Shown: one piece after another, positions 1-52,148 of the stretch
Numbering within the stretch: the first letter of the stretch is position 1
Layout: each line of letters opens with the position of its first letter
Virus record (IMG/VR): IMGVR_UViG_3300020171_000007
Location: 1-52,148 of that record
DNA: 52,148 nucleotides
Direction: 5' to 3' (one strand)
From: a virus
Lineage: Duplodnaviria > Caudoviricetes
Translations under genes and position numbers: made by a program
Notes under the pieces: generated by a model
Database searches by the model: none
What the model was told of the DNA's origin: nothing
Seen by the model: only the letters and a program-made list of their open reading frames with translations

Positions 1-127
1 AAGGGGCCATTCCATTAGGGTAACCTATATCACTACAATTTCTCGCAGTGCTGGACTATATCTTCCACAATATCAGTGGTTCGACGTATAGTCTCTGAGG
101 GAACCTTACTTCCAAATCTTGTATTGG
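1..127. repeat. Terminal direct repeat (copy 1), likely circular assembly overlap
   Basis: 1-127 identical to 52022-52148. Confidence 0.95.
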
Positions 128-916
128 TCATAGTCACATATCTTGTTTTGGATCTCTCTATGGCATCATCTAAACGATCTTGTTTTCTGCGGCAATAAAA
201 CTTAAATCCAGCTTGTATAGCAGAAGGCAATGAGATACTCACGATCAATCTCCTAGCATGATTCGGATTTATATGTTCTTCAACCTGCTTGCCTATAGTC
301 TTTATCCTAAGAATCCTTAGCAAATCAGGAAATTGAGTAACAAAACCTTTAGTTCCAGAGAAGGACAATCTATAAAAGAATCCATCTCTGCAATCTTTGT
401 TAGCCTGCTTAAGAATTGTTCCGTCAGTATCCATCAACCCAGCTAAGAAGTTCAACTTGGTCTGCTTGTCAGCCTCCCAAATAAAGTCTGGTATTTTTGT
501 CTTAGCTGCAGTTGCCATCACCACAAAACCTGTAAACTTTTGGTTATACCATATTAGCTTATCAAGGACAGTACCTTTCTCCGTAGTTTCTTGATACCTA
601 TGAGGTTTTAGATCTGTAATACACATAGAGACATCAAGAAAACATTTTGAGATTATCTCGTGATCCATACACTTTATACCTACCGAATATACACGATTAT
701 ATGGATTCCAAGAGTACCAACCATCACCAAGCCACGCCCCAAAAAAATATGCTAACTTTGACCAAAAAAGTTCTTGGTCTTCCCTGCTGATTGCCGATTG
801 TTCATTCATATCTTTTTCCTTTTTGCACTTAGGCAGAAAAAGCTTTACGGTGTTCCAGCATATAGTCGAATTCTCATGATTTGACAAAGCTTCAATCATG
901 ACCCCTACCCTATCTG
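24..916 (-). mobile_element. Group I self-splicing intron in the major capsid protein gene
   Basis: 5' exon ends in U (TACCT|CAGATAGGGTA, P1 with U-G wobble); intron ends in G (ATAGG|TTACCCTAAT); P10 UAGGGUA/UACCCUA; Q AATCAGCAGG, R TCAGAGACTA and S AAGATATAGTCC elements; splicing joins ILY-L-YPNGMAPL in frame. Confidence 0.93.
33..809 (-). CDS. Intron-encoded double-motif LAGLIDADG homing endonuclease
   Basis: Motifs YFFGAWLGDG and FLAGLMDTDG; likely ATG at 809 after AAAGGA (ORF open to 899); C-terminus PSETIR runs over the intron R/S core. Confidence 0.88.
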   Translation of the reverse strand: MNEQSAISREDQELFWSKLAYFFGAWLGDGWYSWNPYNRVYSVGIKCMDHEIISKCFLDVSMCITDLKPHRYQETTEKGTVLDKLIWYNQKFTGFVVMATAAKTKIPDFIWEADKQTKLNFLAGLMDTDGTILKQANKDCRDGFFYRLSFSGTKGFVTQFPDLLRILRIKTIGKQVEEHINPNHARRLIVSISLPSAIQAGFKFYCRRKQDRLDDAIERSKTRYVTMTNTRFGSKVPSETIRRTTDIVEDIVQHCEKL

Positions 917-996
917 AGGTATAAAATCTGCTCTCTCCAACTCATAGGGCGCTGATCTGTTATCCAGTCCCCTGTCCCACGCATCCCTAAAAACAT
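917..996 (-). CDS. Major capsid protein exon 1 (MFLGMRGTGDWITDQRPMSWREQILY+CT)
   Basis: AGGAGG RBS at 1005-1010, ATG at 996; frame stops just inside the intron; joins exon 2 at base 23/52044. Confidence 0.88.
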
Positions 997-1024
997 ATTA
1001 GTTACCTCCTCAAAAGAAAAGTTT

Positions 1025-1039
1025 GTTTAATTGTTAAAC
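1025..1039. promoter_or_regulatory. Dispersed palindrome copy 1
   Basis: GTTTAA TTG TTAAAC, flanks AGTTT/GATCT. Confidence 0.85.
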
Positions 1040-1054
1040 GATCTCAATCACCTC

Positions 1055-1417
1055 TTACGGATAGTCATACCCAGAGGGGAACGTAGTCGTAATCGCCGCC
1101 AGCGGATGCCAGAACAAGCCATCGCTGTACATCAGGAGCCGATCGCACTTGTTGTTGAGTACTACATCGGCCCAGCATTCAGAGTCGTCCTTGTCAGTTA
1201 CAGTGATTGTGTTGACTACGTCAGCAGCCCTCACAACGATTGAGTAAAAGCGGCCCTTAGCCTCTGAAACAGAAGGGAGCACAAGTACCATTGGAGCAGT
1301 AAGTGCACTCGGCCGCACCACGTAGTCGCGCGTAGTCATCTCAACCGAAGCTGCAGGGTCGATGAACTTGTCGACTACTTCTTTGTCATGCTCAGCAAAA
1401 CGATCTTCTAAACCCAT
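1055..1417 (-). CDS. Virion head-associated protein (decoration/cement candidate)
   Basis: 120 aa, beta-rich, between scaffold and capsid gene; GGAGG RBS. Confidence 0.5.
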   Translation of the reverse strand: MGLEDRFAEHDKEVVDKFIDPAASVEMTTRDYVVRPSALTAPMVLVLPSVSEAKGRFYSIVVRAADVVNTITVTDKDDSECWADVVLNNKCDRLLMYSDGLFWHPLAAITTTFPSGYDYP

Positions 1418-1421
1418 ATTG

Positions 1422-2348
1422 TTACCTCCGTGATAAAGTTGTGTTCATCTCATCAATTTCACTTTGAAGAGATGAAGTGTTTGGTTTGTCAGACTTTTGT
1501 CTTAGATTCCCTTTCTTACCTGGGAGACGAGGAAGTTTATCTTTCTCTTTATCATCTCCCTTAACCGCGTTCTTGTGAAGCTCCAGTCGTTTCCTAGCTT
1601 CAGGAGCTACCTGACTCATCAGCTCGTCATATTTCTTGTCTGGGTTCTTAGCGGCGATCTCTTCAAATACAGCAGCTACGACACGCTTAAACGGGACAAG
1701 GTCTTTATTGTCAGCATAGAATTTGTCACTTGATTCCTTGAGAGCGGTGATGATGCTCAGGTTGTGCTTGACTATGTCAGGCAGAGCACGGAGAACACCT
1801 TCGGTTGCTATTTTCTTAGAATCAGCGACTCCCTTTGTGTAGACTGAATTGAGAATCTTGTTAAGTGCATCCTTGTCACGAGTTAGATCATCGAGATCGA
1901 GTTCACCGATGAAGTCTTGTTCATCGAGAGTGAGGGGCTCTTCCTTGGGCTCCTCTTTCTTGACATCTTCTTTCTTTGGCTCTTCTTTCTTTACAGGAGC
2001 TTCTCTTTTCTCTGGCTCCGCATTTAGCCGGGCTCGAAGGTTAGCGATGATGGTGTCTTTGTCGGTCTCATCATCGTCCTTATCTTTGTCCTTATCTTTA
2101 TCAAGATCCTTATCAAGATCCTGATCCTCATCATCCTTATCCTTATCCTTATCCTTGTCATCTAGATCTTTATCATCTAGGTCTTTGTCTTTGTCTTTGT
2201 CAAGATCCTTATCCTTATCCTTATCTTTATCTTTATCATCCTCATCTTCAGAATGATCTACAGGACCTGGATCACCTAACGCACCGAGCATAGCTTCGAT
2301 CTCATCTTTCACATCAGTTTTCTTTTCGTCTTTATCTTCGTCTGCCAT
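1422..2348 (-). CDS. Capsid scaffolding protein
   Basis: Highly charged with acidic DK tract, helical C-terminal half, located between portal and capsid; AGGAGG RBS. Confidence 0.7.
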   Translation of the reverse strand: MADEDKDEKKTDVKDEIEAMLGALGDPGPVDHSEDEDDKDKDKDKDKDLDKDKDKDLDDKDLDDKDKDKDKDDEDQDLDKDLDKDKDKDKDDDETDKDTIIANLRARLNAEPEKREAPVKKEEPKKEDVKKEEPKEEPLTLDEQDFIGELDLDDLTRDKDALNKILNSVYTKGVADSKKIATEGVLRALPDIVKHNLSIITALKESSDKFYADNKDLVPFKRVVAAVFEEIAAKNPDKKYDELMSQVAPEARKRLELHKNAVKGDDKEKDKLPRLPGKKGNLRQKSDKPNTSSLQSEIDEMNTTLSRR

Positions 2349-2375
2349 AATCTGTTTCCTCCTTTGTTTGAGTTT

Positions 2376-2390
2376 GTTTAATCATTAAAC
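2376..2390. promoter_or_regulatory. Dispersed palindrome copy 2
   Basis: GTTTAA TCA TTAAAC. Confidence 0.85.
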
Positions 2391-2393
2391 GGA

Positions 2394-2852
2394 CTATTTT
2401 AACGCTATCTGACGTGACGTCTCTTTCCAATATCCATGAGTTGTAACGCCACCATCTCCGCCGATATTTACTAGTTCAAGAATATCATTTGTTTTAGCAG
2501 CAAAAGTTGAGAGTGCTGGGAGCTGATTGAGATAGATATTTCCACCTAAAGCAGCGCCATCAACAATACCTATGTTGTTATCCTGGAAGATAAACTTCTT
2601 TGTCTGACCCTCAACACCTCCATAAATCTTTGCAATGTTAGCTGCACCACCTGCATCTGTGATTAGAATCTCATAACCAAAGGTTCCAACTTCAGTCCCT
2701 ACAGTTAATGCAATAGCTCCAATTGCAATAGTGAGAGCAGTCACACCTACTCCAGAGCCTGCAGAGAGGGCATTGATACCTGCTCTAGCTTCTCTTATAT
2801 ATGCAGGATGGGAACTAATCATCTCAACATCAGTCGGTTTTGTTGCGTCCAT
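2394..2852 (-). CDS. Putative virion structural protein
   Basis: 152 aa Gly/Ala/Thr-rich, late arm, GGAG RBS. Confidence 0.5.
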   Translation of the reverse strand: MDATKPTDVEMISSHPAYIREARAGINALSAGSGVGVTALTIAIGAIALTVGTEVGTFGYEILITDAGGAANIAKIYGGVEGQTKKFIFQDNNIGIVDGAALGGNIYLNQLPALSTFAAKTNDILELVNIGGDGGVTTHGYWKETSRQIALK

Positions 2853-3132
2853 CTTTTTTCTCCTCCAGTCTTGTTTTGAGCAAGTCTAGGAATACATCAG
2901 GGAGACTTAAAAAATAGTCTACGGCCTTCTGTCTTCCATTAAGATCTCCCATATGTAATAGGACTGATGCGGTAGAGGGGTTCTTCCCTTCAGCATCGTC
3001 GACTATTGCCATCATCTCCCGATTGAATCCTTCTTTCCATGCTGAGAGCTCTTCAGTTATATCAGCCCAAAGAATAGATTCTTTGAATTCCTCAAGCTGA
3101 TCAACAGTTGCTCTGATTTGTACCTGTTCCAT
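2830..3132 (-). CDS. Small helical protein downstream of portal
   Basis: 100 aa, closely spaced with portal and overlapping the next gene; position typical of podovirus head modules. Confidence 0.55.
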   Translation of the reverse strand: MEQVQIRATVDQLEEFKESILWADITEELSAWKEGFNREMMAIVDDAEGKNPSTASVLLHMGDLNGRQKAVDYFLSLPDVFLDLLKTRLEEKKDGRNKTD

Positions 3133-3133
3133 C

Positions 3134-6100
3134 TCACACCCCTGTAGGGACTAAGTTGCCCTGCTGGACTTGGCTAGCTACCCTATCATCAGGCATTGTT
3201 GTAGTCTCAATCCTTCCCATGTTCCTTTTAAAGTCTTCCACATTCTTAGCCCCTAATTGCTGAGCGATGTAGGTGAAGATTCTGGTTACATCAAACTGCT
3301 GCATTAGCTCAGGAGTGGTACCTATGACTTTGAACAAGTCAATCCATGAACCAGAGAAATTCCCACCTGGGATGGAACCGTCTCTTACGATCAGATCATA
3401 GTTAATTGCTAGGTCTGAGGGATTGACTCTGGCTCTTCGTGCATCTCCGAAGTTCTTCACAAGCTGCTCTGCGTATCTTCCTACTGTAGAGACATAGGTC
3501 GCCTGTTTCATATATTGCTGAGTGTGAACGGCGAATTGAGTTCCTATATCCTGCATGAACTGCATACCTATGATCATTGCAAGTCTTTGTAATCGGCTCA
3601 CTGCAGATCCCCGAGTACCTTGGAACTCAGCCGAAGTCAATCTCTCCGGTCCACCTTGACGAAGAGAACCTTGCATTGACTGATCGGCTCCAGAGATTCT
3701 ATCCATCCACTGGGTGATGTAAGATGAATCGGCTATATTTCCACGAGTTATGTCGTTGACTTGGAGTTGCTGAACTACTTTATCAACTCCTCTTCCCCAT
3801 GCAGGCCTTCGCAAGCGGATGAGTTTGCCCGGCTGAGGATCTTTCAAGTCCTCGATGTTAACCAAATAGGGGTCGACGACCAACATGTCGTTTATAGCTT
3901 TTCTCACATTAGCTACATGACTTTGTCCGCAGATAGATACTTTACCATTCCTTCTTACAACTGTTAAGTGAGTAGAGTTCTCAAAGCAGTATACCTTACC
4001 TTTATACTGCATATCAGTTGTATTTCTAGTAGTAAGTGTAGCCCAAGGAGCGTCTTTATTCACATTTAAGTAGTAGAAAGGTTTTCCACTACTAGTATAA
4101 CTATCATGAATATGACAACTATACCCAAGTTTTATTGCTACCTCCTGGAGGTCATTAGATAATTGTCTACTTTCAGTACCTATCTTATATAGATTACTAT
4201 GACCATCAAAGACATGCCCATCACCTTTAACAAAACACTCAAAGAAATGGCTTAATGTAATCTTATCAGCATTCCTTATTACATCAGGCACTTCCTTATA
4301 TTCTCCAGTAGTACCTCCATGATAGCAGTTAGTTTCTAACCACTTATAAAAAGCCTTGTCAGTAATAGTCCACTGCCAGGCCTCTTTATTCTTATCATAA
4401 TACTTATTTACATGAAAAGGAAGATTATTAAAGTGATAGTCTATACTATCAAAGTGCTGTTTCTTAGACTGTTTAACTGTAATTGAGTGTGTACCACTTG
4501 ACTTTCCAAGTGTTATAGAACCATCACTAAGGAACCACCCAAGAAATCCAGCCATAAGACCAGCATCAATCTGTACATTACCCTGCCTTGGAAGTCTTCC
4601 AGTACTACCCTTTCTCTTTGCTTGTTCTATTACTATAGGCTGAGGTTGTACTCCACAGAAGTGCACAGCCATAGGAATCTTAAACTCATCCCACTCACTT
4701 TTCTCAAATATCTTGCTGGCTTCTTTAAACTCAGTTACATCTGAATGTCTATACTTTCCAAACATATTATGATTAGGAGTAACAGCCAGACTATATCTCT
4801 TAGAATCAAAGAGCTTAAGAATTCCATCATAGTCATACTCAAACCATTGCTTAGGAACCTCAAACCACATAGAACCATTACTAGGATCAACAGTAGCAAC
4901 ATCTAAGTTAGCTTTTTTAGCCTTAGCTAAGTTAACCCACCCAGCACTTGTCAACACCTCAGTTATATCATCATAGCAATTAAAGAGGAAATCAAGAGTG
5001 TGTTGTAAGCCATAAAGAACCTCCATTCGACCGATAGGTGTGATTGAATAGCCATCGTATTCCGGACTTGCTACGGCCATAGGGTATTGACCATGATTAT
5101 GGTCAGCTCTCTCACACGCTATAATCACATCATCTCCAGCCAGTTCAAAGTACCATTTTTCTGGTGCTTCACTCTTACTCAATTTCCACTCACGAGGAAT
5201 TAGAGTGATATACATTCTAATTCGATCGACTGGAGAGATAGTATCTGAAATGGCCCGGTGCATATCGGTAGCGCCACCATGCCGAGTATTACGATCGCTT
5301 TGGTCAAGTGCTAAAGTTGATCGCTTGTTCTTTTTAGTTCTTAGGTATTTTACATTGAAGAGGCCGGAGTCCGGCTGGTTCTCTTCACTAAGTAAATTAA
5401 CATAACTATCACGCTCTACCCAACCTATAAATTCACCCTTCTGAATATTATCACTGGAAACAGACGGATCAGGTAGCCACATGTAGGGATCTATGTTGGA
5501 CAGAGCATTGCCTTCAAATAAGAGACCTGAAACAAACTGGTTCATATTCTGAGTATCTTCACCAAACTCAGACTGTGTAGTCACTGATGCTTTTACAACT
5601 TTCCTACCATACTGTCGGCGCCATTCAGGTATCCCAATTCCTATTCCGTAACCTAAGGAATCACGGAGAACTGTGTGGACTGCCAGGGGAACCTTATTCT
5701 TAATACAGTGAAGTCTAATGACTAACTCCATTAGCATTGCTCCTACAGTATCATCATCTTCCACACCTTCATATTGGAACATAGGGTCTTGGAAGAAGGC
5801 CATTGATAAGTAGGTTAGCAATGCTTCAAGCATTGAATAGCTATAGGGAAACACTATGCTTACAGGCTTGGAAGAGTCCTTATTTTTAAGTGTTTCTTCC
5901 TTATCCTTCAAAGGCATATAGGTAGTCAAGGTCTTATCTATCTCACGCCAAGAATCAAAGCGCTTAGAGATTTCATTCCTTGACATTCTAGCCCGTTCCC
6001 AGATTTTGGATCGGAGCTTTTTGTGGAAATCGCTGTCGGGTCTAAGATCTAGCCCATTAGGATATTTATAGTTGAAGTCTTTTCTATAAACATCGCTCTT

Positions 6101-6136
6101 CCATCCGTCTGGTTCGCCAACTACGATATAGGGCAT
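3134..6136 (-). CDS. Portal protein containing an intein
   Basis: ~648-aa extein with podoviral portal character (DSLGYGIGIG, ISGADQSMQG, RLTSAEF) downstream of terL; 352-aa intein at residues 387-738. Confidence 0.82.
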   Translation of the reverse strand: MPYIVVGEPDGWKSDVYRKDFNYKYPNGLDLRPDSDFHKKLRSKIWERARMSRNEISKRFDSWREIDKTLTTYMPLKDKEETLKNKDSSKPVSIVFPYSYSMLEALLTYLSMAFFQDPMFQYEGVEDDDTVGAMLMELVIRLHCIKNKVPLAVHTVLRDSLGYGIGIGIPEWRRQYGRKVVKASVTTQSEFGEDTQNMNQFVSGLLFEGNALSNIDPYMWLPDPSVSSDNIQKGEFIGWVERDSYVNLLSEENQPDSGLFNVKYLRTKKNKRSTLALDQSDRNTRHGGATDMHRAISDTISPVDRIRMYITLIPREWKLSKSEAPEKWYFELAGDDVIIACERADHNHGQYPMAVASPEYDGYSITPIGRMEVLYGLQHTLDFLFNCYDDITEVLTSAGWVNLAKAKKANLDVATVDPSNGSMWFEVPKQWFEYDYDGILKLFDSKRYSLAVTPNHNMFGKYRHSDVTEFKEASKIFEKSEWDEFKIPMAVHFCGVQPQPIVIEQAKRKGSTGRLPRQGNVQIDAGLMAGFLGWFLSDGSITLGKSSGTHSITVKQSKKQHFDSIDYHFNNLPFHVNKYYDKNKEAWQWTITDKAFYKWLETNCYHGGTTGEYKEVPDVIRNADKITLSHFFECFVKGDGHVFDGHSNLYKIGTESRQLSNDLQEVAIKLGYSCHIHDSYTSSGKPFYYLNVNKDAPWATLTTRNTTDMQYKGKVYCFENSTHLTVVRRNGKVSICGQSHVANVRKAINDMLVVDPYLVNIEDLKDPQPGKLIRLRRPAWGRGVDKVVQQLQVNDITRGNIADSSYITQWMDRISGADQSMQGSLRQGGPERLTSAEFQGTRGSAVSRLQRLAMIIGMQFMQDIGTQFAVHTQQYMKQATYVSTVGRYAEQLVKNFGDARRARVNPSDLAINYDLIVRDGSIPGGNFSGSWIDLFKVIGTTPELMQQFDVTRIFTYIAQQLGAKNVEDFKRNMGRIETTTMPDDRVASQVQQGNLVPTGV
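3923..4978 (-). mobile_element. Intein with LAGLIDADG endonuclease in portal
   Basis: Block A CYDDITEVLTSAGW, block B VTPNHNM, endonuclease motifs FLGWFLSDG and FVKGDG, C-terminus KVYCF...VRRNGKVSICGQ followed by +1 Ser; AT-richer than flanks. Confidence 0.9.
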
Positions 6137-6146
6137 CTTGTCTCTC

Positions 6147-7334
6147 CTAAGCTTTAACGTACTTCATAGTGATCATTATCTTGGCTACGGCGCTACCAAG
6201 TCTGTATTTGATGGTTAAGGGGTTTTGAGCGGCTGCTGTCCCGATACAGAGTTTTACGTCTGTATCTATGTTATAGACACAGTTTCCAGAGTCTACTTGT
6301 GGAGTTACTGTGCCGGTTGAGTCTATTAAGAAGGTAGCATTTGCATCTATTACTCCAATTGAAGAAACAATTACTTCAACCTTTGCAGCATAGTTGGCTA
6401 AGATGGTTGGGAGTGCTTTGACACCATCATCTGCTATTGCTGCAGCATAACGCCAGTCTTCAACCGCTCCAATAGTTACTGGACCTGGAGCTATGTTCTG
6501 TGCAAGAATCACTTCAGCTATTGACTTAGGTAGCCATTTAGTAGTAGGATCATTCCATTGCATTAAGTCATTATTAGATATTCCAGCTAAGTTAGCATCT
6601 GAATGAGTTGAGACTGCATGAGCCTGAGCATGAGAAGCAGCTACTGTAGCAGCTACTGCAATGTCTGTATTGGTAGCATCTACTGGCAATCCATTAGCAT
6701 TTGCCTTCAACATCTGTCCAGAGGTAGCAGTCGAAGAATGATCTAGAGTATCTATAATGCTGTGTAAACGAGCATGAGCTGATCCAAGAGTTCCGTAGAG
6801 AGTGTCGAAGTAAGTTTTGAGGAATGCTTTAATCTGTGTCCAGGTAGATGTAACTAATACATCAGCCGCTACACTATCTCGATAGACTACTTTGTCTGCA
6901 TCTATGGGAGGATTCTTAGCCGTCAATGTATTAAGGATAGTAGATATTCTATATTTACCAGCTATAGCAATCCACCTTTCAGCGCCCACACCTGCAGCAT
7001 CCATAATATAGGGAGCACTGACAGCCGGACCACCAACATCATAGACATAGGTAGTGTATTCGTTAAGGCCTGGACTAACTACTTTATAAGCCAAGACCAA
7101 CATACCATTAGTCCCTGCAACAGATGCTAACTCAGTAGGATTGTCTATATCAGCAACTGCTACCGGATAAAGTAATCCCATATCAATGAGCCTAACTAAA
7201 TCATTAGATGCTACTGGTGCAGCAGTGCATGATATAGGATCTTCTACCTCCATAGACTTATCATAATCTCCATCATCATACTGATGGACATTGAGAAGAG
7301 ATCCAATTCTGATTTGTCTTAAAGTCATTGTCAA
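6147..7334 (-). CDS. Tail fibre-like virion protein
   Basis: 395 aa Ala/Thr-rich; fibre-type segments (HSIIDTLDHS, SNNDLMQWN...KW). Confidence 0.55.
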   Translation of the reverse strand: MTMTLRQIRIGSLLNVHQYDDGDYDKSMEVEDPISCTAAPVASNDLVRLIDMGLLYPVAVADIDNPTELASVAGTNGMLVLAYKVVSPGLNEYTTYVYDVGGPAVSAPYIMDAAGVGAERWIAIAGKYRISTILNTLTAKNPPIDADKVVYRDSVAADVLVTSTWTQIKAFLKTYFDTLYGTLGSAHARLHSIIDTLDHSSTATSGQMLKANANGLPVDATNTDIAVAATVAASHAQAHAVSTHSDANLAGISNNDLMQWNDPTTKWLPKSIAEVILAQNIAPGPVTIGAVEDWRYAAAIADDGVKALPTILANYAAKVEVIVSSIGVIDANATFLIDSTGTVTPQVDSGNCVYNIDTDVKLCIGTAAAQNPLTIKYRLGSAVAKIMITMKYVKA

Positions 7335-7340
7335 TAGTCC

Positions 7341-7355
7341 GTTTAATGATTAAAC
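7341..7355. promoter_or_regulatory. Dispersed palindrome copy 3
   Basis: GTTTAA TGA TTAAAC. Confidence 0.85.
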
Positions 7356-7359
7356 AATC

Positions 7360-7584
7360 TTAAATACTATACAGTTTAGTGTTAACAGCTTTTGTTAAAT
7401 TATCTAACTTTTCATTTATGTTATCTATCTTCTCTATCAACAAAGCCTGGCATGAAGACCTGATTTGAATACAGTTTTCCTTATTCATCTTACCATTATC
7501 TCCTATAGCTTTGCCAGCTATACCGGCTACTAACGCTACTACAACTCCACCAAGGACAGTTTCTATCACAGTGTAGCCCTCCAA
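7360..7584 (-). CDS. Small membrane protein, holin-like candidate
   Basis: N-terminal hydrophobic helix VLGGVVVALVAGIAG plus coiled-coil tail. Confidence 0.4.
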   Translation of the reverse strand: MEGYTVIETVLGGVVVALVAGIAGKAIGDNGKMNKENCIQIRSSCQALLIEKIDNINEKLDNLTKAVNTKLYSI

Positions 7585-9110
7585 TCCTCTATTGGCTTAT
7601 CATAGTTTAGTTCTTTATATTCAGCTTCCATGTCTTCAGGATTTTCCTTAGGACTGAAGTATCTTTCTCCAAGCTCAAGCATTTCAATGAGATAGGCCTC
7701 AGCATCCATTAGATCCCAAAGGGCAGATCGAGGAAACATTAGAAGCTGTTGTTCGAGCTTCCTAATTCCAGCACAAGAGGCATTGTGGTAGATGTAGCCT
7801 CCTCGGTAGTAAGGAACTAGTTCTTTAACACGAAGCTCTTTCTTCATCCCTCCGCGAGCCTTAAGCCAGATCAATTCAAAGAACGATCCACGCCTAAACA
7901 TCTCATTCTTGATCGGCTGCCTGATAAATTCATTAAGGGATGTTTCCTCAATCCCTAGTACTTTTGCACCTAGCATCTGAGCCATTCCGAACATAGCGTC
8001 GTAGATCTCATCAGGGTACATTTTCTCAGATATTACATCTCTGATGAAGATCTTGGCACTGTTAAGATCTATGCCGATTCCCATTATTGCAGTCTCAGCC
8101 GAGTGAATCTTGACCGTTTTAGCAGGATCCATAATGACTACTGTTTCAATGTTCTGGTCTTGTTGAACCTCAACATCGAGCATTTTAAGATCATTCTCAT
8201 TCCCATGCCTATCAGGAGGTAAGTTATAGTAATGGAAGTATTCAGTTCTGAATGCAGAGTCTTTTGTTGAGATAGGGAGATTCCTAAGCTCACGGAAAAA
8301 GACATCTGTTTGTCCAGCCTCAACATGCTGTTCCCATTCCTTCATGATGTCTGCATCTGACATAAAGTCTGGTGCAGTAGATTTAAAGTTATCATCACAA
8401 GCTTCGAGACGTACAGACTTCCATTCGTTAGAATCTAGTAATTTCTGAAGCACAGCATCTTCGTGCTTTAGTGTGTCGATGTAGACTATTTTCCAGTCTC
8501 TAGCCATAGGACCTATACGTGGGATAGCTTTTATTACATCTGCATAGAGCCACTCATACCAGCCCTTTCTGATTTCATCATTAGTTATTTTATCTGGGTC
8601 TTCAAGATCATCTATGATTATTAAGCCAGGTCGGTCGTTCTTGAATAGAACTCCACGCACCTGCTGTCCAGCACCTCTAGGCCAGACCAGAGTATCAAAT
8701 GCTACCCAGGCTTTTTTACTAAAGACTTCATCAAATTCAGCGTTGACTACGCTGTGAGATTTGAAAGAGCCGAAGAAGGATCTTATCTCCTTATTGGTTA
8801 CTAGTTCACGCCGAAGATTCTCGGTTTGTAGAGATGCAGCATCATGACTTTTGTTTATGTAGACAATGAATCCAGTATGACGGAACAAGATCCATCTAGC
8901 CATTAATGCCAAGGCAACGATGGAGGTCTTTCCCCAACCACGAGGAGCAGCTATGGCTACTTTCTGATCAGGCCCATCAATTAGATCAAATATCTTCCCA
9001 TGCACTTGCTCAGCAAAAGGCAAGGTAAAGCGCTCAGGAAAGAATGTAGAAGCGGTCATTCTTGTTGAGACGCTACATTTAGCTAATATATTTTGAATGT
9101 CCTGATCCAT
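7566..9110 (-). CDS. terL: Terminase large subunit
   Basis: Walker A APRGWGKTS, GQQVRG, Walker B IIIDDLE, nuclease IMDPA and DLMDA. Confidence 0.92.
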   Translation of the reverse strand: MDQDIQNILAKCSVSTRMTASTFFPERFTLPFAEQVHGKIFDLIDGPDQKVAIAAPRGWGKTSIVALALMARWILFRHTGFIVYINKSHDAASLQTENLRRELVTNKEIRSFFGSFKSHSVVNAEFDEVFSKKAWVAFDTLVWPRGAGQQVRGVLFKNDRPGLIIIDDLEDPDKITNDEIRKGWYEWLYADVIKAIPRIGPMARDWKIVYIDTLKHEDAVLQKLLDSNEWKSVRLEACDDNFKSTAPDFMSDADIMKEWEQHVEAGQTDVFFRELRNLPISTKDSAFRTEYFHYYNLPPDRHGNENDLKMLDVEVQQDQNIETVVIMDPAKTVKIHSAETAIMGIGIDLNSAKIFIRDVISEKMYPDEIYDAMFGMAQMLGAKVLGIEETSLNEFIRQPIKNEMFRRGSFFELIWLKARGGMKKELRVKELVPYYRGGYIYHNASCAGIRKLEQQLLMFPRSALWDLMDAEAYLIEMLELGERYFSPKENPEDMEAEYKELNYDKPIEDWRATL

Positions 9111-9220
9111 TAGAGATCCTTTATCCTCACTACCGGCCCGTTCGCTGCCCCGGCCTTGGTACCGAGGTCTTTAACGTAAAAGAGCAGGTGTGGAGGGCAG
9201 AATTTAATCATAAGGCTCCT

Positions 9221-9733
9221 TTAGGTAATAGTCATTCCTGTCGGGCGGGCGGCATCTACGGAAGACGTTACCCTTGCATATGCCACCGAACCACCAGCTG
9301 CTGCTAAGGCCCCGGCAAGAGTCATTGTGACAGTAAGTACAAGGCCGGAATCTCCCACTCCAATAGTGGCGTTTTTGAAATCCGAGGTCAGCGCTTCGAT
9401 TGTGCCACCAATAGAGGTTGTGGAAGTGCAAACATACCGAGCTATACCACCATACGCCGTATTTCCTGAGCTGATCGATGCAATAGTCAATTCAATAATA
9501 TGCGTCGCCATTGTTGCCTGGCTCGGAAAGGTTATATTCACAGCAACTGTGTTATCAAGCGATCCCGCGAGGGCAAATAACTCTGTAAATATCCCACCGT
9601 GTTTTTCATCTCCCGTAAACACCGGACTTGCCTTCGGTGCCTTACTCGACAGCAACGCCGTTTCGTCAACCGTGAGAAAAAATCCAGTTACGGCGTCTTT
9701 AATATACTTGAAAAATCCTATTTGATCCGGCAT
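9221..9733 (-). CDS. Tail fibre-associated protein
   Basis: 170 aa beta-rich, KAPKASPVFTG fibre-type motif, follows the large fibre gene. Confidence 0.5.
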   Translation of the reverse strand: MPDQIGFFKYIKDAVTGFFLTVDETALLSSKAPKASPVFTGDEKHGGIFTELFALAGSLDNTVAVNITFPSQATMATHIIELTIASISSGNTAYGGIARYVCTSTTSIGGTIEALTSDFKNATIGVGDSGLVLTVTMTLAGALAAAGGSVAYARVTSSVDAARPTGMTIT

Positions 9734-9744
9734 TTTGTCTTCCC

Positions 9745-12528
9745 TTATCTAATAAATGCTCTGACGGTTATTGTTATTGCTGACCATGTAAGGTTTGATG
9801 CGTTGTATTCAATTTTCCTTGTGCTATCTATCTTCACCCACATATCCGCATAGTTGACGACGTTTGCAACCTGAGTGGCGATGGTAGAAATATTAATCGC
9901 ATTACTATTCCCATTTAGGCGAAAACTTAATGTAGATGCTGCTGCATCGTCTTGTATGGATACGCGAAGCAATACATATCTCGAAGCTCCAAAACCTGTC
10001 AATGGGGTGGACAAATCCAAGTCTCGCCACGTTCCGTCTGTGGTCAGGTCGGTAAGTATGAAACTTGCCGCAGCAAGATCACCAAGGTCATGGAGCGTTC
10101 CATACTGTGTCAACAGAATATGTTCGTCTATATCGAAAATAAAATCTCCGTCTTCTACTGCACGGGTAATGGAAGTAGCAGACATGCTGTAATGATTGTC
10201 CCGTGATGTTCCGGCTACCTGAACTATGCTATCAGCAATAGTTGATTCATCACCTTTTGTTATGTGAGATACGTTGAGATCGCCCCCGAAATAAATGCCT
10301 TTAGAACTCACACCACCAGCTAAAACTTCCTCCACGTTCTCATAGAAGAACCGAAACATGGTTATATTTGCGTGAGCATAGACCACATAGGTTGGCGTTG
10401 GGACTGATGTGACTGCAACATATATCTGGGAATCCCTGATGCTTAACCCTACTATTGAAGAAACTCCATCACCAATATAGAATCCATAACGAGGGGCATA
10501 GATGGCTGGTTCTCCCGTGATATCTTCAAAACTCAAATTAAGAGAAGCACTGGTTGTGGTATCTATCCACACAAAGGCTAGGCCGCCTTGCATCAACGGA
10601 CCACTTCCACAATACCACCACCCTCCTGTGACATGAAAGTCCAATGCACCCTCAATGTATATCCCGATAGCCCCCGTACCGCCAAGGGCTATCATATCCG
10701 TGCCGTATAGATTTGTTACAGTATTTGACTGTGCGCCAGTTGCGATGGTCTGGAATGAAGATGCCGCAACAAGAGAGTTATTCTTTGAGGTCGCAAACAC
10801 CTTCCCTGCTGGATAAGCGTTTACAAACTGGCACCCATAGTAACTATTGACTTCAGAACCATAAGAATAAATCGATGCTACCGTAAACTCCGACGTATAA
10901 TCATTCATCACGTTAAAGAACTTATGTCCTCCGCCACCCCCTCCACCACTATTTCGAGCAAGAAGGAACCCGTATGTAGGTGAAGTTGTTGGATCACCGT
11001 GAAGTGTGAAATCCCTGAATACTTGATTGTTAGAGCCGGTTAGATCAAAAGCGACTCCTGTATGTGCTGCCGTGATCTTACTTCCACCAAAAGACGTACC
11101 AGAACCATAACCTTCAAATACTATCTGGTAACTGAGATTTGTGGCGTTGATAGGCGTTGTTGCGGTCCCAGTCCCGATCCGCACCTTACCCCCGGTATTT
11201 GCAATAGATGCTATGGCGTTGGTCATTTGAAGACCGTAATCAGTACCTGGCCACCATTCCGGATAAATCTCCTTCACATACCCGCTGATTGTAACTATCC
11301 CAGTACCTGATAGCCAATTATACCTACCTACGTCGGGGTTAGGAATGCTCATCGTAAACGCCCCGTGGCTAATTAAAGCCCCAGGTACTATCTTAAACGT
11401 CACATTGGTATAGGCTGACCAATCGACGTTAGAGGAGATTACCCAGGTGCCGGGACGAAGGAGAAGAGTAGTCTTATTTACTACTCCTATTGCGGTGAGA
11501 GCAGATTGGATAGTGGCTTGAGTAAAGGAAGTGCCATTTCCATAGTCATATAAGGCATCTACTTCATAAGGAATAAAACCAGGAGATGAAGCACTTAGTA
11601 TCAATGCTGTTAATGTAGTTGCAGGGGTATAGGTAAGACCACCCGTAATTGCAACACTTCCAGTACCAGCAAAAGGATTGAAATAGTAAGGTCCTATATC
11701 TACTTGTTTGACGCTAGTTAAAGTAAGTGTCTGTGCACCAGCTATTGTTAGGTCTCCACCTCGATTTATTTTTATCTGGATGTTGGAAGGGATAGATAGA
11801 CTGAAGGCAACTGGAGATGAGACATTGACTTCGAGGACTACTTTGGCTGTGTCAATACAAGTTACGGCATAAGTGATAGAGGTGAACCAGGCTAGGTTAA
11901 GAGTAGGTCCATCTCGGAAGTGGAAGTGACCGGCTCCAGCCATTATTTGATAGTTGCCAGCCTCAATCTGGCCGATGTTAGAGACGTTAATGAGAGTGTT
12001 GACTGTGAGGATGTTTCCTGGAGACTCCCACTTTAGGGTTACGTTATTTCCAGGAGAGTAACTTGCAGTAATAGTTTGAGGCTTGGAGACTATCAAAGTT
12101 ACTGTATCATTAGTGGTTACAGCAAAAGCTGACTCAATGTTATTGAACCAACCAGTTTTGAGAATAGTGCCTGAGGCAAAGTCTATATTTCCAGGGCCAG
12201 TGAAGATTCGGCGGTTTTCAGCTATGATATTCTTAGTGTTGATAGTGAGCTGGCCAGTGTTAGTAATCATGCCATCTCGTTCAAATTTGAGAGTAACATT
12301 AGCTGGCACTGTTAGAGTTGAGACTGTCTGAGTGCCAACAATTACTACAGTTCGTTGGTTAGCACCGACTGCAGTAATGGCATCGTTGAGAGTGGCATAA
12401 GCACGAGAGTCAGTCCAGATGCCAGAGGCACTAGTGACTATGATGTCAGAGAAGAATTCAGCTCTTGCACCTGTAGAGATAGTCAAGAGGAGAATTATCG
12501 AGAGAAGGAATGCTTTTATGTTTTTCAT
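9745..12528 (-). CDS. Tail spike/fibre-like protein with beta-helix (pectate lyase-like) region and N-terminal signal-peptide-like sequence
   Basis: Four N-terminal repeats of type LNDAITA..VTLKF; YPEWW..AIASIANTGGKVRI entry to a beta-helix; start ATG 12528 after GGAG (ORF open to 12558). Confidence 0.65.
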   Translation of the reverse strand: MKNIKAFLLSIILLLTISTGARAEFFSDIIVTSASGIWTDSRAYATLNDAITAVGANQRTVVIVGTQTVSTLTVPANVTLKFERDGMITNTGQLTINTKNIIAENRRIFTGPGNIDFASGTILKTGWFNNIESAFAVTTNDTVTLIVSKPQTITASYSPGNNVTLKWESPGNILTVNTLINVSNIGQIEAGNYQIMAGAGHFHFRDGPTLNLAWFTSITYAVTCIDTAKVVLEVNVSSPVAFSLSIPSNIQIKINRGGDLTIAGAQTLTLTSVKQVDIGPYYFNPFAGTGSVAITGGLTYTPATTLTALILSASSPGFIPYEVDALYDYGNGTSFTQATIQSALTAIGVVNKTTLLLRPGTWVISSNVDWSAYTNVTFKIVPGALISHGAFTMSIPNPDVGRYNWLSGTGIVTISGYVKEIYPEWWPGTDYGLQMTNAIASIANTGGKVRIGTGTATTPINATNLSYQIVFEGYGSGTSFGGSKITAAHTGVAFDLTGSNNQVFRDFTLHGDPTTSPTYGFLLARNSGGGGGGGHKFFNVMNDYTSEFTVASIYSYGSEVNSYYGCQFVNAYPAGKVFATSKNNSLVAASSFQTIATGAQSNTVTNLYGTDMIALGGTGAIGIYIEGALDFHVTGGWWYCGSGPLMQGGLAFVWIDTTTSASLNLSFEDITGEPAIYAPRYGFYIGDGVSSIVGLSIRDSQIYVAVTSVPTPTYVVYAHANITMFRFFYENVEEVLAGGVSSKGIYFGGDLNVSHITKGDESTIADSIVQVAGTSRDNHYSMSATSITRAVEDGDFIFDIDEHILLTQYGTLHDLGDLAAASFILTDLTTDGTWRDLDLSTPLTGFGASRYVLLRVSIQDDAAASTLSFRLNGNSNAINISTIATQVANVVNYADMWVKIDSTRKIEYNASNLTWSAITITVRAFIR

Positions 12529-12548
12529 CTTAGGTCTCCATTTAGTTC

Positions 12549-12563
12549 GTTTAATCATTGAAC
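12549..12563. promoter_or_regulatory. Dispersed palindrome copy 4
   Basis: GTTTAA TCA TTGAAC, overlaps stop of the 12555 gene. Confidence 0.8.
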
Positions 12564-14651
12564 GGACTGAGCCGCAGCCATCTTATCACGCCAACTAATG
12601 CCGCGTCGTCTAGCTTCACCAATAGGCATCTTTACTTGATAATTCATCCTTGGTAAATTCCACTTCTTATCCATATAGAGGCGATTCTTCTTGAGTAAGG
12701 CATCTACATCGAACCCCTCCTTAGCATGGATTAGAGTGAAGGTGGAACGACCTCTATGGTATATGCAAGTGTCGATTGCAAACTCTGTCTTGTATCCAGC
12801 TGCTCGAGTGGCTAAGTTGTAGTCGTTGTCATCCCACATTCCCATCTCGTAATTTGGATCGAGGAGTCCGACTATGTCTATTACTTCTCGCTTAATCACA
12901 CCACAGAGGAAGGCAACGAAAGGAGTGGCACAGGTACGACCACTGTAATGGGTTTCAAGATAGCGATTGATCTCTTCCATTGACATATTGAGTTGATTAG
13001 GGACTATAGTGTCATGCAATGAAAGACTATGATGAGAGTCCATCATTCCGTGGCCACGAGGGTCAGGCATAGTTAGTGAGCCTATGATCCCCATCCTTGG
13101 GTCACGCTTGAGGGCGTTGACTAGTTTGCCAAGCCAACCTTGGGATACTATAGTGTCATTGTTTAGGAGGCAGACAAAAGGTGCAGTAGATGCCTCTATA
13201 CCACGATTCACAGCCTCAACAAAACCTTCATTCTTTTCCAGCTTGATTGTTAGATGAGGCATATCTTGGATTACTTCTTCTACCTTCGACGTATCTTTGG
13301 AGGCATTATCTACCCAGATTAAACGGTAAGGTATGTGAGTGCACTCTCGAATGCTATTGAAGCAGGCTAGTGTTAGTTCAGTGTTTTCGTAGGTAGGCAC
13401 TATTATATCACAAGCTGCATTTTCCACTATATTTCCCTCTCCTCGTAATCCACGAAGGACGGCATCTAAATAGCCATAGTCAACATTCTTTACTTTACGT
13501 CCTGAAGGGCAGCGATTGTAGCTATTTCGGTCAAGCAGAGACAGTCCTTCTTCAATGCACTGCTCACCGAGTTCACATCCTGGGTATGGAGTGAAGAAGG
13601 CCCAGGAAGGCATCTCTGCATTAATGGTGTCAGCCATTCTTGCTGTAGCCTGGATGTCGGATTTAGTCTCCCAAGGTAGGCCGAGCATGTAGTTGGCGTA
13701 GATCTTAGCTCCTGTACTCCTGACTATCTTCGCCGACTCAAGATTTTGCTCTACAGTGGTTCCCTTCTTCATGAGATCAAGGATTCGCTGTGAGCCAGAT
13801 TCAAATCCTACGGAGACAAGTTCCCAGCCGACCTTAACTAATCGTTTTACTAAGTCTGGATGATCACAGACTCCATCGGCTCTGCATGAAGCCCAGAAGG
13901 GAAGGTCAATTTCAGGGTAGCGTTCAATGAATTCCTCAAGCCATTTAGGCTGGATTAGGAAAGTATCGTCGTGGATCATGATGCAGTCTGGATGGTAAGT
14001 ATCTTTGAGCATCTGAAGCTCAGCGATCATGCTATCTACAGAGCGCCGACGTAGTTTTCTGCCAAAGTGGTTGTGTTCGATAGGTTGACAGAAGGCACAT
14101 TCATAGGGACAGCCACGAGCTGCCATTACAGATATCATTCGCTCTCTTCCAGGACCATACCACCAACCTTTTACTGGTTCGACAGGGTCACGATAGATAG
14201 AACGATCCATGAAAGGGAGGAGATCGAGCTCTTGTGGCTTCTCTCCGAAGATTTCTCGGTCGAAACTCGAGGGATTAGCTAGGAATTTAGGGAAAGTGAT
14301 CTCACTTTCGCCGTGGAAGACGTAGTCTATGGAAGGATTTTCGAGGATTTGATCTGAAGCAGCCGTTACGTGGTAGCCGGCGACTAAAGTCTTTGCTCCG
14401 AGTTCTTTTGCGATCTTAATTACTTGCATACCGATAGAGTAGTAGGAGCTTTTGAGACCAAAAGATATTAAATCATATCCTTGGAGGACTAATTTTAATT
14501 CTCTATCATTGGACAGAGTCTTCATATCAAGAAAGTCTACATCACAACCAGCTTTTTGGGCGGCTGTGTAGGTCATGCCAGCGCCGTGGTCATGCCAGGC
14601 GTCTAGACCTTGTCCTTGATAGGGATAGAGAGCTATGATTAAGGTTTTCAT
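12555..14651 (-). CDS. B12-binding radical SAM protein fused to family 2 glycosyltransferase
   Basis: N-terminal cobalamin-binding-like domain (AGYHVT, GESE), RGCPYECAFC, DDTF, GFESGSQ, TPYPG; C-terminal GT2 IIVPTY, VDNAS, LLNNDT, WDDND. Confidence 0.88.
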   Translation of the reverse strand: MKTLIIALYPYQGQGLDAWHDHGAGMTYTAAQKAGCDVDFLDMKTLSNDRELKLVLQGYDLISFGLKSSYYSIGMQVIKIAKELGAKTLVAGYHVTAASDQILENPSIDYVFHGESEITFPKFLANPSSFDREIFGEKPQELDLLPFMDRSIYRDPVEPVKGWWYGPGRERMISVMAARGCPYECAFCQPIEHNHFGRKLRRRSVDSMIAELQMLKDTYHPDCIMIHDDTFLIQPKWLEEFIERYPEIDLPFWASCRADGVCDHPDLVKRLVKVGWELVSVGFESGSQRILDLMKKGTTVEQNLESAKIVRSTGAKIYANYMLGLPWETKSDIQATARMADTINAEMPSWAFFTPYPGCELGEQCIEEGLSLLDRNSYNRCPSGRKVKNVDYGYLDAVLRGLRGEGNIVENAACDIIVPTYENTELTLACFNSIRECTHIPYRLIWVDNASKDTSKVEEVIQDMPHLTIKLEKNEGFVEAVNRGIEASTAPFVCLLNNDTIVSQGWLGKLVNALKRDPRMGIIGSLTMPDPRGHGMMDSHHSLSLHDTIVPNQLNMSMEEINRYLETHYSGRTCATPFVAFLCGVIKREVIDIVGLLDPNYEMGMWDDNDYNLATRAAGYKTEFAIDTCIYHRGRSTFTLIHAKEGFDVDALLKKNRLYMDKKWNLPRMNYQVKMPIGEARRRGISWRDKMAAAQSVQ

Positions 14652-15595
14652 TGAGCATCCTTGTTAATTTCTATTATATTAGTCCAACCGAGATCTCTTA
14701 ATAATTGAGCTGCACGAATTTTGAAGTCGAAGAAGCTTAATTCATAGCCTTCTATTATTATGTCCCTATTGATGCATCTACTTAACCATTGATCTAAAGT
14801 ATTGATGAAGAAGTCAAGGTATTCCTGAATAAGATGTCCTCTGACAAGATCAGAATAATAAGCAGCAGAAAATAACTTATTTGCATCTCTAGTACAATCA
14901 TTTCTCCAGGTAGCAGAAAGATTGTCAGTCATCAAGTGCTTATGATTAAAGTAGGTCTGAGCCAAGGTTGTCTTCCCTGTTCCACCTTCCCCTGAGATTA
15001 AGATAGCTTCAGGGATTGAAGGAGTTGGACCTGACAGGTGGAAGACGTGCCGGTTGGAGTTATCAGGGCTTATTGTAGGGCCTAGATCTTGGACACAAGA
15101 AAAGTGCTTACGAGTTATTCCGGCGAAGGCTGGAACTGATGGGATGTAGATGTTTCGATAGGTGGAAGTGAAGATATTATCTACTGACTCATTAATCCAG
15201 AGGTCACAGATGACTTGTTTGGCGCACCGAGCAAATAGTTCAAAGAGAGTATCTAGATCTTTGATATAGTGGAGCATTCCAGAAGCTATGATTATGTCAT
15301 AGTTTCCATGGACTTCTTCAGCTTGTTCACAGCGGAAGATTAGTTCTGGGAAGATTTTTCTTGCTTGTTCTATTGTTGATATATCAGTGTCAATACCAGT
15401 TACTTGACGAGCTCCAGCCTGCAAAGCAAGATAGCCTAGCATCCCTGTGTTGCAGCCAATGTCAAGGACTGTTTTATCAGTGAAGTCAATGTTTGGAGTG
15501 AGTTGCTCAAACTTAGTTTGAGTATCTATCATACCTTCTTGTATGACTACTCCATCTTTGACTATCTTTTGATAGTTAGTAGATCCCATATTCAT
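14648..15595 (-). CDS. Class I SAM methyltransferase fused to P-loop kinase-like domain
   Basis: VLDIGCNTG motif I; C-terminal ISGEGGTGKTT Walker A, TD and IIIEG; overlaps next gene (ATGA). Confidence 0.8.
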   Translation of the reverse strand: MNMGSTNYQKIVKDGVVIQEGMIDTQTKFEQLTPNIDFTDKTVLDIGCNTGMLGYLALQAGARQVTGIDTDISTIEQARKIFPELIFRCEQAEEVHGNYDIIIASGMLHYIKDLDTLFELFARCAKQVICDLWINESVDNIFTSTYRNIYIPSVPAFAGITRKHFSCVQDLGPTISPDNSNRHVFHLSGPTPSIPEAILISGEGGTGKTTLAQTYFNHKHLMTDNLSATWRNDCTRDANKLFSAAYYSDLVRGHLIQEYLDFFINTLDQWLSRCINRDIIIEGYELSFFDFKIRAAQLLRDLGWTNIIEINKDAQ

Positions 15596-15610
15596 TAGAG
15601 TTCCAAGTCT

Positions 15611-15625
15611 GTTTAATGATTAAAC
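15611..15625. promoter_or_regulatory. Dispersed palindrome copy 5
   Basis: GTTTAA TGA TTAAAC. Confidence 0.85.
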
Positions 15626-16009
15626 GATCTGATCCATTACACTTTTTTTATGATAAGCAGTCCAGCCACCCAAAACTACTCCCCAGTACATAGAATAACG
15701 AACAAAGAAACTCTTACCTCTTACCTTCATTGCTTCGAAGAAGACGTTGTCAGCTTTAGAGCGGCTGACTTGAGGGACTGAATCTGTTCGATAAAGATAA
15801 TCATGAATCACCGCTTCACGATGAGCCCTGTCACCAAAGAGTGAGTAGGCAATAGGGACACGAGGGACAGAGGCGAAGTCAGTCTCAAATCCAGTAGGAA
15901 CTTCAACCTTTCCAACAATGTCACTGATATAGACTAATGGTGAGTTAAGGCACCAGACAGTGTCATTGTTGATGAGTTTGCATTCTAACTCTGTACAAAA
16001 TTCAGCCAT
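15620..16009 (-). CDS. DUF1353-like protein
   Basis: VPTGFETDFASVPR and AVIHDYLY motifs; start overlaps endolysin stop (TAATG). Confidence 0.8.
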   Translation of the reverse strand: MAEFCTELECKLINNDTVWCLNSPLVYISDIVGKVEVPTGFETDFASVPRVPIAYSLFGDRAHREAVIHDYLYRTDSVPQVSRSKADNVFFEAMKVRGKSFFVRYSMYWGVVLGGWTAYHKKSVMDQIV

Positions 16010-16329
16010 TAAGAGTTCCCATCCCATAGTATGCTGAAGTGGTTTCCGTCTGGCTTTTTGAAATCTCCTCCCCATCTATTGATCGGGTCTAGAGCTTTCC
16101 ACGCTTGACCTAAGCGGCTGTAGGATTCTGAATCCCTAAGATATTTATCTTTTTCAAACAAGTTAAAGTCCTGAGCCAGCCTAATAAAATGATTGGAGTT
16201 TTTCATATGCCCTACTCCATCATCATCGAAGGATTCTCCAAAGGTGATTTCATAACCTTGTTCATAAGCCCAGAGGACCAACTTGGCTATGTTTAGACAA
16301 AAAGCTTGCTGAGCATCTAAGAGGCGCAC
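16009..16329 (-). CDS. M15 family peptidase, endolysin
   Basis: SNHFIRLAQD and WGGDF...DGNHFS zinc-peptidase motifs. Confidence 0.85.
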   Translation of the reverse strand: MRLLDAQQAFCLNIAKLVLWAYEQGYEITFGESFDDDGVGHMKNSNHFIRLAQDFNLFEKDKYLRDSESYSRLGQAWKALDPINRWGGDFKKPDGNHFSILWDGNS

Positions 16330-16988
16330 TGGATCATAACCTCCATTTCTTTGTTGGGGCTGTCTTGACTGGAATTAATGGGAATGGAATTGGAAAGGAC
16401 AGTATTCGGATGCTGCGCCTCCGGCTGAGGAGTTACATCTATTATAAGGCCAGATTCTTGAGCCGCCTTGAGCCCTCTGGATTTGAAGGCTTCGATCTCA
16501 GCCACTGTGAGTGAAATGTTAGTTGATTGAATTTTAGTCGGTGCTCGGAGGCCAGAGAGCTCAAGTAAAACAGTATCGGCTACATCTTTGCGATCCCTGA
16601 CAGTGGCGGCTCCATCTTCATTGTCAAAGATCTCATGGTAAGTTTGAAGGGCTTTGTTGGTTAGGATTCGGATTTTTTCTGAGATTTTTTTTGCATCCTC
16701 ATCTCTAACATTCCTAATCTCAGCCAGTTTCTTCTGGCCAAGTTCTGAGTTTAGAGTGAGAGAGACAGTAGCTTCGCTGATATTGAGGATGTCGGCTATA
16801 TCAGTTTGTTTGTAGCCGCGAGCAGCTAGATTAATGATCTCATGTGAGCGCTGCCAAAGGGCTTTGATTTCATACCTTTTGCGCGGCTGATCTTCTGGCG
16901 TTCGGCGGAGATCTTCATCTCTAAAGTCGAATCCATAAAGACCATTTCTTGTCTGGACACCTTCCATGAAATTCACCATTCCATACAT
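16317..16988 (-). CDS. HTH protein, terminase small subunit candidate
   Basis: HTH GYKQTDIADILNISEATVS; C-terminal IIDVTP motif; first gene of the late arm. Confidence 0.55.
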   Translation of the reverse strand: MYGMVNFMEGVQTRNGLYGFDFRDEDLRRTPEDQPRKRYEIKALWQRSHEIINLAARGYKQTDIADILNISEATVSLTLNSELGQKKLAEIRNVRDEDAKKISEKIRILTNKALQTYHEIFDNEDGAATVRDRKDVADTVLLELSGLRAPTKIQSTNISLTVAEIEAFKSRGLKAAQESGLIIDVTPQPEAQHPNTVLSNSIPINSSQDSPNKEMEVMIQCAS

Positions 16989-17006
16989 TCTTTACTTATA
17001 GATTAC

Positions 17007-17036
17007 ATTATAACACACCTACATAGGAGATGTCAA
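17007..17036 (-). promoter_or_regulatory. Sigma70-type promoter driving the late arm
   Basis: TTGACA-18-TATAAT with extended TG. Confidence 0.75.
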
Positions 17037-17117
17037 GGCATATCTTCGTACATTTTAATAACCTAAATGGCCTAAATGTTAACTATTCTGAATCACCAGA
17101 CTGAAGCGGCTGAGATT

Positions 17118-17132
17118 GTTTAATCATTAAAC
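17118..17132. promoter_or_regulatory. Dispersed palindrome copy 6
   Basis: GTTTAA TCA TTAAAC between divergent promoters. Confidence 0.85.
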
Positions 17133-17297
17133 GATCTCACTAACTAATTCCAAAGGCGTAGCCTTTGTACCACAATGGGGGTTTATTAAATCTTTGGATA
17201 AAATGTGGAGCTGGTAACCCCGCGCACTATGGGATCAGAATCCCCCATCGACTTTTCGTCAATGATTTCAATAACATAGGCCTAGACAAAATAAACC

Positions 17298-17325
17298 TTG
17301 ACAATGTTGCTCAGTGTGATATGAT
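17298..17325 (+). promoter_or_regulatory. Sigma70-type early promoter
   Basis: TTGACA-16-TATGAT. Confidence 0.6.
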
Positions 17326-17415
17326 GCATCATCCGATATGGATAGCGTTCATTGACAACTGAATATGAGGTGGTTCAGGGTGTACACAACTTGCCCGATG
17401 AAAGGGGTGTATATC

Positions 17416-17781
17416 ATGGACATGAATGAAGTCATCACCAATATCACGTTAACAAAGGTCACTTCCATTTCACCCGACAATGAGTCGAAGAAGGAAGGGA
17501 TCAAGAAAACTATCAACTTGAGAGTAAAGTTCGATGGCGCCAAATTGTCAGGCTTATTCGACGCCGCTCTCGAGTCAACTGTTGTCAAGTGGGCCAATGG
17601 AACTGGCCGTCCGAATTTCGACAAGTGGACTGACCGACAGACCGTTGACATTTCCTTCCTAGCTCCGGCTACGAAGGCTGTTGAGGACCCGATGGATGCA
17701 GTCATCCGTTGTGCCGCCGCCGAGAAAATGACTGTTGAGGCGTATGTTGCGAGAGAGTACGCGAAAAGAATGAAATCCTAA
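17416..17781 (+). CDS. Hypothetical early protein (monocistronic)
   Basis: RBS AAAGGGG, ATG at 17416, own promoter and terminator. Confidence 0.7.
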   Translation: MDMNEVITNITLTKVTSISPDNESKKEGIKKTINLRVKFDGAKLSGLFDAALESTVVKWANGTGRPNFDKWTDRQTVDISFLAPATKAVEDPMDAVIRCAAAEKMTVEAYVAREYAKRMKS

Positions 17782-17813
17782 CTAATCCACGCCTTTGAAC
17801 CACCTCAATAATT

Positions 17814-17840
17814 AAGCCTACCTAATCAGTAGGCTTTTTT
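17814..17840 (+). terminator. Rho-independent terminator
   Basis: AAGCCTAC-loop-GTAGGCTT followed by T tract. Confidence 0.75.
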
Positions 17841-17914
17841 ATTGCTCTTCGATTCACCATACTATGGCTCTAACCTTGGGACTACAGCTTGCCAGACTAT
17901 GCGATCAATAGTTC

Positions 17915-17929
17915 GTTTAATCATTAAAC
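17915..17929. promoter_or_regulatory. Dispersed palindrome copy 7
   Basis: GTTTAA TCA TTAAAC within longer CAATAGT...ACTATTG dyad. Confidence 0.85.
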
Positions 17930-18106
17930 AGACTATTGCTAAATGTACCATTCCAAGACCTTGTCTGTAGTACTCTGGATCACCAGACCGGCCAGCTCAC
18001 CAGACCGGCTCAGGCTAGGATTCTGGAGCTGGATTCAGACTAGACTACAACCAAGATTCTGGAGCTAGAATTCTGGATCCTTGATCCAAATGTACAGTGA
18101 TACACC

Positions 18107-18135
18107 TTGACATTGAAAGGTAGGTTGTGTATGAT
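18107..18135 (+). promoter_or_regulatory. Sigma70-type promoter
   Basis: TTGACA-17-TATGAT. Confidence 0.65.
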
Positions 18136-18372
18136 TGTATTATGGATATTATGGTTAGTGCCTAGTGCCTTAATGCTGTTCTGTAGCAAGCCCATTGGCC
18201 ATTGGCCGTTGGTCTTAGTGTGAAGACTGAGGAGAGAGAGAGAAAAAAAAATCAACAAAGAAGGAAGAACCTCTTCTTCTCAACACTCACGGATGGATGG
18301 GTGGTGCTACAGAATGGGACTACAGCACGAGGCACTAAGCATATTAACAATGGGAAGGAGCCGAAGTAAACT

Positions 18373-18915
18373 ATGTTGGTTCAGATAGATAGAGAAATGC
18401 CTATGTTTGGATGCTGGCTATGTGATAAGAAGTATCCAAGTATAGATGGGATGCCTATTCATGTAAGGTATGGAGTAGGAGAGGGTGTGTTGGTTAGACA
18501 TCTATGTGGTATAAGTAGATGTATTAATCCTATGCATTTAATGAGAGGTAGCGCTAGACAGAATACAGATGATAGAATAACCAAAGATCTTGTTATAACA
18601 GAGTACTTAAAGGATTTAATGAAAGGTAAGTTAAATACTCTATCTGAACCGATCTGCGATGATATAGAGTATTCCTACCTAAACATATTCAGTGAGTACT
18701 GGTTCTATAGATGGAAGATAGATAAAGGAATTACACAGAGTATGATAGAGGAAGAAGTAAATAGTAGATGGAGACTTACATTTAAGAAGATAATGGAGGA
18801 TGAAGAATATATAGAAGATATAGGTTTAGAGATATATAAAGATCAGATGAGAATGGCTATGATGTTAATGAGAGAGTTAAGACATAGAGATAATATAACT
18901 ATATTGGAGGTATGA
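18373..18915 (+). CDS. HNH-like nuclease domain protein
   Basis: VRHLCGISRCINPMHL...QNTDDR, His-Cys-type HNH pattern. Confidence 0.65.
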   Translation: MLVQIDREMPMFGCWLCDKKYPSIDGMPIHVRYGVGEGVLVRHLCGISRCINPMHLMRGSARQNTDDRITKDLVITEYLKDLMKGKLNTLSEPICDDIEYSYLNIFSEYWFYRWKIDKGITQSMIEEEVNSRWRLTFKKIMEDEEYIEDIGLEIYKDQMRMAMMLMRELRHRDNITILEV

Positions 18916-18916
18916 G

Positions 18917-19399
18917 ATGAAGGGGAAAGAGTATGCTGTGGATAGTACTAAGGGAACTAGTATGATCAATCCTTTGAATTATAAAGGGGATGTATTAGTT
19001 CAGGTGTGGGTGGATAGTAGAGTGTTGGCTACGCTGTGTAGGTGGATGGATGGGAAGGGGAACTATTCAAGATTTATGAGTCAGATTGTTAGGAGGCCAT
19101 TGGAAGTGTTGGTTGACTTCTTGGTGACTAATAAAGAGGTTGAGCTGGTAGATGATACAGCCGAAGCAAGATCTATGTTGGAGAGAAGGTATCAGGTGAA
19201 CTTGAATAGAGGTAATAGAGGTGAGAAGAATGCCTTGCATAATATGACGCTATCAGATAGGAGAGGAGATCTAAGTGAGAAGATAGGTGAGAGTAAAAAG
19301 GTTAATGATGTTAGTAGGCCTAAGAGGGGAATGAGTCCTTTGGCTCAACAAGCTATAGATAAGTATAAGGAGATGTTTCCTGATGAGTATAGACCATAA
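18917..19399 (+). CDS. Hypothetical protein (possible DNA-binding)
   Basis: 160-aa ORF with GGAGG RBS. Confidence 0.55.
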   Translation: MKGKEYAVDSTKGTSMINPLNYKGDVLVQVWVDSRVLATLCRWMDGKGNYSRFMSQIVRRPLEVLVDFLVTNKEVELVDDTAEARSMLERRYQVNLNRGNRGEKNALHNMTLSDRRGDLSEKIGESKKVNDVSRPKRGMSPLAQQAIDKYKEMFPDEYRP

Positions 19400-19403
19400 G
19401 TCC

Positions 19404-19418
19404 GTTTAATCATTAAAC
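19404..19418. promoter_or_regulatory. Dispersed palindrome copy 8
   Basis: GTTTAA TCA TTAAAC. Confidence 0.85.
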
Positions 19419-19551
19419 GATCTGAGAGGTAAGAGTATGGATTTCTTCTATGTCATGGGAATCTGGTTCTTCATCTGTTGGGTTATAGTTGAGCTCAAAT
19501 GTTGGTATAAAGACAATCGTTAAAGTGTGTTATTTGAACTGCTGAATCTAC

Positions 19552-19580
19552 TTGACAAATGACTGAAGGTGTGTTATAAT
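19552..19580 (+). promoter_or_regulatory. Strong sigma70-type early promoter
   Basis: TTGACA-17-TATAAT, perfect consensus, extended TG. Confidence 0.8.
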
Positions 19581-19803
19581 GAGCATAATGATAAGAAATG
19601 GCAATTATGCCGAAATAAACTATTGATGAAAGGAGAAAGTGATGAAGTACAAGATGGATTATAAGAAAGGTTGCCAGTGGGTATCAGATCCTATCAACGA
19701 CGCTATGTTGGAGAGTCTTCCCTGTGTGAAGGAGAAGGGAGCAGATGAGAAGACCTGCGCTAAGTGTTCTTTTAAGAAAGTATAGTTTTCAAGGAGAAAG
19801 ATC

Positions 19804-19932
19804 ATGGATAAGAAGGTGTGTTGTGTAACTTGTGGTAAGATGGTGGATGTAAAGACTATAAAGTATGGTGAAGGACAAGTTGCTATATGTCCTTTGTGTG
19901 GGAAACTGGCATATAATAAGAAGGGAGAATAG
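19804..19932 (+). CDS. Small zinc-ribbon-like protein (below ORF track cutoff)
   Basis: AAGGAG RBS; MDKKVCCVTCGK...CPLCGK. Confidence 0.5.
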   Translation: MDKKVCCVTCGKMVDVKTIKYGEGQVAICPLCGKLAYNKKGE

Positions 19933-19934
19933 TT

Positions 19935-20141
19935 ATGAAGATAAGAATTGTAATTGTAGATGTTGGATATTCTACACCTTCAGGTGATTCTCATACAGTC
20001 TGGGCTATACCTTTTGAAAGCCTTAGAAAAGCAAAGGAATATGCTCAGAAGATTAAACAATACTGGGAAAAGAAGAAGATAAACCCAGGTAAACGTTGTC
20101 GTCCTATAACATATAGCAGTGTTCAGGTACAAAAGCATTAG
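19935..20141 (+). CDS. Hypothetical early protein
   Basis: GGGAG RBS, in tandem gene run. Confidence 0.55.
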   Translation: MKIRIVIVDVGYSTPSGDSHTVWAIPFESLRKAKEYAQKIKQYWEKKKINPGKRCRPITYSSVQVQKH

Positions 20142-20333
20142 AAATAAGGGAGGAATAAGTTATGGAATTCATTGCTAAGTTGGATAAGAAAGGCTTTGAT
20201 GGTAAGCGTCAAAGGTACACCTTTCCTAAGATGGACAGAGGATTTGATACGGCTAATGCAGACATAGCCGGAGTCATCTATGTGAAGGTAGGAGTTGAGG
20301 TGCCTGAAGAAATTACTATTGAGTTGAAGTGAA

Positions 20334-20528
20334 ATGGAAAAGACTCGTTATCAAATAACTATCAATTGGCAAGGTGAACTCCACTCATTCTATCGTCATG
20401 CTACTTCAGCCGATCAGGCCTTGAGGTATGCTATTAGGGAACTTGCTCGCAAGGTAGATTATTCAGCGAGGTTTGTTAGGAGCTATGTAATGGATGCTAA
20501 TTCAAGGAGATGGAAGGTAGAGAAATGA
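20334..20528 (+). CDS. Hypothetical early protein
   Basis: ORF in co-directional run. Confidence 0.55.
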   Translation: MEKTRYQITINWQGELHSFYRHATSADQALRYAIRELARKVDYSARFVRSYVMDANSRRWKVEK

Positions 20529-20599
20529 CTAAGCGCACGCTGCGCATCTATTCACTTATTCAGTCGGTCAATAGTTTATTTATTTGAAGGAGAAGGGAA

Positions 20600-20782
20600 A
20601 TGAGAGAGCCTTTGAAGGAAGTATTGATGAGAAGGGATGAGATGACTGAGGGAGAAGCAGATGATATTATTAATAGGGCTAAAGAGGATCTTTATGAGAT
20701 GTTAGAGAAGGGAGAAGATCCTGGAGATATCTGTGAAGACTGGTTTGGGTTAGAGCCAGACTACATAGATGATTTGATGTGA
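20600..20782 (+). CDS. Small acidic hypothetical protein
   Basis: AAGGAG RBS; C-terminal FGLEPDY. Confidence 0.65.
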   Translation: MREPLKEVLMRRDEMTEGEADDIINRAKEDLYEMLEKGEDPGDICEDWFGLEPDYIDDLM

Positions 20783-20786
20783 GTTT

Positions 20787-20801
20787 GTTTAATCATTGAA
20801 C
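20787..20801. promoter_or_regulatory. Dispersed palindrome copy 9
   Basis: GTTTAA TCA TTGAAC. Confidence 0.8.
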
Positions 20802-20834
20802 GAACTAAGCAACTAACGAAAGGAGTAAAAGCTA

Positions 20835-21161
20835 ATGGTTACTAAAGAAGAAGTAGAAGTAGCAAGAGTAGATGCGGAAAGGGCTCATATCAAACTTGGA
20901 TTGGCAAAGGATATATTTAAGAAGGCTGAGGAATGTTACTATGTTAAATCAAAGAGGTTTCGTCAACTTGATTATGAGCTGGCGAAGGTAGATGGGAGAC
21001 TTAAAGTTCTACCGCCGAGTGGAACAAGAATTAAGAAGGAAGTCAAACCAGCCGAGTTATCTCTGGATCAGATCAAGAGTATTATGGAAAAGCTCGGCAT
21101 CACCATCTCTATTGATGAGGGGGAGGAAACTCTGGAGGTAGAGGATGAGAAGGAAGTTTAA
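20835..21161 (+). CDS. Hypothetical protein
   Basis: AAGGAG RBS, coiled-coil character. Confidence 0.6.
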   Translation: MVTKEEVEVARVDAERAHIKLGLAKDIFKKAEECYYVKSKRFRQLDYELAKVDGRLKVLPPSGTRIKKEVKPAELSLDQIKSIMEKLGITISIDEGEETLEVEDEKEV

Positions 21162-21296
21162 TCTAATAGATATGTTTGAGGCTTTTGTGGCAGGCTTTTT
21201 ATCGGCCCTGGCTATTGCCTATTTAATTATTCTACTAAACTAAATCCTGACCTTAGTCTTCGGATTAGGCAGGTGGATTTTAGAAGGGAGAATACT

Positions 21297-21539
21297 ATGA
21301 ATTTCAACTATTGTCATGACCAGTGTAAGCATAACAAGGGAGCCAGACACTATTGGGATGAAACTGTGGATGGCAAGAATGTAAGGAGAAGGAAATCAGA
21401 TGCTTCTAACAAGAAACTCCAATGTGAGCTTGGTTACAGCCAGACTATAGCCAGTCACAAAGCCTTAGTCAATTCGCTTTCTCAAGGCACAAGAATCTGT
21501 GCGAAACTGAAGAAGCTATTTGAAAAGGAGGTGAAATGA
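21297..21539 (+). CDS. Hypothetical Cys-containing protein
   Basis: GGGAG RBS before ATG 21297. Confidence 0.55.
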   Translation: MNFNYCHDQCKHNKGARHYWDETVDGKNVRRRKSDASNKKLQCELGYSQTIASHKALVNSLSQGTRICAKLKKLFEKEVK

Positions 21540-21841
21540 TGCTCAAGCGCCCTATTCCACCTTGGAAGCGCCGAGATCATCTATTTACACCATCTAACAT
21601 AACCAAGCTTGAATTTGCATCTGCGAGGGATAAAGTAGTGAGAAGATTTAGTCTGAAGATAAAGCCGAAACCTCTACCTAACGGCCCTATAAAGCATCTG
21701 ATGAATAATGGAGTTTATCTATGCCTCAGAGCCGAAGAAGAGTTTTATGAAAAGTGTGGTGAAGAGGCCTTAATGTTCTCGGGACCTCAGTTGCCTAAGA
21801 ATAGGTCTGGAGAACCTGATCAATTTTACTTGGAGGGTTAG
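21536..21841 (+). CDS. Hypothetical protein
   Basis: AGGAGG RBS, ATGA overlap. Confidence 0.55.
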   Translation: MMLKRPIPPWKRRDHLFTPSNITKLEFASARDKVVRRFSLKIKPKPLPNGPIKHLMNNGVYLCLRAEEEFYEKCGEEALMFSGPQLPKNRSGEPDQFYLEG

Positions 21842-22086
21842 AACTATGATTCACATCTGTAAGAGGTTCAAAACAGTCTTAAAGAGAAAAAAGATTAGAT
21901 ATATAGTAGCTTGTAGAGAATGTGGAAAGAAGCGGCTTCTTATATCAATGCATAGCTTAGCAAAGCCAAAGCATTCTCTTCCTATATAAATGAATAACTT
22001 GGATCAAATGTACCAAAATACACCTTTACTTTTGGTTGTAGGTGTGTTATATGTATTATAACAAATCATCAAATACCGAGGACTAT

Positions 22087-22518
22087 ATGCAAGGACAAGA
22101 TCCAAATAATACTGATGCAAAGAGATTCTGGTCTAAGGTAGATATTAAAGGCCCAGATGACTGCTGGAATTGGAAAGCGGCTTTAAGAGGAGAATACGGA
22201 AGTTTCTATCTTACAAGAATAGAACGATATGCACATAGAGCTGCTTGGATACTTACTAATGGAGAGATCCCTAAAGGTATGGACGTACTTCATAAGTGTG
22301 ATAATAAAAAGTGTGTTAATCCTAATCATCTTTATGTAGGAACTCAAGTTGATAATTGGAGAGACATAAAAGAAAGGTTATCTTATAATCTTAAAAAACG
22401 CTCACCAGAGGAAATAGAGCAAATAAGAGATTTAAGAAGCCATAAATTTACCTTATGTGAAATAGGAGAATTATTTAATATCCACCATTCTACAGTAATA
22501 AACTATTGTAGGCAGTAA
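22087..22518 (+). CDS. HNH endonuclease with C-terminal HTH
   Basis: RFWSKV, CWNWK, AHRAAW, VLHKCDNKKCVNPNHL...N; GAGG RBS before ATG 22087. Confidence 0.9.
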   Translation: MQGQDPNNTDAKRFWSKVDIKGPDDCWNWKAALRGEYGSFYLTRIERYAHRAAWILTNGEIPKGMDVLHKCDNKKCVNPNHLYVGTQVDNWRDIKERLSYNLKKRSPEEIEQIRDLRSHKFTLCEIGELFNIHHSTVINYCRQ

Positions 22519-22631
22519 CCACAACAGGAAAAGATTTAGTCATTAAGTTACGAAAAATGAAAGGAGGAAAAGCCATGCGTACCTAGTTCTATCCCTATAC
22601 TCAATCACCTCAGTCATTGTTTCCCGAGTTC

Positions 22632-22646
22632 GTTTAACAATTAAAC
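22632..22646. promoter_or_regulatory. Dispersed palindrome copy 10
   Basis: GTTTAA CAA TTAAAC. Confidence 0.85.
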
Positions 22647-22684
22647 GATCTCACTAACCCTCTTTATTGAAAGGAGATTTTAAG

Positions 22685-23068
22685 ATGGAAAAGCTCATTA
22701 TCGAAGCGAAGGTTCCAGAGAAGAAGGAAGGCGACAAGGTTGTTAGGAAGCAGATCGGGCCGGTTCAGATCTCTGTCGAGACTGGATCTACAGCGGCTGA
22801 GATGATCCAGCTGTTCGGCGACAAGGCGGTCAAAAGCAACGCCGATGCAAACTGGACGGTCACTATCCAGAGCAACATCCGTGCCAGGTTGCTCAAGGGT
22901 GAGAGCGCTGAGACTATTCAAGCCGGTCTCGGTCAGGCCAAGCTCGGTATCGCAGTGAAGGGTGCCAAGGTCGATCCGATCCAGGCCTACATGGCTATGT
23001 TCGCTACGGCAACTCCCGAGCGCCAGAAGGAGATGCTGAAGGAGCTGGCTGCGAAGGCTGCGAAGTAA
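22685..23068 (+). CDS. Hypothetical protein, probably abundant
   Basis: AAGGAG RBS; GC3-rich codon usage like the capsid gene; Lys/Ala-rich. Confidence 0.7.
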   Translation: MEKLIIEAKVPEKKEGDKVVRKQIGPVQISVETGSTAAEMIQLFGDKAVKSNADANWTVTIQSNIRARLLKGESAETIQAGLGQAKLGIAVKGAKVDPIQAYMAMFATATPERQKEMLKELAAKAAK

Positions 23069-23125
23069 CATTCTCAGATCTCAATGGGGCGGCTTGTATA
23101 GCGCCCCAATACTAAGGAGGAAGTT

Positions 23126-23410
23126 ATGAGTATGAATAACATAGAAAAAACTGCAAAAGAATCCTCAGCATCCAGACTTCTAGCTTCCTTTGAAGAGCTT
23201 TCAAGAAAAGCTCAGGAGATAGCTGCTATAGTTGAGGACAGAACTGAGAGTGTTACAGACACAAGACCAGTACCAACAGACAAAGAAAAAGACAAAAATG
23301 AGGTAGAATCATACCTTCCCTCGTTGTTTGAGCGCCTCAGGGAGTCTGCATGGGCTATTGATGCGGCTCTAAATAAAATCTCAGATATCATGCGAAGACT
23401 GGAGCTGTAG
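23126..23410 (+). CDS. Hypothetical protein
   Basis: AAGGAGG RBS. Confidence 0.6.
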   Translation: MSMNNIEKTAKESSASRLLASFEELSRKAQEIAAIVEDRTESVTDTRPVPTDKEKDKNEVESYLPSLFERLRESAWAIDAALNKISDIMRRLEL

Positions 23411-23575
23411 TTATTCCTCTTCATCGAATCCTCCAGGCCACAGGGCGCCTTCAGATCGCAACTGCGCCAGTTTGATCTGGCTGAATGTAACCTGTTAAAG
23501 TCTGGAGGGTTCTTTTGAAGTGACAATGTACAGTCTCTCACTATGACGCAACCAAAATGAAAGAGAGCAAAAGCT

Positions 23576-24418
23576 ATGCCTGAGTATCAGCGCTGGAAAG
23601 GAATAATGAAGTGCTATCCATTCTCTGAAGAACGCTTAGCAAAATGGACTCCTCCATACATAGTCCAACCTAAATACGATGGTGTCCGCTGTCGTGCTAT
23701 ACCTCTTGAAACCTCAGCCGATCGCGGCTTCATGTTACTATCAAGTGAAGAGAATGTAGTCTTTGGGACTCCTCATCTTAATATCATCCTTATGACATTA
23801 GGTCTTCGTGGTGAACTGGATGGAGAACTATACTGCCACGGTATGTCCTTTGAAGAAATACTATCTATCACTTCTCGTTCAGTCAATCTCCATCCAGATC
23901 ATAGAAGGATCCAGTTTCACTGCTTCGACATCATCAATGACCAACCTCAGATGAAGAGGCAGTTGATTATTGAGAATCTTCGTGGTCTAAGTCCCTGGAT
24001 TCAGGTGGCTCCATTCTGGCTTTGTAGTGATCTTAGTGATGTGAAGGAGACCTATGATAAGATTATTAAACTTGGTTATGAAGGAATTATAGTTCGTCAC
24101 CAGCTTGCGCCATATGAAGTTAAGCGATCACTCTGGGTGATGAAATTCAAACCTAAACGACAGGATATTTATAAAATAGTCGGGTGGAATGAAGAAGTCT
24201 CTATCAACGGTACACCTAAGGGCCGGATTGGTTCTTTAGTATTCTCCAGTCAAACAGATGATATCTTTAGTGTCAGTGCTGGATTAAATGATGATAGTAA
24301 AGCAAAGCTCTGGATTATTCGTGAGGAGTTAGCAGGGAAGAGTGCGATAGTTCATTATCAGCATTTGACAGATAGGAAGATTCCTAAAGGATGTTTTAAC
24401 TTAGAAATTATTGACTAA
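23576..24418 (+). CDS. lig: ATP-dependent DNA ligase
   Basis: QPKYDGVR (motif I), LDGEL, FDI, EGIIVR, KFK, OB-fold tail. Confidence 0.9.
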   Translation: MPEYQRWKGIMKCYPFSEERLAKWTPPYIVQPKYDGVRCRAIPLETSADRGFMLLSSEENVVFGTPHLNIILMTLGLRGELDGELYCHGMSFEEILSITSRSVNLHPDHRRIQFHCFDIINDQPQMKRQLIIENLRGLSPWIQVAPFWLCSDLSDVKETYDKIIKLGYEGIIVRHQLAPYEVKRSLWVMKFKPKRQDIYKIVGWNEEVSINGTPKGRIGSLVFSSQTDDIFSVSAGLNDDSKAKLWIIREELAGKSAIVHYQHLTDRKIPKGCFNLEIID

Positions 24419-24434
24419 AGAAAGGAGTAAGAAA

Positions 24435-24818
24435 ATGAACAGATCATTCTATGTAGCAGGCGTCCAATTTAGACCTCGGGGTGAGATTGACAAAGCTGTG
24501 AGGGAAATGAAGGTTGGTGATAAGCTTGGACTTTATCCAGAGCCAACTAACAAGTTCGATCCGAACGCTGTTAAGATCTTATTTGAACCGGCAGATGGCC
24601 CAGGAGATGTAATATTCTTAGGATATGTTCCGAAGAAGTTTTCTTCTGAAGTAACAGCTATGATGGAGATAGGTGCTGATATTGAGTGCATAGTTGAAAT
24701 AGCTGATCCTGCAGCCAAGACCTATGAGATGATTAAGGTGGTTATTAGAGAGGTCTCAGACGAAGCCGATGAAGATGAAGATGATCACTTTGATTGTACC
24801 TCTGAAGGGAGCTTATGA
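24435..24818 (+). CDS. HIRAN domain protein
   Basis: FYVAGVQFR, EPTNKFDPNAVKI, LGYVPK. Confidence 0.88.
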   Translation: MNRSFYVAGVQFRPRGEIDKAVREMKVGDKLGLYPEPTNKFDPNAVKILFEPADGPGDVIFLGYVPKKFSSEVTAMMEIGADIECIVEIADPAAKTYEMIKVVIREVSDEADEDEDDHFDCTSEGSL

Positions 24819-25216
24819 TGAAACTCTACTGTGCAAACTGTGGAAAGCGACTGCAGATTACCAGGATAGCACTCCCTAAGTACTCAACAATAGTTGATGC
24901 TGCCCAGTGGCATGAGTGCTCAGCCGATATCATCCCTATCGAACTTCAGACTAACGAGTTTGCTCCAATCAAAGAGGGAAAAGATAAGTTTGTTCAATCA
25001 TTAAACGATCTTAGACCCTTAAGATCTGTTCCAATTTCTGAAGGCAAAGTAATCAGACCATCTTCAATGACTGGAACCGACACTCTCCGAGATCAACGAG
25101 TTGGTCTTGAGGATCAGCCCAAATCCTCTGCACCCACCTCTGTCTTATCAATGATAGAGAGAATGCATCCTACTGAACCTGCCAATGAGCTGAATGAACC
25201 TGAAAGTGGGGAATGA
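24815..25216 (+). CDS. Hypothetical protein with N-terminal CxxC
   Basis: YCANCG...HEC; overlaps HIRAN stop. Confidence 0.6.
   Translation: MMKLYCANCGKRLQITRIALPKYSTIVDAAQWHECSADIIPIELQTNEFAPIKEGKDKFVQSLNDLRPLRSVPISEGKVIRPSSMTGTDTLRDQRVGLEDQPKSSAPTSVLSMIERMHPTEPANELNEPESGE
24992..25006. promoter_or_regulatory. Dispersed palindrome copy 11 (intragenic)
   Basis: GTTCAA TCA TTAAAC with AGTTT/GATCT flanks inside ORF 24815. Confidence 0.8.
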
Positions 25217-25219
25217 GTT

Positions 25220-25507
25220 ATGAAGGTCTTTATTGTTAATAAGAGTGCACACGACTTTGGGCCGGCTGAAAAGTATGGAGAAGTGGTATTTCTCTCAGAA
25301 GGCTCGATGAACAGATACGCGACCAACTCCATGATTAGACAGTTTGGAGACATCATGAAGGACTCCTCACCTGATGATAAGATAGTGCCGTGTAGCTTGA
25401 ACGTGATGAACTCTGTAGCTTGTGCGATATTCGCTCATAAACATGGGAGGCTTAATTTGCTTCTGTTTAAGGACGGTCTCTATATTGAGAGAAACCATGT
25501 ACTCTAA
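25220..25507 (+). CDS. Hypothetical protein (small alpha/beta fold)
   Basis: KVFIVNKSAHDFGPAEKYGE; in gene run. Confidence 0.6.
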   Translation: MKVFIVNKSAHDFGPAEKYGEVVFLSEGSMNRYATNSMIRQFGDIMKDSSPDDKIVPCSLNVMNSVACAIFAHKHGRLNLLLFKDGLYIERNHVL

Positions 25508-25523
25508 TGAAAGGAGAATGAAA

Positions 25524-25685
25524 ATGATAAGCGAAAGAACTTTACGAAATTGGAGAAGGGGTGCACTCAAAGGTAAGGATACCTTGGAGCTTGTGGAAAT
25601 GATAAAGTATGTGGATACAAGTAATGAGCGCATCCTTCGGCTGACTCAAGACTTACTAGACCTTCACCTAATACGAAAGGGGTAA
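25524..25685 (+). CDS. Hypothetical protein
   Basis: AAGGAG RBS; ISERTLRNWR. Confidence 0.5.
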   Translation: MISERTLRNWRRGALKGKDTLELVEMIKYVDTSNERILRLTQDLLDLHLIRKG

Positions 25686-25690
25686 AAACT

Positions 25691-25879
25691 ATGGACTACA
25701 TTGAAGAAGAGTATCTCGATGATGGACTCTATGCTGCTTATGATGGTTATCAGATTATCTTAGCTGCAAATGATAAAGTGAGTGGCAAACCTACTGACCA
25801 AGTAGCTCTCGATCCTGGAGTAGTTATTACCTTCATAGAATATGTAAAGTGTCTGAGGAAGAAAGGAATTCCTATATGA
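25691..25879 (+). CDS. Hypothetical protein
   Basis: YLDDGLYAAYDGYQI; RBS AAAGGGG. Confidence 0.6.
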   Translation: MDYIEEEYLDDGLYAAYDGYQIILAANDKVSGKPTDQVALDPGVVITFIEYVKCLRKKGIPI

Positions 25880-26877
25880 ACTTCCCTCTCCCTTCTCATC
25901 CCTCATGGGACATAAAGGACTCATCAAAGCTTGATAGCTATCTCCAATGCCCTCGTTACTATCTCTATCGCTATCTATTCGGCTGGACCTTGGACCTTCC
26001 AGCTCATGATCTTATCTTCGGAGATGCTTTTCACCGAGCTCGTGAGCACCAGTTATTGTTCGGCTATGATGATATACCTGGAGCCTGGAATGCTTTCATG
26101 GCTGTCTATAGAAAGGAATTCGATCCTCCTTCAGACCCAATCTACAGACCTAAAGATCCTACAGCCGTTCTCGGTGCTTTACAGAAGTTCGCTCAAGAAC
26201 ACAGCCACGATCTAGTCGATAATAAGATAGTTAGTCTTGACGGTCAGAAGATGACGGAAATAGCCGGAACCGTCCCTGTTGATGATAAGCGAGTCCTCCA
26301 CTATCGAATGGACTCTATCATGCAGCGCTGTGAAGATGGCATGATCTTCAGTTGGGATCATAAGACTACATCAGGCAAGTGGATTCATGACACTCGCTGG
26401 GACCAGGAACTATACCTTTCAATCCAGAACGGTACCTACACTCATTGCCTCTACTGCATGTTTCCAGTTGAACAAGTCCTCGGTGTGGAGTTTGTGAAGA
26501 CGGGATTTGAATATCTGAACAAAGGAAGCGCTAATCGTCCAGCTGGGTATCATGCAACTATTCGTCCTATCCAAGCGTTCAAGAATCCAGAGCAGATGAA
26601 TACCTGGCTTTGGAATGTTAATACTAGATTAGATGAGATCGAAAGAGATATGGATCGGCTGAGTCATTGTTCTGAGAATGATGATGTCTTGATGGCATTC
26701 CCTATGAATCCAAGATCTTGTACAAGTTATCGTGGATGCGAGTTTCATGACTTCTGTTTGACTTGGCAGAATCCATTGAGGAGATGTTATGAGCCTCCGC
26801 TGGGATTTATTGAGAAGTTCTGGAATCCGGCGGAGAGAGAAGCGACGGTGAAGAAAGACTTAAGATTTCAAATGTGA
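25876..26877 (+). CDS. PD-(D/E)XK exonuclease (RecB/Cas4-like)
   Basis: SSKLDSYLQCPR, G..FH, D...DHKT, C-terminal C..C..C cluster. Confidence 0.82.
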   Translation: MNFPLPSHPSWDIKDSSKLDSYLQCPRYYLYRYLFGWTLDLPAHDLIFGDAFHRAREHQLLFGYDDIPGAWNAFMAVYRKEFDPPSDPIYRPKDPTAVLGALQKFAQEHSHDLVDNKIVSLDGQKMTEIAGTVPVDDKRVLHYRMDSIMQRCEDGMIFSWDHKTTSGKWIHDTRWDQELYLSIQNGTYTHCLYCMFPVEQVLGVEFVKTGFEYLNKGSANRPAGYHATIRPIQAFKNPEQMNTWLWNVNTRLDEIERDMDRLSHCSENDDVLMAFPMNPRSCTSYRGCEFHDFCLTWQNPLRRCYEPPLGFIEKFWNPAEREATVKKDLRFQM

Positions 26878-26887
26878 GGAACTCAAC

Positions 26888-27103
26888 ATGAACTGGAAAC
26901 CTGAATCAAAGCGTAAACTTTGGGCTATGAAACGAAACTGGCTCATTAAAAGACTTCGTGGTGCTCACTCTATATTCTCAGGTGAGGGTATGGAGTTTAT
27001 AAGGACACTAATTCCTAAAGAGGAATGGGTTCTTCTTAATACCCTTAATAGTGGTATAGGAAGATTAGTAAATAAAGTATCAGAAAGTAAATGGAAGGAG
27101 TAA
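26888..27103 (+). CDS. Hypothetical protein
   Basis: GAGG RBS. Confidence 0.5.
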   Translation: MNWKPESKRKLWAMKRNWLIKRLRGAHSIFSGEGMEFIRTLIPKEEWVLLNTLNSGIGRLVNKVSESKWKE

Positions 27104-27108
27104 AAGCA

Positions 27109-27288
27109 ATGACCTCAGAAATCAAACAACTAATAGAGTGGATAGCAGAAAAATCAGAAGGTGAATCTGCTTTTCTTACCTCATTTCCTGTATGGAATAT
27201 AAACTCCCATGCATTATTAGATGAGATAGTTAATATATTTAATCTATCAAAAGAAGAAGTAGGCAAGATAGTAAATAAGGAGGTATAA
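27109..27288 (+). CDS. Hypothetical protein
   Basis: AAGGAG RBS before ATG 27109. Confidence 0.5.
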   Translation: MTSEIKQLIEWIAEKSEGESAFLTSFPVWNINSHALLDEIVNIFNLSKEEVGKIVNKEV

Positions 27289-27289
27289 A

Positions 27290-28105
27290 ATGCCTTACGA
27301 TGCACAAGCTGAACTAAACAGAGTCCGTGATTACTACAAAGGTGACCCTCTTCAAAAGCGCTTCAGTGTTCTGCTCTGTGGAGAGACTAATGCCGGCAAA
27401 ACCTTTACACTAAGAACAGCCCGCAAGCCTATCCATATAGATTCATTCGACCCTGGCGGAACAAAATGCTTGCGTGATCTCATAGATTCAGGCGATGTAG
27501 TCGCTGACACACGCTATGAAAACGATGATCCTTTTTCACCTGGCGCTTATGCTGACTGGAAGAAAGCTACTGACATCAGATTCCAAATCGGCTACTTCAA
27601 ACAGTTCGGAACGTATTGCTTAGATTCCGCTACCACCTTTGGCATGGCTGTCATGAACTATGGTCTTGCAGGAAAGAGCCGGGCTGGTGAAGCTCCTCAG
27701 ATGCGCATTGACTATGTTCCTCAGAAGACTGAGATGACTAATTATTTCAGAAAACTGATGAACATCGGCTGTGACTTTATTCTCACTGGCCATCTTCGTG
27801 AGATAAAGAAATTGATTAGCATGGATACAAAGACTGGTATAGCAAGAGAAGAAATCAAGTATCGTTTCTATACCACCGGCCAAGCTGTAATTACTATCCC
27901 TTTACTATTCGATGAGATCTATGTTATCGTTGGGAAGGAAGGTAGGGATGGTCCAGTGCGTGAGATGCTTATTGATTCTCTTGGTACCTACATAGCCCGA
28001 TCAAGGCTAAAATCAAAGGGATTACTCAATGCTATTGAACCGCCTGATATTAAGGCTTTATTGAAAAAGGCTGGATTTGATCCCCAAGATAAACCTAGAT
28101 TATAG
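27290..28105 (+). CDS. Sak4-like AAA/RecA-fold ATPase (recombination)
   Basis: GETNAGKT Walker A, CLDSAT Walker B, ILTGH, FDEI; near exonuclease. Confidence 0.8.
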   Translation: MPYDAQAELNRVRDYYKGDPLQKRFSVLLCGETNAGKTFTLRTARKPIHIDSFDPGGTKCLRDLIDSGDVVADTRYENDDPFSPGAYADWKKATDIRFQIGYFKQFGTYCLDSATTFGMAVMNYGLAGKSRAGEAPQMRIDYVPQKTEMTNYFRKLMNIGCDFILTGHLREIKKLISMDTKTGIAREEIKYRFYTTGQAVITIPLLFDEIYVIVGKEGRDGPVREMLIDSLGTYIARSRLKSKGLLNAIEPPDIKALLKKAGFDPQDKPRL

Positions 28106-28116
28106 TTTCCGAGTTC

Positions 28117-28131
28117 GTTTAATCATTAAAC
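28117..28131. promoter_or_regulatory. Dispersed palindrome copy 12
   Basis: GTTTAA TCA TTAAAC. Confidence 0.85.
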
Positions 28132-28147
28132 AATCTGGAGGTTCTCT

Positions 28148-28363
28148 ATGATTGACTGGAGGAAGCCAAAGCAGCGGCGCCGGGACGAGCTTCACGGAAA
28201 AGTGGACTGGAAACGGGCAAGGGCAAAGTTCTGGACGGTTTGCTGTTTCACCGTCTTCGCCTCCCTCATGTTTCTTGCAGGGGCGATCTACGAATCAATC
28301 CAGCCTATTCATAAGGCGAAGATCTGGAATCAGTATGAGAGTTCACGGATAACGGGACATTAG
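28148..28363 (+). CDS. Small membrane protein
   Basis: GGAGG RBS; one hydrophobic helix. Confidence 0.5.
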   Translation: MIDWRKPKQRRRDELHGKVDWKRARAKFWTVCCFTVFASLMFLAGAIYESIQPIHKAKIWNQYESSRITGH

Positions 28364-28382
28364 CCATCGGACCTGTTCTTTG

Positions 28383-28538
28383 AAAGCCGTGTTCTTAAAA
28401 AGACGACAAAGGCATGGGGATTCGCCAAGAACCATGTACGCCTTATAGTACGCTAAATTGGCTATTGACTATAAGGATGTAACAAATCGTCACCTCTGGC
28501 GAGAGGAAACCGGAGACAAGAGCTTCGGGCATGGCTTT
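28383..28538 (+). ncRNA. Predicted multibranched structured RNA
   Basis: Closing stem AAAGCCGTGTTC/GGGCATGGCTTT; inner GACGA/TCGTC, CATGG/CCATG, CCTTATAGT/ACTATAAGG. Confidence 0.45.
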
Positions 28539-28554
28539 CTTATTATGCTCTTTG

Positions 28555-28725
28555 AAAGGTTATCATGCGGCGTTGAAGGAAACGCTAATCCAATAGCTGT
28601 CGGTTTAGGCCCGATAGCGTCCAGAGTCCTACTGGTGGGTCGCAGGATGAATGTCAGGAGTTGGGAAAAGCGAACCCAATATAGCTCCCGATAGCTGGTA
28701 CTCAAGCCCAGCCATGATGACCTTT
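28555..28725 (+). ncRNA. tRNA-like RNA with anticodon arm replaced by several hairpins
   Basis: Acceptor-like GGTTATCATG/CATGATGACC, D-like GCGTT-GAAGGA-AACGC, T-like GCTGG-TACTCAAGC-CCAGC. Confidence 0.5.
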
Positions 28726-28744
28726 TTTAAAAAGGAGTAATGAA

Positions 28745-29126
28745 ATGGATCAAATAAATATAGCTTGGGTTGCTGGATTGTTCGACGGTGAGGGTTGTGT
28801 GTTGACGCGATGGCCGAAAAAAAAGAGAAGCAACATTAGAAATAAAAATGGTTCACAAGCCGTCATTAGAGAAACTTATATTGGTTGTAGGCGGCAATTT
28901 AACGCGGCGGCTAAAAAACGGAGGATTTGGAAAACGAACGCAGTGGCGTTGGCGTGTTAGTGATGCACAAGCCGTGATTGTCGGAAGACTGATGTTGCCG
29001 TACCTTTGTGAAAAGAAGGAACAGGTCGAGGCACTTATTGCATTCAAAGAAGCCAAAGATGATTGTTCCAGAACCAAGTTTGCTGGGATAATTAAAACAT
29101 TGAAACATAAAGAGTTTGATTGGTGA
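28745..29126 (+). pseudogene. Single-motif LAGLIDADG homing endonuclease, frameshifted in an A8 run
   Basis: WVAGLFDGEGC in the first frame; LEIKM...GG...WRWRV...LPYL.EKKEQ in the +1 frame; deleting one A at 28817-28824 fuses them. Confidence 0.75.
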
Positions 29127-29157
29127 TTCAAGCCCGGTACATGATAACCGACAATAT

Positions 29158-29270
29158 GCTGGCGTGGCGGAAGAATAGAGACGCTAATTGGCTTAAGGTT
29201 ACACAGGGTGGGCAAGCCTTTAACCATTGAAACATCCTGTCCATGCAGGTATCAAATCCTGCCGCCAGCC
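29158..29270 (+). ncRNA. tRNA-like RNA (class II-type D arm) with extended anticodon arm and possible pseudoknot
   Basis: Acceptor GCTGGCG/CGCCAGC, TG-GCG-GAA..AGA-CGC D arm, T arm GCAGG-TATCAAAT-CCTGC; no canonical anticodon stem-loop. Confidence 0.55.
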
Positions 29271-29304
29271 CCTAACTATAAAGGCTCAAAGGAGGTGATA
29301 CCAA

Positions 29305-29598
29305 GTGACCAAACAAGAGGTAGAGGAAGTATTCCTTGCAATAAAAGAAATGGTTGACAAGATCCCATCACAAGTGGCTACTCTTTTGGAAAAATTTAAG
29401 ACTATTGAGTTTAATGGCGAGAGTCCAGAAAATATGAAGGCTATATTTGAATTGGACTGTATAGCGATAAATTTTCGAGAGGGTTTAGGAAAGTTTATCC
29501 ATATTTTAAGATGGGGAAATTATTTCTACGATCCCGACGGAGACGATTTCACTTTTACGTCTGGTGAGCAAAATCTATCAGTCCGTTTGGATTGTTAG
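29305..29598 (+). CDS. Hypothetical protein
   Basis: GGAGGTG RBS, GTG start. Confidence 0.55.
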   Translation: MTKQEVEEVFLAIKEMVDKIPSQVATLLEKFKTIEFNGESPENMKAIFELDCIAINFREGLGKFIHILRWGNYFYDPDGDDFTFTSGEQNLSVRLDC

Positions 29599-29845
29599 AT
29601 GTCGGGGGGCAGCGCATCCGACTTATAAACACGCTGATTGGCTTGTATATAAAGGAAGGGGGTGGTGCCCGTGACGATTGATCCTAATCTGACTCCTAAT
29701 GGGCACAGGCCGGGGGACGCATCCGGCATAAAACACGCTGATTGAAAGGGGTGATGCTTGTGATCAATCCATTACCTGGTCAAGCAATAGGGCGTTAGTC
29801 AGGGGCCGGTCCGAGCTGACAATCCAAGACGAGACCGGAGGAGGA

Positions 29846-30127
29846 GTGAAGATGCAGAAATATGAATGTAAATATGATGAAATATCTGGCTACACGGTTC
29901 CATCTGATAAGGGCAACTTTTACCTCGTCTCCGAAGTGGATGCCGCCCTTGCGGAGAAGGATAGGGTAATTGCCAAAACTATTCAGTTCGGTCTTGAACA
30001 TACGGACCAAAAGAATAAGCAGATCGCCATGCTGGTCGCCGAGAACAAGCGGCTGAAGGAGGAGGAGGCGGCAAAGTATAAAGCCTTCTGGGAACAGTCC
30101 CGGATGGCCAGACGGATGGAGGTGTGA
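29846..30127 (+). CDS. Coiled-coil hypothetical protein
   Basis: GGAGGAG RBS; shares repeats with next gene. Confidence 0.55.
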   Translation: MKMQKYECKYDEISGYTVPSDKGNFYLVSEVDAALAEKDRVIAKTIQFGLEHTDQKNKQIAMLVAENKRLKEEEAAKYKAFWEQSRMARRMEV

Positions 30128-30128
30128 G

Positions 30129-30650
30129 GTGGATAAAGTTAAGGAGTTTATTAAACACTCAAAATGGTGCCTTGACAAGACAATTCAGCCATGTATTGCA
30201 AATTGTCAGCTCACGGTAGAGCAACAGAGAGAAGCCATTTCTATTATCGAAACTCAGTATGAGCAGATCGCCACGTTAAAAGAGCAGATAATTATACAGA
30301 AAGGTATGATAGGATGGCGAGATGGTAAAATGCGGGAACAACTTGAACAGATCGCCACGCTGAAGGAAGAAGGTCAAGAGGGCGCAAGAATAAATAATCA
30401 TAATGTTGAGGTGTTATCTCAGCAGATCGCCGCCCTGACCACCGAGTTAATAAGATGGAAAGCAGTATCTCCTGACAGGTGTAATCTTGAATATATTCTC
30501 TCTCTTGAAAATAATAGCAAGACCCTGACCGTCGAGAACAAGCGGCTGAAGGAGGCGCTGGACACCATAGAAAGTATGGCGACAGATACTACCCATGACA
30601 TACAAGGAATCGCCCAAACCGCCCTCGGGAAGGAGGAAAGCCATGACTGA
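30129..30650 (+). CDS. Coiled-coil hypothetical protein with QIAxL repeats
   Basis: GGAGG RBS; three QIA(T/A)L units. Confidence 0.6.
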   Translation: MDKVKEFIKHSKWCLDKTIQPCIANCQLTVEQQREAISIIETQYEQIATLKEQIIIQKGMIGWRDGKMREQLEQIATLKEEGQEGARINNHNVEVLSQQIAALTTELIRWKAVSPDRCNLEYILSLENNSKTLTVENKRLKEALDTIESMATDTTHDIQGIAQTALGKEESHD

Positions 30651-30737
30651 TTTAGTGGACGCAATTAGAGTACTATCGATTGTGTTGGCACTGGGGATTT
30701 TGGCATTAGTAATAGCTATTTTAAGTGGGAGGAAGCC

Positions 30738-30989
30738 ATGAGTGATTGTCCTGTGTGTAAGCAAGAATACACCATCTATGGATGCCAGTGTCTGAAGGTT
30801 GGCGAGCCAGTTCCTTTGGATGGCAGCATTACATCCTACAAGGGACTGGAGGAGATCTCAAAGATCACAATGCGTGAGGCGGCATTATCCGAAACGCTGA
30901 CGCCCAAGATCAACGAGATCATCGAGAGGGTGAATCTCCTGACGAATTTCTTGATCAGGCGGAAGAATAAGGAGGTTAAAAATGTCTAG
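30738..30989 (+). CDS. Hypothetical protein with N-terminal Cys motif
   Basis: GGAGG RBS, CPVC..CQC. Confidence 0.55.
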   Translation: MSDCPVCKQEYTIYGCQCLKVGEPVPLDGSITSYKGLEEISKITMREAALSETLTPKINEIIERVNLLTNFLIRRKNKEVKNV

Positions 30990-31236
30990 TAAAAAAGAAG
31001 AAGCAAAAGCATATGAGAGATTAAGGAAAGTATTTCCAGGATGTAATGTATCCTTAGACTGCAGACATGAGTCTTGGTATCCTAAACCTTATTACAGAGC
31101 CTATGCAGATAGCTCTGATGGTGTTGGAGGAAGTTTTGGACAGGGAGATACTCCCAATGAAGCAATAGACAATCTAATCAGAAGAAAGGAGGAGCTTAAA
31201 CAAAAGATGATAGATGAGAAAGAGAATGCCAAATAA
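30982..31236 (+). CDS. Hypothetical protein
   Basis: AGGAGG RBS; GQGDTPNEAI. Confidence 0.55.
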   Translation: MSSKKEEAKAYERLRKVFPGCNVSLDCRHESWYPKPYYRAYADSSDGVGGSFGQGDTPNEAIDNLIRRKEELKQKMIDEKENAK

Positions 31237-31265
31237 CCTAAACCACTTTTTGAAAGGAGAAAGAA

Positions 31266-31724
31266 ATGTCATTAGTAGATTACAGTTCAATGGAAAAGGA
31301 AATCGCTGAAGCTCCGGAACCTACTATCATCACCAAAGGAACCGAGGTCAAAGCCAGAATCATCGGAGTAAACTCTGGTGTCAGCGAAAAGAACTTCGCA
31401 ACTTGGTATATGCCCAGATTCGATGTTCCTGCTGAGCCGAACTCAAAGGAATTCAATGCATTCTTCTGGGATCTGGCTGATCTCTCCAAGCTGGAGCCGA
31501 AGCAAGCAGCCGGCGCTCTCCGTGATTTCAAGAACTTCGCGGCCTGCTTTGGTCTGGATTACTCCAAGCCTTTCGACTGGGAAGACTCCCTGTTCGGCCT
31601 CGAAGGCTGGATCATAGTTGGAGTTGGTAAAGACACTGGATTTGGAATCCAGAACAATGTCTCGAAGTATCTGAACAGAGGTGGAGCAACAACTGCACAG
31701 TCTACAGAAGGTGCTCCATTTTAG
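31266..31724 (+). CDS. Single-stranded DNA-binding protein-like (DUF669-type OB fold)
   Basis: Beta-rich fold, C-terminal tail ending in PF, biased codons, replication context. Confidence 0.6.
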   Translation: MSLVDYSSMEKEIAEAPEPTIITKGTEVKARIIGVNSGVSEKNFATWYMPRFDVPAEPNSKEFNAFFWDLADLSKLEPKQAAGALRDFKNFAACFGLDYSKPFDWEDSLFGLEGWIIVGVGKDTGFGIQNNVSKYLNRGGATTAQSTEGAPF

Positions 31725-31727
31725 TTC

Positions 31728-31742
31728 GTTTAACCATTAAAC
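31728..31742. promoter_or_regulatory. Dispersed palindrome copy 13
   Basis: GTTTAA CCA TTAAAC. Confidence 0.85.
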
Positions 31743-31848
31743 AATCTAAATGGATGCAGTAGCAGGGGTGGTTCACACGAAGACACTGCACAGCAAATTC
31801 CGGCTGGCTTAGCTACTGCATCCTTTAGACTAAAGAAAGGAGATTAAG

Positions 31849-32157
31849 ATGAACAAAGTTCAATTCATGACTCATGTAGAAGATGCTTTTGCTCGTAGGA
31901 AGGAGCTTCTCAAGAGGAAGGAGAAGGAGTATTCGAGTGGAGGAGATAGACTGGAGCAGTTCTACCGTGCAGGTGCAGCTCAGAACATCCTTCCCACTGA
32001 AGCCCTAATGGGAATGGCTGCAAAGCACTTCACTTCCATCGCAGATATGTGTAAGGATCCTTCAAACTATACCTCAAATCAGTGGTTTGGGAAGCTCGAT
32101 GATCTGAGAAATTATATGGATCTTCTCGATGCTCTTGTTACAGATTTGGAGGAATGA
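31849..32157 (+). CDS. Nucleotide modification associated domain 1-like (MazG-like all-alpha) protein
   Basis: LLKRKEKEYS..DRLEQF, KH, DDLRNYMDLL pattern; adjacent to dCMP deaminase. Confidence 0.6.
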   Translation: MNKVQFMTHVEDAFARRKELLKRKEKEYSSGGDRLEQFYRAGAAQNILPTEALMGMAAKHFTSIADMCKDPSNYTSNQWFGKLDDLRNYMDLLDALVTDLEE

Positions 32158-32161
32158 GGTT

Positions 32162-32716
32162 ATGACTTGCGAGACGGTACAACATGGTACAATTTCAAAA
32201 TCTTGGGACAATTACTTTCGCCTGATCTGTCAAGCAGCCGCTTCAAAATCTCCATGCCTTTCTCGCAAGATAGGTGCTATCCTCGTGAGGGATCGTTCGA
32301 TAGTCTCGACCGGCTACAATGGTCCTTCACGAGGGATTCCTCATTGTGGTAAGGAAAGAATGAATAGTGATAAACTTCTATCAGATAAACTAATACATCT
32401 ACACGCAGGATTTAATTTATGGCGAGATATCTGTCCTCGTCAACTGATGCAATATAAGAGTGGAGAAGGTATGGAGTGGTGTCCAGCTCAACACGCTGAG
32501 GAAAATGCCATCTCTAACGCAGCTCGACTAGGTGTCTCGGTGCTTGGCTCAACTTTGTATATGAACAGTGTTATACCATGTAAGAATTGCTTCGGGACAC
32601 TAATTAATAGTGGGATCACCGAAGTAGTAATCGACGAAGTCAAGTCCTATGATAAGTATACAAGTTACTTAATTGATAACTCTGATATCAAGATAAGGAG
32701 ATTTGAATGTCAGTAA
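32162..32716 (+). CDS. dCMP deaminase
   Basis: SPCLSRKIGA, STGYNG, HAEENA, PCKNC. Confidence 0.9.
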   Translation: MTCETVQHGTISKSWDNYFRLICQAAASKSPCLSRKIGAILVRDRSIVSTGYNGPSRGIPHCGKERMNSDKLLSDKLIHLHAGFNLWRDICPRQLMQYKSGEGMEWCPAQHAEENAISNAARLGVSVLGSTLYMNSVIPCKNCFGTLINSGITEVVIDEVKSYDKYTSYLIDNSDIKIRRFECQ

Positions 32717-32863
32717 CCTATCTCACTTGGTGGGGATTCTCTATCAATGAAGGTGGAGGGCCAGTTAATATCCATATGTCTTGGATAAGATCTGGATATT
32801 GGTTCTATTTTTATATCTTCATTTTCGGGTGGAGATACTATAAGATATTTGAGAGGAGAAATT

Positions 32864-33127
32864 ATGACAGATCCTGATTATAAGCCTAGATTTTCATTTG
32901 AAATCTCTGAAGAGCAAATGCTTCGCGCTAACAATCTCCTCGCTCAATATGGTCTACGCAAAGCTATCTTCGGAAAGATTTTAGATGATGTATTAGACGC
33001 TATAGAGTCTAATGCCGGTATGGCTATCGGTCTCCTTATGTCGGAGAAGGTAGTCATGAATGGGATAGTGACTTGCTTAACTAATAGGTTACCTAAACCC
33101 AAGAAAGGTGGGAAGAAAGATGGATAA
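32864..33127 (+). CDS. Hypothetical protein
   Basis: AGGAG RBS before ATG 32864. Confidence 0.6.
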   Translation: MTDPDYKPRFSFEISEEQMLRANNLLAQYGLRKAIFGKILDDVLDAIESNAGMAIGLLMSEKVVMNGIVTCLTNRLPKPKKGGKKDG

Positions 33128-33344
33128 AGTAATAAAGCTCACCCATGATTCCCTAATAGCTCTAATACAGGGAAAGAAGTTACATGTTATAGTTGAGGAT
33201 AGTCATTTCATTTTCTTACCTCCTACTGATAGAGTATTCGTAACTCATGAGCAGCTTATCGCTATGAGACATCAAGATCAGATGAGAGTACTTAACTTTA
33301 TAAGGTCTTTAGCTTCATATACACAGGAGGAGAAAGATGGCTGA
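33120..33344 (+). CDS. Hypothetical protein
   Basis: Overlapping neighbours in operon. Confidence 0.5.
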   Translation: MDKVIKLTHDSLIALIQGKKLHVIVEDSHFIFLPPTDRVFVTHEQLIAMRHQDQMRVLNFIRSLASYTQEEKDG

Positions 33345-33552
33345 CTTAGATGATCTCGGCTATCCATCAATCATAGATATGGAAACTGATGAGGCTATTG
33401 ACTTGCTCCGTCAGATCCGTCTATCTCGAAGGACGCCTGACAAGAAACCTTCAACTCGAACTACAACGAAGAAAACTTTAGCAAAGGTAACTACTGCGGT
33501 CGACGCTAACATGGCTGCTGAACTCTTAAGACTTCTCGGAGGAATACAATGA
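33337..33552 (+). CDS. Hypothetical protein coupled to ParB-MTase
   Basis: AGGAGG RBS; ATGA overlap with next gene. Confidence 0.6.
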   Translation: MADLDDLGYPSIIDMETDEAIDLLRQIRLSRRTPDKKPSTRTTTKKTLAKVTTAVDANMAAELLRLLGGIQ

Positions 33553-34895
33553 ACAGTATCCAAGTTGGCCGTGTCGGTATGGTATCTCCAACCCAAGTAA
33601 CCGTAACAGAAAATCGTGCCCGAGAGATCATGGGAGATCTAGATGAACTCGAAGCTAGCCTAAAAGAAAGTGGCCTCATCGCTCCATTAGCAGTGAAGGA
33701 TAATAAAGATGGAACCTTCACACTCCTCGCTGGTGAGCGGCGCTTTACAATTCTTCAGCGAAATCAGGTACCAGAGATTCCAGTTCGTATCTATGACCAA
33801 GATCTCTCTGATATAGAGATGAAGGTGATTGAAAAATCTGAGAATTTTTTCCGCAAAGATATGGAGTTTTGGGAGCTGGATAAACTCACCTTGGAAATCC
33901 ACAGGATGCAACAGGCTTTGCATGGAGCTAGTTCACCTGGCCCAGGGGACTCCGGCTGGTCTGTTGAAGACACCGGAGACATGATAGGTGGTGTGTCCAA
34001 AGCTACTGTCTCCCAGGCCATTAAACGGGCTGAGCTTCGTGAAGCTATTCCTGAAATCTTTGATGATTGTAAGACTGCAGCCGATGCACTCAAGTTGATT
34101 AAGAAACTCGATACGGCTGTACTCCAGCAAGCTCTTGCAAAGCAGATTGAGGAAAGGACTGAGACCGGCTCTTCGTTAATGCAGCTCTCAAAATCCTATA
34201 TTCTAGAGAATTGTTTTGTAGGGATTAAGAAAATCCCTGCTGGCGTGTTCCATCTTGTGGAAATAGATCCTCCTTACTCCATCAAGATCATGGAGCAGAA
34301 GAGAGCTGAAGGAGAGTCTCAGTATATAAAAGCTGATTACAATGAAGTTCCTGCCACCATCTACATGGATGGAGACGGACGTGATTGGCTTGGGATGAAG
34401 TATCTTTTCAAGGAGTGTTATAGGGTTATGACAGAGCACTCTTGGTTACTCTGCTGGTTTGGTCCGGAGCCTTGGTTTGAGGAGATGTATAATGCTATTA
34501 AGGGAGCAGGATTTGAAACAACAAGGATGTGTCCTATTTGGGTTAAGCCTTCTGGCCAAACCAAACAGCCGGAAACTAAACTCCCAAATTCATATGAGAT
34601 GTTCTTCTATGCCTGGAAGGGTCGTCCGGCTATTGCAAGACAAAGAGGTGGCAATACCTTTGTTTATTCACCTGTTCCACCGCAGCAGAAGTCTCATCCA
34701 ACTGAGCGCCCTCTCGATATGATGAAGGATATTTATGAGACCTTTGTCTTTCAAGGTTCTAGAGTTCTCATTCCTTTTCTTGGCTCCGGCTCTGGATTGA
34801 TTGCGGCTCATCAGTTAGGAATGACTGGCGTAGGATTTGAGCTGACCAAAGCATATAAGGATTCATTCTTGGTTAGAGCTCATTCGTTGAAATAG
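33549..34895 (+). CDS. ParB/Srx domain + HTH + amino (N6A/N4C) DNA methyltransferase fusion
   Basis: GLIAPLAV, LLAGERR, SENFFRKD; HTH WSVEDTGDMIGGVSKATVSQAI; DPPY, HPTERP, PFLGSG, GFEL. Confidence 0.88.
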   Translation: MNSIQVGRVGMVSPTQVTVTENRAREIMGDLDELEASLKESGLIAPLAVKDNKDGTFTLLAGERRFTILQRNQVPEIPVRIYDQDLSDIEMKVIEKSENFFRKDMEFWELDKLTLEIHRMQQALHGASSPGPGDSGWSVEDTGDMIGGVSKATVSQAIKRAELREAIPEIFDDCKTAADALKLIKKLDTAVLQQALAKQIEERTETGSSLMQLSKSYILENCFVGIKKIPAGVFHLVEIDPPYSIKIMEQKRAEGESQYIKADYNEVPATIYMDGDGRDWLGMKYLFKECYRVMTEHSWLLCWFGPEPWFEEMYNAIKGAGFETTRMCPIWVKPSGQTKQPETKLPNSYEMFFYAWKGRPAIARQRGGNTFVYSPVPPQQKSHPTERPLDMMKDIYETFVFQGSRVLIPFLGSGSGLIAAHQLGMTGVGFELTKAYKDSFLVRAHSLK

Positions 34896-34898
34896 TCT

Positions 34899-34913
34899 GT
34901 TTAATCATTAAAC
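34899..34913. promoter_or_regulatory. Dispersed palindrome copy 14
   Basis: GTTTAA TCA TTAAAC right after the ParB-MTase stop. Confidence 0.85.
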
Positions 34914-34935
34914 GATCTTGAATAAAGGAGCTTCA

Positions 34936-37455
34936 ATGCGACGAACTTTTGTCCCGCCCTCAGGTGACCCTTCAGCCAAACTTGCCGGCTGTGGGGAACA
35001 ACCAGGGTATCAAGAAGTACGCGCTAGACCACCTAAACCTTTCGTGGGTCCTGCTGGTCAGGGCTTAGACGAATGCTTGCTCATGACCAAGATTCCTAGA
35101 CGTGAGATTTATCTCACTAATGTAATCAAAGATCTTGATGCCCCACTCAAGCATTACATAGACCTAAACACCCGAGGAAGTTGGACTGTTTCGGCTGAAG
35201 GTCTTGAGTATATAAATGAACTGGGACGGGAGCTTCGGGCGCTCAGCCTCAATGTTATCGTAGCTTTCGGTAACATAGCCCTCCTCGCTCTCTGCAATAG
35301 GGTAGGGATTACTAAATGGAGAGGGTCTGTCTTAGAGTCCACTCTCGTCCCAGGTTTGAAGGTAATTCCTACCTTTCATCCTGCTACCTTCATTCCGCCA
35401 AAGTTTAATTTCCTAAACAAACCTATTATCTGCGAAGACCTTATGAGGGCTAAACATGAGTCTCAATCCAAAGACGTTAATAGAATTGCAAGATCTATCC
35501 ACACTCGCTGTGATTTTAATCAGACGATCAACACTCTCCGTCATTGCTACAGGGTCGGAAGACTTGGCCAGATCATTGGTATTGATATTGAAGTTATTAA
35601 CAGAGAAGTTGACTGTATAGGAGTTAGTTGGTCTCCAACCGAATCCATCTGCATTCCTCTCAGACATTCTGGAGGAGATTTCTTCACGCCAGAAGAAGAG
35701 CTCTCCATCATGCGAGGAATTGCCTATATCATCCAAGACGAAAACATAGCTAAGGTCGGCGCTTCTTTCATCTTCGATACTCAATTCTTATTCCACAAGT
35801 ATGGAATCGTCCCTCGTGGTGAACTCCACTGTACACAGATAGCACAGAAGATTGCTTATCCAGATTTTCCAGCCGGTCTCGATGCTGTCACCACTATGCA
35901 CACAGACATTCCTTACTACAAAGCCGATGGTAAGCAGTGGATGAAGATGGGGTATGGAACTTGGGATCAGTGGTGGAACTATAATGGTCTGGATGCTTTG
36001 GTTCCGGTAGATACTCTATCTAAGCAATTTGAAGTTCTCAAGCATCAGGGTAATGCTAAGACCTACGATAGGCAGCATAAGCTAATCAAGCCTCTCATCT
36101 ATATGTCTGAGCGTGGGATCTCTATTGATGTAGAAGGCATGATGATTTATGAAGGAGAACAGCACAAGATCCTTGATGAATTAGATCTTCAACTCAAAGC
36201 TGAAGTTGGCCGAGACATCAACTACAATTCACCCAAGCAACTGATGGAGTATTTTTACAAGGATCTTGGCATCAAACCTTATAAGAAGAAGAATGCTCAG
36301 GGAGCTTATAATGAATCAATAGATGTTGATGCTCTAAAACGCATTGTTAGACAGGGCACTAAGGCTTCAACCGCTGCTCGTATCATGTTAGATATTCGTA
36401 GCCTTAGTAAACGTATCTCTACTTATTTGAACATAGGAAAGGTGGATAAAGATGGACGCTATCGCTCAAGTTATAAGCCAGTTGGTGCTGAGACTGGCCG
36501 TCTTAGTTCTGGGGAGACAATCTTTGGTACTGGAGGTAATCAACAGAACTGGCCCCACGACTTACTCCGTTTCTTCCTCTTCGATGAAGGTTACATTGGA
36601 TACTCATTCGACCTTAGTCAAATTGAGAATAGAATTGTGGCCTATGTTGGAGGAGTCCTCACACAGATAGAAGCATTTGAAAAGGGTATTGACCTTCATA
36701 CCCTTACAGCCTCAATTATCTTCAACAAACCCTATGATCAGATCTCCAAAGTAGATGGATCATCATCTCTCGGTGACGGTCGTCAGAGTGAACGCTATTG
36801 GGGGAAAAAGCTAAATCATGGAACTAATTATGATGAAAGCTATAAAAAAGTCGCCTTAGTAAATGAATTACCTGAGTCTGAGGCCAAACAACTAATGGAG
36901 GAGATTCATCAAGGCTATCCTCAAATCCGGAGTGGTTATCATGCTACTATTCAAAATATGCTTAAGGAAAATAGAACCATTACGAACCTATTCGGTCGCA
37001 CTAGACTATTCCTTGGTCCAGTGTTTCCTTCTTATCCTAACGTCCCACAGCATGCTTGTACTGAGACGTACAGACAAGCCTATGCCCAACTCCCTCAATC
37101 TACTTGTGCTGATAAGATAAATGAGCAAGGGCTGGAATATATCTATTACAATCAGCACTTGTTTAGACCATTAGAATTGTTAGCACAGATTCATGATTCT
37201 ATTGTATTTCAGATTCCTCTAACTATCCCATGGGAAGAGCATGCTAGGATGCTTCTGTTGATTAAAGCATCACTTGAAACTCCTTTATTCTGGCATGAGA
37301 GAGAGATCAAAACTCCGGTTGATCTGGCTATGGGAAAAACTATGTGCAAAGAAGAAATGACTGAGATGAAAAGTAAAGATATCCCAAGCAGTGAGTCCGA
37401 GCTAGCTCTAAAGCTGGAATCGATCTATACAAAACTCCTCTCGAAGAAAAGCTAA
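34936..37455 (+). CDS. polA: Family A DNA polymerase with N-terminal family-4 uracil-DNA glycosylase-like domain
   Basis: UDG: GEQPG, PFVGPAG, TNVIK, FHPA; exonuclease GIDIE, YNGLD; polymerase TGRLSS, DLSQIENR, R...KKLNHG..Y, QIHDSI. Confidence 0.93.
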   Translation: MRRTFVPPSGDPSAKLAGCGEQPGYQEVRARPPKPFVGPAGQGLDECLLMTKIPRREIYLTNVIKDLDAPLKHYIDLNTRGSWTVSAEGLEYINELGRELRALSLNVIVAFGNIALLALCNRVGITKWRGSVLESTLVPGLKVIPTFHPATFIPPKFNFLNKPIICEDLMRAKHESQSKDVNRIARSIHTRCDFNQTINTLRHCYRVGRLGQIIGIDIEVINREVDCIGVSWSPTESICIPLRHSGGDFFTPEEELSIMRGIAYIIQDENIAKVGASFIFDTQFLFHKYGIVPRGELHCTQIAQKIAYPDFPAGLDAVTTMHTDIPYYKADGKQWMKMGYGTWDQWWNYNGLDALVPVDTLSKQFEVLKHQGNAKTYDRQHKLIKPLIYMSERGISIDVEGMMIYEGEQHKILDELDLQLKAEVGRDINYNSPKQLMEYFYKDLGIKPYKKKNAQGAYNESIDVDALKRIVRQGTKASTAARIMLDIRSLSKRISTYLNIGKVDKDGRYRSSYKPVGAETGRLSSGETIFGTGGNQQNWPHDLLRFFLFDEGYIGYSFDLSQIENRIVAYVGGVLTQIEAFEKGIDLHTLTASIIFNKPYDQISKVDGSSSLGDGRQSERYWGKKLNHGTNYDESYKKVALVNELPESEAKQLMEEIHQGYPQIRSGYHATIQNMLKENRTITNLFGRTRLFLGPVFPSYPNVPQHACTETYRQAYAQLPQSTCADKINEQGLEYIYYNQHLFRPLELLAQIHDSIVFQIPLTIPWEEHARMLLLIKASLETPLFWHEREIKTPVDLAMGKTMCKEEMTEMKSKDIPSSESELALKLESIYTKLLSKKS

Positions 37456-37464
37456 GGAGCTCTA

Positions 37465-38658
37465 ATGTCAAGAAATCTTCCAGACTGGATAGATTCTTTT
37501 ATGGAACTAACTGATAACTCTGAACCTCCAATACTCTTCCGTAAATGGGCAGGAATCTCTGCTATTGCTGCAGCACTTCAGCGTAAGGTTAGGGTTGAGC
37601 TTGGCTTGTCGTTGACGTTCTATCCTAATCTCTACATTGTATTAGTAGGGCCAAGTGCGACGGGCAAAGGGACAGCGATGAAGTTTGCCTCTGACATTAT
37701 CGAGCAGATCCCAACTATCCGCTTGAGTGCTCAGGCTACTTCACTCCAAGCCCTGATACGTAGGATGAAGGAAACTAACTTAACCGATATAGACTTGATT
37801 ACAGGCGAGCAACAATATCACTCATCATTAACTATCTTCAGCACTGAGTTTACTGTATTCTTAGGCTATCATAATCAGGAGTTGATCGCGGCTCTGTGTG
37901 AATGGTATGACTGTCATAGTCGCTGGACTTATGAAACGATAGCGAGGAAGAAAGAAGAGATCGTCGGCGTCTGGGTTAATATCTTTGCTGGAACTACACC
38001 TGATTCTCTTCAGAGTTCACTACCCCTTGAATCCATCGGAGGTGGACTTACCTCTCGAATCATCTTCATAGTTGAAGAGCGCCGAGGTAAACTAGTAATC
38101 ATCCCTACAAAGACCCAGCGAGAGTTACAGCTACAGCAAATGCTAGTAAATGATCTAGAGACAATCTCTCAGTTGTCTGGGAAGATGCAATACACAGATG
38201 AGTTCCTTGAGACTTATTCAGACTGGTGTGTCTATGCAGATCAACATAAGCCATTTCATGATAGGAAGTTCGATGGCTACTGTGGTCGGCGGAGAAAACA
38301 TCTGCTAACTCTATCTATGATCTGCTGTGCGAGTCACTCAGATGAAATGATAATGGCTTCGGCTGATATAGAAAGGGCAATAGCGCTTTTGGCCGAAGCA
38401 GAGATCCGTATGGGTACTGTATTCAAAGGTATGGGAAGGTCTGGTTCTTCAGATTTGATCAACGAAGCTATTGTGTTTATAGTCAATAGCCAAGTCCCTG
38501 ACATTCCCTTATGGCAGTTTGCTAGAAACTTTGAAGGTGATATGGATAAAGTTGAGATGGATAGAGTACTTTTAACACTTGAATCTATGAATATAATCAA
38601 GATTATCAAGCGGCCAGGAGCTGATTCAATACTTCATATATTAGACTTTGGTAAATAG
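37465..38658 (+). CDS. P-loop helicase-like protein (DUF3987-like)
   Basis: YPNLYIVLVGPSATGKGT, GLTSRIIF; follows polymerase. Confidence 0.7.
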   Translation: MSRNLPDWIDSFMELTDNSEPPILFRKWAGISAIAAALQRKVRVELGLSLTFYPNLYIVLVGPSATGKGTAMKFASDIIEQIPTIRLSAQATSLQALIRRMKETNLTDIDLITGEQQYHSSLTIFSTEFTVFLGYHNQELIAALCEWYDCHSRWTYETIARKKEEIVGVWVNIFAGTTPDSLQSSLPLESIGGGLTSRIIFIVEERRGKLVIIPTKTQRELQLQQMLVNDLETISQLSGKMQYTDEFLETYSDWCVYADQHKPFHDRKFDGYCGRRRKHLLTLSMICCASHSDEMIMASADIERAIALLAEAEIRMGTVFKGMGRSGSSDLINEAIVFIVNSQVPDIPLWQFARNFEGDMDKVEMDRVLLTLESMNIIKIIKRPGADSILHILDFGK

Positions 38659-38661
38659 ATC

Positions 38662-38676
38662 GTTTAACCATTAAAC
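38662..38676. promoter_or_regulatory. Dispersed palindrome copy 15 at the convergence of the two arms
   Basis: GTTTAA CCA TTAAAC. Confidence 0.85.
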
Positions 38677-38680
38677 AAAC

Positions 38681-41600
38681 TTATCTAGCTCTAAGCTTAC
38701 CAACCTCTATCTTGAATTCATCAGAGATAACTCCTCCAGCTTTCTGGACTATATCTATCTCACTCTGAATCTGTGCTCTTTCAGCCTCTCCAGCCCTATC
38801 AAATCTCTGAACAAATAATCTAGCTCTAGCCTCTGTATCTGGCGTTCCCTTCAAGGCCAACCAGAAGGAGCGGTTAGGTAATCCCTTAATGTTTTCTTGG
38901 AACTTAAAACGATCTTTCAGCCGATCATAAGTATCACGATCCTTTGTTGCGGCTGCAGTTTTGGTAATATAGTCAATGACCTCTTTCCTTGACGTACCTT
39001 CTTTGTAAAGGTAAGCTTCAACAACTGTGTCTAGGCCTCGATTCTCTATCCACCTTTCAAGTGTACTCATTGCCCTAGCATCTGCAACCGGCTGAGCGTA
39101 TTGAGAGTAAGGATTAGTAATCCCAATGAATCTTTTGACAACTGGAATCTTTGACAAAGCCTCAGCCAGATGCATCTCTTTCTTATCCTTAGGAAGATCA
39201 CCTAGCAGCTTCTCATATCCTTGCCCAACAAGCCAACTCCACATAGACCCACCTGTTATTAGTTGCTCTACTGCAAACTTAGTACGCTCAGGAGACATAC
39301 CTGTTAATGCACCAAAGTCAATAGCAGCTTGAGGAGTCTGACCTGGAATGTATTCCTCTTTACTCTGAGGCCAGCCTAGAGGTTTGTCAGTCTTCTTCCA
39401 AATATCTTCATCGAGCCAGAAGTCTTTATTAATAACATAACCAAACACTGCACCAGCAGTAGGTGGCAATGAACTAATTCCAACCGGAGATAGCTGTGTC
39501 AATGAGTTAGTAACAGCCTCAACATCTACAGGATTTCCTAACCATTTATCAGTGCAGGCCTCAAAAAAAGTCTTAAAAAACTTCTGTCCAGGATCGATAG
39601 GGATCTTGAAGTAAGGATACCTTGTCTGTCCTTTCTCATCAAGGAAACTAAAGCCATCACCGAGAGGAATGACTAAGTTATTTTGCATATCTATATTACC
39701 CTGCAGAGCCTCCATAGTTTCTGGATTAAGCTTCCTATTGGCTATATAGAGACCAGATACAAGCGCTGCAAACTGAGCAAGTTTGTATGTAGAAACAAGG
39801 GCCGTTCCACTACCTGGTTTGAAAGCCCTGAACATTCCCCTTGTACCCTGAACAGCTGCATTAAGATAAGGTATCCCATTATCAAGGGCTTTAGTAATCC
39901 CTCCACCTTGACCAAAATCCATATAATCACGAGCTGCAAATGTAGCCTCTTGTGTAATCTTCTTATCCTTCAAAGCTTCTTCAAACGAGATGCCTTGTTC
40001 GTTAGCTCTGTTTCTAATAACTCTTTCACGGATAGCCAGCCTAGTCATGATCTCAGTCGTCTCACCGAAGTAACCTAGAAAATCCTGAACCTTATCAATC
40101 CCACTCTCAATATGTCTACCACGTTGGAGTAGTCTTCCTTGATGGACTAAGAACTCCATCCCTCCGCCTTCTCTGATATAGTCTTCATATCGACCTTTGC
40201 GAAGTATAGCATCACCAAAGATAGCTGCTTGATCTCTAGCCATCTGAAGACCGAACATAGGGAGATTAGGACTATAAGTAGATCTCCATGCCTTTCCATC
40301 GAATTCTCTGGCTGTGTACCAAGTATGCATTACATCTCTGGGTAGATTGGCTAGAGCAAATCCCCAGTCTATTCCAGTAGCAAAGGTTCTTAACACTGGA
40401 CTTCCAGATGCATAACGTAGGAATTGACTAAGCTTATAACTCATCTCAGGATTATTAGTAATCCATTCTCTAGCCATCTCAGGAGATAGATAAATAGCTT
40501 TACGTTCACCCTTTTCATATACAAAGATACGGTCCCATCCTGAAGGAATCCTATCTTCAGGTTTCTCCTTAACTGCAACAAAAGGATTATCCGGCTGAGT
40601 CCTTGCAAGATCAAGTAGATTCTTATTAGCTGCATTATTAAGTATGCGACCATAAGCTCTATTGAATACCTCTAAGGCCATAACCTCAGATGAAGGCTCA
40701 AAGATATCCGTATCTCGTCCATGGGCTAAGGACTCAACACCTGAGTCATAGACAGTTCGAGTACGCTTACCTATCTTAGATTGATAGCGTTTGTCAAAGA
40801 CATCAACAAGTTTGATTCGACGGTAGTTGTGGGATGCTAATGCATCGTGCTCTTCAGAGGAAATCAACTCAGCATCGAGCATATCTTTCAAAGGCTTCTT
40901 CATCCAATCGAAGTAGGCTCCAGCTCGCTGGTTTAATATCTCAGCGCGTTCAGGAGATAGTTTCTCTGTATATTGGAAGAGTTCTTTATATGAAGCAGCC
41001 TCGACTGGCGTGAGACCTTCGGGAAAACTAAACTGTTTAGTTGTCTTATATTTCCCAATGTCTAGCATACGATCAGCGAGGATCAAGTTATCAAGAATCC
41101 TTTTTTCATTCTTACTCAGTCCATCATAGACCTCTCCACGCATCTGCTTGAGTTGCTGAGCTGCAAGCGATGAGGCACCTTTACTTAGATACATCTTCTG
41201 GATAATCTCATAGCCATCGTTACCGAGTTGATCAAGTAACTCTCTTCGTATATTTCCAGACCTATCAACGAAAGATCTGGTTAGTTCTTCTTTAGTTCTT
41301 TCAATAGCCTCGCCAGGCTTAAAAGCTTTCATCCCTCGTGCCTTAGCTGTATAAGCAGCAAGGGCTTTAGCACCCTCGACTATTTTCTTAGTTGCTTCGG
41401 TAGGATCTAGGCCCATATAAAGGCTGAGTCCAGAGGGGTGTGTCTTTGTTTTGCCTGTTATATAACTAACTGCTGATTTAAGTCCATTTACATCCTCTGC
41501 TTCTAACATCCTATCTAGCGTCTCCCAAGGAGGTTCAGCTTTCCTCTGCTCAGGAGTCATCTTCCTTCTCCACTCACTCAACCTAGATTCCATCTCACCA

Positions 41601-44600
41601 GGGTCTTTCAAATAACTTTCAGTACCTGATTTAGTTATATACTTATCTACAGTATCTTTTAAAGAACTCATTTCTTCTGCAGCCCTAGTCTGTAATCCAT
41701 TTATTATATCACTTACACTTTTAGCTTTCATACCCATATTAAAAGCTATATCTATATTTTCAAGCTCCCTTTTTAATTCTGGTGTTTTAGCCCTGCTCTT
41801 TAGTTCTTTTAAGAAAGCATCAAGAATCTTTGCATTTTCAGCCTCAGGACTAGTCCCTCTAAATCTCGACTTCATTATCTCATTCACAGCATGCTGAGTT
41901 TCATGAACAAAGGTATCTTGCCAATCTCCACTTATATGAATTGTTCTAGTTTTATCATCATAGTATCCATTCTCACTCTTCTTCTTAGATTCTTTATTTA
42001 TATCTACTTTTACTTCTCTAAGCTCTGGAATAGCTTTAAGTAACTTCGAGTCACCTATATAAGCTGGAAGATATCCATGTGAGATATTCCCTTTATTTAC
42101 ATGATCTATAGTACTCTGGCTTAAAGGTTTAATATCTTCTGGACCTATCTCATATCTCCACTTTCCATCTTTTGCTAGCCAATAGCCAGTCTCTTCAAAG
42201 ACCTCTCTATTACGATAAAGATCATCAACATAATAAGGGTTCTTTTCTGTGCCTATATTTCTAGTCCCTACTTTAATTTTCTTAAGAAGATCCTTCACCA
42301 TCTGAGGAGCTTCACTGATAGGAATCATCATGTTAAGCTGTATCCCACCACCAGTTCGTGCTGCAGCTAATCTACTTTTAACATCTCTACGTTTTAACTC
42401 CCAATCAGCACTACCAGATACCATATCTTTAGATTTTAAGAATGTTTGCCAACCTTCAAGAAAAGCACGATTTAATTTTGCACCACGTCTTAATTCAATA
42501 GAACCTATATCAATGCCTAAATCTAGTGCAGTTTCATATACTGTTTGACGTAGCGACTGGCGTTTTTTATATGTCCAGCTTCCAGGCATGACTGGTTTAT
42601 CTGACAGAGCAGTAATAAGATCTATAAGTTTAGGTAGGTCTTTATCTTTCATTATATTTTTAGGGTGTAGTTGATAGTCACCACGTACATCAGCAAGCAT
42701 CTTACCCCATTGATCTTTACTTAACTTAAAGATATCCTTAATCTGAGTAGGATCAACTCCCATATTAAAAGTTGTTCCACCCCCAGTCTTATCTATCCTA
42801 TCCTGAACCTCATCCAGCTGCTTCTCAAGCTTTGCTATAAGCTCATCATTAGGCTTATCTGCATTATTTTCCTTCTCAAGTCTATTCTCAATCCGCTCAA
42901 GTTCGTTCTCCAACTTTTCTACTGGTGAGTAGACTTTATTCTTCAATTCCTCTTGAACTCTAAAGTGACCATAAACATCTTTCTGTTGAAAAGGTTTAAG
43001 TTTATCAAAGGTTGTATGATAGAAATCCTTAACATATTTAGCTAGTTCTATAGGATCAACTCCCATAGTTAGTTTTGCTTCAGTTCGTTTAATTGTTAAA
43101 CGATCTGATTGTCTCGCCCACTTAGCAGCCTCTCTCACAGTATCTTTCCAAGCTCTGAAGTCGACTGTCTTATCAAACTTAGTCTCAAGATTATCAGCCC
43201 TTGTTGCTAACTCACTCAGCCCATTCCTAACCTTATCAATAGGAACATCTTCCCCATTGAGATAGCGATTAGCTTCGTTGATTAAGTAACGTGTGAAAAC
43301 CTCAGGCGTTGCATCTATTTTATCAATCTTGTCTTGCATCAACTTCTTAAGATTATTAGTATGCTCAACATCTGAGTTACGAAAAGGATGATTGTCTTGC
43401 TTGAGTGCCTCAGGTTCAGGCGTTCCAGTCTGGAGGTCTAGATCGGTGATTGGCAAAAATTTCTTTTTTGCTTTTAGTTTAGCTTTCGGCTCACGAATAT
43501 ATCTCCCATCTTCCCTTTTTACAAAATCTGTTTGTCTATCAAAGAACCCAGTCGCATCTACAACAGGACTTGTCTCTATTCGTAGATTATTTTGATCTGC
43601 AACCTGTCGAATTTGATTTAGGATCTTAGTTCCTTCTCCTTGCCGTCTTAAATCCTTAGGAATTTTTATAGTATCCAGACTAATACCTTGTGTTCCATCA
43701 GGATAATATATTGCGGAGAACTTAAAAGGCACATTAGGATAGTCAGACTGTATCTTTTCCTGTAAAGCAGGTACTACATCTATTGCCTTTCCCTCCACTC
43801 TCTTCACTTTAACTTTAGCTTTCAGCTTAGCCTTAGGCTCTATAATCTCTAGATCAGCCCTTGGAGCAGCCTCAATCTTATCCCCTTCCTCCAAGATAGC
43901 TCTCAAATCAGGATCGAGTTCTTCAACTTTAATCTCAGGCTCTTTTCCTTCTTTAATATCTTTGACCTCCTGCCCCTTCACCTCAAGCTCTGCTTTTGCC
44001 TCTATTGCAGCCTTAGCTTTTTCCTCAATCCTCTTCGCCTCAAGCTCAATCTGAACCTTCTCAACTTCAGCTACTTTAACCTGAGCCTGCTGTAATACTT
44101 CAGAAGGAATCTGCTCACCCTCTGCTGGAGACGGTGGAGTCTTAGCCTTATCAATCCTTGTATTAAGATCAGTTAAATCCTGTGCTACCTCAAATCTCAT
44201 ATTCTTTGGTAGTCCTTTATAGAGAAAGAATGTATCTAAAGCTATATCAAATAAGACATCACCCATAGGCCTATCGGTAAAAGGATTACCGCCGACTTCA
44301 GCCGCTCTATATGCATTAAGCCCTACCAATCCAGTAAGGATTCTGGCTCCTGTATCCCATCCTTCCTTAGGAAACATCCCTCTTGATGCACCGAAGATAG
44401 TCCCAATCATAGCGCCAGACTTAGTACCTTCCCAGATCTTTCCTGCAGCTTGAGTAAAGGTAACTTGTTCAAGAGCTTCACCGGTAGCTGATAGACCAAG
44501 CGCTGGACCTAACAAGACAGAGTCTCGTAAAGCACTCTTAAATATACGAGAAGCTACAGCCTCATTCTGGAATGCTTTAGGAAGGAAATTTAGAACAGGC

Positions 44601-45448
44601 TTAACTAACTTCCCTGCTATCATTATAGGAGCTGTATAAAGTCCAGCTAATGAGCCAAGTGCTTCTCCTACATAACCTGGAGTGTCTGTAGCAGGAAATT
44701 CTACTTCACCTATCAAGCCTTTTTTGATGGCTGGAGCAAGACCAAGCGTTGACATTGAGATGAAGGAACTAGCAGCCTTCTCAACAAACTCAGGCGACTG
44801 TCGATACTTATCCAGAGGAATACCTTCCTCTTTAGCCATGTGCATTACTAAGGCTTGAGCCTTAGCACCTTCTGATAAACCCCTTACATTCTCAACGCCG
44901 AACAAACCAGTGAGAGCATCAATTCCTCGTTCGATGAAGTTAGGTTTATCATCACTCCGACTAATGCTTTGAACCGGCTCAAGAAACTCTTCATATCCTT
45001 CAGGTACATTACTCTTCCCTGGATATGTAGTAGTTCTTATCCCACCTTTGATTGTAGAAGTTACTTGCATAGACATTGAAGGAGCACCTTTCCAGGCCTC
45101 GTCAATGTCAACCTCTTTCTTTCTCAAACTACGCCGCATAGGAACAGCTTCACGTTTAATAGCTTCACGCTTAGCTGCTTCCTCTGCCACACCAGGCATC
45201 AACTTACCAAACAAAGCTATAGGATCATAAGCTTCTACATTGATAGGAGGTTCAGCCGGAGTAGGAGTCTTAACAACCTCCTTTGGAGTATCAGGATCAA
45301 GCAACTCAAGATCGGCTCTCCTTTTTCTCCTCCCTCCAGCTGCAATTTCCCTAGCCAGTTCATCAGGATCCTGTCCGGTAGGGACTTTTATATCAAAAGG
45401 TGGTAGGTTAGAGTTAGGCTCCAACAATTCAAGATCAGCCCTCATCAT
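38681..45448 (-). CDS. Large polyvalent internal virion/ejection protein (GNAT-like, LPD23-like, zincin-like HExxH and LPD38-like regions)
   Basis: LRRQGEGTKIL; ETGYWLAKDGKWRYEI; FVHETQHAV...YLKDPGEMESR; DFGQGG..PYLNAAVQG; last gene of the virion arm. Confidence 0.75.
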   Translation of the reverse strand: MMRADLELLEPNSNLPPFDIKVPTGQDPDELAREIAAGGRRKRRADLELLDPDTPKEVVKTPTPAEPPINVEAYDPIALFGKLMPGVAEEAAKREAIKREAVPMRRSLRKKEVDIDEAWKGAPSMSMQVTSTIKGGIRTTTYPGKSNVPEGYEEFLEPVQSISRSDDKPNFIERGIDALTGLFGVENVRGLSEGAKAQALVMHMAKEEGIPLDKYRQSPEFVEKAASSFISMSTLGLAPAIKKGLIGEVEFPATDTPGYVGEALGSLAGLYTAPIMIAGKLVKPVLNFLPKAFQNEAVASRIFKSALRDSVLLGPALGLSATGEALEQVTFTQAAGKIWEGTKSGAMIGTIFGASRGMFPKEGWDTGARILTGLVGLNAYRAAEVGGNPFTDRPMGDVLFDIALDTFFLYKGLPKNMRFEVAQDLTDLNTRIDKAKTPPSPAEGEQIPSEVLQQAQVKVAEVEKVQIELEAKRIEEKAKAAIEAKAELEVKGQEVKDIKEGKEPEIKVEELDPDLRAILEEGDKIEAAPRADLEIIEPKAKLKAKVKVKRVEGKAIDVVPALQEKIQSDYPNVPFKFSAIYYPDGTQGISLDTIKIPKDLRRQGEGTKILNQIRQVADQNNLRIETSPVVDATGFFDRQTDFVKREDGRYIREPKAKLKAKKKFLPITDLDLQTGTPEPEALKQDNHPFRNSDVEHTNNLKKLMQDKIDKIDATPEVFTRYLINEANRYLNGEDVPIDKVRNGLSELATRADNLETKFDKTVDFRAWKDTVREAAKWARQSDRLTIKRTEAKLTMGVDPIELAKYVKDFYHTTFDKLKPFQQKDVYGHFRVQEELKNKVYSPVEKLENELERIENRLEKENNADKPNDELIAKLEKQLDEVQDRIDKTGGGTTFNMGVDPTQIKDIFKLSKDQWGKMLADVRGDYQLHPKNIMKDKDLPKLIDLITALSDKPVMPGSWTYKKRQSLRQTVYETALDLGIDIGSIELRRGAKLNRAFLEGWQTFLKSKDMVSGSADWELKRRDVKSRLAAARTGGGIQLNMMIPISEAPQMVKDLLKKIKVGTRNIGTEKNPYYVDDLYRNREVFEETGYWLAKDGKWRYEIGPEDIKPLSQSTIDHVNKGNISHGYLPAYIGDSKLLKAIPELREVKVDINKESKKKSENGYYDDKTRTIHISGDWQDTFVHETQHAVNEIMKSRFRGTSPEAENAKILDAFLKELKSRAKTPELKRELENIDIAFNMGMKAKSVSDIINGLQTRAAEEMSSLKDTVDKYITKSGTESYLKDPGEMESRLSEWRRKMTPEQRKAEPPWETLDRMLEAEDVNGLKSAVSYITGKTKTHPSGLSLYMGLDPTEATKKIVEGAKALAAYTAKARGMKAFKPGEAIERTKEELTRSFVDRSGNIRRELLDQLGNDGYEIIQKMYLSKGASSLAAQQLKQMRGEVYDGLSKNEKRILDNLILADRMLDIGKYKTTKQFSFPEGLTPVEAASYKELFQYTEKLSPERAEILNQRAGAYFDWMKKPLKDMLDAELISSEEHDALASHNYRRIKLVDVFDKRYQSKIGKRTRTVYDSGVESLAHGRDTDIFEPSSEVMALEVFNRAYGRILNNAANKNLLDLARTQPDNPFVAVKEKPEDRIPSGWDRIFVYEKGERKAIYLSPEMAREWITNNPEMSYKLSQFLRYASGSPVLRTFATGIDWGFALANLPRDVMHTWYTAREFDGKAWRSTYSPNLPMFGLQMARDQAAIFGDAILRKGRYEDYIREGGGMEFLVHQGRLLQRGRHIESGIDKVQDFLGYFGETTEIMTRLAIRERVIRNRANEQGISFEEALKDKKITQEATFAARDYMDFGQGGGITKALDNGIPYLNAAVQGTRGMFRAFKPGSGTALVSTYKLAQFAALVSGLYIANRKLNPETMEALQGNIDMQNNLVIPLGDGFSFLDEKGQTRYPYFKIPIDPGQKFFKTFFEACTDKWLGNPVDVEAVTNSLTQLSPVGISSLPPTAGAVFGYVINKDFWLDEDIWKKTDKPLGWPQSKEEYIPGQTPQAAIDFGALTGMSPERTKFAVEQLITGGSMWSWLVGQGYEKLLGDLPKDKKEMHLAEALSKIPVVKRFIGITNPYSQYAQPVADARAMSTLERWIENRGLDTVVEAYLYKEGTSRKEVIDYITKTAAATKDRDTYDRLKDRFKFQENIKGLPNRSFWLALKGTPDTEARARLFVQRFDRAGEAERAQIQSEIDIVQKAGGVISDEFKIEVGKLRAR
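43087..43101. promoter_or_regulatory. Dispersed palindrome copy 16 (intragenic)
   Basis: AGTTC GTTTAA TTG TTAAAC GATCT inside the 6.8 kb gene. Confidence 0.85.
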
Positions 45449-45454
45449 ATACTC

Positions 45455-46696
45455 CTATTTAAGTGGATACTTAATCATCTGTGATTCTCCGTTAGGCCAT
45501 ATAACTTTCCACACCATAGTCTTGCCATCCTTATCCCATTCGGCGCTTTGGATTTCTCCGTTCCTAGCAATGATAGAGTCAACAACAGCCTTGGCTTTAA
45601 ACTTTGTCATTTCAGTACTTACCTTTCCAAGATCAGTACCATATCTAAACTCAACATCCTTATGATATTCATCAGCTCGTTTAGTAATGTCTGTATTAAA
45701 TTTACCTGAAGAGAAATAGTTTTGAGTCTCCACCGCATTGAAAGCCTTTTTCTCTTCAAGCCTTTCACCTAGATTAATAGCTCCAGCCTTAGCCATTTCA
45801 GTCATCCAGGTATTGAATGATCCCTTGTAACCATCCTTCACAGCCTCATCGTAATCCTTCTTATGAGTGGTCTTAGCCATATCTTGGAATTCTGTAAAGG
45901 TTCCTTTAAAGCCTTGACCCTGTGCGAATTCATAGTTTTTAACGGCTGCTGTCTTATCATCTTTATTTAGCTTCTGATAAGCAAGGAAGTCTTTCTGAGT
46001 CATCTTAAAGGGAACACCTTCGACTGTGACAGAAGGAGTCTCAGCTATAGTACGTGCTTCTGATTCCTTGGTAAGCTGTCTCTTATAAGGAAGTTCAACC
46101 TCTGCAGCCTCTCTAGCCCTTGTCTCTGCAGAGCCTTTATAAAAAGACTCAACTAAGTCTCTATAGCTCTGCCCTCTCAGTTTATCCTGCTCGCTCTTCA
46201 TCCCCATTAACGAAACGAGGTCTTGTGTAGTCAAGCCAGCCAGATCAGCAGGATTTACATTTAGCTCTGGTTGGCTAATAGCGAAAGGGTTTGCGACGTT
46301 TGATCTACTCCCTTGTATTGGAGTAGGAGCACTAGTAGGTGCTAATGAAGGCTCAGTTTTGAATGTACCCTCTCCACCTAAGAAACTACTATACAACGCA
46401 GAATCTGGAGGAGCATTCAAAGTTAGGCCGGCGCTACTAAGCGTACCCTTAGAACCATCCGGCCCTAGTAACTGTTTTATCAGCTTCATGAAATTCTGAG
46501 ACTGAATATTCTGCTGTGTTATAGCATTGATATTAGTCGGTTGAAATCCTTTGTCTGTATTAGCACCGTAGGCACTAAGATCAGCTCCAGCCCCTGCTAA
46601 GTACTGCAGGAATAGTTTATTCTGGAGCAGAGAACTTAAACCTCCAGCTCCACCTCCTCCACCTATCCCTTCCATCGCACTCATATCTGGTATCAT
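45455..46696 (-). CDS. Internal virion/ejection protein
   Basis: Gly-rich N-terminus, repeated YEFA..GFKGTF units, position before the giant gene. Confidence 0.6.
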   Translation of the reverse strand: MIPDMSAMEGIGGGGGAGGLSSLLQNKLFLQYLAGAGADLSAYGANTDKGFQPTNINAITQQNIQSQNFMKLIKQLLGPDGSKGTLSSAGLTLNAPPDSALYSSFLGGEGTFKTEPSLAPTSAPTPIQGSRSNVANPFAISQPELNVNPADLAGLTTQDLVSLMGMKSEQDKLRGQSYRDLVESFYKGSAETRAREAAEVELPYKRQLTKESEARTIAETPSVTVEGVPFKMTQKDFLAYQKLNKDDKTAAVKNYEFAQGQGFKGTFTEFQDMAKTTHKKDYDEAVKDGYKGSFNTWMTEMAKAGAINLGERLEEKKAFNAVETQNYFSSGKFNTDITKRADEYHKDVEFRYGTDLGKVSTEMTKFKAKAVVDSIIARNGEIQSAEWDKDGKTMVWKVIWPNGESQMIKYPLK

Positions 46697-46714
46697 TTTT
46701 AGACCTCCAATCTA

Positions 46715-47599
46715 TTAACTCATCATTCCTATAGCTGCTCCAAGAACACCACCAATAACTGCACCAGGAGGACCACCAATCATTGCACCTGCAGCTGCTC
46801 CACTTAATGCACCTCCTAATACTGATGCAGTCTTGTTCTTCCCAGGCATATTGGGAACTACTGTACCTCCACCTATAGCGGCTAATAGATTCGAGCCATG
46901 CTGAAAGACCTCAAGATCCCACTTTGCATCGGCTTCATCTATTGAAGCATCTTGATCAGTCTGCTCTTTCTTTGCCACAATCTTTATTCGACTAGCCTCA
47001 ACAGATATTCTTACAAGACTCTCTTCCCAGCCAATTCTTCTTGCCATCATCTGTATCATTTGATCAACTACACTTACTCTCTTATCATTCAAAACTATAC
47101 GAAGATTAGAAAGATACTTGGCCACATCTCTTGCTTGAAATGATTCAATGATAGCCTCGCCAATAGGAAATGCCGATGATACTACTGCATTAATATCTTG
47201 CATCCCACGTCTGAAACGAGGTAAGGCTCTTGTAGTAATGTTATCATCTAATTGATTTTGAAAAGCAACTACATCAGCAGTTATATTTGCTTCTCCAACT
47301 CCATCAAGAGTTAGACCAGCTTGAGCATAGAAAGCTGCCCAGTTTACTGTATCTGATAGTCCGGCTAAGATTGCAGCAAAGGAAGTTACCTTTGTCTCAT
47401 AAGCTGCAATAGCTGCATCTGGATTATAGGCAACTAATCCAATCCAAGGTGAGCTACCTAAAGCTGAATCCATAACCTCTGTTATAGACTTCTCTATTGT
47501 GTCAACTCCTGTAGCATTAAGCCAGTCTTTATGAATGGTCTCTAAATATGCAGCATGACTTACTGCACCTGAACTTCCACCACCACCTGATGAACCCAT
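46715..47599 (-). CDS. Internal virion/ejection protein with C-terminal glycine zipper
   Basis: MGSSGGGG start after GGAGG; GALSGAAAGAMIGGPPGAVIGG. Confidence 0.65.
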   Translation of the reverse strand: MGSSGGGGSSGAVSHAAYLETIHKDWLNATGVDTIEKSITEVMDSALGSSPWIGLVAYNPDAAIAAYETKVTSFAAILAGLSDTVNWAAFYAQAGLTLDGVGEANITADVVAFQNQLDDNITTRALPRFRRGMQDINAVVSSAFPIGEAIIESFQARDVAKYLSNLRIVLNDKRVSVVDQMIQMMARRIGWEESLVRISVEASRIKIVAKKEQTDQDASIDEADAKWDLEVFQHGSNLLAAIGGGTVVPNMPGKNKTASVLGGALSGAAAGAMIGGPPGAVIGGVLGAAIGMMS

Positions 47600-47617
47600 A
47601 AGCACCTCCATTAGATC

Positions 47618-47632
47618 GTTTAATGGTTAAAC
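47618..47632. promoter_or_regulatory. Dispersed palindrome copy 17
   Basis: GTTTAA TGG TTAAAC. Confidence 0.85.
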
Positions 47633-48073
47633 GAACTTATTTACTTCCAAAGAGATAAAAGTGTAATCTATATTACCATTATACTTCTTTGCAAGTTCAA
47701 CTAAATAAGGATTAGCTGAATATGCCATTATACTATGACACCCTTTTGATTTTGCATACTTGAGCAATGACTCAAAACCTTCAGTCCAACTATCTGGGTT
47801 AATAGGATCGTATCCATAAAGACAGTATAGTAATAAGTTTCTTGTATCACTTGCATCGTCATAAAGAAATTGTGTAACTAGAATAGCCTCAAACTTATTT
47901 TCTGGTCTTGTGTAAGAAGCCCAGACCTCAAGTTTTCCACTTAGCATAGATGAGAGTATTCTGTTCATCTTATCAGGATGATCTCCTACGATTGGAGGTA
48001 GAGATTCTTCCATAGCATATTTAATAATAGGCCAGAATTTAGAAATTTGATCTGGTAATAGTTTTGTAAGCAT
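47627..48073 (-). CDS. GNAT-fold-like tail assembly protein
   Basis: LLKYAKSKGCHSI; position between tail and ejection genes as in podoviruses. Confidence 0.55.
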   Translation of the reverse strand: MLTKLLPDQISKFWPIIKYAMEESLPPIVGDHPDKMNRILSSMLSGKLEVWASYTRPENKFEAILVTQFLYDDASDTRNLLLYCLYGYDPINPDSWTEGFESLLKYAKSKGCHSIMAYSANPYLVELAKKYNGNIDYTFISLEVNKFV

Positions 48074-48076
48074 ATC

Positions 48077-49471
48077 CTACTCCTTTTGTTGTCCTCGGAT
48101 TCCAGGTGCATAGACTCCCCGGAGTCCACGTAAGTCTGTCATCTTATATCGGGCTTTGATGTAACTAAGCCTTGTTGAATTGTAGATTGCCTCAAATCTT
48201 AAACGAAATCTGAAGGCATCTCCTGAGGCAATAATAGATGCTATGCTTTGATCATTCAAAGGTTTGTAAGCGGCTGTTGCCCATGTAGCGTTGTCATGAG
48301 TATAGTCCAATCCAGCTACAGCGCCTTCAACTACAAATGCATCTGCCTCCATAGACATCACAGTCTTCTGTCCCTTATAGCCCATATCAAAAGGTTCAGT
48401 GCAGATAGCTGGGAATCCAGAATCTATTGCGTCAGGAATCATATAGGAATTATTATTGCTTCTCCACACAGCTGAAGGATGTTGTAAGATCTCAGTCAAT
48501 CCATAAGGGGATAACAAGAAGGTCTTTGTACTATTCCCAATATAGAAGTCCCTCTTCTGAGGATCATAGGAAACTATGATGTCTTCACCAGCAAGCTGCT
48601 GAATAAAAGATTGATAACCAAGCTCTTTAACTCCCTCTGTAGTTACCTCTCTTAATATATAGTCCTCACCAACATAGACATGGCGTCTTAAGGAACCATT
48701 CATAGCTCCTTGATTAATGATACCTATGTCATCGAGTTCTTTGAATCCAAAAGTTGTAGCCGGCTCACCTACTGGAGCCATCAGAGTTATTCCTTTTGAA
48801 GAATAACCAATGACTACATCACCTAGCCTTCTTACATGTCTAACTATTCCACCGTAAGGACAGCGTCTATAGCCGGCCTCATTTCCTTCGTCAGGAGTAA
48901 AGTCCATGGAGCCAATCTTAGACCATACATAGAAGGTCTCATCACAGTCATGCCAAGCACCAACTACACCACCACCCACTGCCTGACCTTTAAGGTTGCA
49001 GATAGTTCTCATCAAAGGAATAGTTGCTGTTGCAAGTGAAGGAACCCATGTAGCTAAAGTTGGATTCCAAGCTATCATAATAACTCCATTCACCATGATA
49101 GCATACTCACCAAAGTCAGCCATCTCCATCAAGGTACCTTTGCCAAATGTAAGCTCGTCAACATCGAAGATGTGTGTTACTACTGAGTGGTCTGCGCTGA
49201 GACTATACACAGAGTCTTGTTGATTAGTAGTATCCCTAATCACCAAGATATTAAAAGCATCTCCTGTTATGAATTGAGGAAAGGGCCAATCATAGTACTT
49301 ATCAACAGTAACAGGAATAGGATCATCTAATAACACATGAGCCTCGAGTCTAGCCTTTCCACATCTGAATCCTAAACACTCAAGTAAGAACTGAGCATTA
49401 ACAATATTCTTTTCTTCAGGACTCAAGCCATTCTTTAAAGCTTCGTCAATGAGGAGTTCAAACTCTCGCAT
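48077..49471 (-). CDS. Tail nozzle / DNA stabilisation protein
   Basis: 464 aa beta-propeller-like (WSKIG..DF, SYDPQKRDFY); position. Confidence 0.6.
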   Translation of the reverse strand: MREFELLIDEALKNGLSPEEKNIVNAQFLLECLGFRCGKARLEAHVLLDDPIPVTVDKYYDWPFPQFITGDAFNILVIRDTTNQQDSVYSLSADHSVVTHIFDVDELTFGKGTLMEMADFGEYAIMVNGVIMIAWNPTLATWVPSLATATIPLMRTICNLKGQAVGGGVVGAWHDCDETFYVWSKIGSMDFTPDEGNEAGYRRCPYGGIVRHVRRLGDVVIGYSSKGITLMAPVGEPATTFGFKELDDIGIINQGAMNGSLRRHVYVGEDYILREVTTEGVKELGYQSFIQQLAGEDIIVSYDPQKRDFYIGNSTKTFLLSPYGLTEILQHPSAVWRSNNNSYMIPDAIDSGFPAICTEPFDMGYKGQKTVMSMEADAFVVEGAVAGLDYTHDNATWATAAYKPLNDQSIASIIASGDAFRFRLRFEAIYNSTRLSYIKARYKMTDLRGLRGVYAPGIRGQQKE

Positions 49472-49505
49472 GGGATTTCCCTCTTCTCTTGATCTTCATT
49501 AGTTC

Positions 49506-49520
49506 GTTTATCAATTAAAC
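49506..49520. promoter_or_regulatory. Dispersed palindrome copy 18
   Basis: GTTTAT CAA TTAAAC with AGTTC/GATCT flanks. Confidence 0.75.
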
Positions 49521-49525
49521 GATCT

Positions 49526-50032
49526 TTAACCACCACCTGGCAGTTGGGAGTCAGTCAGCAGCTTTTTTTCTTTCTTAGCCATATCATCTTCAAGTTCCTC
49601 GATTAGGTAGCTTTTGACCTCGATATCTTTCATCTCAGGCTTCCAGAGGAATGAGATCCAGATGCCGGTTACGATCTCTTCACTTGGGGTGAGAGAGATC
49701 TCAAGACAGTCACCAGCCTTGACATCTATCTTAGGCTCAATGAATAAGGTCTTGCGATCTAGAATGAATCCTTTCATTGTAGATCCTATATCATTGAATA
49801 GCTTAACCTCTACATTGACGCCTTTCTTAGGTTTCTCGTTCAGCCGAATGAATCCCTTCGTCACAGTCCCATCACAAGGAAACATATAGCGAAGGATGGC
49901 ACCTTCTACTTTCTCCCCAAACACTGCGTTGGAGATAGGATAAGGTGTGATGAGAGCGACTGTTCGTTTGCTAGCCCTTCGCATTAAGCGCTGAGTGACT
50001 ACTTCAAGATGTTCAATTCTCTTGTTATCCAT
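49526..50032 (-). CDS. Hypothetical virion protein
   Basis: 168 aa, coupled to adaptor gene. Confidence 0.55.
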   Translation of the reverse strand: MDNKRIEHLEVVTQRLMRRASKRTVALITPYPISNAVFGEKVEGAILRYMFPCDGTVTKGFIRLNEKPKKGVNVEVKLFNDIGSTMKGFILDRKTLFIEPKIDVKAGDCLEISLTPSEEIVTGIWISFLWKPEMKDIEVKSYLIEELEDDMAKKEKKLLTDSQLPGGG

Positions 50033-50755
50033 CTACCCCTCCATTTCGCTGGACTCAGCTATTAACTCCTCAACTAAGTCAAAACCGATCTGTTGCATAT
50101 CAGTCTTTATTACATTACTCCAGTCATTCAGACCTTGAGTGTTTCGGTTAGGTATTTCGGTAGCTCTCATAGCGGCTGAGATTAGGAGTAGAGGATGGAC
50201 AGCAGACCAGTAGTTTTCATCTGTGTCATTAACCAACTCAGTCGAATAAAATAGCCCGTTGATCATTATAGTTAATTTTTCACTCGCTGGAACACTAACT
50301 AATATGGCATTATACTCATGAGCATTTCCAGCAGGATTATCTATCCATCCGGTAAAGGATTCCAATGAGAGAGGTGTAGCATTCTCTGGAATATAGCGAG
50401 TGATACAAGGGGCGTAGTAGAGTGGCTCACCTGTTGAGCGTGAGCTAGGAAGGCCAGTTAGATAGCCTTCAACTAAATCTTGCAATCGCTTCTTCTCAAG
50501 CTGCCATTTAGCTGTAGTTGAGCCAGCCCAGACTTCTTTGATCGCTCTACAGTATGGAAACTGGACTGAATAGAATCCTATGTTAAGGAATCTATAGCAA
50601 GTTCCCCAAGATTTCTGAGTCTCATCGAGACGATCTAGAAATTTACGTCCTTCGTTGATAAAGAAGTCAGCGCCTGTATCAACTCCAGCATCGGTTACTA
50701 GATCAAACCGTCCGGAGAGCTCACGGAACTTTTGACGAGTTTGAAGTAAGTTCAT
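50033..50755 (-). CDS. Head-tail adaptor protein
   Basis: FFINEG, TGEPLYY, NYWSAVHPLLLI; directly downstream of capsid. Confidence 0.65.
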   Translation of the reverse strand: MNLLQTRQKFRELSGRFDLVTDAGVDTGADFFINEGRKFLDRLDETQKSWGTCYRFLNIGFYSVQFPYCRAIKEVWAGSTTAKWQLEKKRLQDLVEGYLTGLPSSRSTGEPLYYAPCITRYIPENATPLSLESFTGWIDNPAGNAHEYNAILVSVPASEKLTIMINGLFYSTELVNDTDENYWSAVHPLLLISAAMRATEIPNRNTQGLNDWSNVIKTDMQQIGFDLVEELIAESSEMEG

Positions 50756-50769
50756 TTTAACTCCAATTC

Positions 50770-50815
50770 AAAATAAGCTGTGGGAGAGGAAAAGGAGGAA
50801 AACCCCTCCCACAGC
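50770..50815 (-). terminator. Rho-independent terminator after capsid gene
   Basis: GCTGTGGGAG/CTCCCACAGC stem followed by TTATTTT on the minus strand. Confidence 0.7.
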
Positions 50816-50828
50816 CGTTCGGCCTGAA

Positions 50829-52044
50829 CTATGCATTCAAGCCTACACCATTAAGGACTCCGCATTTCTGAGGAAGCCCAAATTCGAGACCGGCTTCAGT
50901 AAGGAACTCCTCATTGATTCCGTCAACGCGCCGCTGACCGTAACCCTCAGAATGGGTCTTGTTCGAGGACTCACCGTAGAACGAGGTATCGTCAATGAAG
51001 CGATAGCCGAGTTCTTTGGGCTCCAGAACAATCCCCATGTTACGAGTAGTCGCATCGTAACTGAAGAGAGGGTGAGTTTTCATCTTGATGGTTCCGAAAG
51101 GAGTGATCCAATTCAGAATTTCCATCCCGTAGATCTTCTGCCCAGCAGTGAGATTCATCTGGCCTTCAGTCCGTGCCAGAGCATCAATGCCGAGGAGAAA
51201 TCCAGAACCACAGAGGACCAGTTTCTCAGAACTGCCATAGCGGAAGATCTGCTCGAGCATGTTCCTGAGCCAGAGTCCACCACCGAGTACGTTAGTCCAT
51301 GCAAGACCAGCGTAGGTAGCATTGAGTGTGTAGTCGTCGCAGTTGGCTGCAGCATACTGACGGATGAAGTTGATCACACCCATAGTGGTACGCTCCGGCT
51401 TTCCGTTGTCGCCGGTGTTCTCAGTCCGAATACCCCAGAGGTATGCAAGCTCCATTTCCCAGGAGTGCATTTCCAGAGCTTCAGCCTTAGCCTTCTGGCG
51501 CTGCTCGGGAGTTCTCAGTTTGGTCTTGAGAGCCGTCCGAGTCATGCTCAAAGGCGTTCGGAAGATCTGCGTGTAGTTGTAGACCTTCGTCGGGTTAAGA
51601 GCGATGGCGTCCGGCATCTCGCCACCCTCAGGATTGATATTGCCGATGATCTTGAAAGTGTCGCAGTCGGACAGATCATGGGCTACAGAGTTGTCGTCGT
51701 TCTCGAGGAGCTTGATAGCGAGAACGGAGTTAGTGGTTCCACGCACTACCTCAGTTACCTTCCCAACTACATCGACTCGATAGTCAGATGCATCGCGAAG
51801 AAGGATCTGATGGCCCTGACGAATCCGGTTAGCAAGAACCGTAGTGATCTGAGCATAGACTACATCACCAGCTACTCCACCACCTACATAGGCAGCAGAC
51901 AGATCAGGAAGAGTGTAGATGTTAGCTACGGCTCCACCGACTGCAGTTTGCTCCTGGGTCCACCAGTGGAATTGCGGATCGTCTACAGCCTCAGAACCCA
52001 TCATTGACAGGATAGCCGTCAAAGGGGCCATTCCATTAGGGTAA
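50829..52044 (-). CDS. Major capsid protein exon 2 (spliced product ~431 aa; SU10-like MCP)
   Basis: YNYTQIFRT, ERTTMG, ITPFG, LTEAGLEF; strong codon bias; continues from exon 1 across the circular junction. Confidence 0.85.
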
Positions 52045-52148
52045 CCTATATCACTACAATTTCTCGCAGTGCTGGACTATATCTTCCACAATATCAGTGG
52101 TTCGACGTATAGTCTCTGAGGGAACCTTACTTCCAAATCTTGTATTGG
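52022..52148. repeat. Terminal direct repeat (copy 2)
   Basis: Identical to 1-127. Confidence 0.95.

Follow-up and report, generated by a model that had tools for sequence, protein, structure and literature searches.

ParB binds parS, whose canonical consensus is TGTTNCACGTGAAACA, Noc binds NBS, and KorB of plasmid RK2 binds 12 OB operators and shows CTP-clamp behaviour. Fusions of ParB to a DNA methyltransferase (MTase) are among the commonest phage ParB architectures, and we know of no DNA site, ligand or role for them. In its available text, a recent survey (PNAS 2025, PMC12704722) describes the combination of a ParB-CTPase with an N6/N4-MTase as a phage-enriched fusion and loosely proposes an anti-defence role. 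A different kind of precedent comes from the Cluster O mycobacteriophages such as Corndog, which carry more than 30 copies of a 17-bp palindrome of unknown function, TGTTCGGNNNCCGAACA, together with a ParB-like protein, gp90; the authors predict a dimeric protein on these palindromes, and the accessible part of their article does not link gp90 to the repeats (PMC4351075). In the ParB-dependent phage thymine dioxygenases (5mYOX; PNAS 2026, PMC13229309), as far as the available portion of that report goes, a phage ParB homologue is coupled to a post-replicative DNA-modifying enzyme. M.EcoGII and M.EcoGIX were also considered as ParB-fused precedents and set aside, since the text of PMC7736820 that was available makes no such statement.

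Here we consider a ParB-MTase fusion in the window, by which we mean the whole stretch of 52,148 nt that was analysed, a phage record that is 100% complete and has direct terminal repeats.

Architecture of the fusion protein and its predicted dimer

The gene and its modules are laid out as follows, with the basis of each assignment in brackets.

33549..34895, + strand: ParB-NTD/ParB-type HTH/beta-class amino-MTase fusion gene, 448 aa (ORF; Pfam ParB_N and N6_N4_Mtase; AF2 model; fold matches to Noc/ParB and to CcrM/M.BceJIV/N4CMT)
33570..33848, + strand: ParB N-terminal (NTP-binding fold) domain, about residues 8-100, with Box II GERR at 33732-33743 (Pfam 23-95; alignment to Noc/ParB NTD; invariant residues)
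33840..33854, + strand: Box III ENFFR, residues 98-102 (sequence reading; conservation in 116 sequences)
33963..34046, + strand: helix-turn-helix (HTH), residues 139-166 (model secondary structure; fold match; covariation peak)
34251..34892, + strand: beta-class N6/N4 amino-MTase domain, with DPPY at 34266-34277 and FLGSG within 34764-34790 (Pfam; PF01555 profile match 34251-34865; fold search; complex prediction)

The protein joins a ParB/Srx-type nucleotide-binding N-domain and what appears to be a ParB-type HTH to a circularly permuted (beta-class, DPPY...FLGSG) amino-MTase. This is what the initial annotation had read from the GERR, ENxxR and DPPY motifs, and Pfam, PHROGs, motif positions and folds all bear it out. 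Pfam places ParB_N (PF02195) at residues 23-95 (E 1.1e-9, 38.7 bits against a cut-off of 26.3; 40.9 bits in the genome-wide profile search) and N6_N4_Mtase (PF01555) at residues 235-439 (E 9.4e-16, 58.9 bits against a cut-off of 26.7), while phrog_4715, the PHROGs 'ParB-like partition protein', spans residues 8-204, the HTH stretch included. GERR (residues 62-65) aligns with AGERRW of Noc, and ENFFR with ENLQRE of Noc. Across 116 family sequences R23, R25, G62, R65, E95, E98 and N99 are invariant and R102 nearly so; the NTP-pocket residues are unchanged in every member, and most members have GGRR in place of GERR. In the C-terminal half, DPPY (motif IV, residues 240-243) precedes FLGSG (motif I FxGxG, residues 410-414), which is the beta-class order. 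In these 116 sequences the MTase domain is kept throughout the clade with its catalytic motifs intact, and it is therefore under selection. Its modified base is probably N6-adenine, a prediction from DPPY in the place of SPPY, which we take to point to adenine. The full-length architecture is already known and is not new: at E ≤ 1e-30 the family counts 750 or more representatives.

Other parts of the initial annotation fared variously. VLIPFLGSG (residues 406-414, nt 34764-34790), which it called unusual, is the family norm, with a consensus of VLVPFLGSGN over the 116 sequences. It gave the feature as 33549-34913; the start is right, and the gene itself ends at 34895 with its TAG stop codon (34893-34895), so that the longer span takes in the palindrome. 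The palindrome that it saw directly after the stop is indeed there (GTTTAATCATTAAAC, 34899-34913, 3 nt beyond TAG), as is the absence of a ParA partner: PF13614 and PF01656 each give 0 matches in the whole 52,148-nt record, and the controls matched 14 of 14 genomes. A search of the window for canonical parS returned 2 matches at 3 mismatches, with 0.82 expected.

The AF2 model of the fusion, built on the 116-sequence alignment, has a pLDDT of 92.8 and replaced an earlier one from 11 sequences (pLDDT 60). Its HTH helices are residues 139-145 and 151-166, with the recognition helix S-K-A-T-V-S-Q-A-I-K-R-A-E. Foldseek aligns about 200 columns of the protein to the NTD and DBD of C-terminally truncated Noc, ParB and KorB, and this alignment covers the HTH, although the HTH_ParB profile PF17762 has no match to the protein at E ≤ 0.1. 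The Pfam non-match is a point against a ParB-HTH reader.

The ParB C-terminal dimerisation domain is not present, the C-terminal 230 residues of the fusion being MTase, and it is the MTase that is predicted to supply the dimer contact in its stead. The homodimer prediction scored an ipSAE of 0.68 against 0.00 for the best control, with at least 94% of contacts agreeing between runs and a partner pLDDT of at least 73. The mark that it clears is reached by 20 of the 30 solved homomers and by 1 of the 23 solved single chains. The predicted interface lies in the MTase domain only, at residues 306-372 and 398, and a dimer of this kind would provide the two-fold symmetry that a palindrome needs. Solved dimers of beta-class MTases exist, and the homodimer pass may reflect likeness to them.

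The palindrome lattice of the window

That the palindrome recurs as a lattice, as the initial annotation held, is beyond chance: at up to 2 mismatches the 52,148-nt record has 18 sites where 0.29 would be expected, a number that none of 100 shuffles reaches. In its 25-bp form the palindrome reads AG(W)TC-GTTTAAT-N-ATTAAAC-GA(W)CT. All were located by motif scan.

1025..1039, unstranded: palindrome copy (1 mismatch)
2376..2390, unstranded: palindrome copy
7341..7355, unstranded: palindrome copy
12549..12563, unstranded: palindrome copy (1 mismatch), at gene junction
15611..15625, unstranded: palindrome copy
17118..17132, unstranded: palindrome copy, divergent early-promoter region
17915..17929, unstranded: palindrome copy
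19404..19418, unstranded: palindrome copy
20787..20801, unstranded: palindrome copy (1 mismatch)
22632..22646, unstranded: palindrome copy (1 mismatch)
24992..25006, unstranded: palindrome copy (1 mismatch), within 133-aa ORF
28117..28131, unstranded: palindrome copy
31728..31742, unstranded: palindrome copy (1 mismatch)
34899..34913, unstranded: palindrome copy GTTTAATCATTAAAC, 3 nt past the fusion stop and 22 nt before the PolA ATG; 25-nt form 34894-34918
38662..38676, unstranded: palindrome copy (1 mismatch), between convergent primase and giant ORF; position conserved in relatives
43087..43101, unstranded: palindrome copy (1 mismatch), within 2255-aa ORF; position conserved in relatives
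47618..47632, unstranded: palindrome copy (1 mismatch)
49506..49520, unstranded: palindrome copy (2 mismatches)

In all three gene blocks the palindromes occupy the gap from a stop codon to the next ribosome-binding site. Palindromic, intergenic and 3-4 nt past stop codons, they could be thought to work at the level of RNA, as hairpins for processing, stabilisation or termination that have nothing to do with the fusion. We consider this very improbable. The predicted hairpins are weak, at -1.8 to -7.0 kcal/mol and with z-scores that mostly exceed -2; they have no U tract, and single-arm changes go uncompensated within genomes, all of which favours a protein site at the level of DNA. In addition, a terminator scan does not detect the palindromes, two copies fall within ORFs, and one of these two keeps its position in relatives, and the copies within a genome have one common sequence, which shifts as a set from lineage to lineage, something that bare structure does not need.

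One palindrome has a perfect sigma-70 promoter on either side, the two pointing away from each other, and other palindromes are found 150-190 nt ahead of promoters of this kind. The palindromes were themselves considered as sigma-70 promoters or intrinsic terminators, and neither identification is supported: perfect sigma-70 promoters occur elsewhere, and the terminator scan misses the palindromes. GATC and other short palindromes were set aside as the methylation target, as just 12 of 296 GATC sites fall in motif flanks and the oligonucleotide statistics show no telling bias.

Relatives, and the likely reader of the palindrome

The fusion is a core gene of a large phage clade (genomes of 45-52 kb, SU10-like capsids), where it sits directly upstream of family-A DNA polymerase (PolA); of 71 informative relatives, 70 have it next to PolA. 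In the remaining one, L074, the fusion is missing from the entire 32-kb record, with an epimerase in its place, and the lattice is also absent; its intergenic gaps by the genes flanking PolA measure 0-15 nt and are larger further upstream. Three or more clustered sites were found in 76 of 106 non-redundant fusion-bearing loci of at least 12 kb, against 0 of 109 shuffles, by a detector that replaced a first, strict one that missed AT-only motifs. De novo detectors (7-nt arms with a 5-15 nt spacer; 11-mer neighbour graphs) were dropped as too noisy. In 36 of the 76 lattice-bearing relatives a palindrome falls within 200 nt after the fusion stop. The remaining 30 loci have fewer than three detected sites, some of them with two clear copies, and in the complete Microcystis phage Mel-JY34 the fusion is present and no lattice was detected. 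The expected co-occurrence of fusion and motif across phages is thus borne out by the place beside PolA, by most loci and by L074, and not by Mel-JY34. Because fusion and lattice are both clade-wide traits, their co-occurrence is largely a single evolutionary event.

The palindromes are lineage-specific, with both halves changed in concert, and have GTTTAAT, GTAAAAT (the L010 type), GTTCAAA, GGTAAA or GTCCCAA (the type of a Desulfofustis phage) cores; one of these, GTTTAAT, accompanies many different recognition-helix sequences. On a side note, P0020 combines the helix SKATVSQ with a DLKLAE tail, and its best match among viral contigs is 48% identical.

Outside the clade, a search anchored on the motif led to G002, an otherwise unrelated phage with a GC content of 56% (42% here) that has 20 sites of the GTTTAAT core (shuffle mean 0.08, maximum 2) and, over 46 kb, lacks an N6_N4 MTase. 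The lattice is therefore independent of the fusion as such, and yet a ParB-HTH again accompanies the motif: G002 encodes a PF17762 HTH_ParB protein (E 2.7e-6) with a Lys/Ala/Glu-rich tail, its gene lying just ahead of UDG-exo, at a place that matches that of the fusion. The gene at this position in its relative L265 encodes a PF02195 protein (E 2e-9) and has a palindrome 9 nt before its start. The recognition helix reads S-N-A-W-I-T-Q in G002, S-K-A-W-V-S-Q in L265 and S-K-A-T-V-S-Q in the window. The MTase looks like interchangeable cargo, with the Lys/Ala/Glu-rich tail in its stead in this lineage. Relatives of G002 number 0 among viral contigs and one 8-kb contig among metagenome contigs. 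The motif-bearing G003-G006 have no fusion, an uninformative absence since the fragments end short of the PolA region. Megablast found no close DNA relatives of the window among deposited phages, and the 21 fusion loci in genome contigs are all on MAG contigs of at most 49.7 kb that resemble binned phage contigs, and so provide no test in unrelated prophages. The comparative picture as a whole (PolA placement, lineage palindromes and the G002 parallel) seems to be new.

Divergence of the palindrome was compared with that of the protein in windows of 15 aa. The partial correlation between them peaks at residues 148-162 (0.37); in the 39-member KR subclade the peak is at 139-153 (0.54), with values of about 0 across the MTase domain. 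In the other subclade (n=25) the peak is at 115-141, outside the recognition helix. Across 31 sister-pair contrasts the HTH is not singled out, the top windows being 175-225 and the HTH windows reaching only 0.19-0.35. Whole-protein covariation controlled for PolA does not discriminate (0.28 for the fusion, 0.28 for a neighbouring 70-aa ORF, -0.10 to 0.23 for others). Pairs of residue and base picked by eye have 1-5 independent pairs each and no significance, the pairing of K with GTTTA showing none, in tree-based independent-pair tests that are underpowered and whose traits were chosen after the data had been seen. That palindrome divergence follows the HTH region and not the MTase domain is thus suggestive only, a signal that is lost in the sister-pair control.

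Two other readings have to be weighed here. The first is that the fusion is an ordinary orphan anti-restriction MTase, its ParB half a non-specific binder or nucleotide switch, and that another factor, a small phage protein or one of the host, reads the palindromes for expression control. We regard this as the less likely account, though it deserves about one part in four of our belief. The ParB_N and N6_N4 MTase pairing is common and phage-enriched, with the anti-defence role proposed in the available text of PMC12704722 and the many full-length representatives noted above; the sites lie between stop codons and ribosome-binding sites; some fusion-bearing genomes have no detectable lattice; the sister-pair contrasts do not favour the HTH; and many small ORFs are uncharacterised. 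Of 10 small ORFs that were checked, 9 have no PHROG match and the tenth matches only a family of unknown function, so that such ORFs could be alternative readers. At the same time, the sole relative without the fusion is also without the lattice, and the loci examined share no further conserved protein that can be recognised as DNA-binding. The unrelated, GC-rich G002 has the same core and again a ParB-HTH protein with a similar recognition helix, and a shared host factor is hard to square with the difference in GC content and with lineage-specific palindromes among close relatives.

The second reading grants that the ParB-HTH binds the palindromes and supposes that it does so mainly to control or block transcription genome-wide in the manner of KorB, or to serve as a scaffold that organises the DNA, with methylation a side activity and no sliding spread. 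It strikes us as somewhat less probable again than an orphan MTase. In the window clade as in G002, sites come just before ribosome-binding sites and gene starts, which would suit a regulator, as would the sites near the sigma-70 promoters. KorB (8qa8, 8qa9) is among the ParB-type fold matches, the G002 lineage keeps its ParB-HTH without any MTase, and divergence of the MTase domain does not follow the palindrome. Against this, some sites at conserved positions fall inside long ORFs, and the MTase domain, intact across the clade, is under selection.

A genome-address hypothesis and its nearest relatives among known systems

Overall, we believe that the fusion as a palindrome-reading ParB-HTH address module with MTase cargo is the best explanation, and we give it roughly even odds of being correct. 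Taken together, the PolA placement, L074, the lineage palindromes, the G002 parallel and the suggestive HTH covariation make the ParB-HTH module, rather than the MTase, the likely reader of the palindrome, a reading that we hold to be somewhat more probable than not. We are about equally inclined to accept that the fusion dimerises through its MTase domain, which would stand in for the C-terminal dimerisation domain of ParB, and that the two HTHs of the dimer would bind the 25-bp palindrome much as ParB binds parS, Noc NBS and KorB OB. Each lineage's own palindrome would then co-evolve with its ParB-HTH reader, and it is these lineage-specific, seemingly co-evolving palindromes that lead us to propose the ParB-HTH half as an address module, one that would place its cargo (the MTase here, the Lys/Ala/Glu-rich tail elsewhere) on the phage's own DNA.

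The further steps are more speculative. Going by homology and conserved motifs, and as the initial annotation proposed in part, bound nucleotide (CTP) may close the N-domains as a clamp, which would then slide off the site and spread methylation over the phage genome for anti-restriction or self-marking; we rate this as doubtful. In the available text of the 2025 survey (PMC12704722), N6N4-MTase fusions are among the architectures selected for a nucleotide-binding screen and are not among the 11 named binders, NTP binding being absent in 17 of 28 purified proteins. Only tentatively do we picture the ParB NTD-HTH modules of this phage super-clade as programmable 'genome address' devices. Each lineage would have a 25-bp palindrome of its own, present some 10-20 times, where a co-evolving ParB-HTH would load, perhaps as an NTP-gated clamp, and deliver interchangeable cargo to the phage's own DNA only: in most lineages a dimeric adenine MTase, and in the G002/L265 lineage a histone-like Lys/Ala/Glu-rich tail.

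Regardless of how far along this path the fusion goes, the window clade provides a concrete cognate-site candidate for ParB-MTase fusions. It also offers natural specificity variants, in the five palindrome cores, and a natural cargo swap of MTase for basic tail, so the question is directly testable with oligonucleotides and recombinant protein and the uncultured host can be dispensed with. Should loading of the ParB half at the palindromes prove real, the CTP-clamp paradigm of ParB, Noc and KorB would extend to the targeting of DNA-modifying enzymes, and the genome-address reading, if true, would be the first cognate-site system for ParB-MTase fusions and a means of self/non-self marking of viral DNA. 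Otherwise the fusion would simply join the other orphan anti-restriction methylases, and something else would have to read the lattice.

Among known systems, the closest in composition are the fusions of the survey (PMC12704722), which, in the text available, have the same PF02195 and PF01555 pair, occur in phages and lack a ParA partner. That text gives no DNA site, mechanism or nucleotide binding for the fusion, whereas the window clade has an apparently co-evolving palindrome lattice and a fixed place by PolA. The best sequence and fold matches of residues ~20-210 are Noc and chromosomal ParB (7nfu, 7ng0, 7ol9, 7bm8, 6sdk, 7bnk), with Box II and Box III conserved; unlike these, the window has no canonical parS, no ParA and no ParB C-terminal domain. 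Residues ~220-448 have the fold of the beta-class MTases CcrM (6pbd; E 1.9e-13), M.BceJIV (8urk), N4CMT (8s9o), M1.HpyAVI (5hfj), M.MboIIA (1g60) and M.RsrI (1eg2), at E 1.9e-13 to 2.2e-10. They share the order of DPPY then FxGxG and the symmetric dimer (predicted for the fusion), but identity is only 14-19%, and the fusion differs in a short segment between its YEMFFYAWKG strand and HPTERP and in its N-terminal ParB module.

In its logic the locus resembles KorB of RK2 (8qa8/8qa9), an orphan-like ParB NTD with an HTH that reads palindromes (for the fusion, as a candidate) at short sites, about a dozen over a 50-60 kb replicon and partly near promoters. The many dispersed copies by which KorB- and Noc-like regulators are recognised are found here too, as 18 palindromes in the window and as lineage variants in 76 of 106 relatives. 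KorB, however, is a repressor that dimerises by a C-terminal domain of its own and has KorA as a partner, whereas the window has an MTase as C-terminal module, a 25 bp palindrome and a lytic-type phage. In the 5mYOX system, from the part of the report available, ParB and enzyme are coupled, whereas the window ParB is fused to its enzyme and keeps its HTH. Finally, the Cluster O mycobacteriophages, an unrelated phage group, share with the window a genome-wide palindrome lattice, no parA and an orphan ParB_N protein, gp90, which differs in having no MTase domain. If the address reading is true, it might explain lattices such as theirs in other phages as well.

Architecture and spread of the fusion

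The ParB domain, ParB-type HTH and DPPY amino-methyltransferase described in the initial annotation do lie in one gene, with all four reported motifs in place.

The fusion gene and its product
33549..34895, + strand: fusion gene, 448-aa ORF
fusion residues 62-65: GERR (Box II)
fusion residues 98-102: ENFFR (Box III)
fusion residues 139-145 and 151-166: helices of the HTH
fusion residues 240-243: DPPY
fusion residues 406-414: VLIPFLGSG
34899-34913: palindrome GTTTAATCATTAAAC, after the fusion stop

Pfam ParB_N (residues 23-95, E 1.1e-9) and N6_N4_Mtase (residues 235-439, E 9.4e-16) both exceed curated cut-offs, and the PHROGs 'ParB-like partition protein' spans residues 8-204. In a confident model built from 116 family members (pLDDT 92.8, pTM 0.80), which contains the HTH helices, the N-terminal ~200 residues resemble in fold Noc and ParB structures truncated at the C terminus (E 4.7e-9 at best; KorB was among the matches of an earlier, poorer model), and the C-terminal half folds like beta-class amino-methyltransferases, CcrM being best (E 1.9e-13), with further matches to N4CMT, M.BceJIV, M1.HpyAVI, M.MboIIA and M.RsrI. 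A sequence search of solved structures sets GERRF on Noc GERRW and ENFFRKD on ENLQREE. All 116 homologues share the nucleotide-pocket residues R23, R25, G62, R65, E95, E98 and N99 and, in the methyltransferase, D240 and G412/G414. The Box II consensus is GGRR, the Glu of the window's GERR being a minority state, and the SAM motif, once singled out as unusual, proves ordinary for a family whose consensus is VLVPFLGSGN.

The predicted homodimer pairs symmetrically through the methyltransferase domain only (residues 306-372 and 398; contact agreement at least 94%, pLDDT at least 73). Its ipSAE is 0.68, the best of three controls scoring 0.00, and clears a mark that 20 of 30 solved homomers clear as well, along with 1 of 23 single chains; the pass may mirror likeness to known structures, since beta-class methyltransferase dimers have already been solved. 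If the predicted dimer is real, the methyltransferase would take the place of the C-terminal dimerisation domain that ParB has and this protein lacks. The whole record (52148 nt, complete, with direct terminal repeats) encodes no ParA-type ATPase, as had been reported, and contains no canonical parS.

The architecture is already known and the window protein is another member, because hundreds of full-length homologues exist and a 2025 survey, in its passages on this architecture, names ParB-CTPase + N6N4-MTase among phage-enriched fusions, with role unassigned (PMC12704722). According to the same passages, N6N4-MTase fusions were picked for nucleotide-binding tests and are absent from the binders named there (PMC12704722). 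An exhaustive profile-free search returned 7764 representatives at E ≤ 1e-3 and at least 750 at E ≤ 1e-30, the best 150 nearly all full-length at 36-62% identity. Among deposited phages, 3 of 278 matching records cover at least 80% of the fusion, the best match being Desulfofustis phage LS06-2018-MD01 (39.6% identity). Of 73 PolA-anchored viral contigs, 71 include upstream sequence, and in 70 of these the fusion immediately precedes PolA, as it does in more distant contigs (PolA 37-47% identical); in the genome collection the family is confined to MAG contigs of at most 49.7 kb resembling binned phage genomes; and the capsid and portal are SU10-like. The fusion is therefore a core gene of one large 45-52 kb phage clade.

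Further genes of the window were noted. The SU10-type portal (1000 aa, 3134-6136, - strand) carries a LAGLIDADG_3 segment at residues 631-693, suggestive of an inserted intein or homing endonuclease; the late-gene block encodes a 698-aa B12-binding, radical SAM and family-2 glycosyltransferase fusion (12555-14651, - strand), unusual for a phage; and the early/replication block has two HNH-type homing endonuclease-like ORFs (18373-18915 and 22042-22518, + strand), the second with an HTH_38 domain.

The palindrome lattice

The palindrome occurs 18 times in the window at up to 2 mismatches, against 0.29 expected, its conserved form being ~25 bp, AG(W)TC-GTTTAAT-N-ATTAAAC-GA(W)CT. Our own ORF map places 15 of these 18 in intergenic DNA, spread over all three gene blocks and typically 3-4 nt past a stop codon, right ahead of the next ribosome-binding site; the copy past the fusion stop was correctly noted in the initial annotation. 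Of the rest, one is at a gene junction and two are within ORFs. A copy at a position kept in relatives lies inside a 2255-aa ORF (38681-45448, - strand) nearly without family match (weak LPD23, phrog_9854), possibly encoding a virion or ejection protein.

Palindrome cores by lineage
window and close kin: GTTTAAT.ATTAAAC
other clade lineage: GTAAAAT.ATTTTAC
other clade lineage: GTTCAAA.TTTGAAC
other clade lineages: GGTAAA-type cores
Desulfofustis phage: GTCCCAA.TTGGGAC, 9 copies

The lattice is clade-wide and its sequence lineage-specific: half-sites vary in concert, copies within each genome agree, and flanks belong to either an AGWTCG or a CTWTG type. A clustering detector gave at least 3 sites in 76 of the 106 non-redundant loci of at least 12 kb that carry the fusion, against 0 of 109 shuffles; the other 30 have fewer than 3 sites, some with two clear copies. 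In 36 of the 76, a site falls within 200 nt past the fusion stop.

A role in RNA structure is improbable, the hairpins being weak (-1.8 to -7.0 kcal/mol) and without a U tract, and one-arm changes going uncompensated within genomes. Nor is a role as host promoter supported, as perfect or near-perfect sigma-70 promoters lie away from the palindromes, at 17036-17007 (-), 17298 (+), 18107 (+) and 19552 (+). Together with the lineage-specific concerted arms, these observations point to a DNA site for a dimeric, phage-encoded, co-evolving reader. The four promoters themselves (17007-17325, 18107-18135, 19552-19580) read TTGACA-16..18-TATAAT/TATGAT, three of four with an extended TG; two of them point away from each other on either side of palindrome 17118, and host RNA polymerase probably carries out early transcription.

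The fusion as candidate reader

Co-occurrence of fusion and motif across phages had been suggested as a check, and there is evidence on both sides. The sole PolA-anchored relative without the fusion (L074; no match anywhere in its 32-kb record, which is 67% complete) also lacks the lattice: its genes abut, 0-15 nt apart around PolA and downstream of it, and a NAD-dependent epimerase/dehydratase gene (7491-8654) stands in the fusion's place. This joint absence supports the fusion as reader, but it is a single event. On the other side, no lattice was detected in the complete Microcystis phage Mel-JY34 (GC 59%), which has the same synteny and a fusion 24% identical.

We compared palindrome with protein distance among 64 unique proteins by partial correlation, with the remainder of the protein as covariate. 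Covariation peaks at 0.36-0.37 in windows 121-135 and 148-162, the latter being the recognition helix, and is about zero across the methyltransferase domain. The 39-member 'AIKRAE' subclade peaks at 139-165 (0.54), with equally variable windows elsewhere near zero, and the other subclade (n=25) at 115-141; in 31 sister-pair contrasts the top windows are 175-225, the HTH reaching no more than 0.19-0.35. Covariation with the HTH is not robust. For whole proteins, the fusion no more than ties (partial r 0.28) with a neighbouring 70-71-aa ORF kept in 34 related loci. Belonging to no known family, this ORF (33337-33552, + strand) has a stop that overlaps the fusion start codon (ATGA); it might work with the fusion or be the reader in its place. 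The many uncharacterised small ORFs also weaken the case for the fusion.

Four residue/base associations chosen after the table had been seen (His-GG, Gln-non-GT, Pro-C and T[DNG]-AATTAAAT) all run in the expected direction on a tree from which the DBD was left out, with 1-5 independent pairs each and significance out of reach; Lys showed no association with GTTTA in the independent-pair test. A single core can pair with many different recognition helices, which weakens the case for the fusion; in its favour, window-clade lineages whose core is not GTTTAAT differ in helix sequence (e.g. SHASLIQ, TDASVST, SPATVTE, DRTTISK).

Motif-bearing relatives without the fusion had been held to count against it. 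A motif-anchored scan of viral contigs found a motif-bearing record of this kind, G002 (46093 nt, GC 56%), unrelated to the window apart from weak UDG-exo/PolA similarity. It has 20 copies of GTTTAAT-N-ATTAAAC, compared with a mean of 0.08 and a maximum of 2 in shuffles; many of them immediately precede gene starts. Its 46 kb hold no N6_N4 methyltransferase; the ParB-HTH part is present, in support of that half as the reader.

2018-3352, - strand (G002): 444-aa ParB-HTH protein, Pfam HTH_ParB, E 2.7e-6

This gene lies directly upstream of the UDG-exo gene, and its product combines GFRR and ENIDRED boxes with a tail rich in Lys, Ala and Glu. The one G002 relative found, L265, has a ParB_N protein (E 2e-9) at the equivalent position, with a palindrome 9 nt ahead of the gene start and a second, perfect one nearby. 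Over its first half the recognition helix is S-N-A-W-I-T-Q in G002, S-K-A-W-V-S-Q in L265 and S-K-A-T-V-S-Q in the window. G002 and L265 may be very distant kin in the same replication-module lineage, hence not fully independent. The window PolA (34918-37455, + strand) has an N-terminal extension weakly matching the UDG + 3'-5' exonuclease protein of L265 (compared at 4342-5898 and 7007-7992); in the G002/L265 lineage, then, UDG-exo and PolA are separate genes in place of a single polymerase gene.

Proposed mechanism and known parallels

The cargo varies (methyltransferase or basic tail) and methyltransferase divergence is blind to the palindrome, which suggests that the methyltransferase is not itself the reader of lineage-specific sequence and is recruited to phage DNA by the ParB half. 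We think it somewhat probable that the ParB-HTH module binds the palindromes as a dimer. In such a scheme the ParB-HTH half of a putative dimer would sit on the palindromes and bring its methyltransferase cargo to phage DNA, where nucleotide binding might turn the dimer into a sliding clamp and the carried enzyme would methylate. The clamp, and the target and place of methylation, are doubtful suggestions drawn from conserved Box I-III residues and ParB/Noc/KorB precedent. The palindrome positions suit a KorB-like regulatory or DNA-organising role of the ParB-HTH/palindrome system just as naturally.

The literature searched holds no description of the fusion coupled to a co-evolving genome-wide palindrome lattice, nor of evidence tying the lattice to the ParB-HTH half. 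Cluster O mycobacteriophages offer the closest parallel: they combine an unexplained 17-bp palindrome array of more than 30 copies with an orphan ParB_N protein (PMC4351075; Pfam), left unconnected to the repeats in the authors' passages on them (PMC4351075). In Mycobacterium phage Corndog (AY129335) gp90 (54424-55932) is a 501-aa protein with ParB_N only (Pfam), and gp90 and the palindromes may represent a parallel ParB-lattice pairing.
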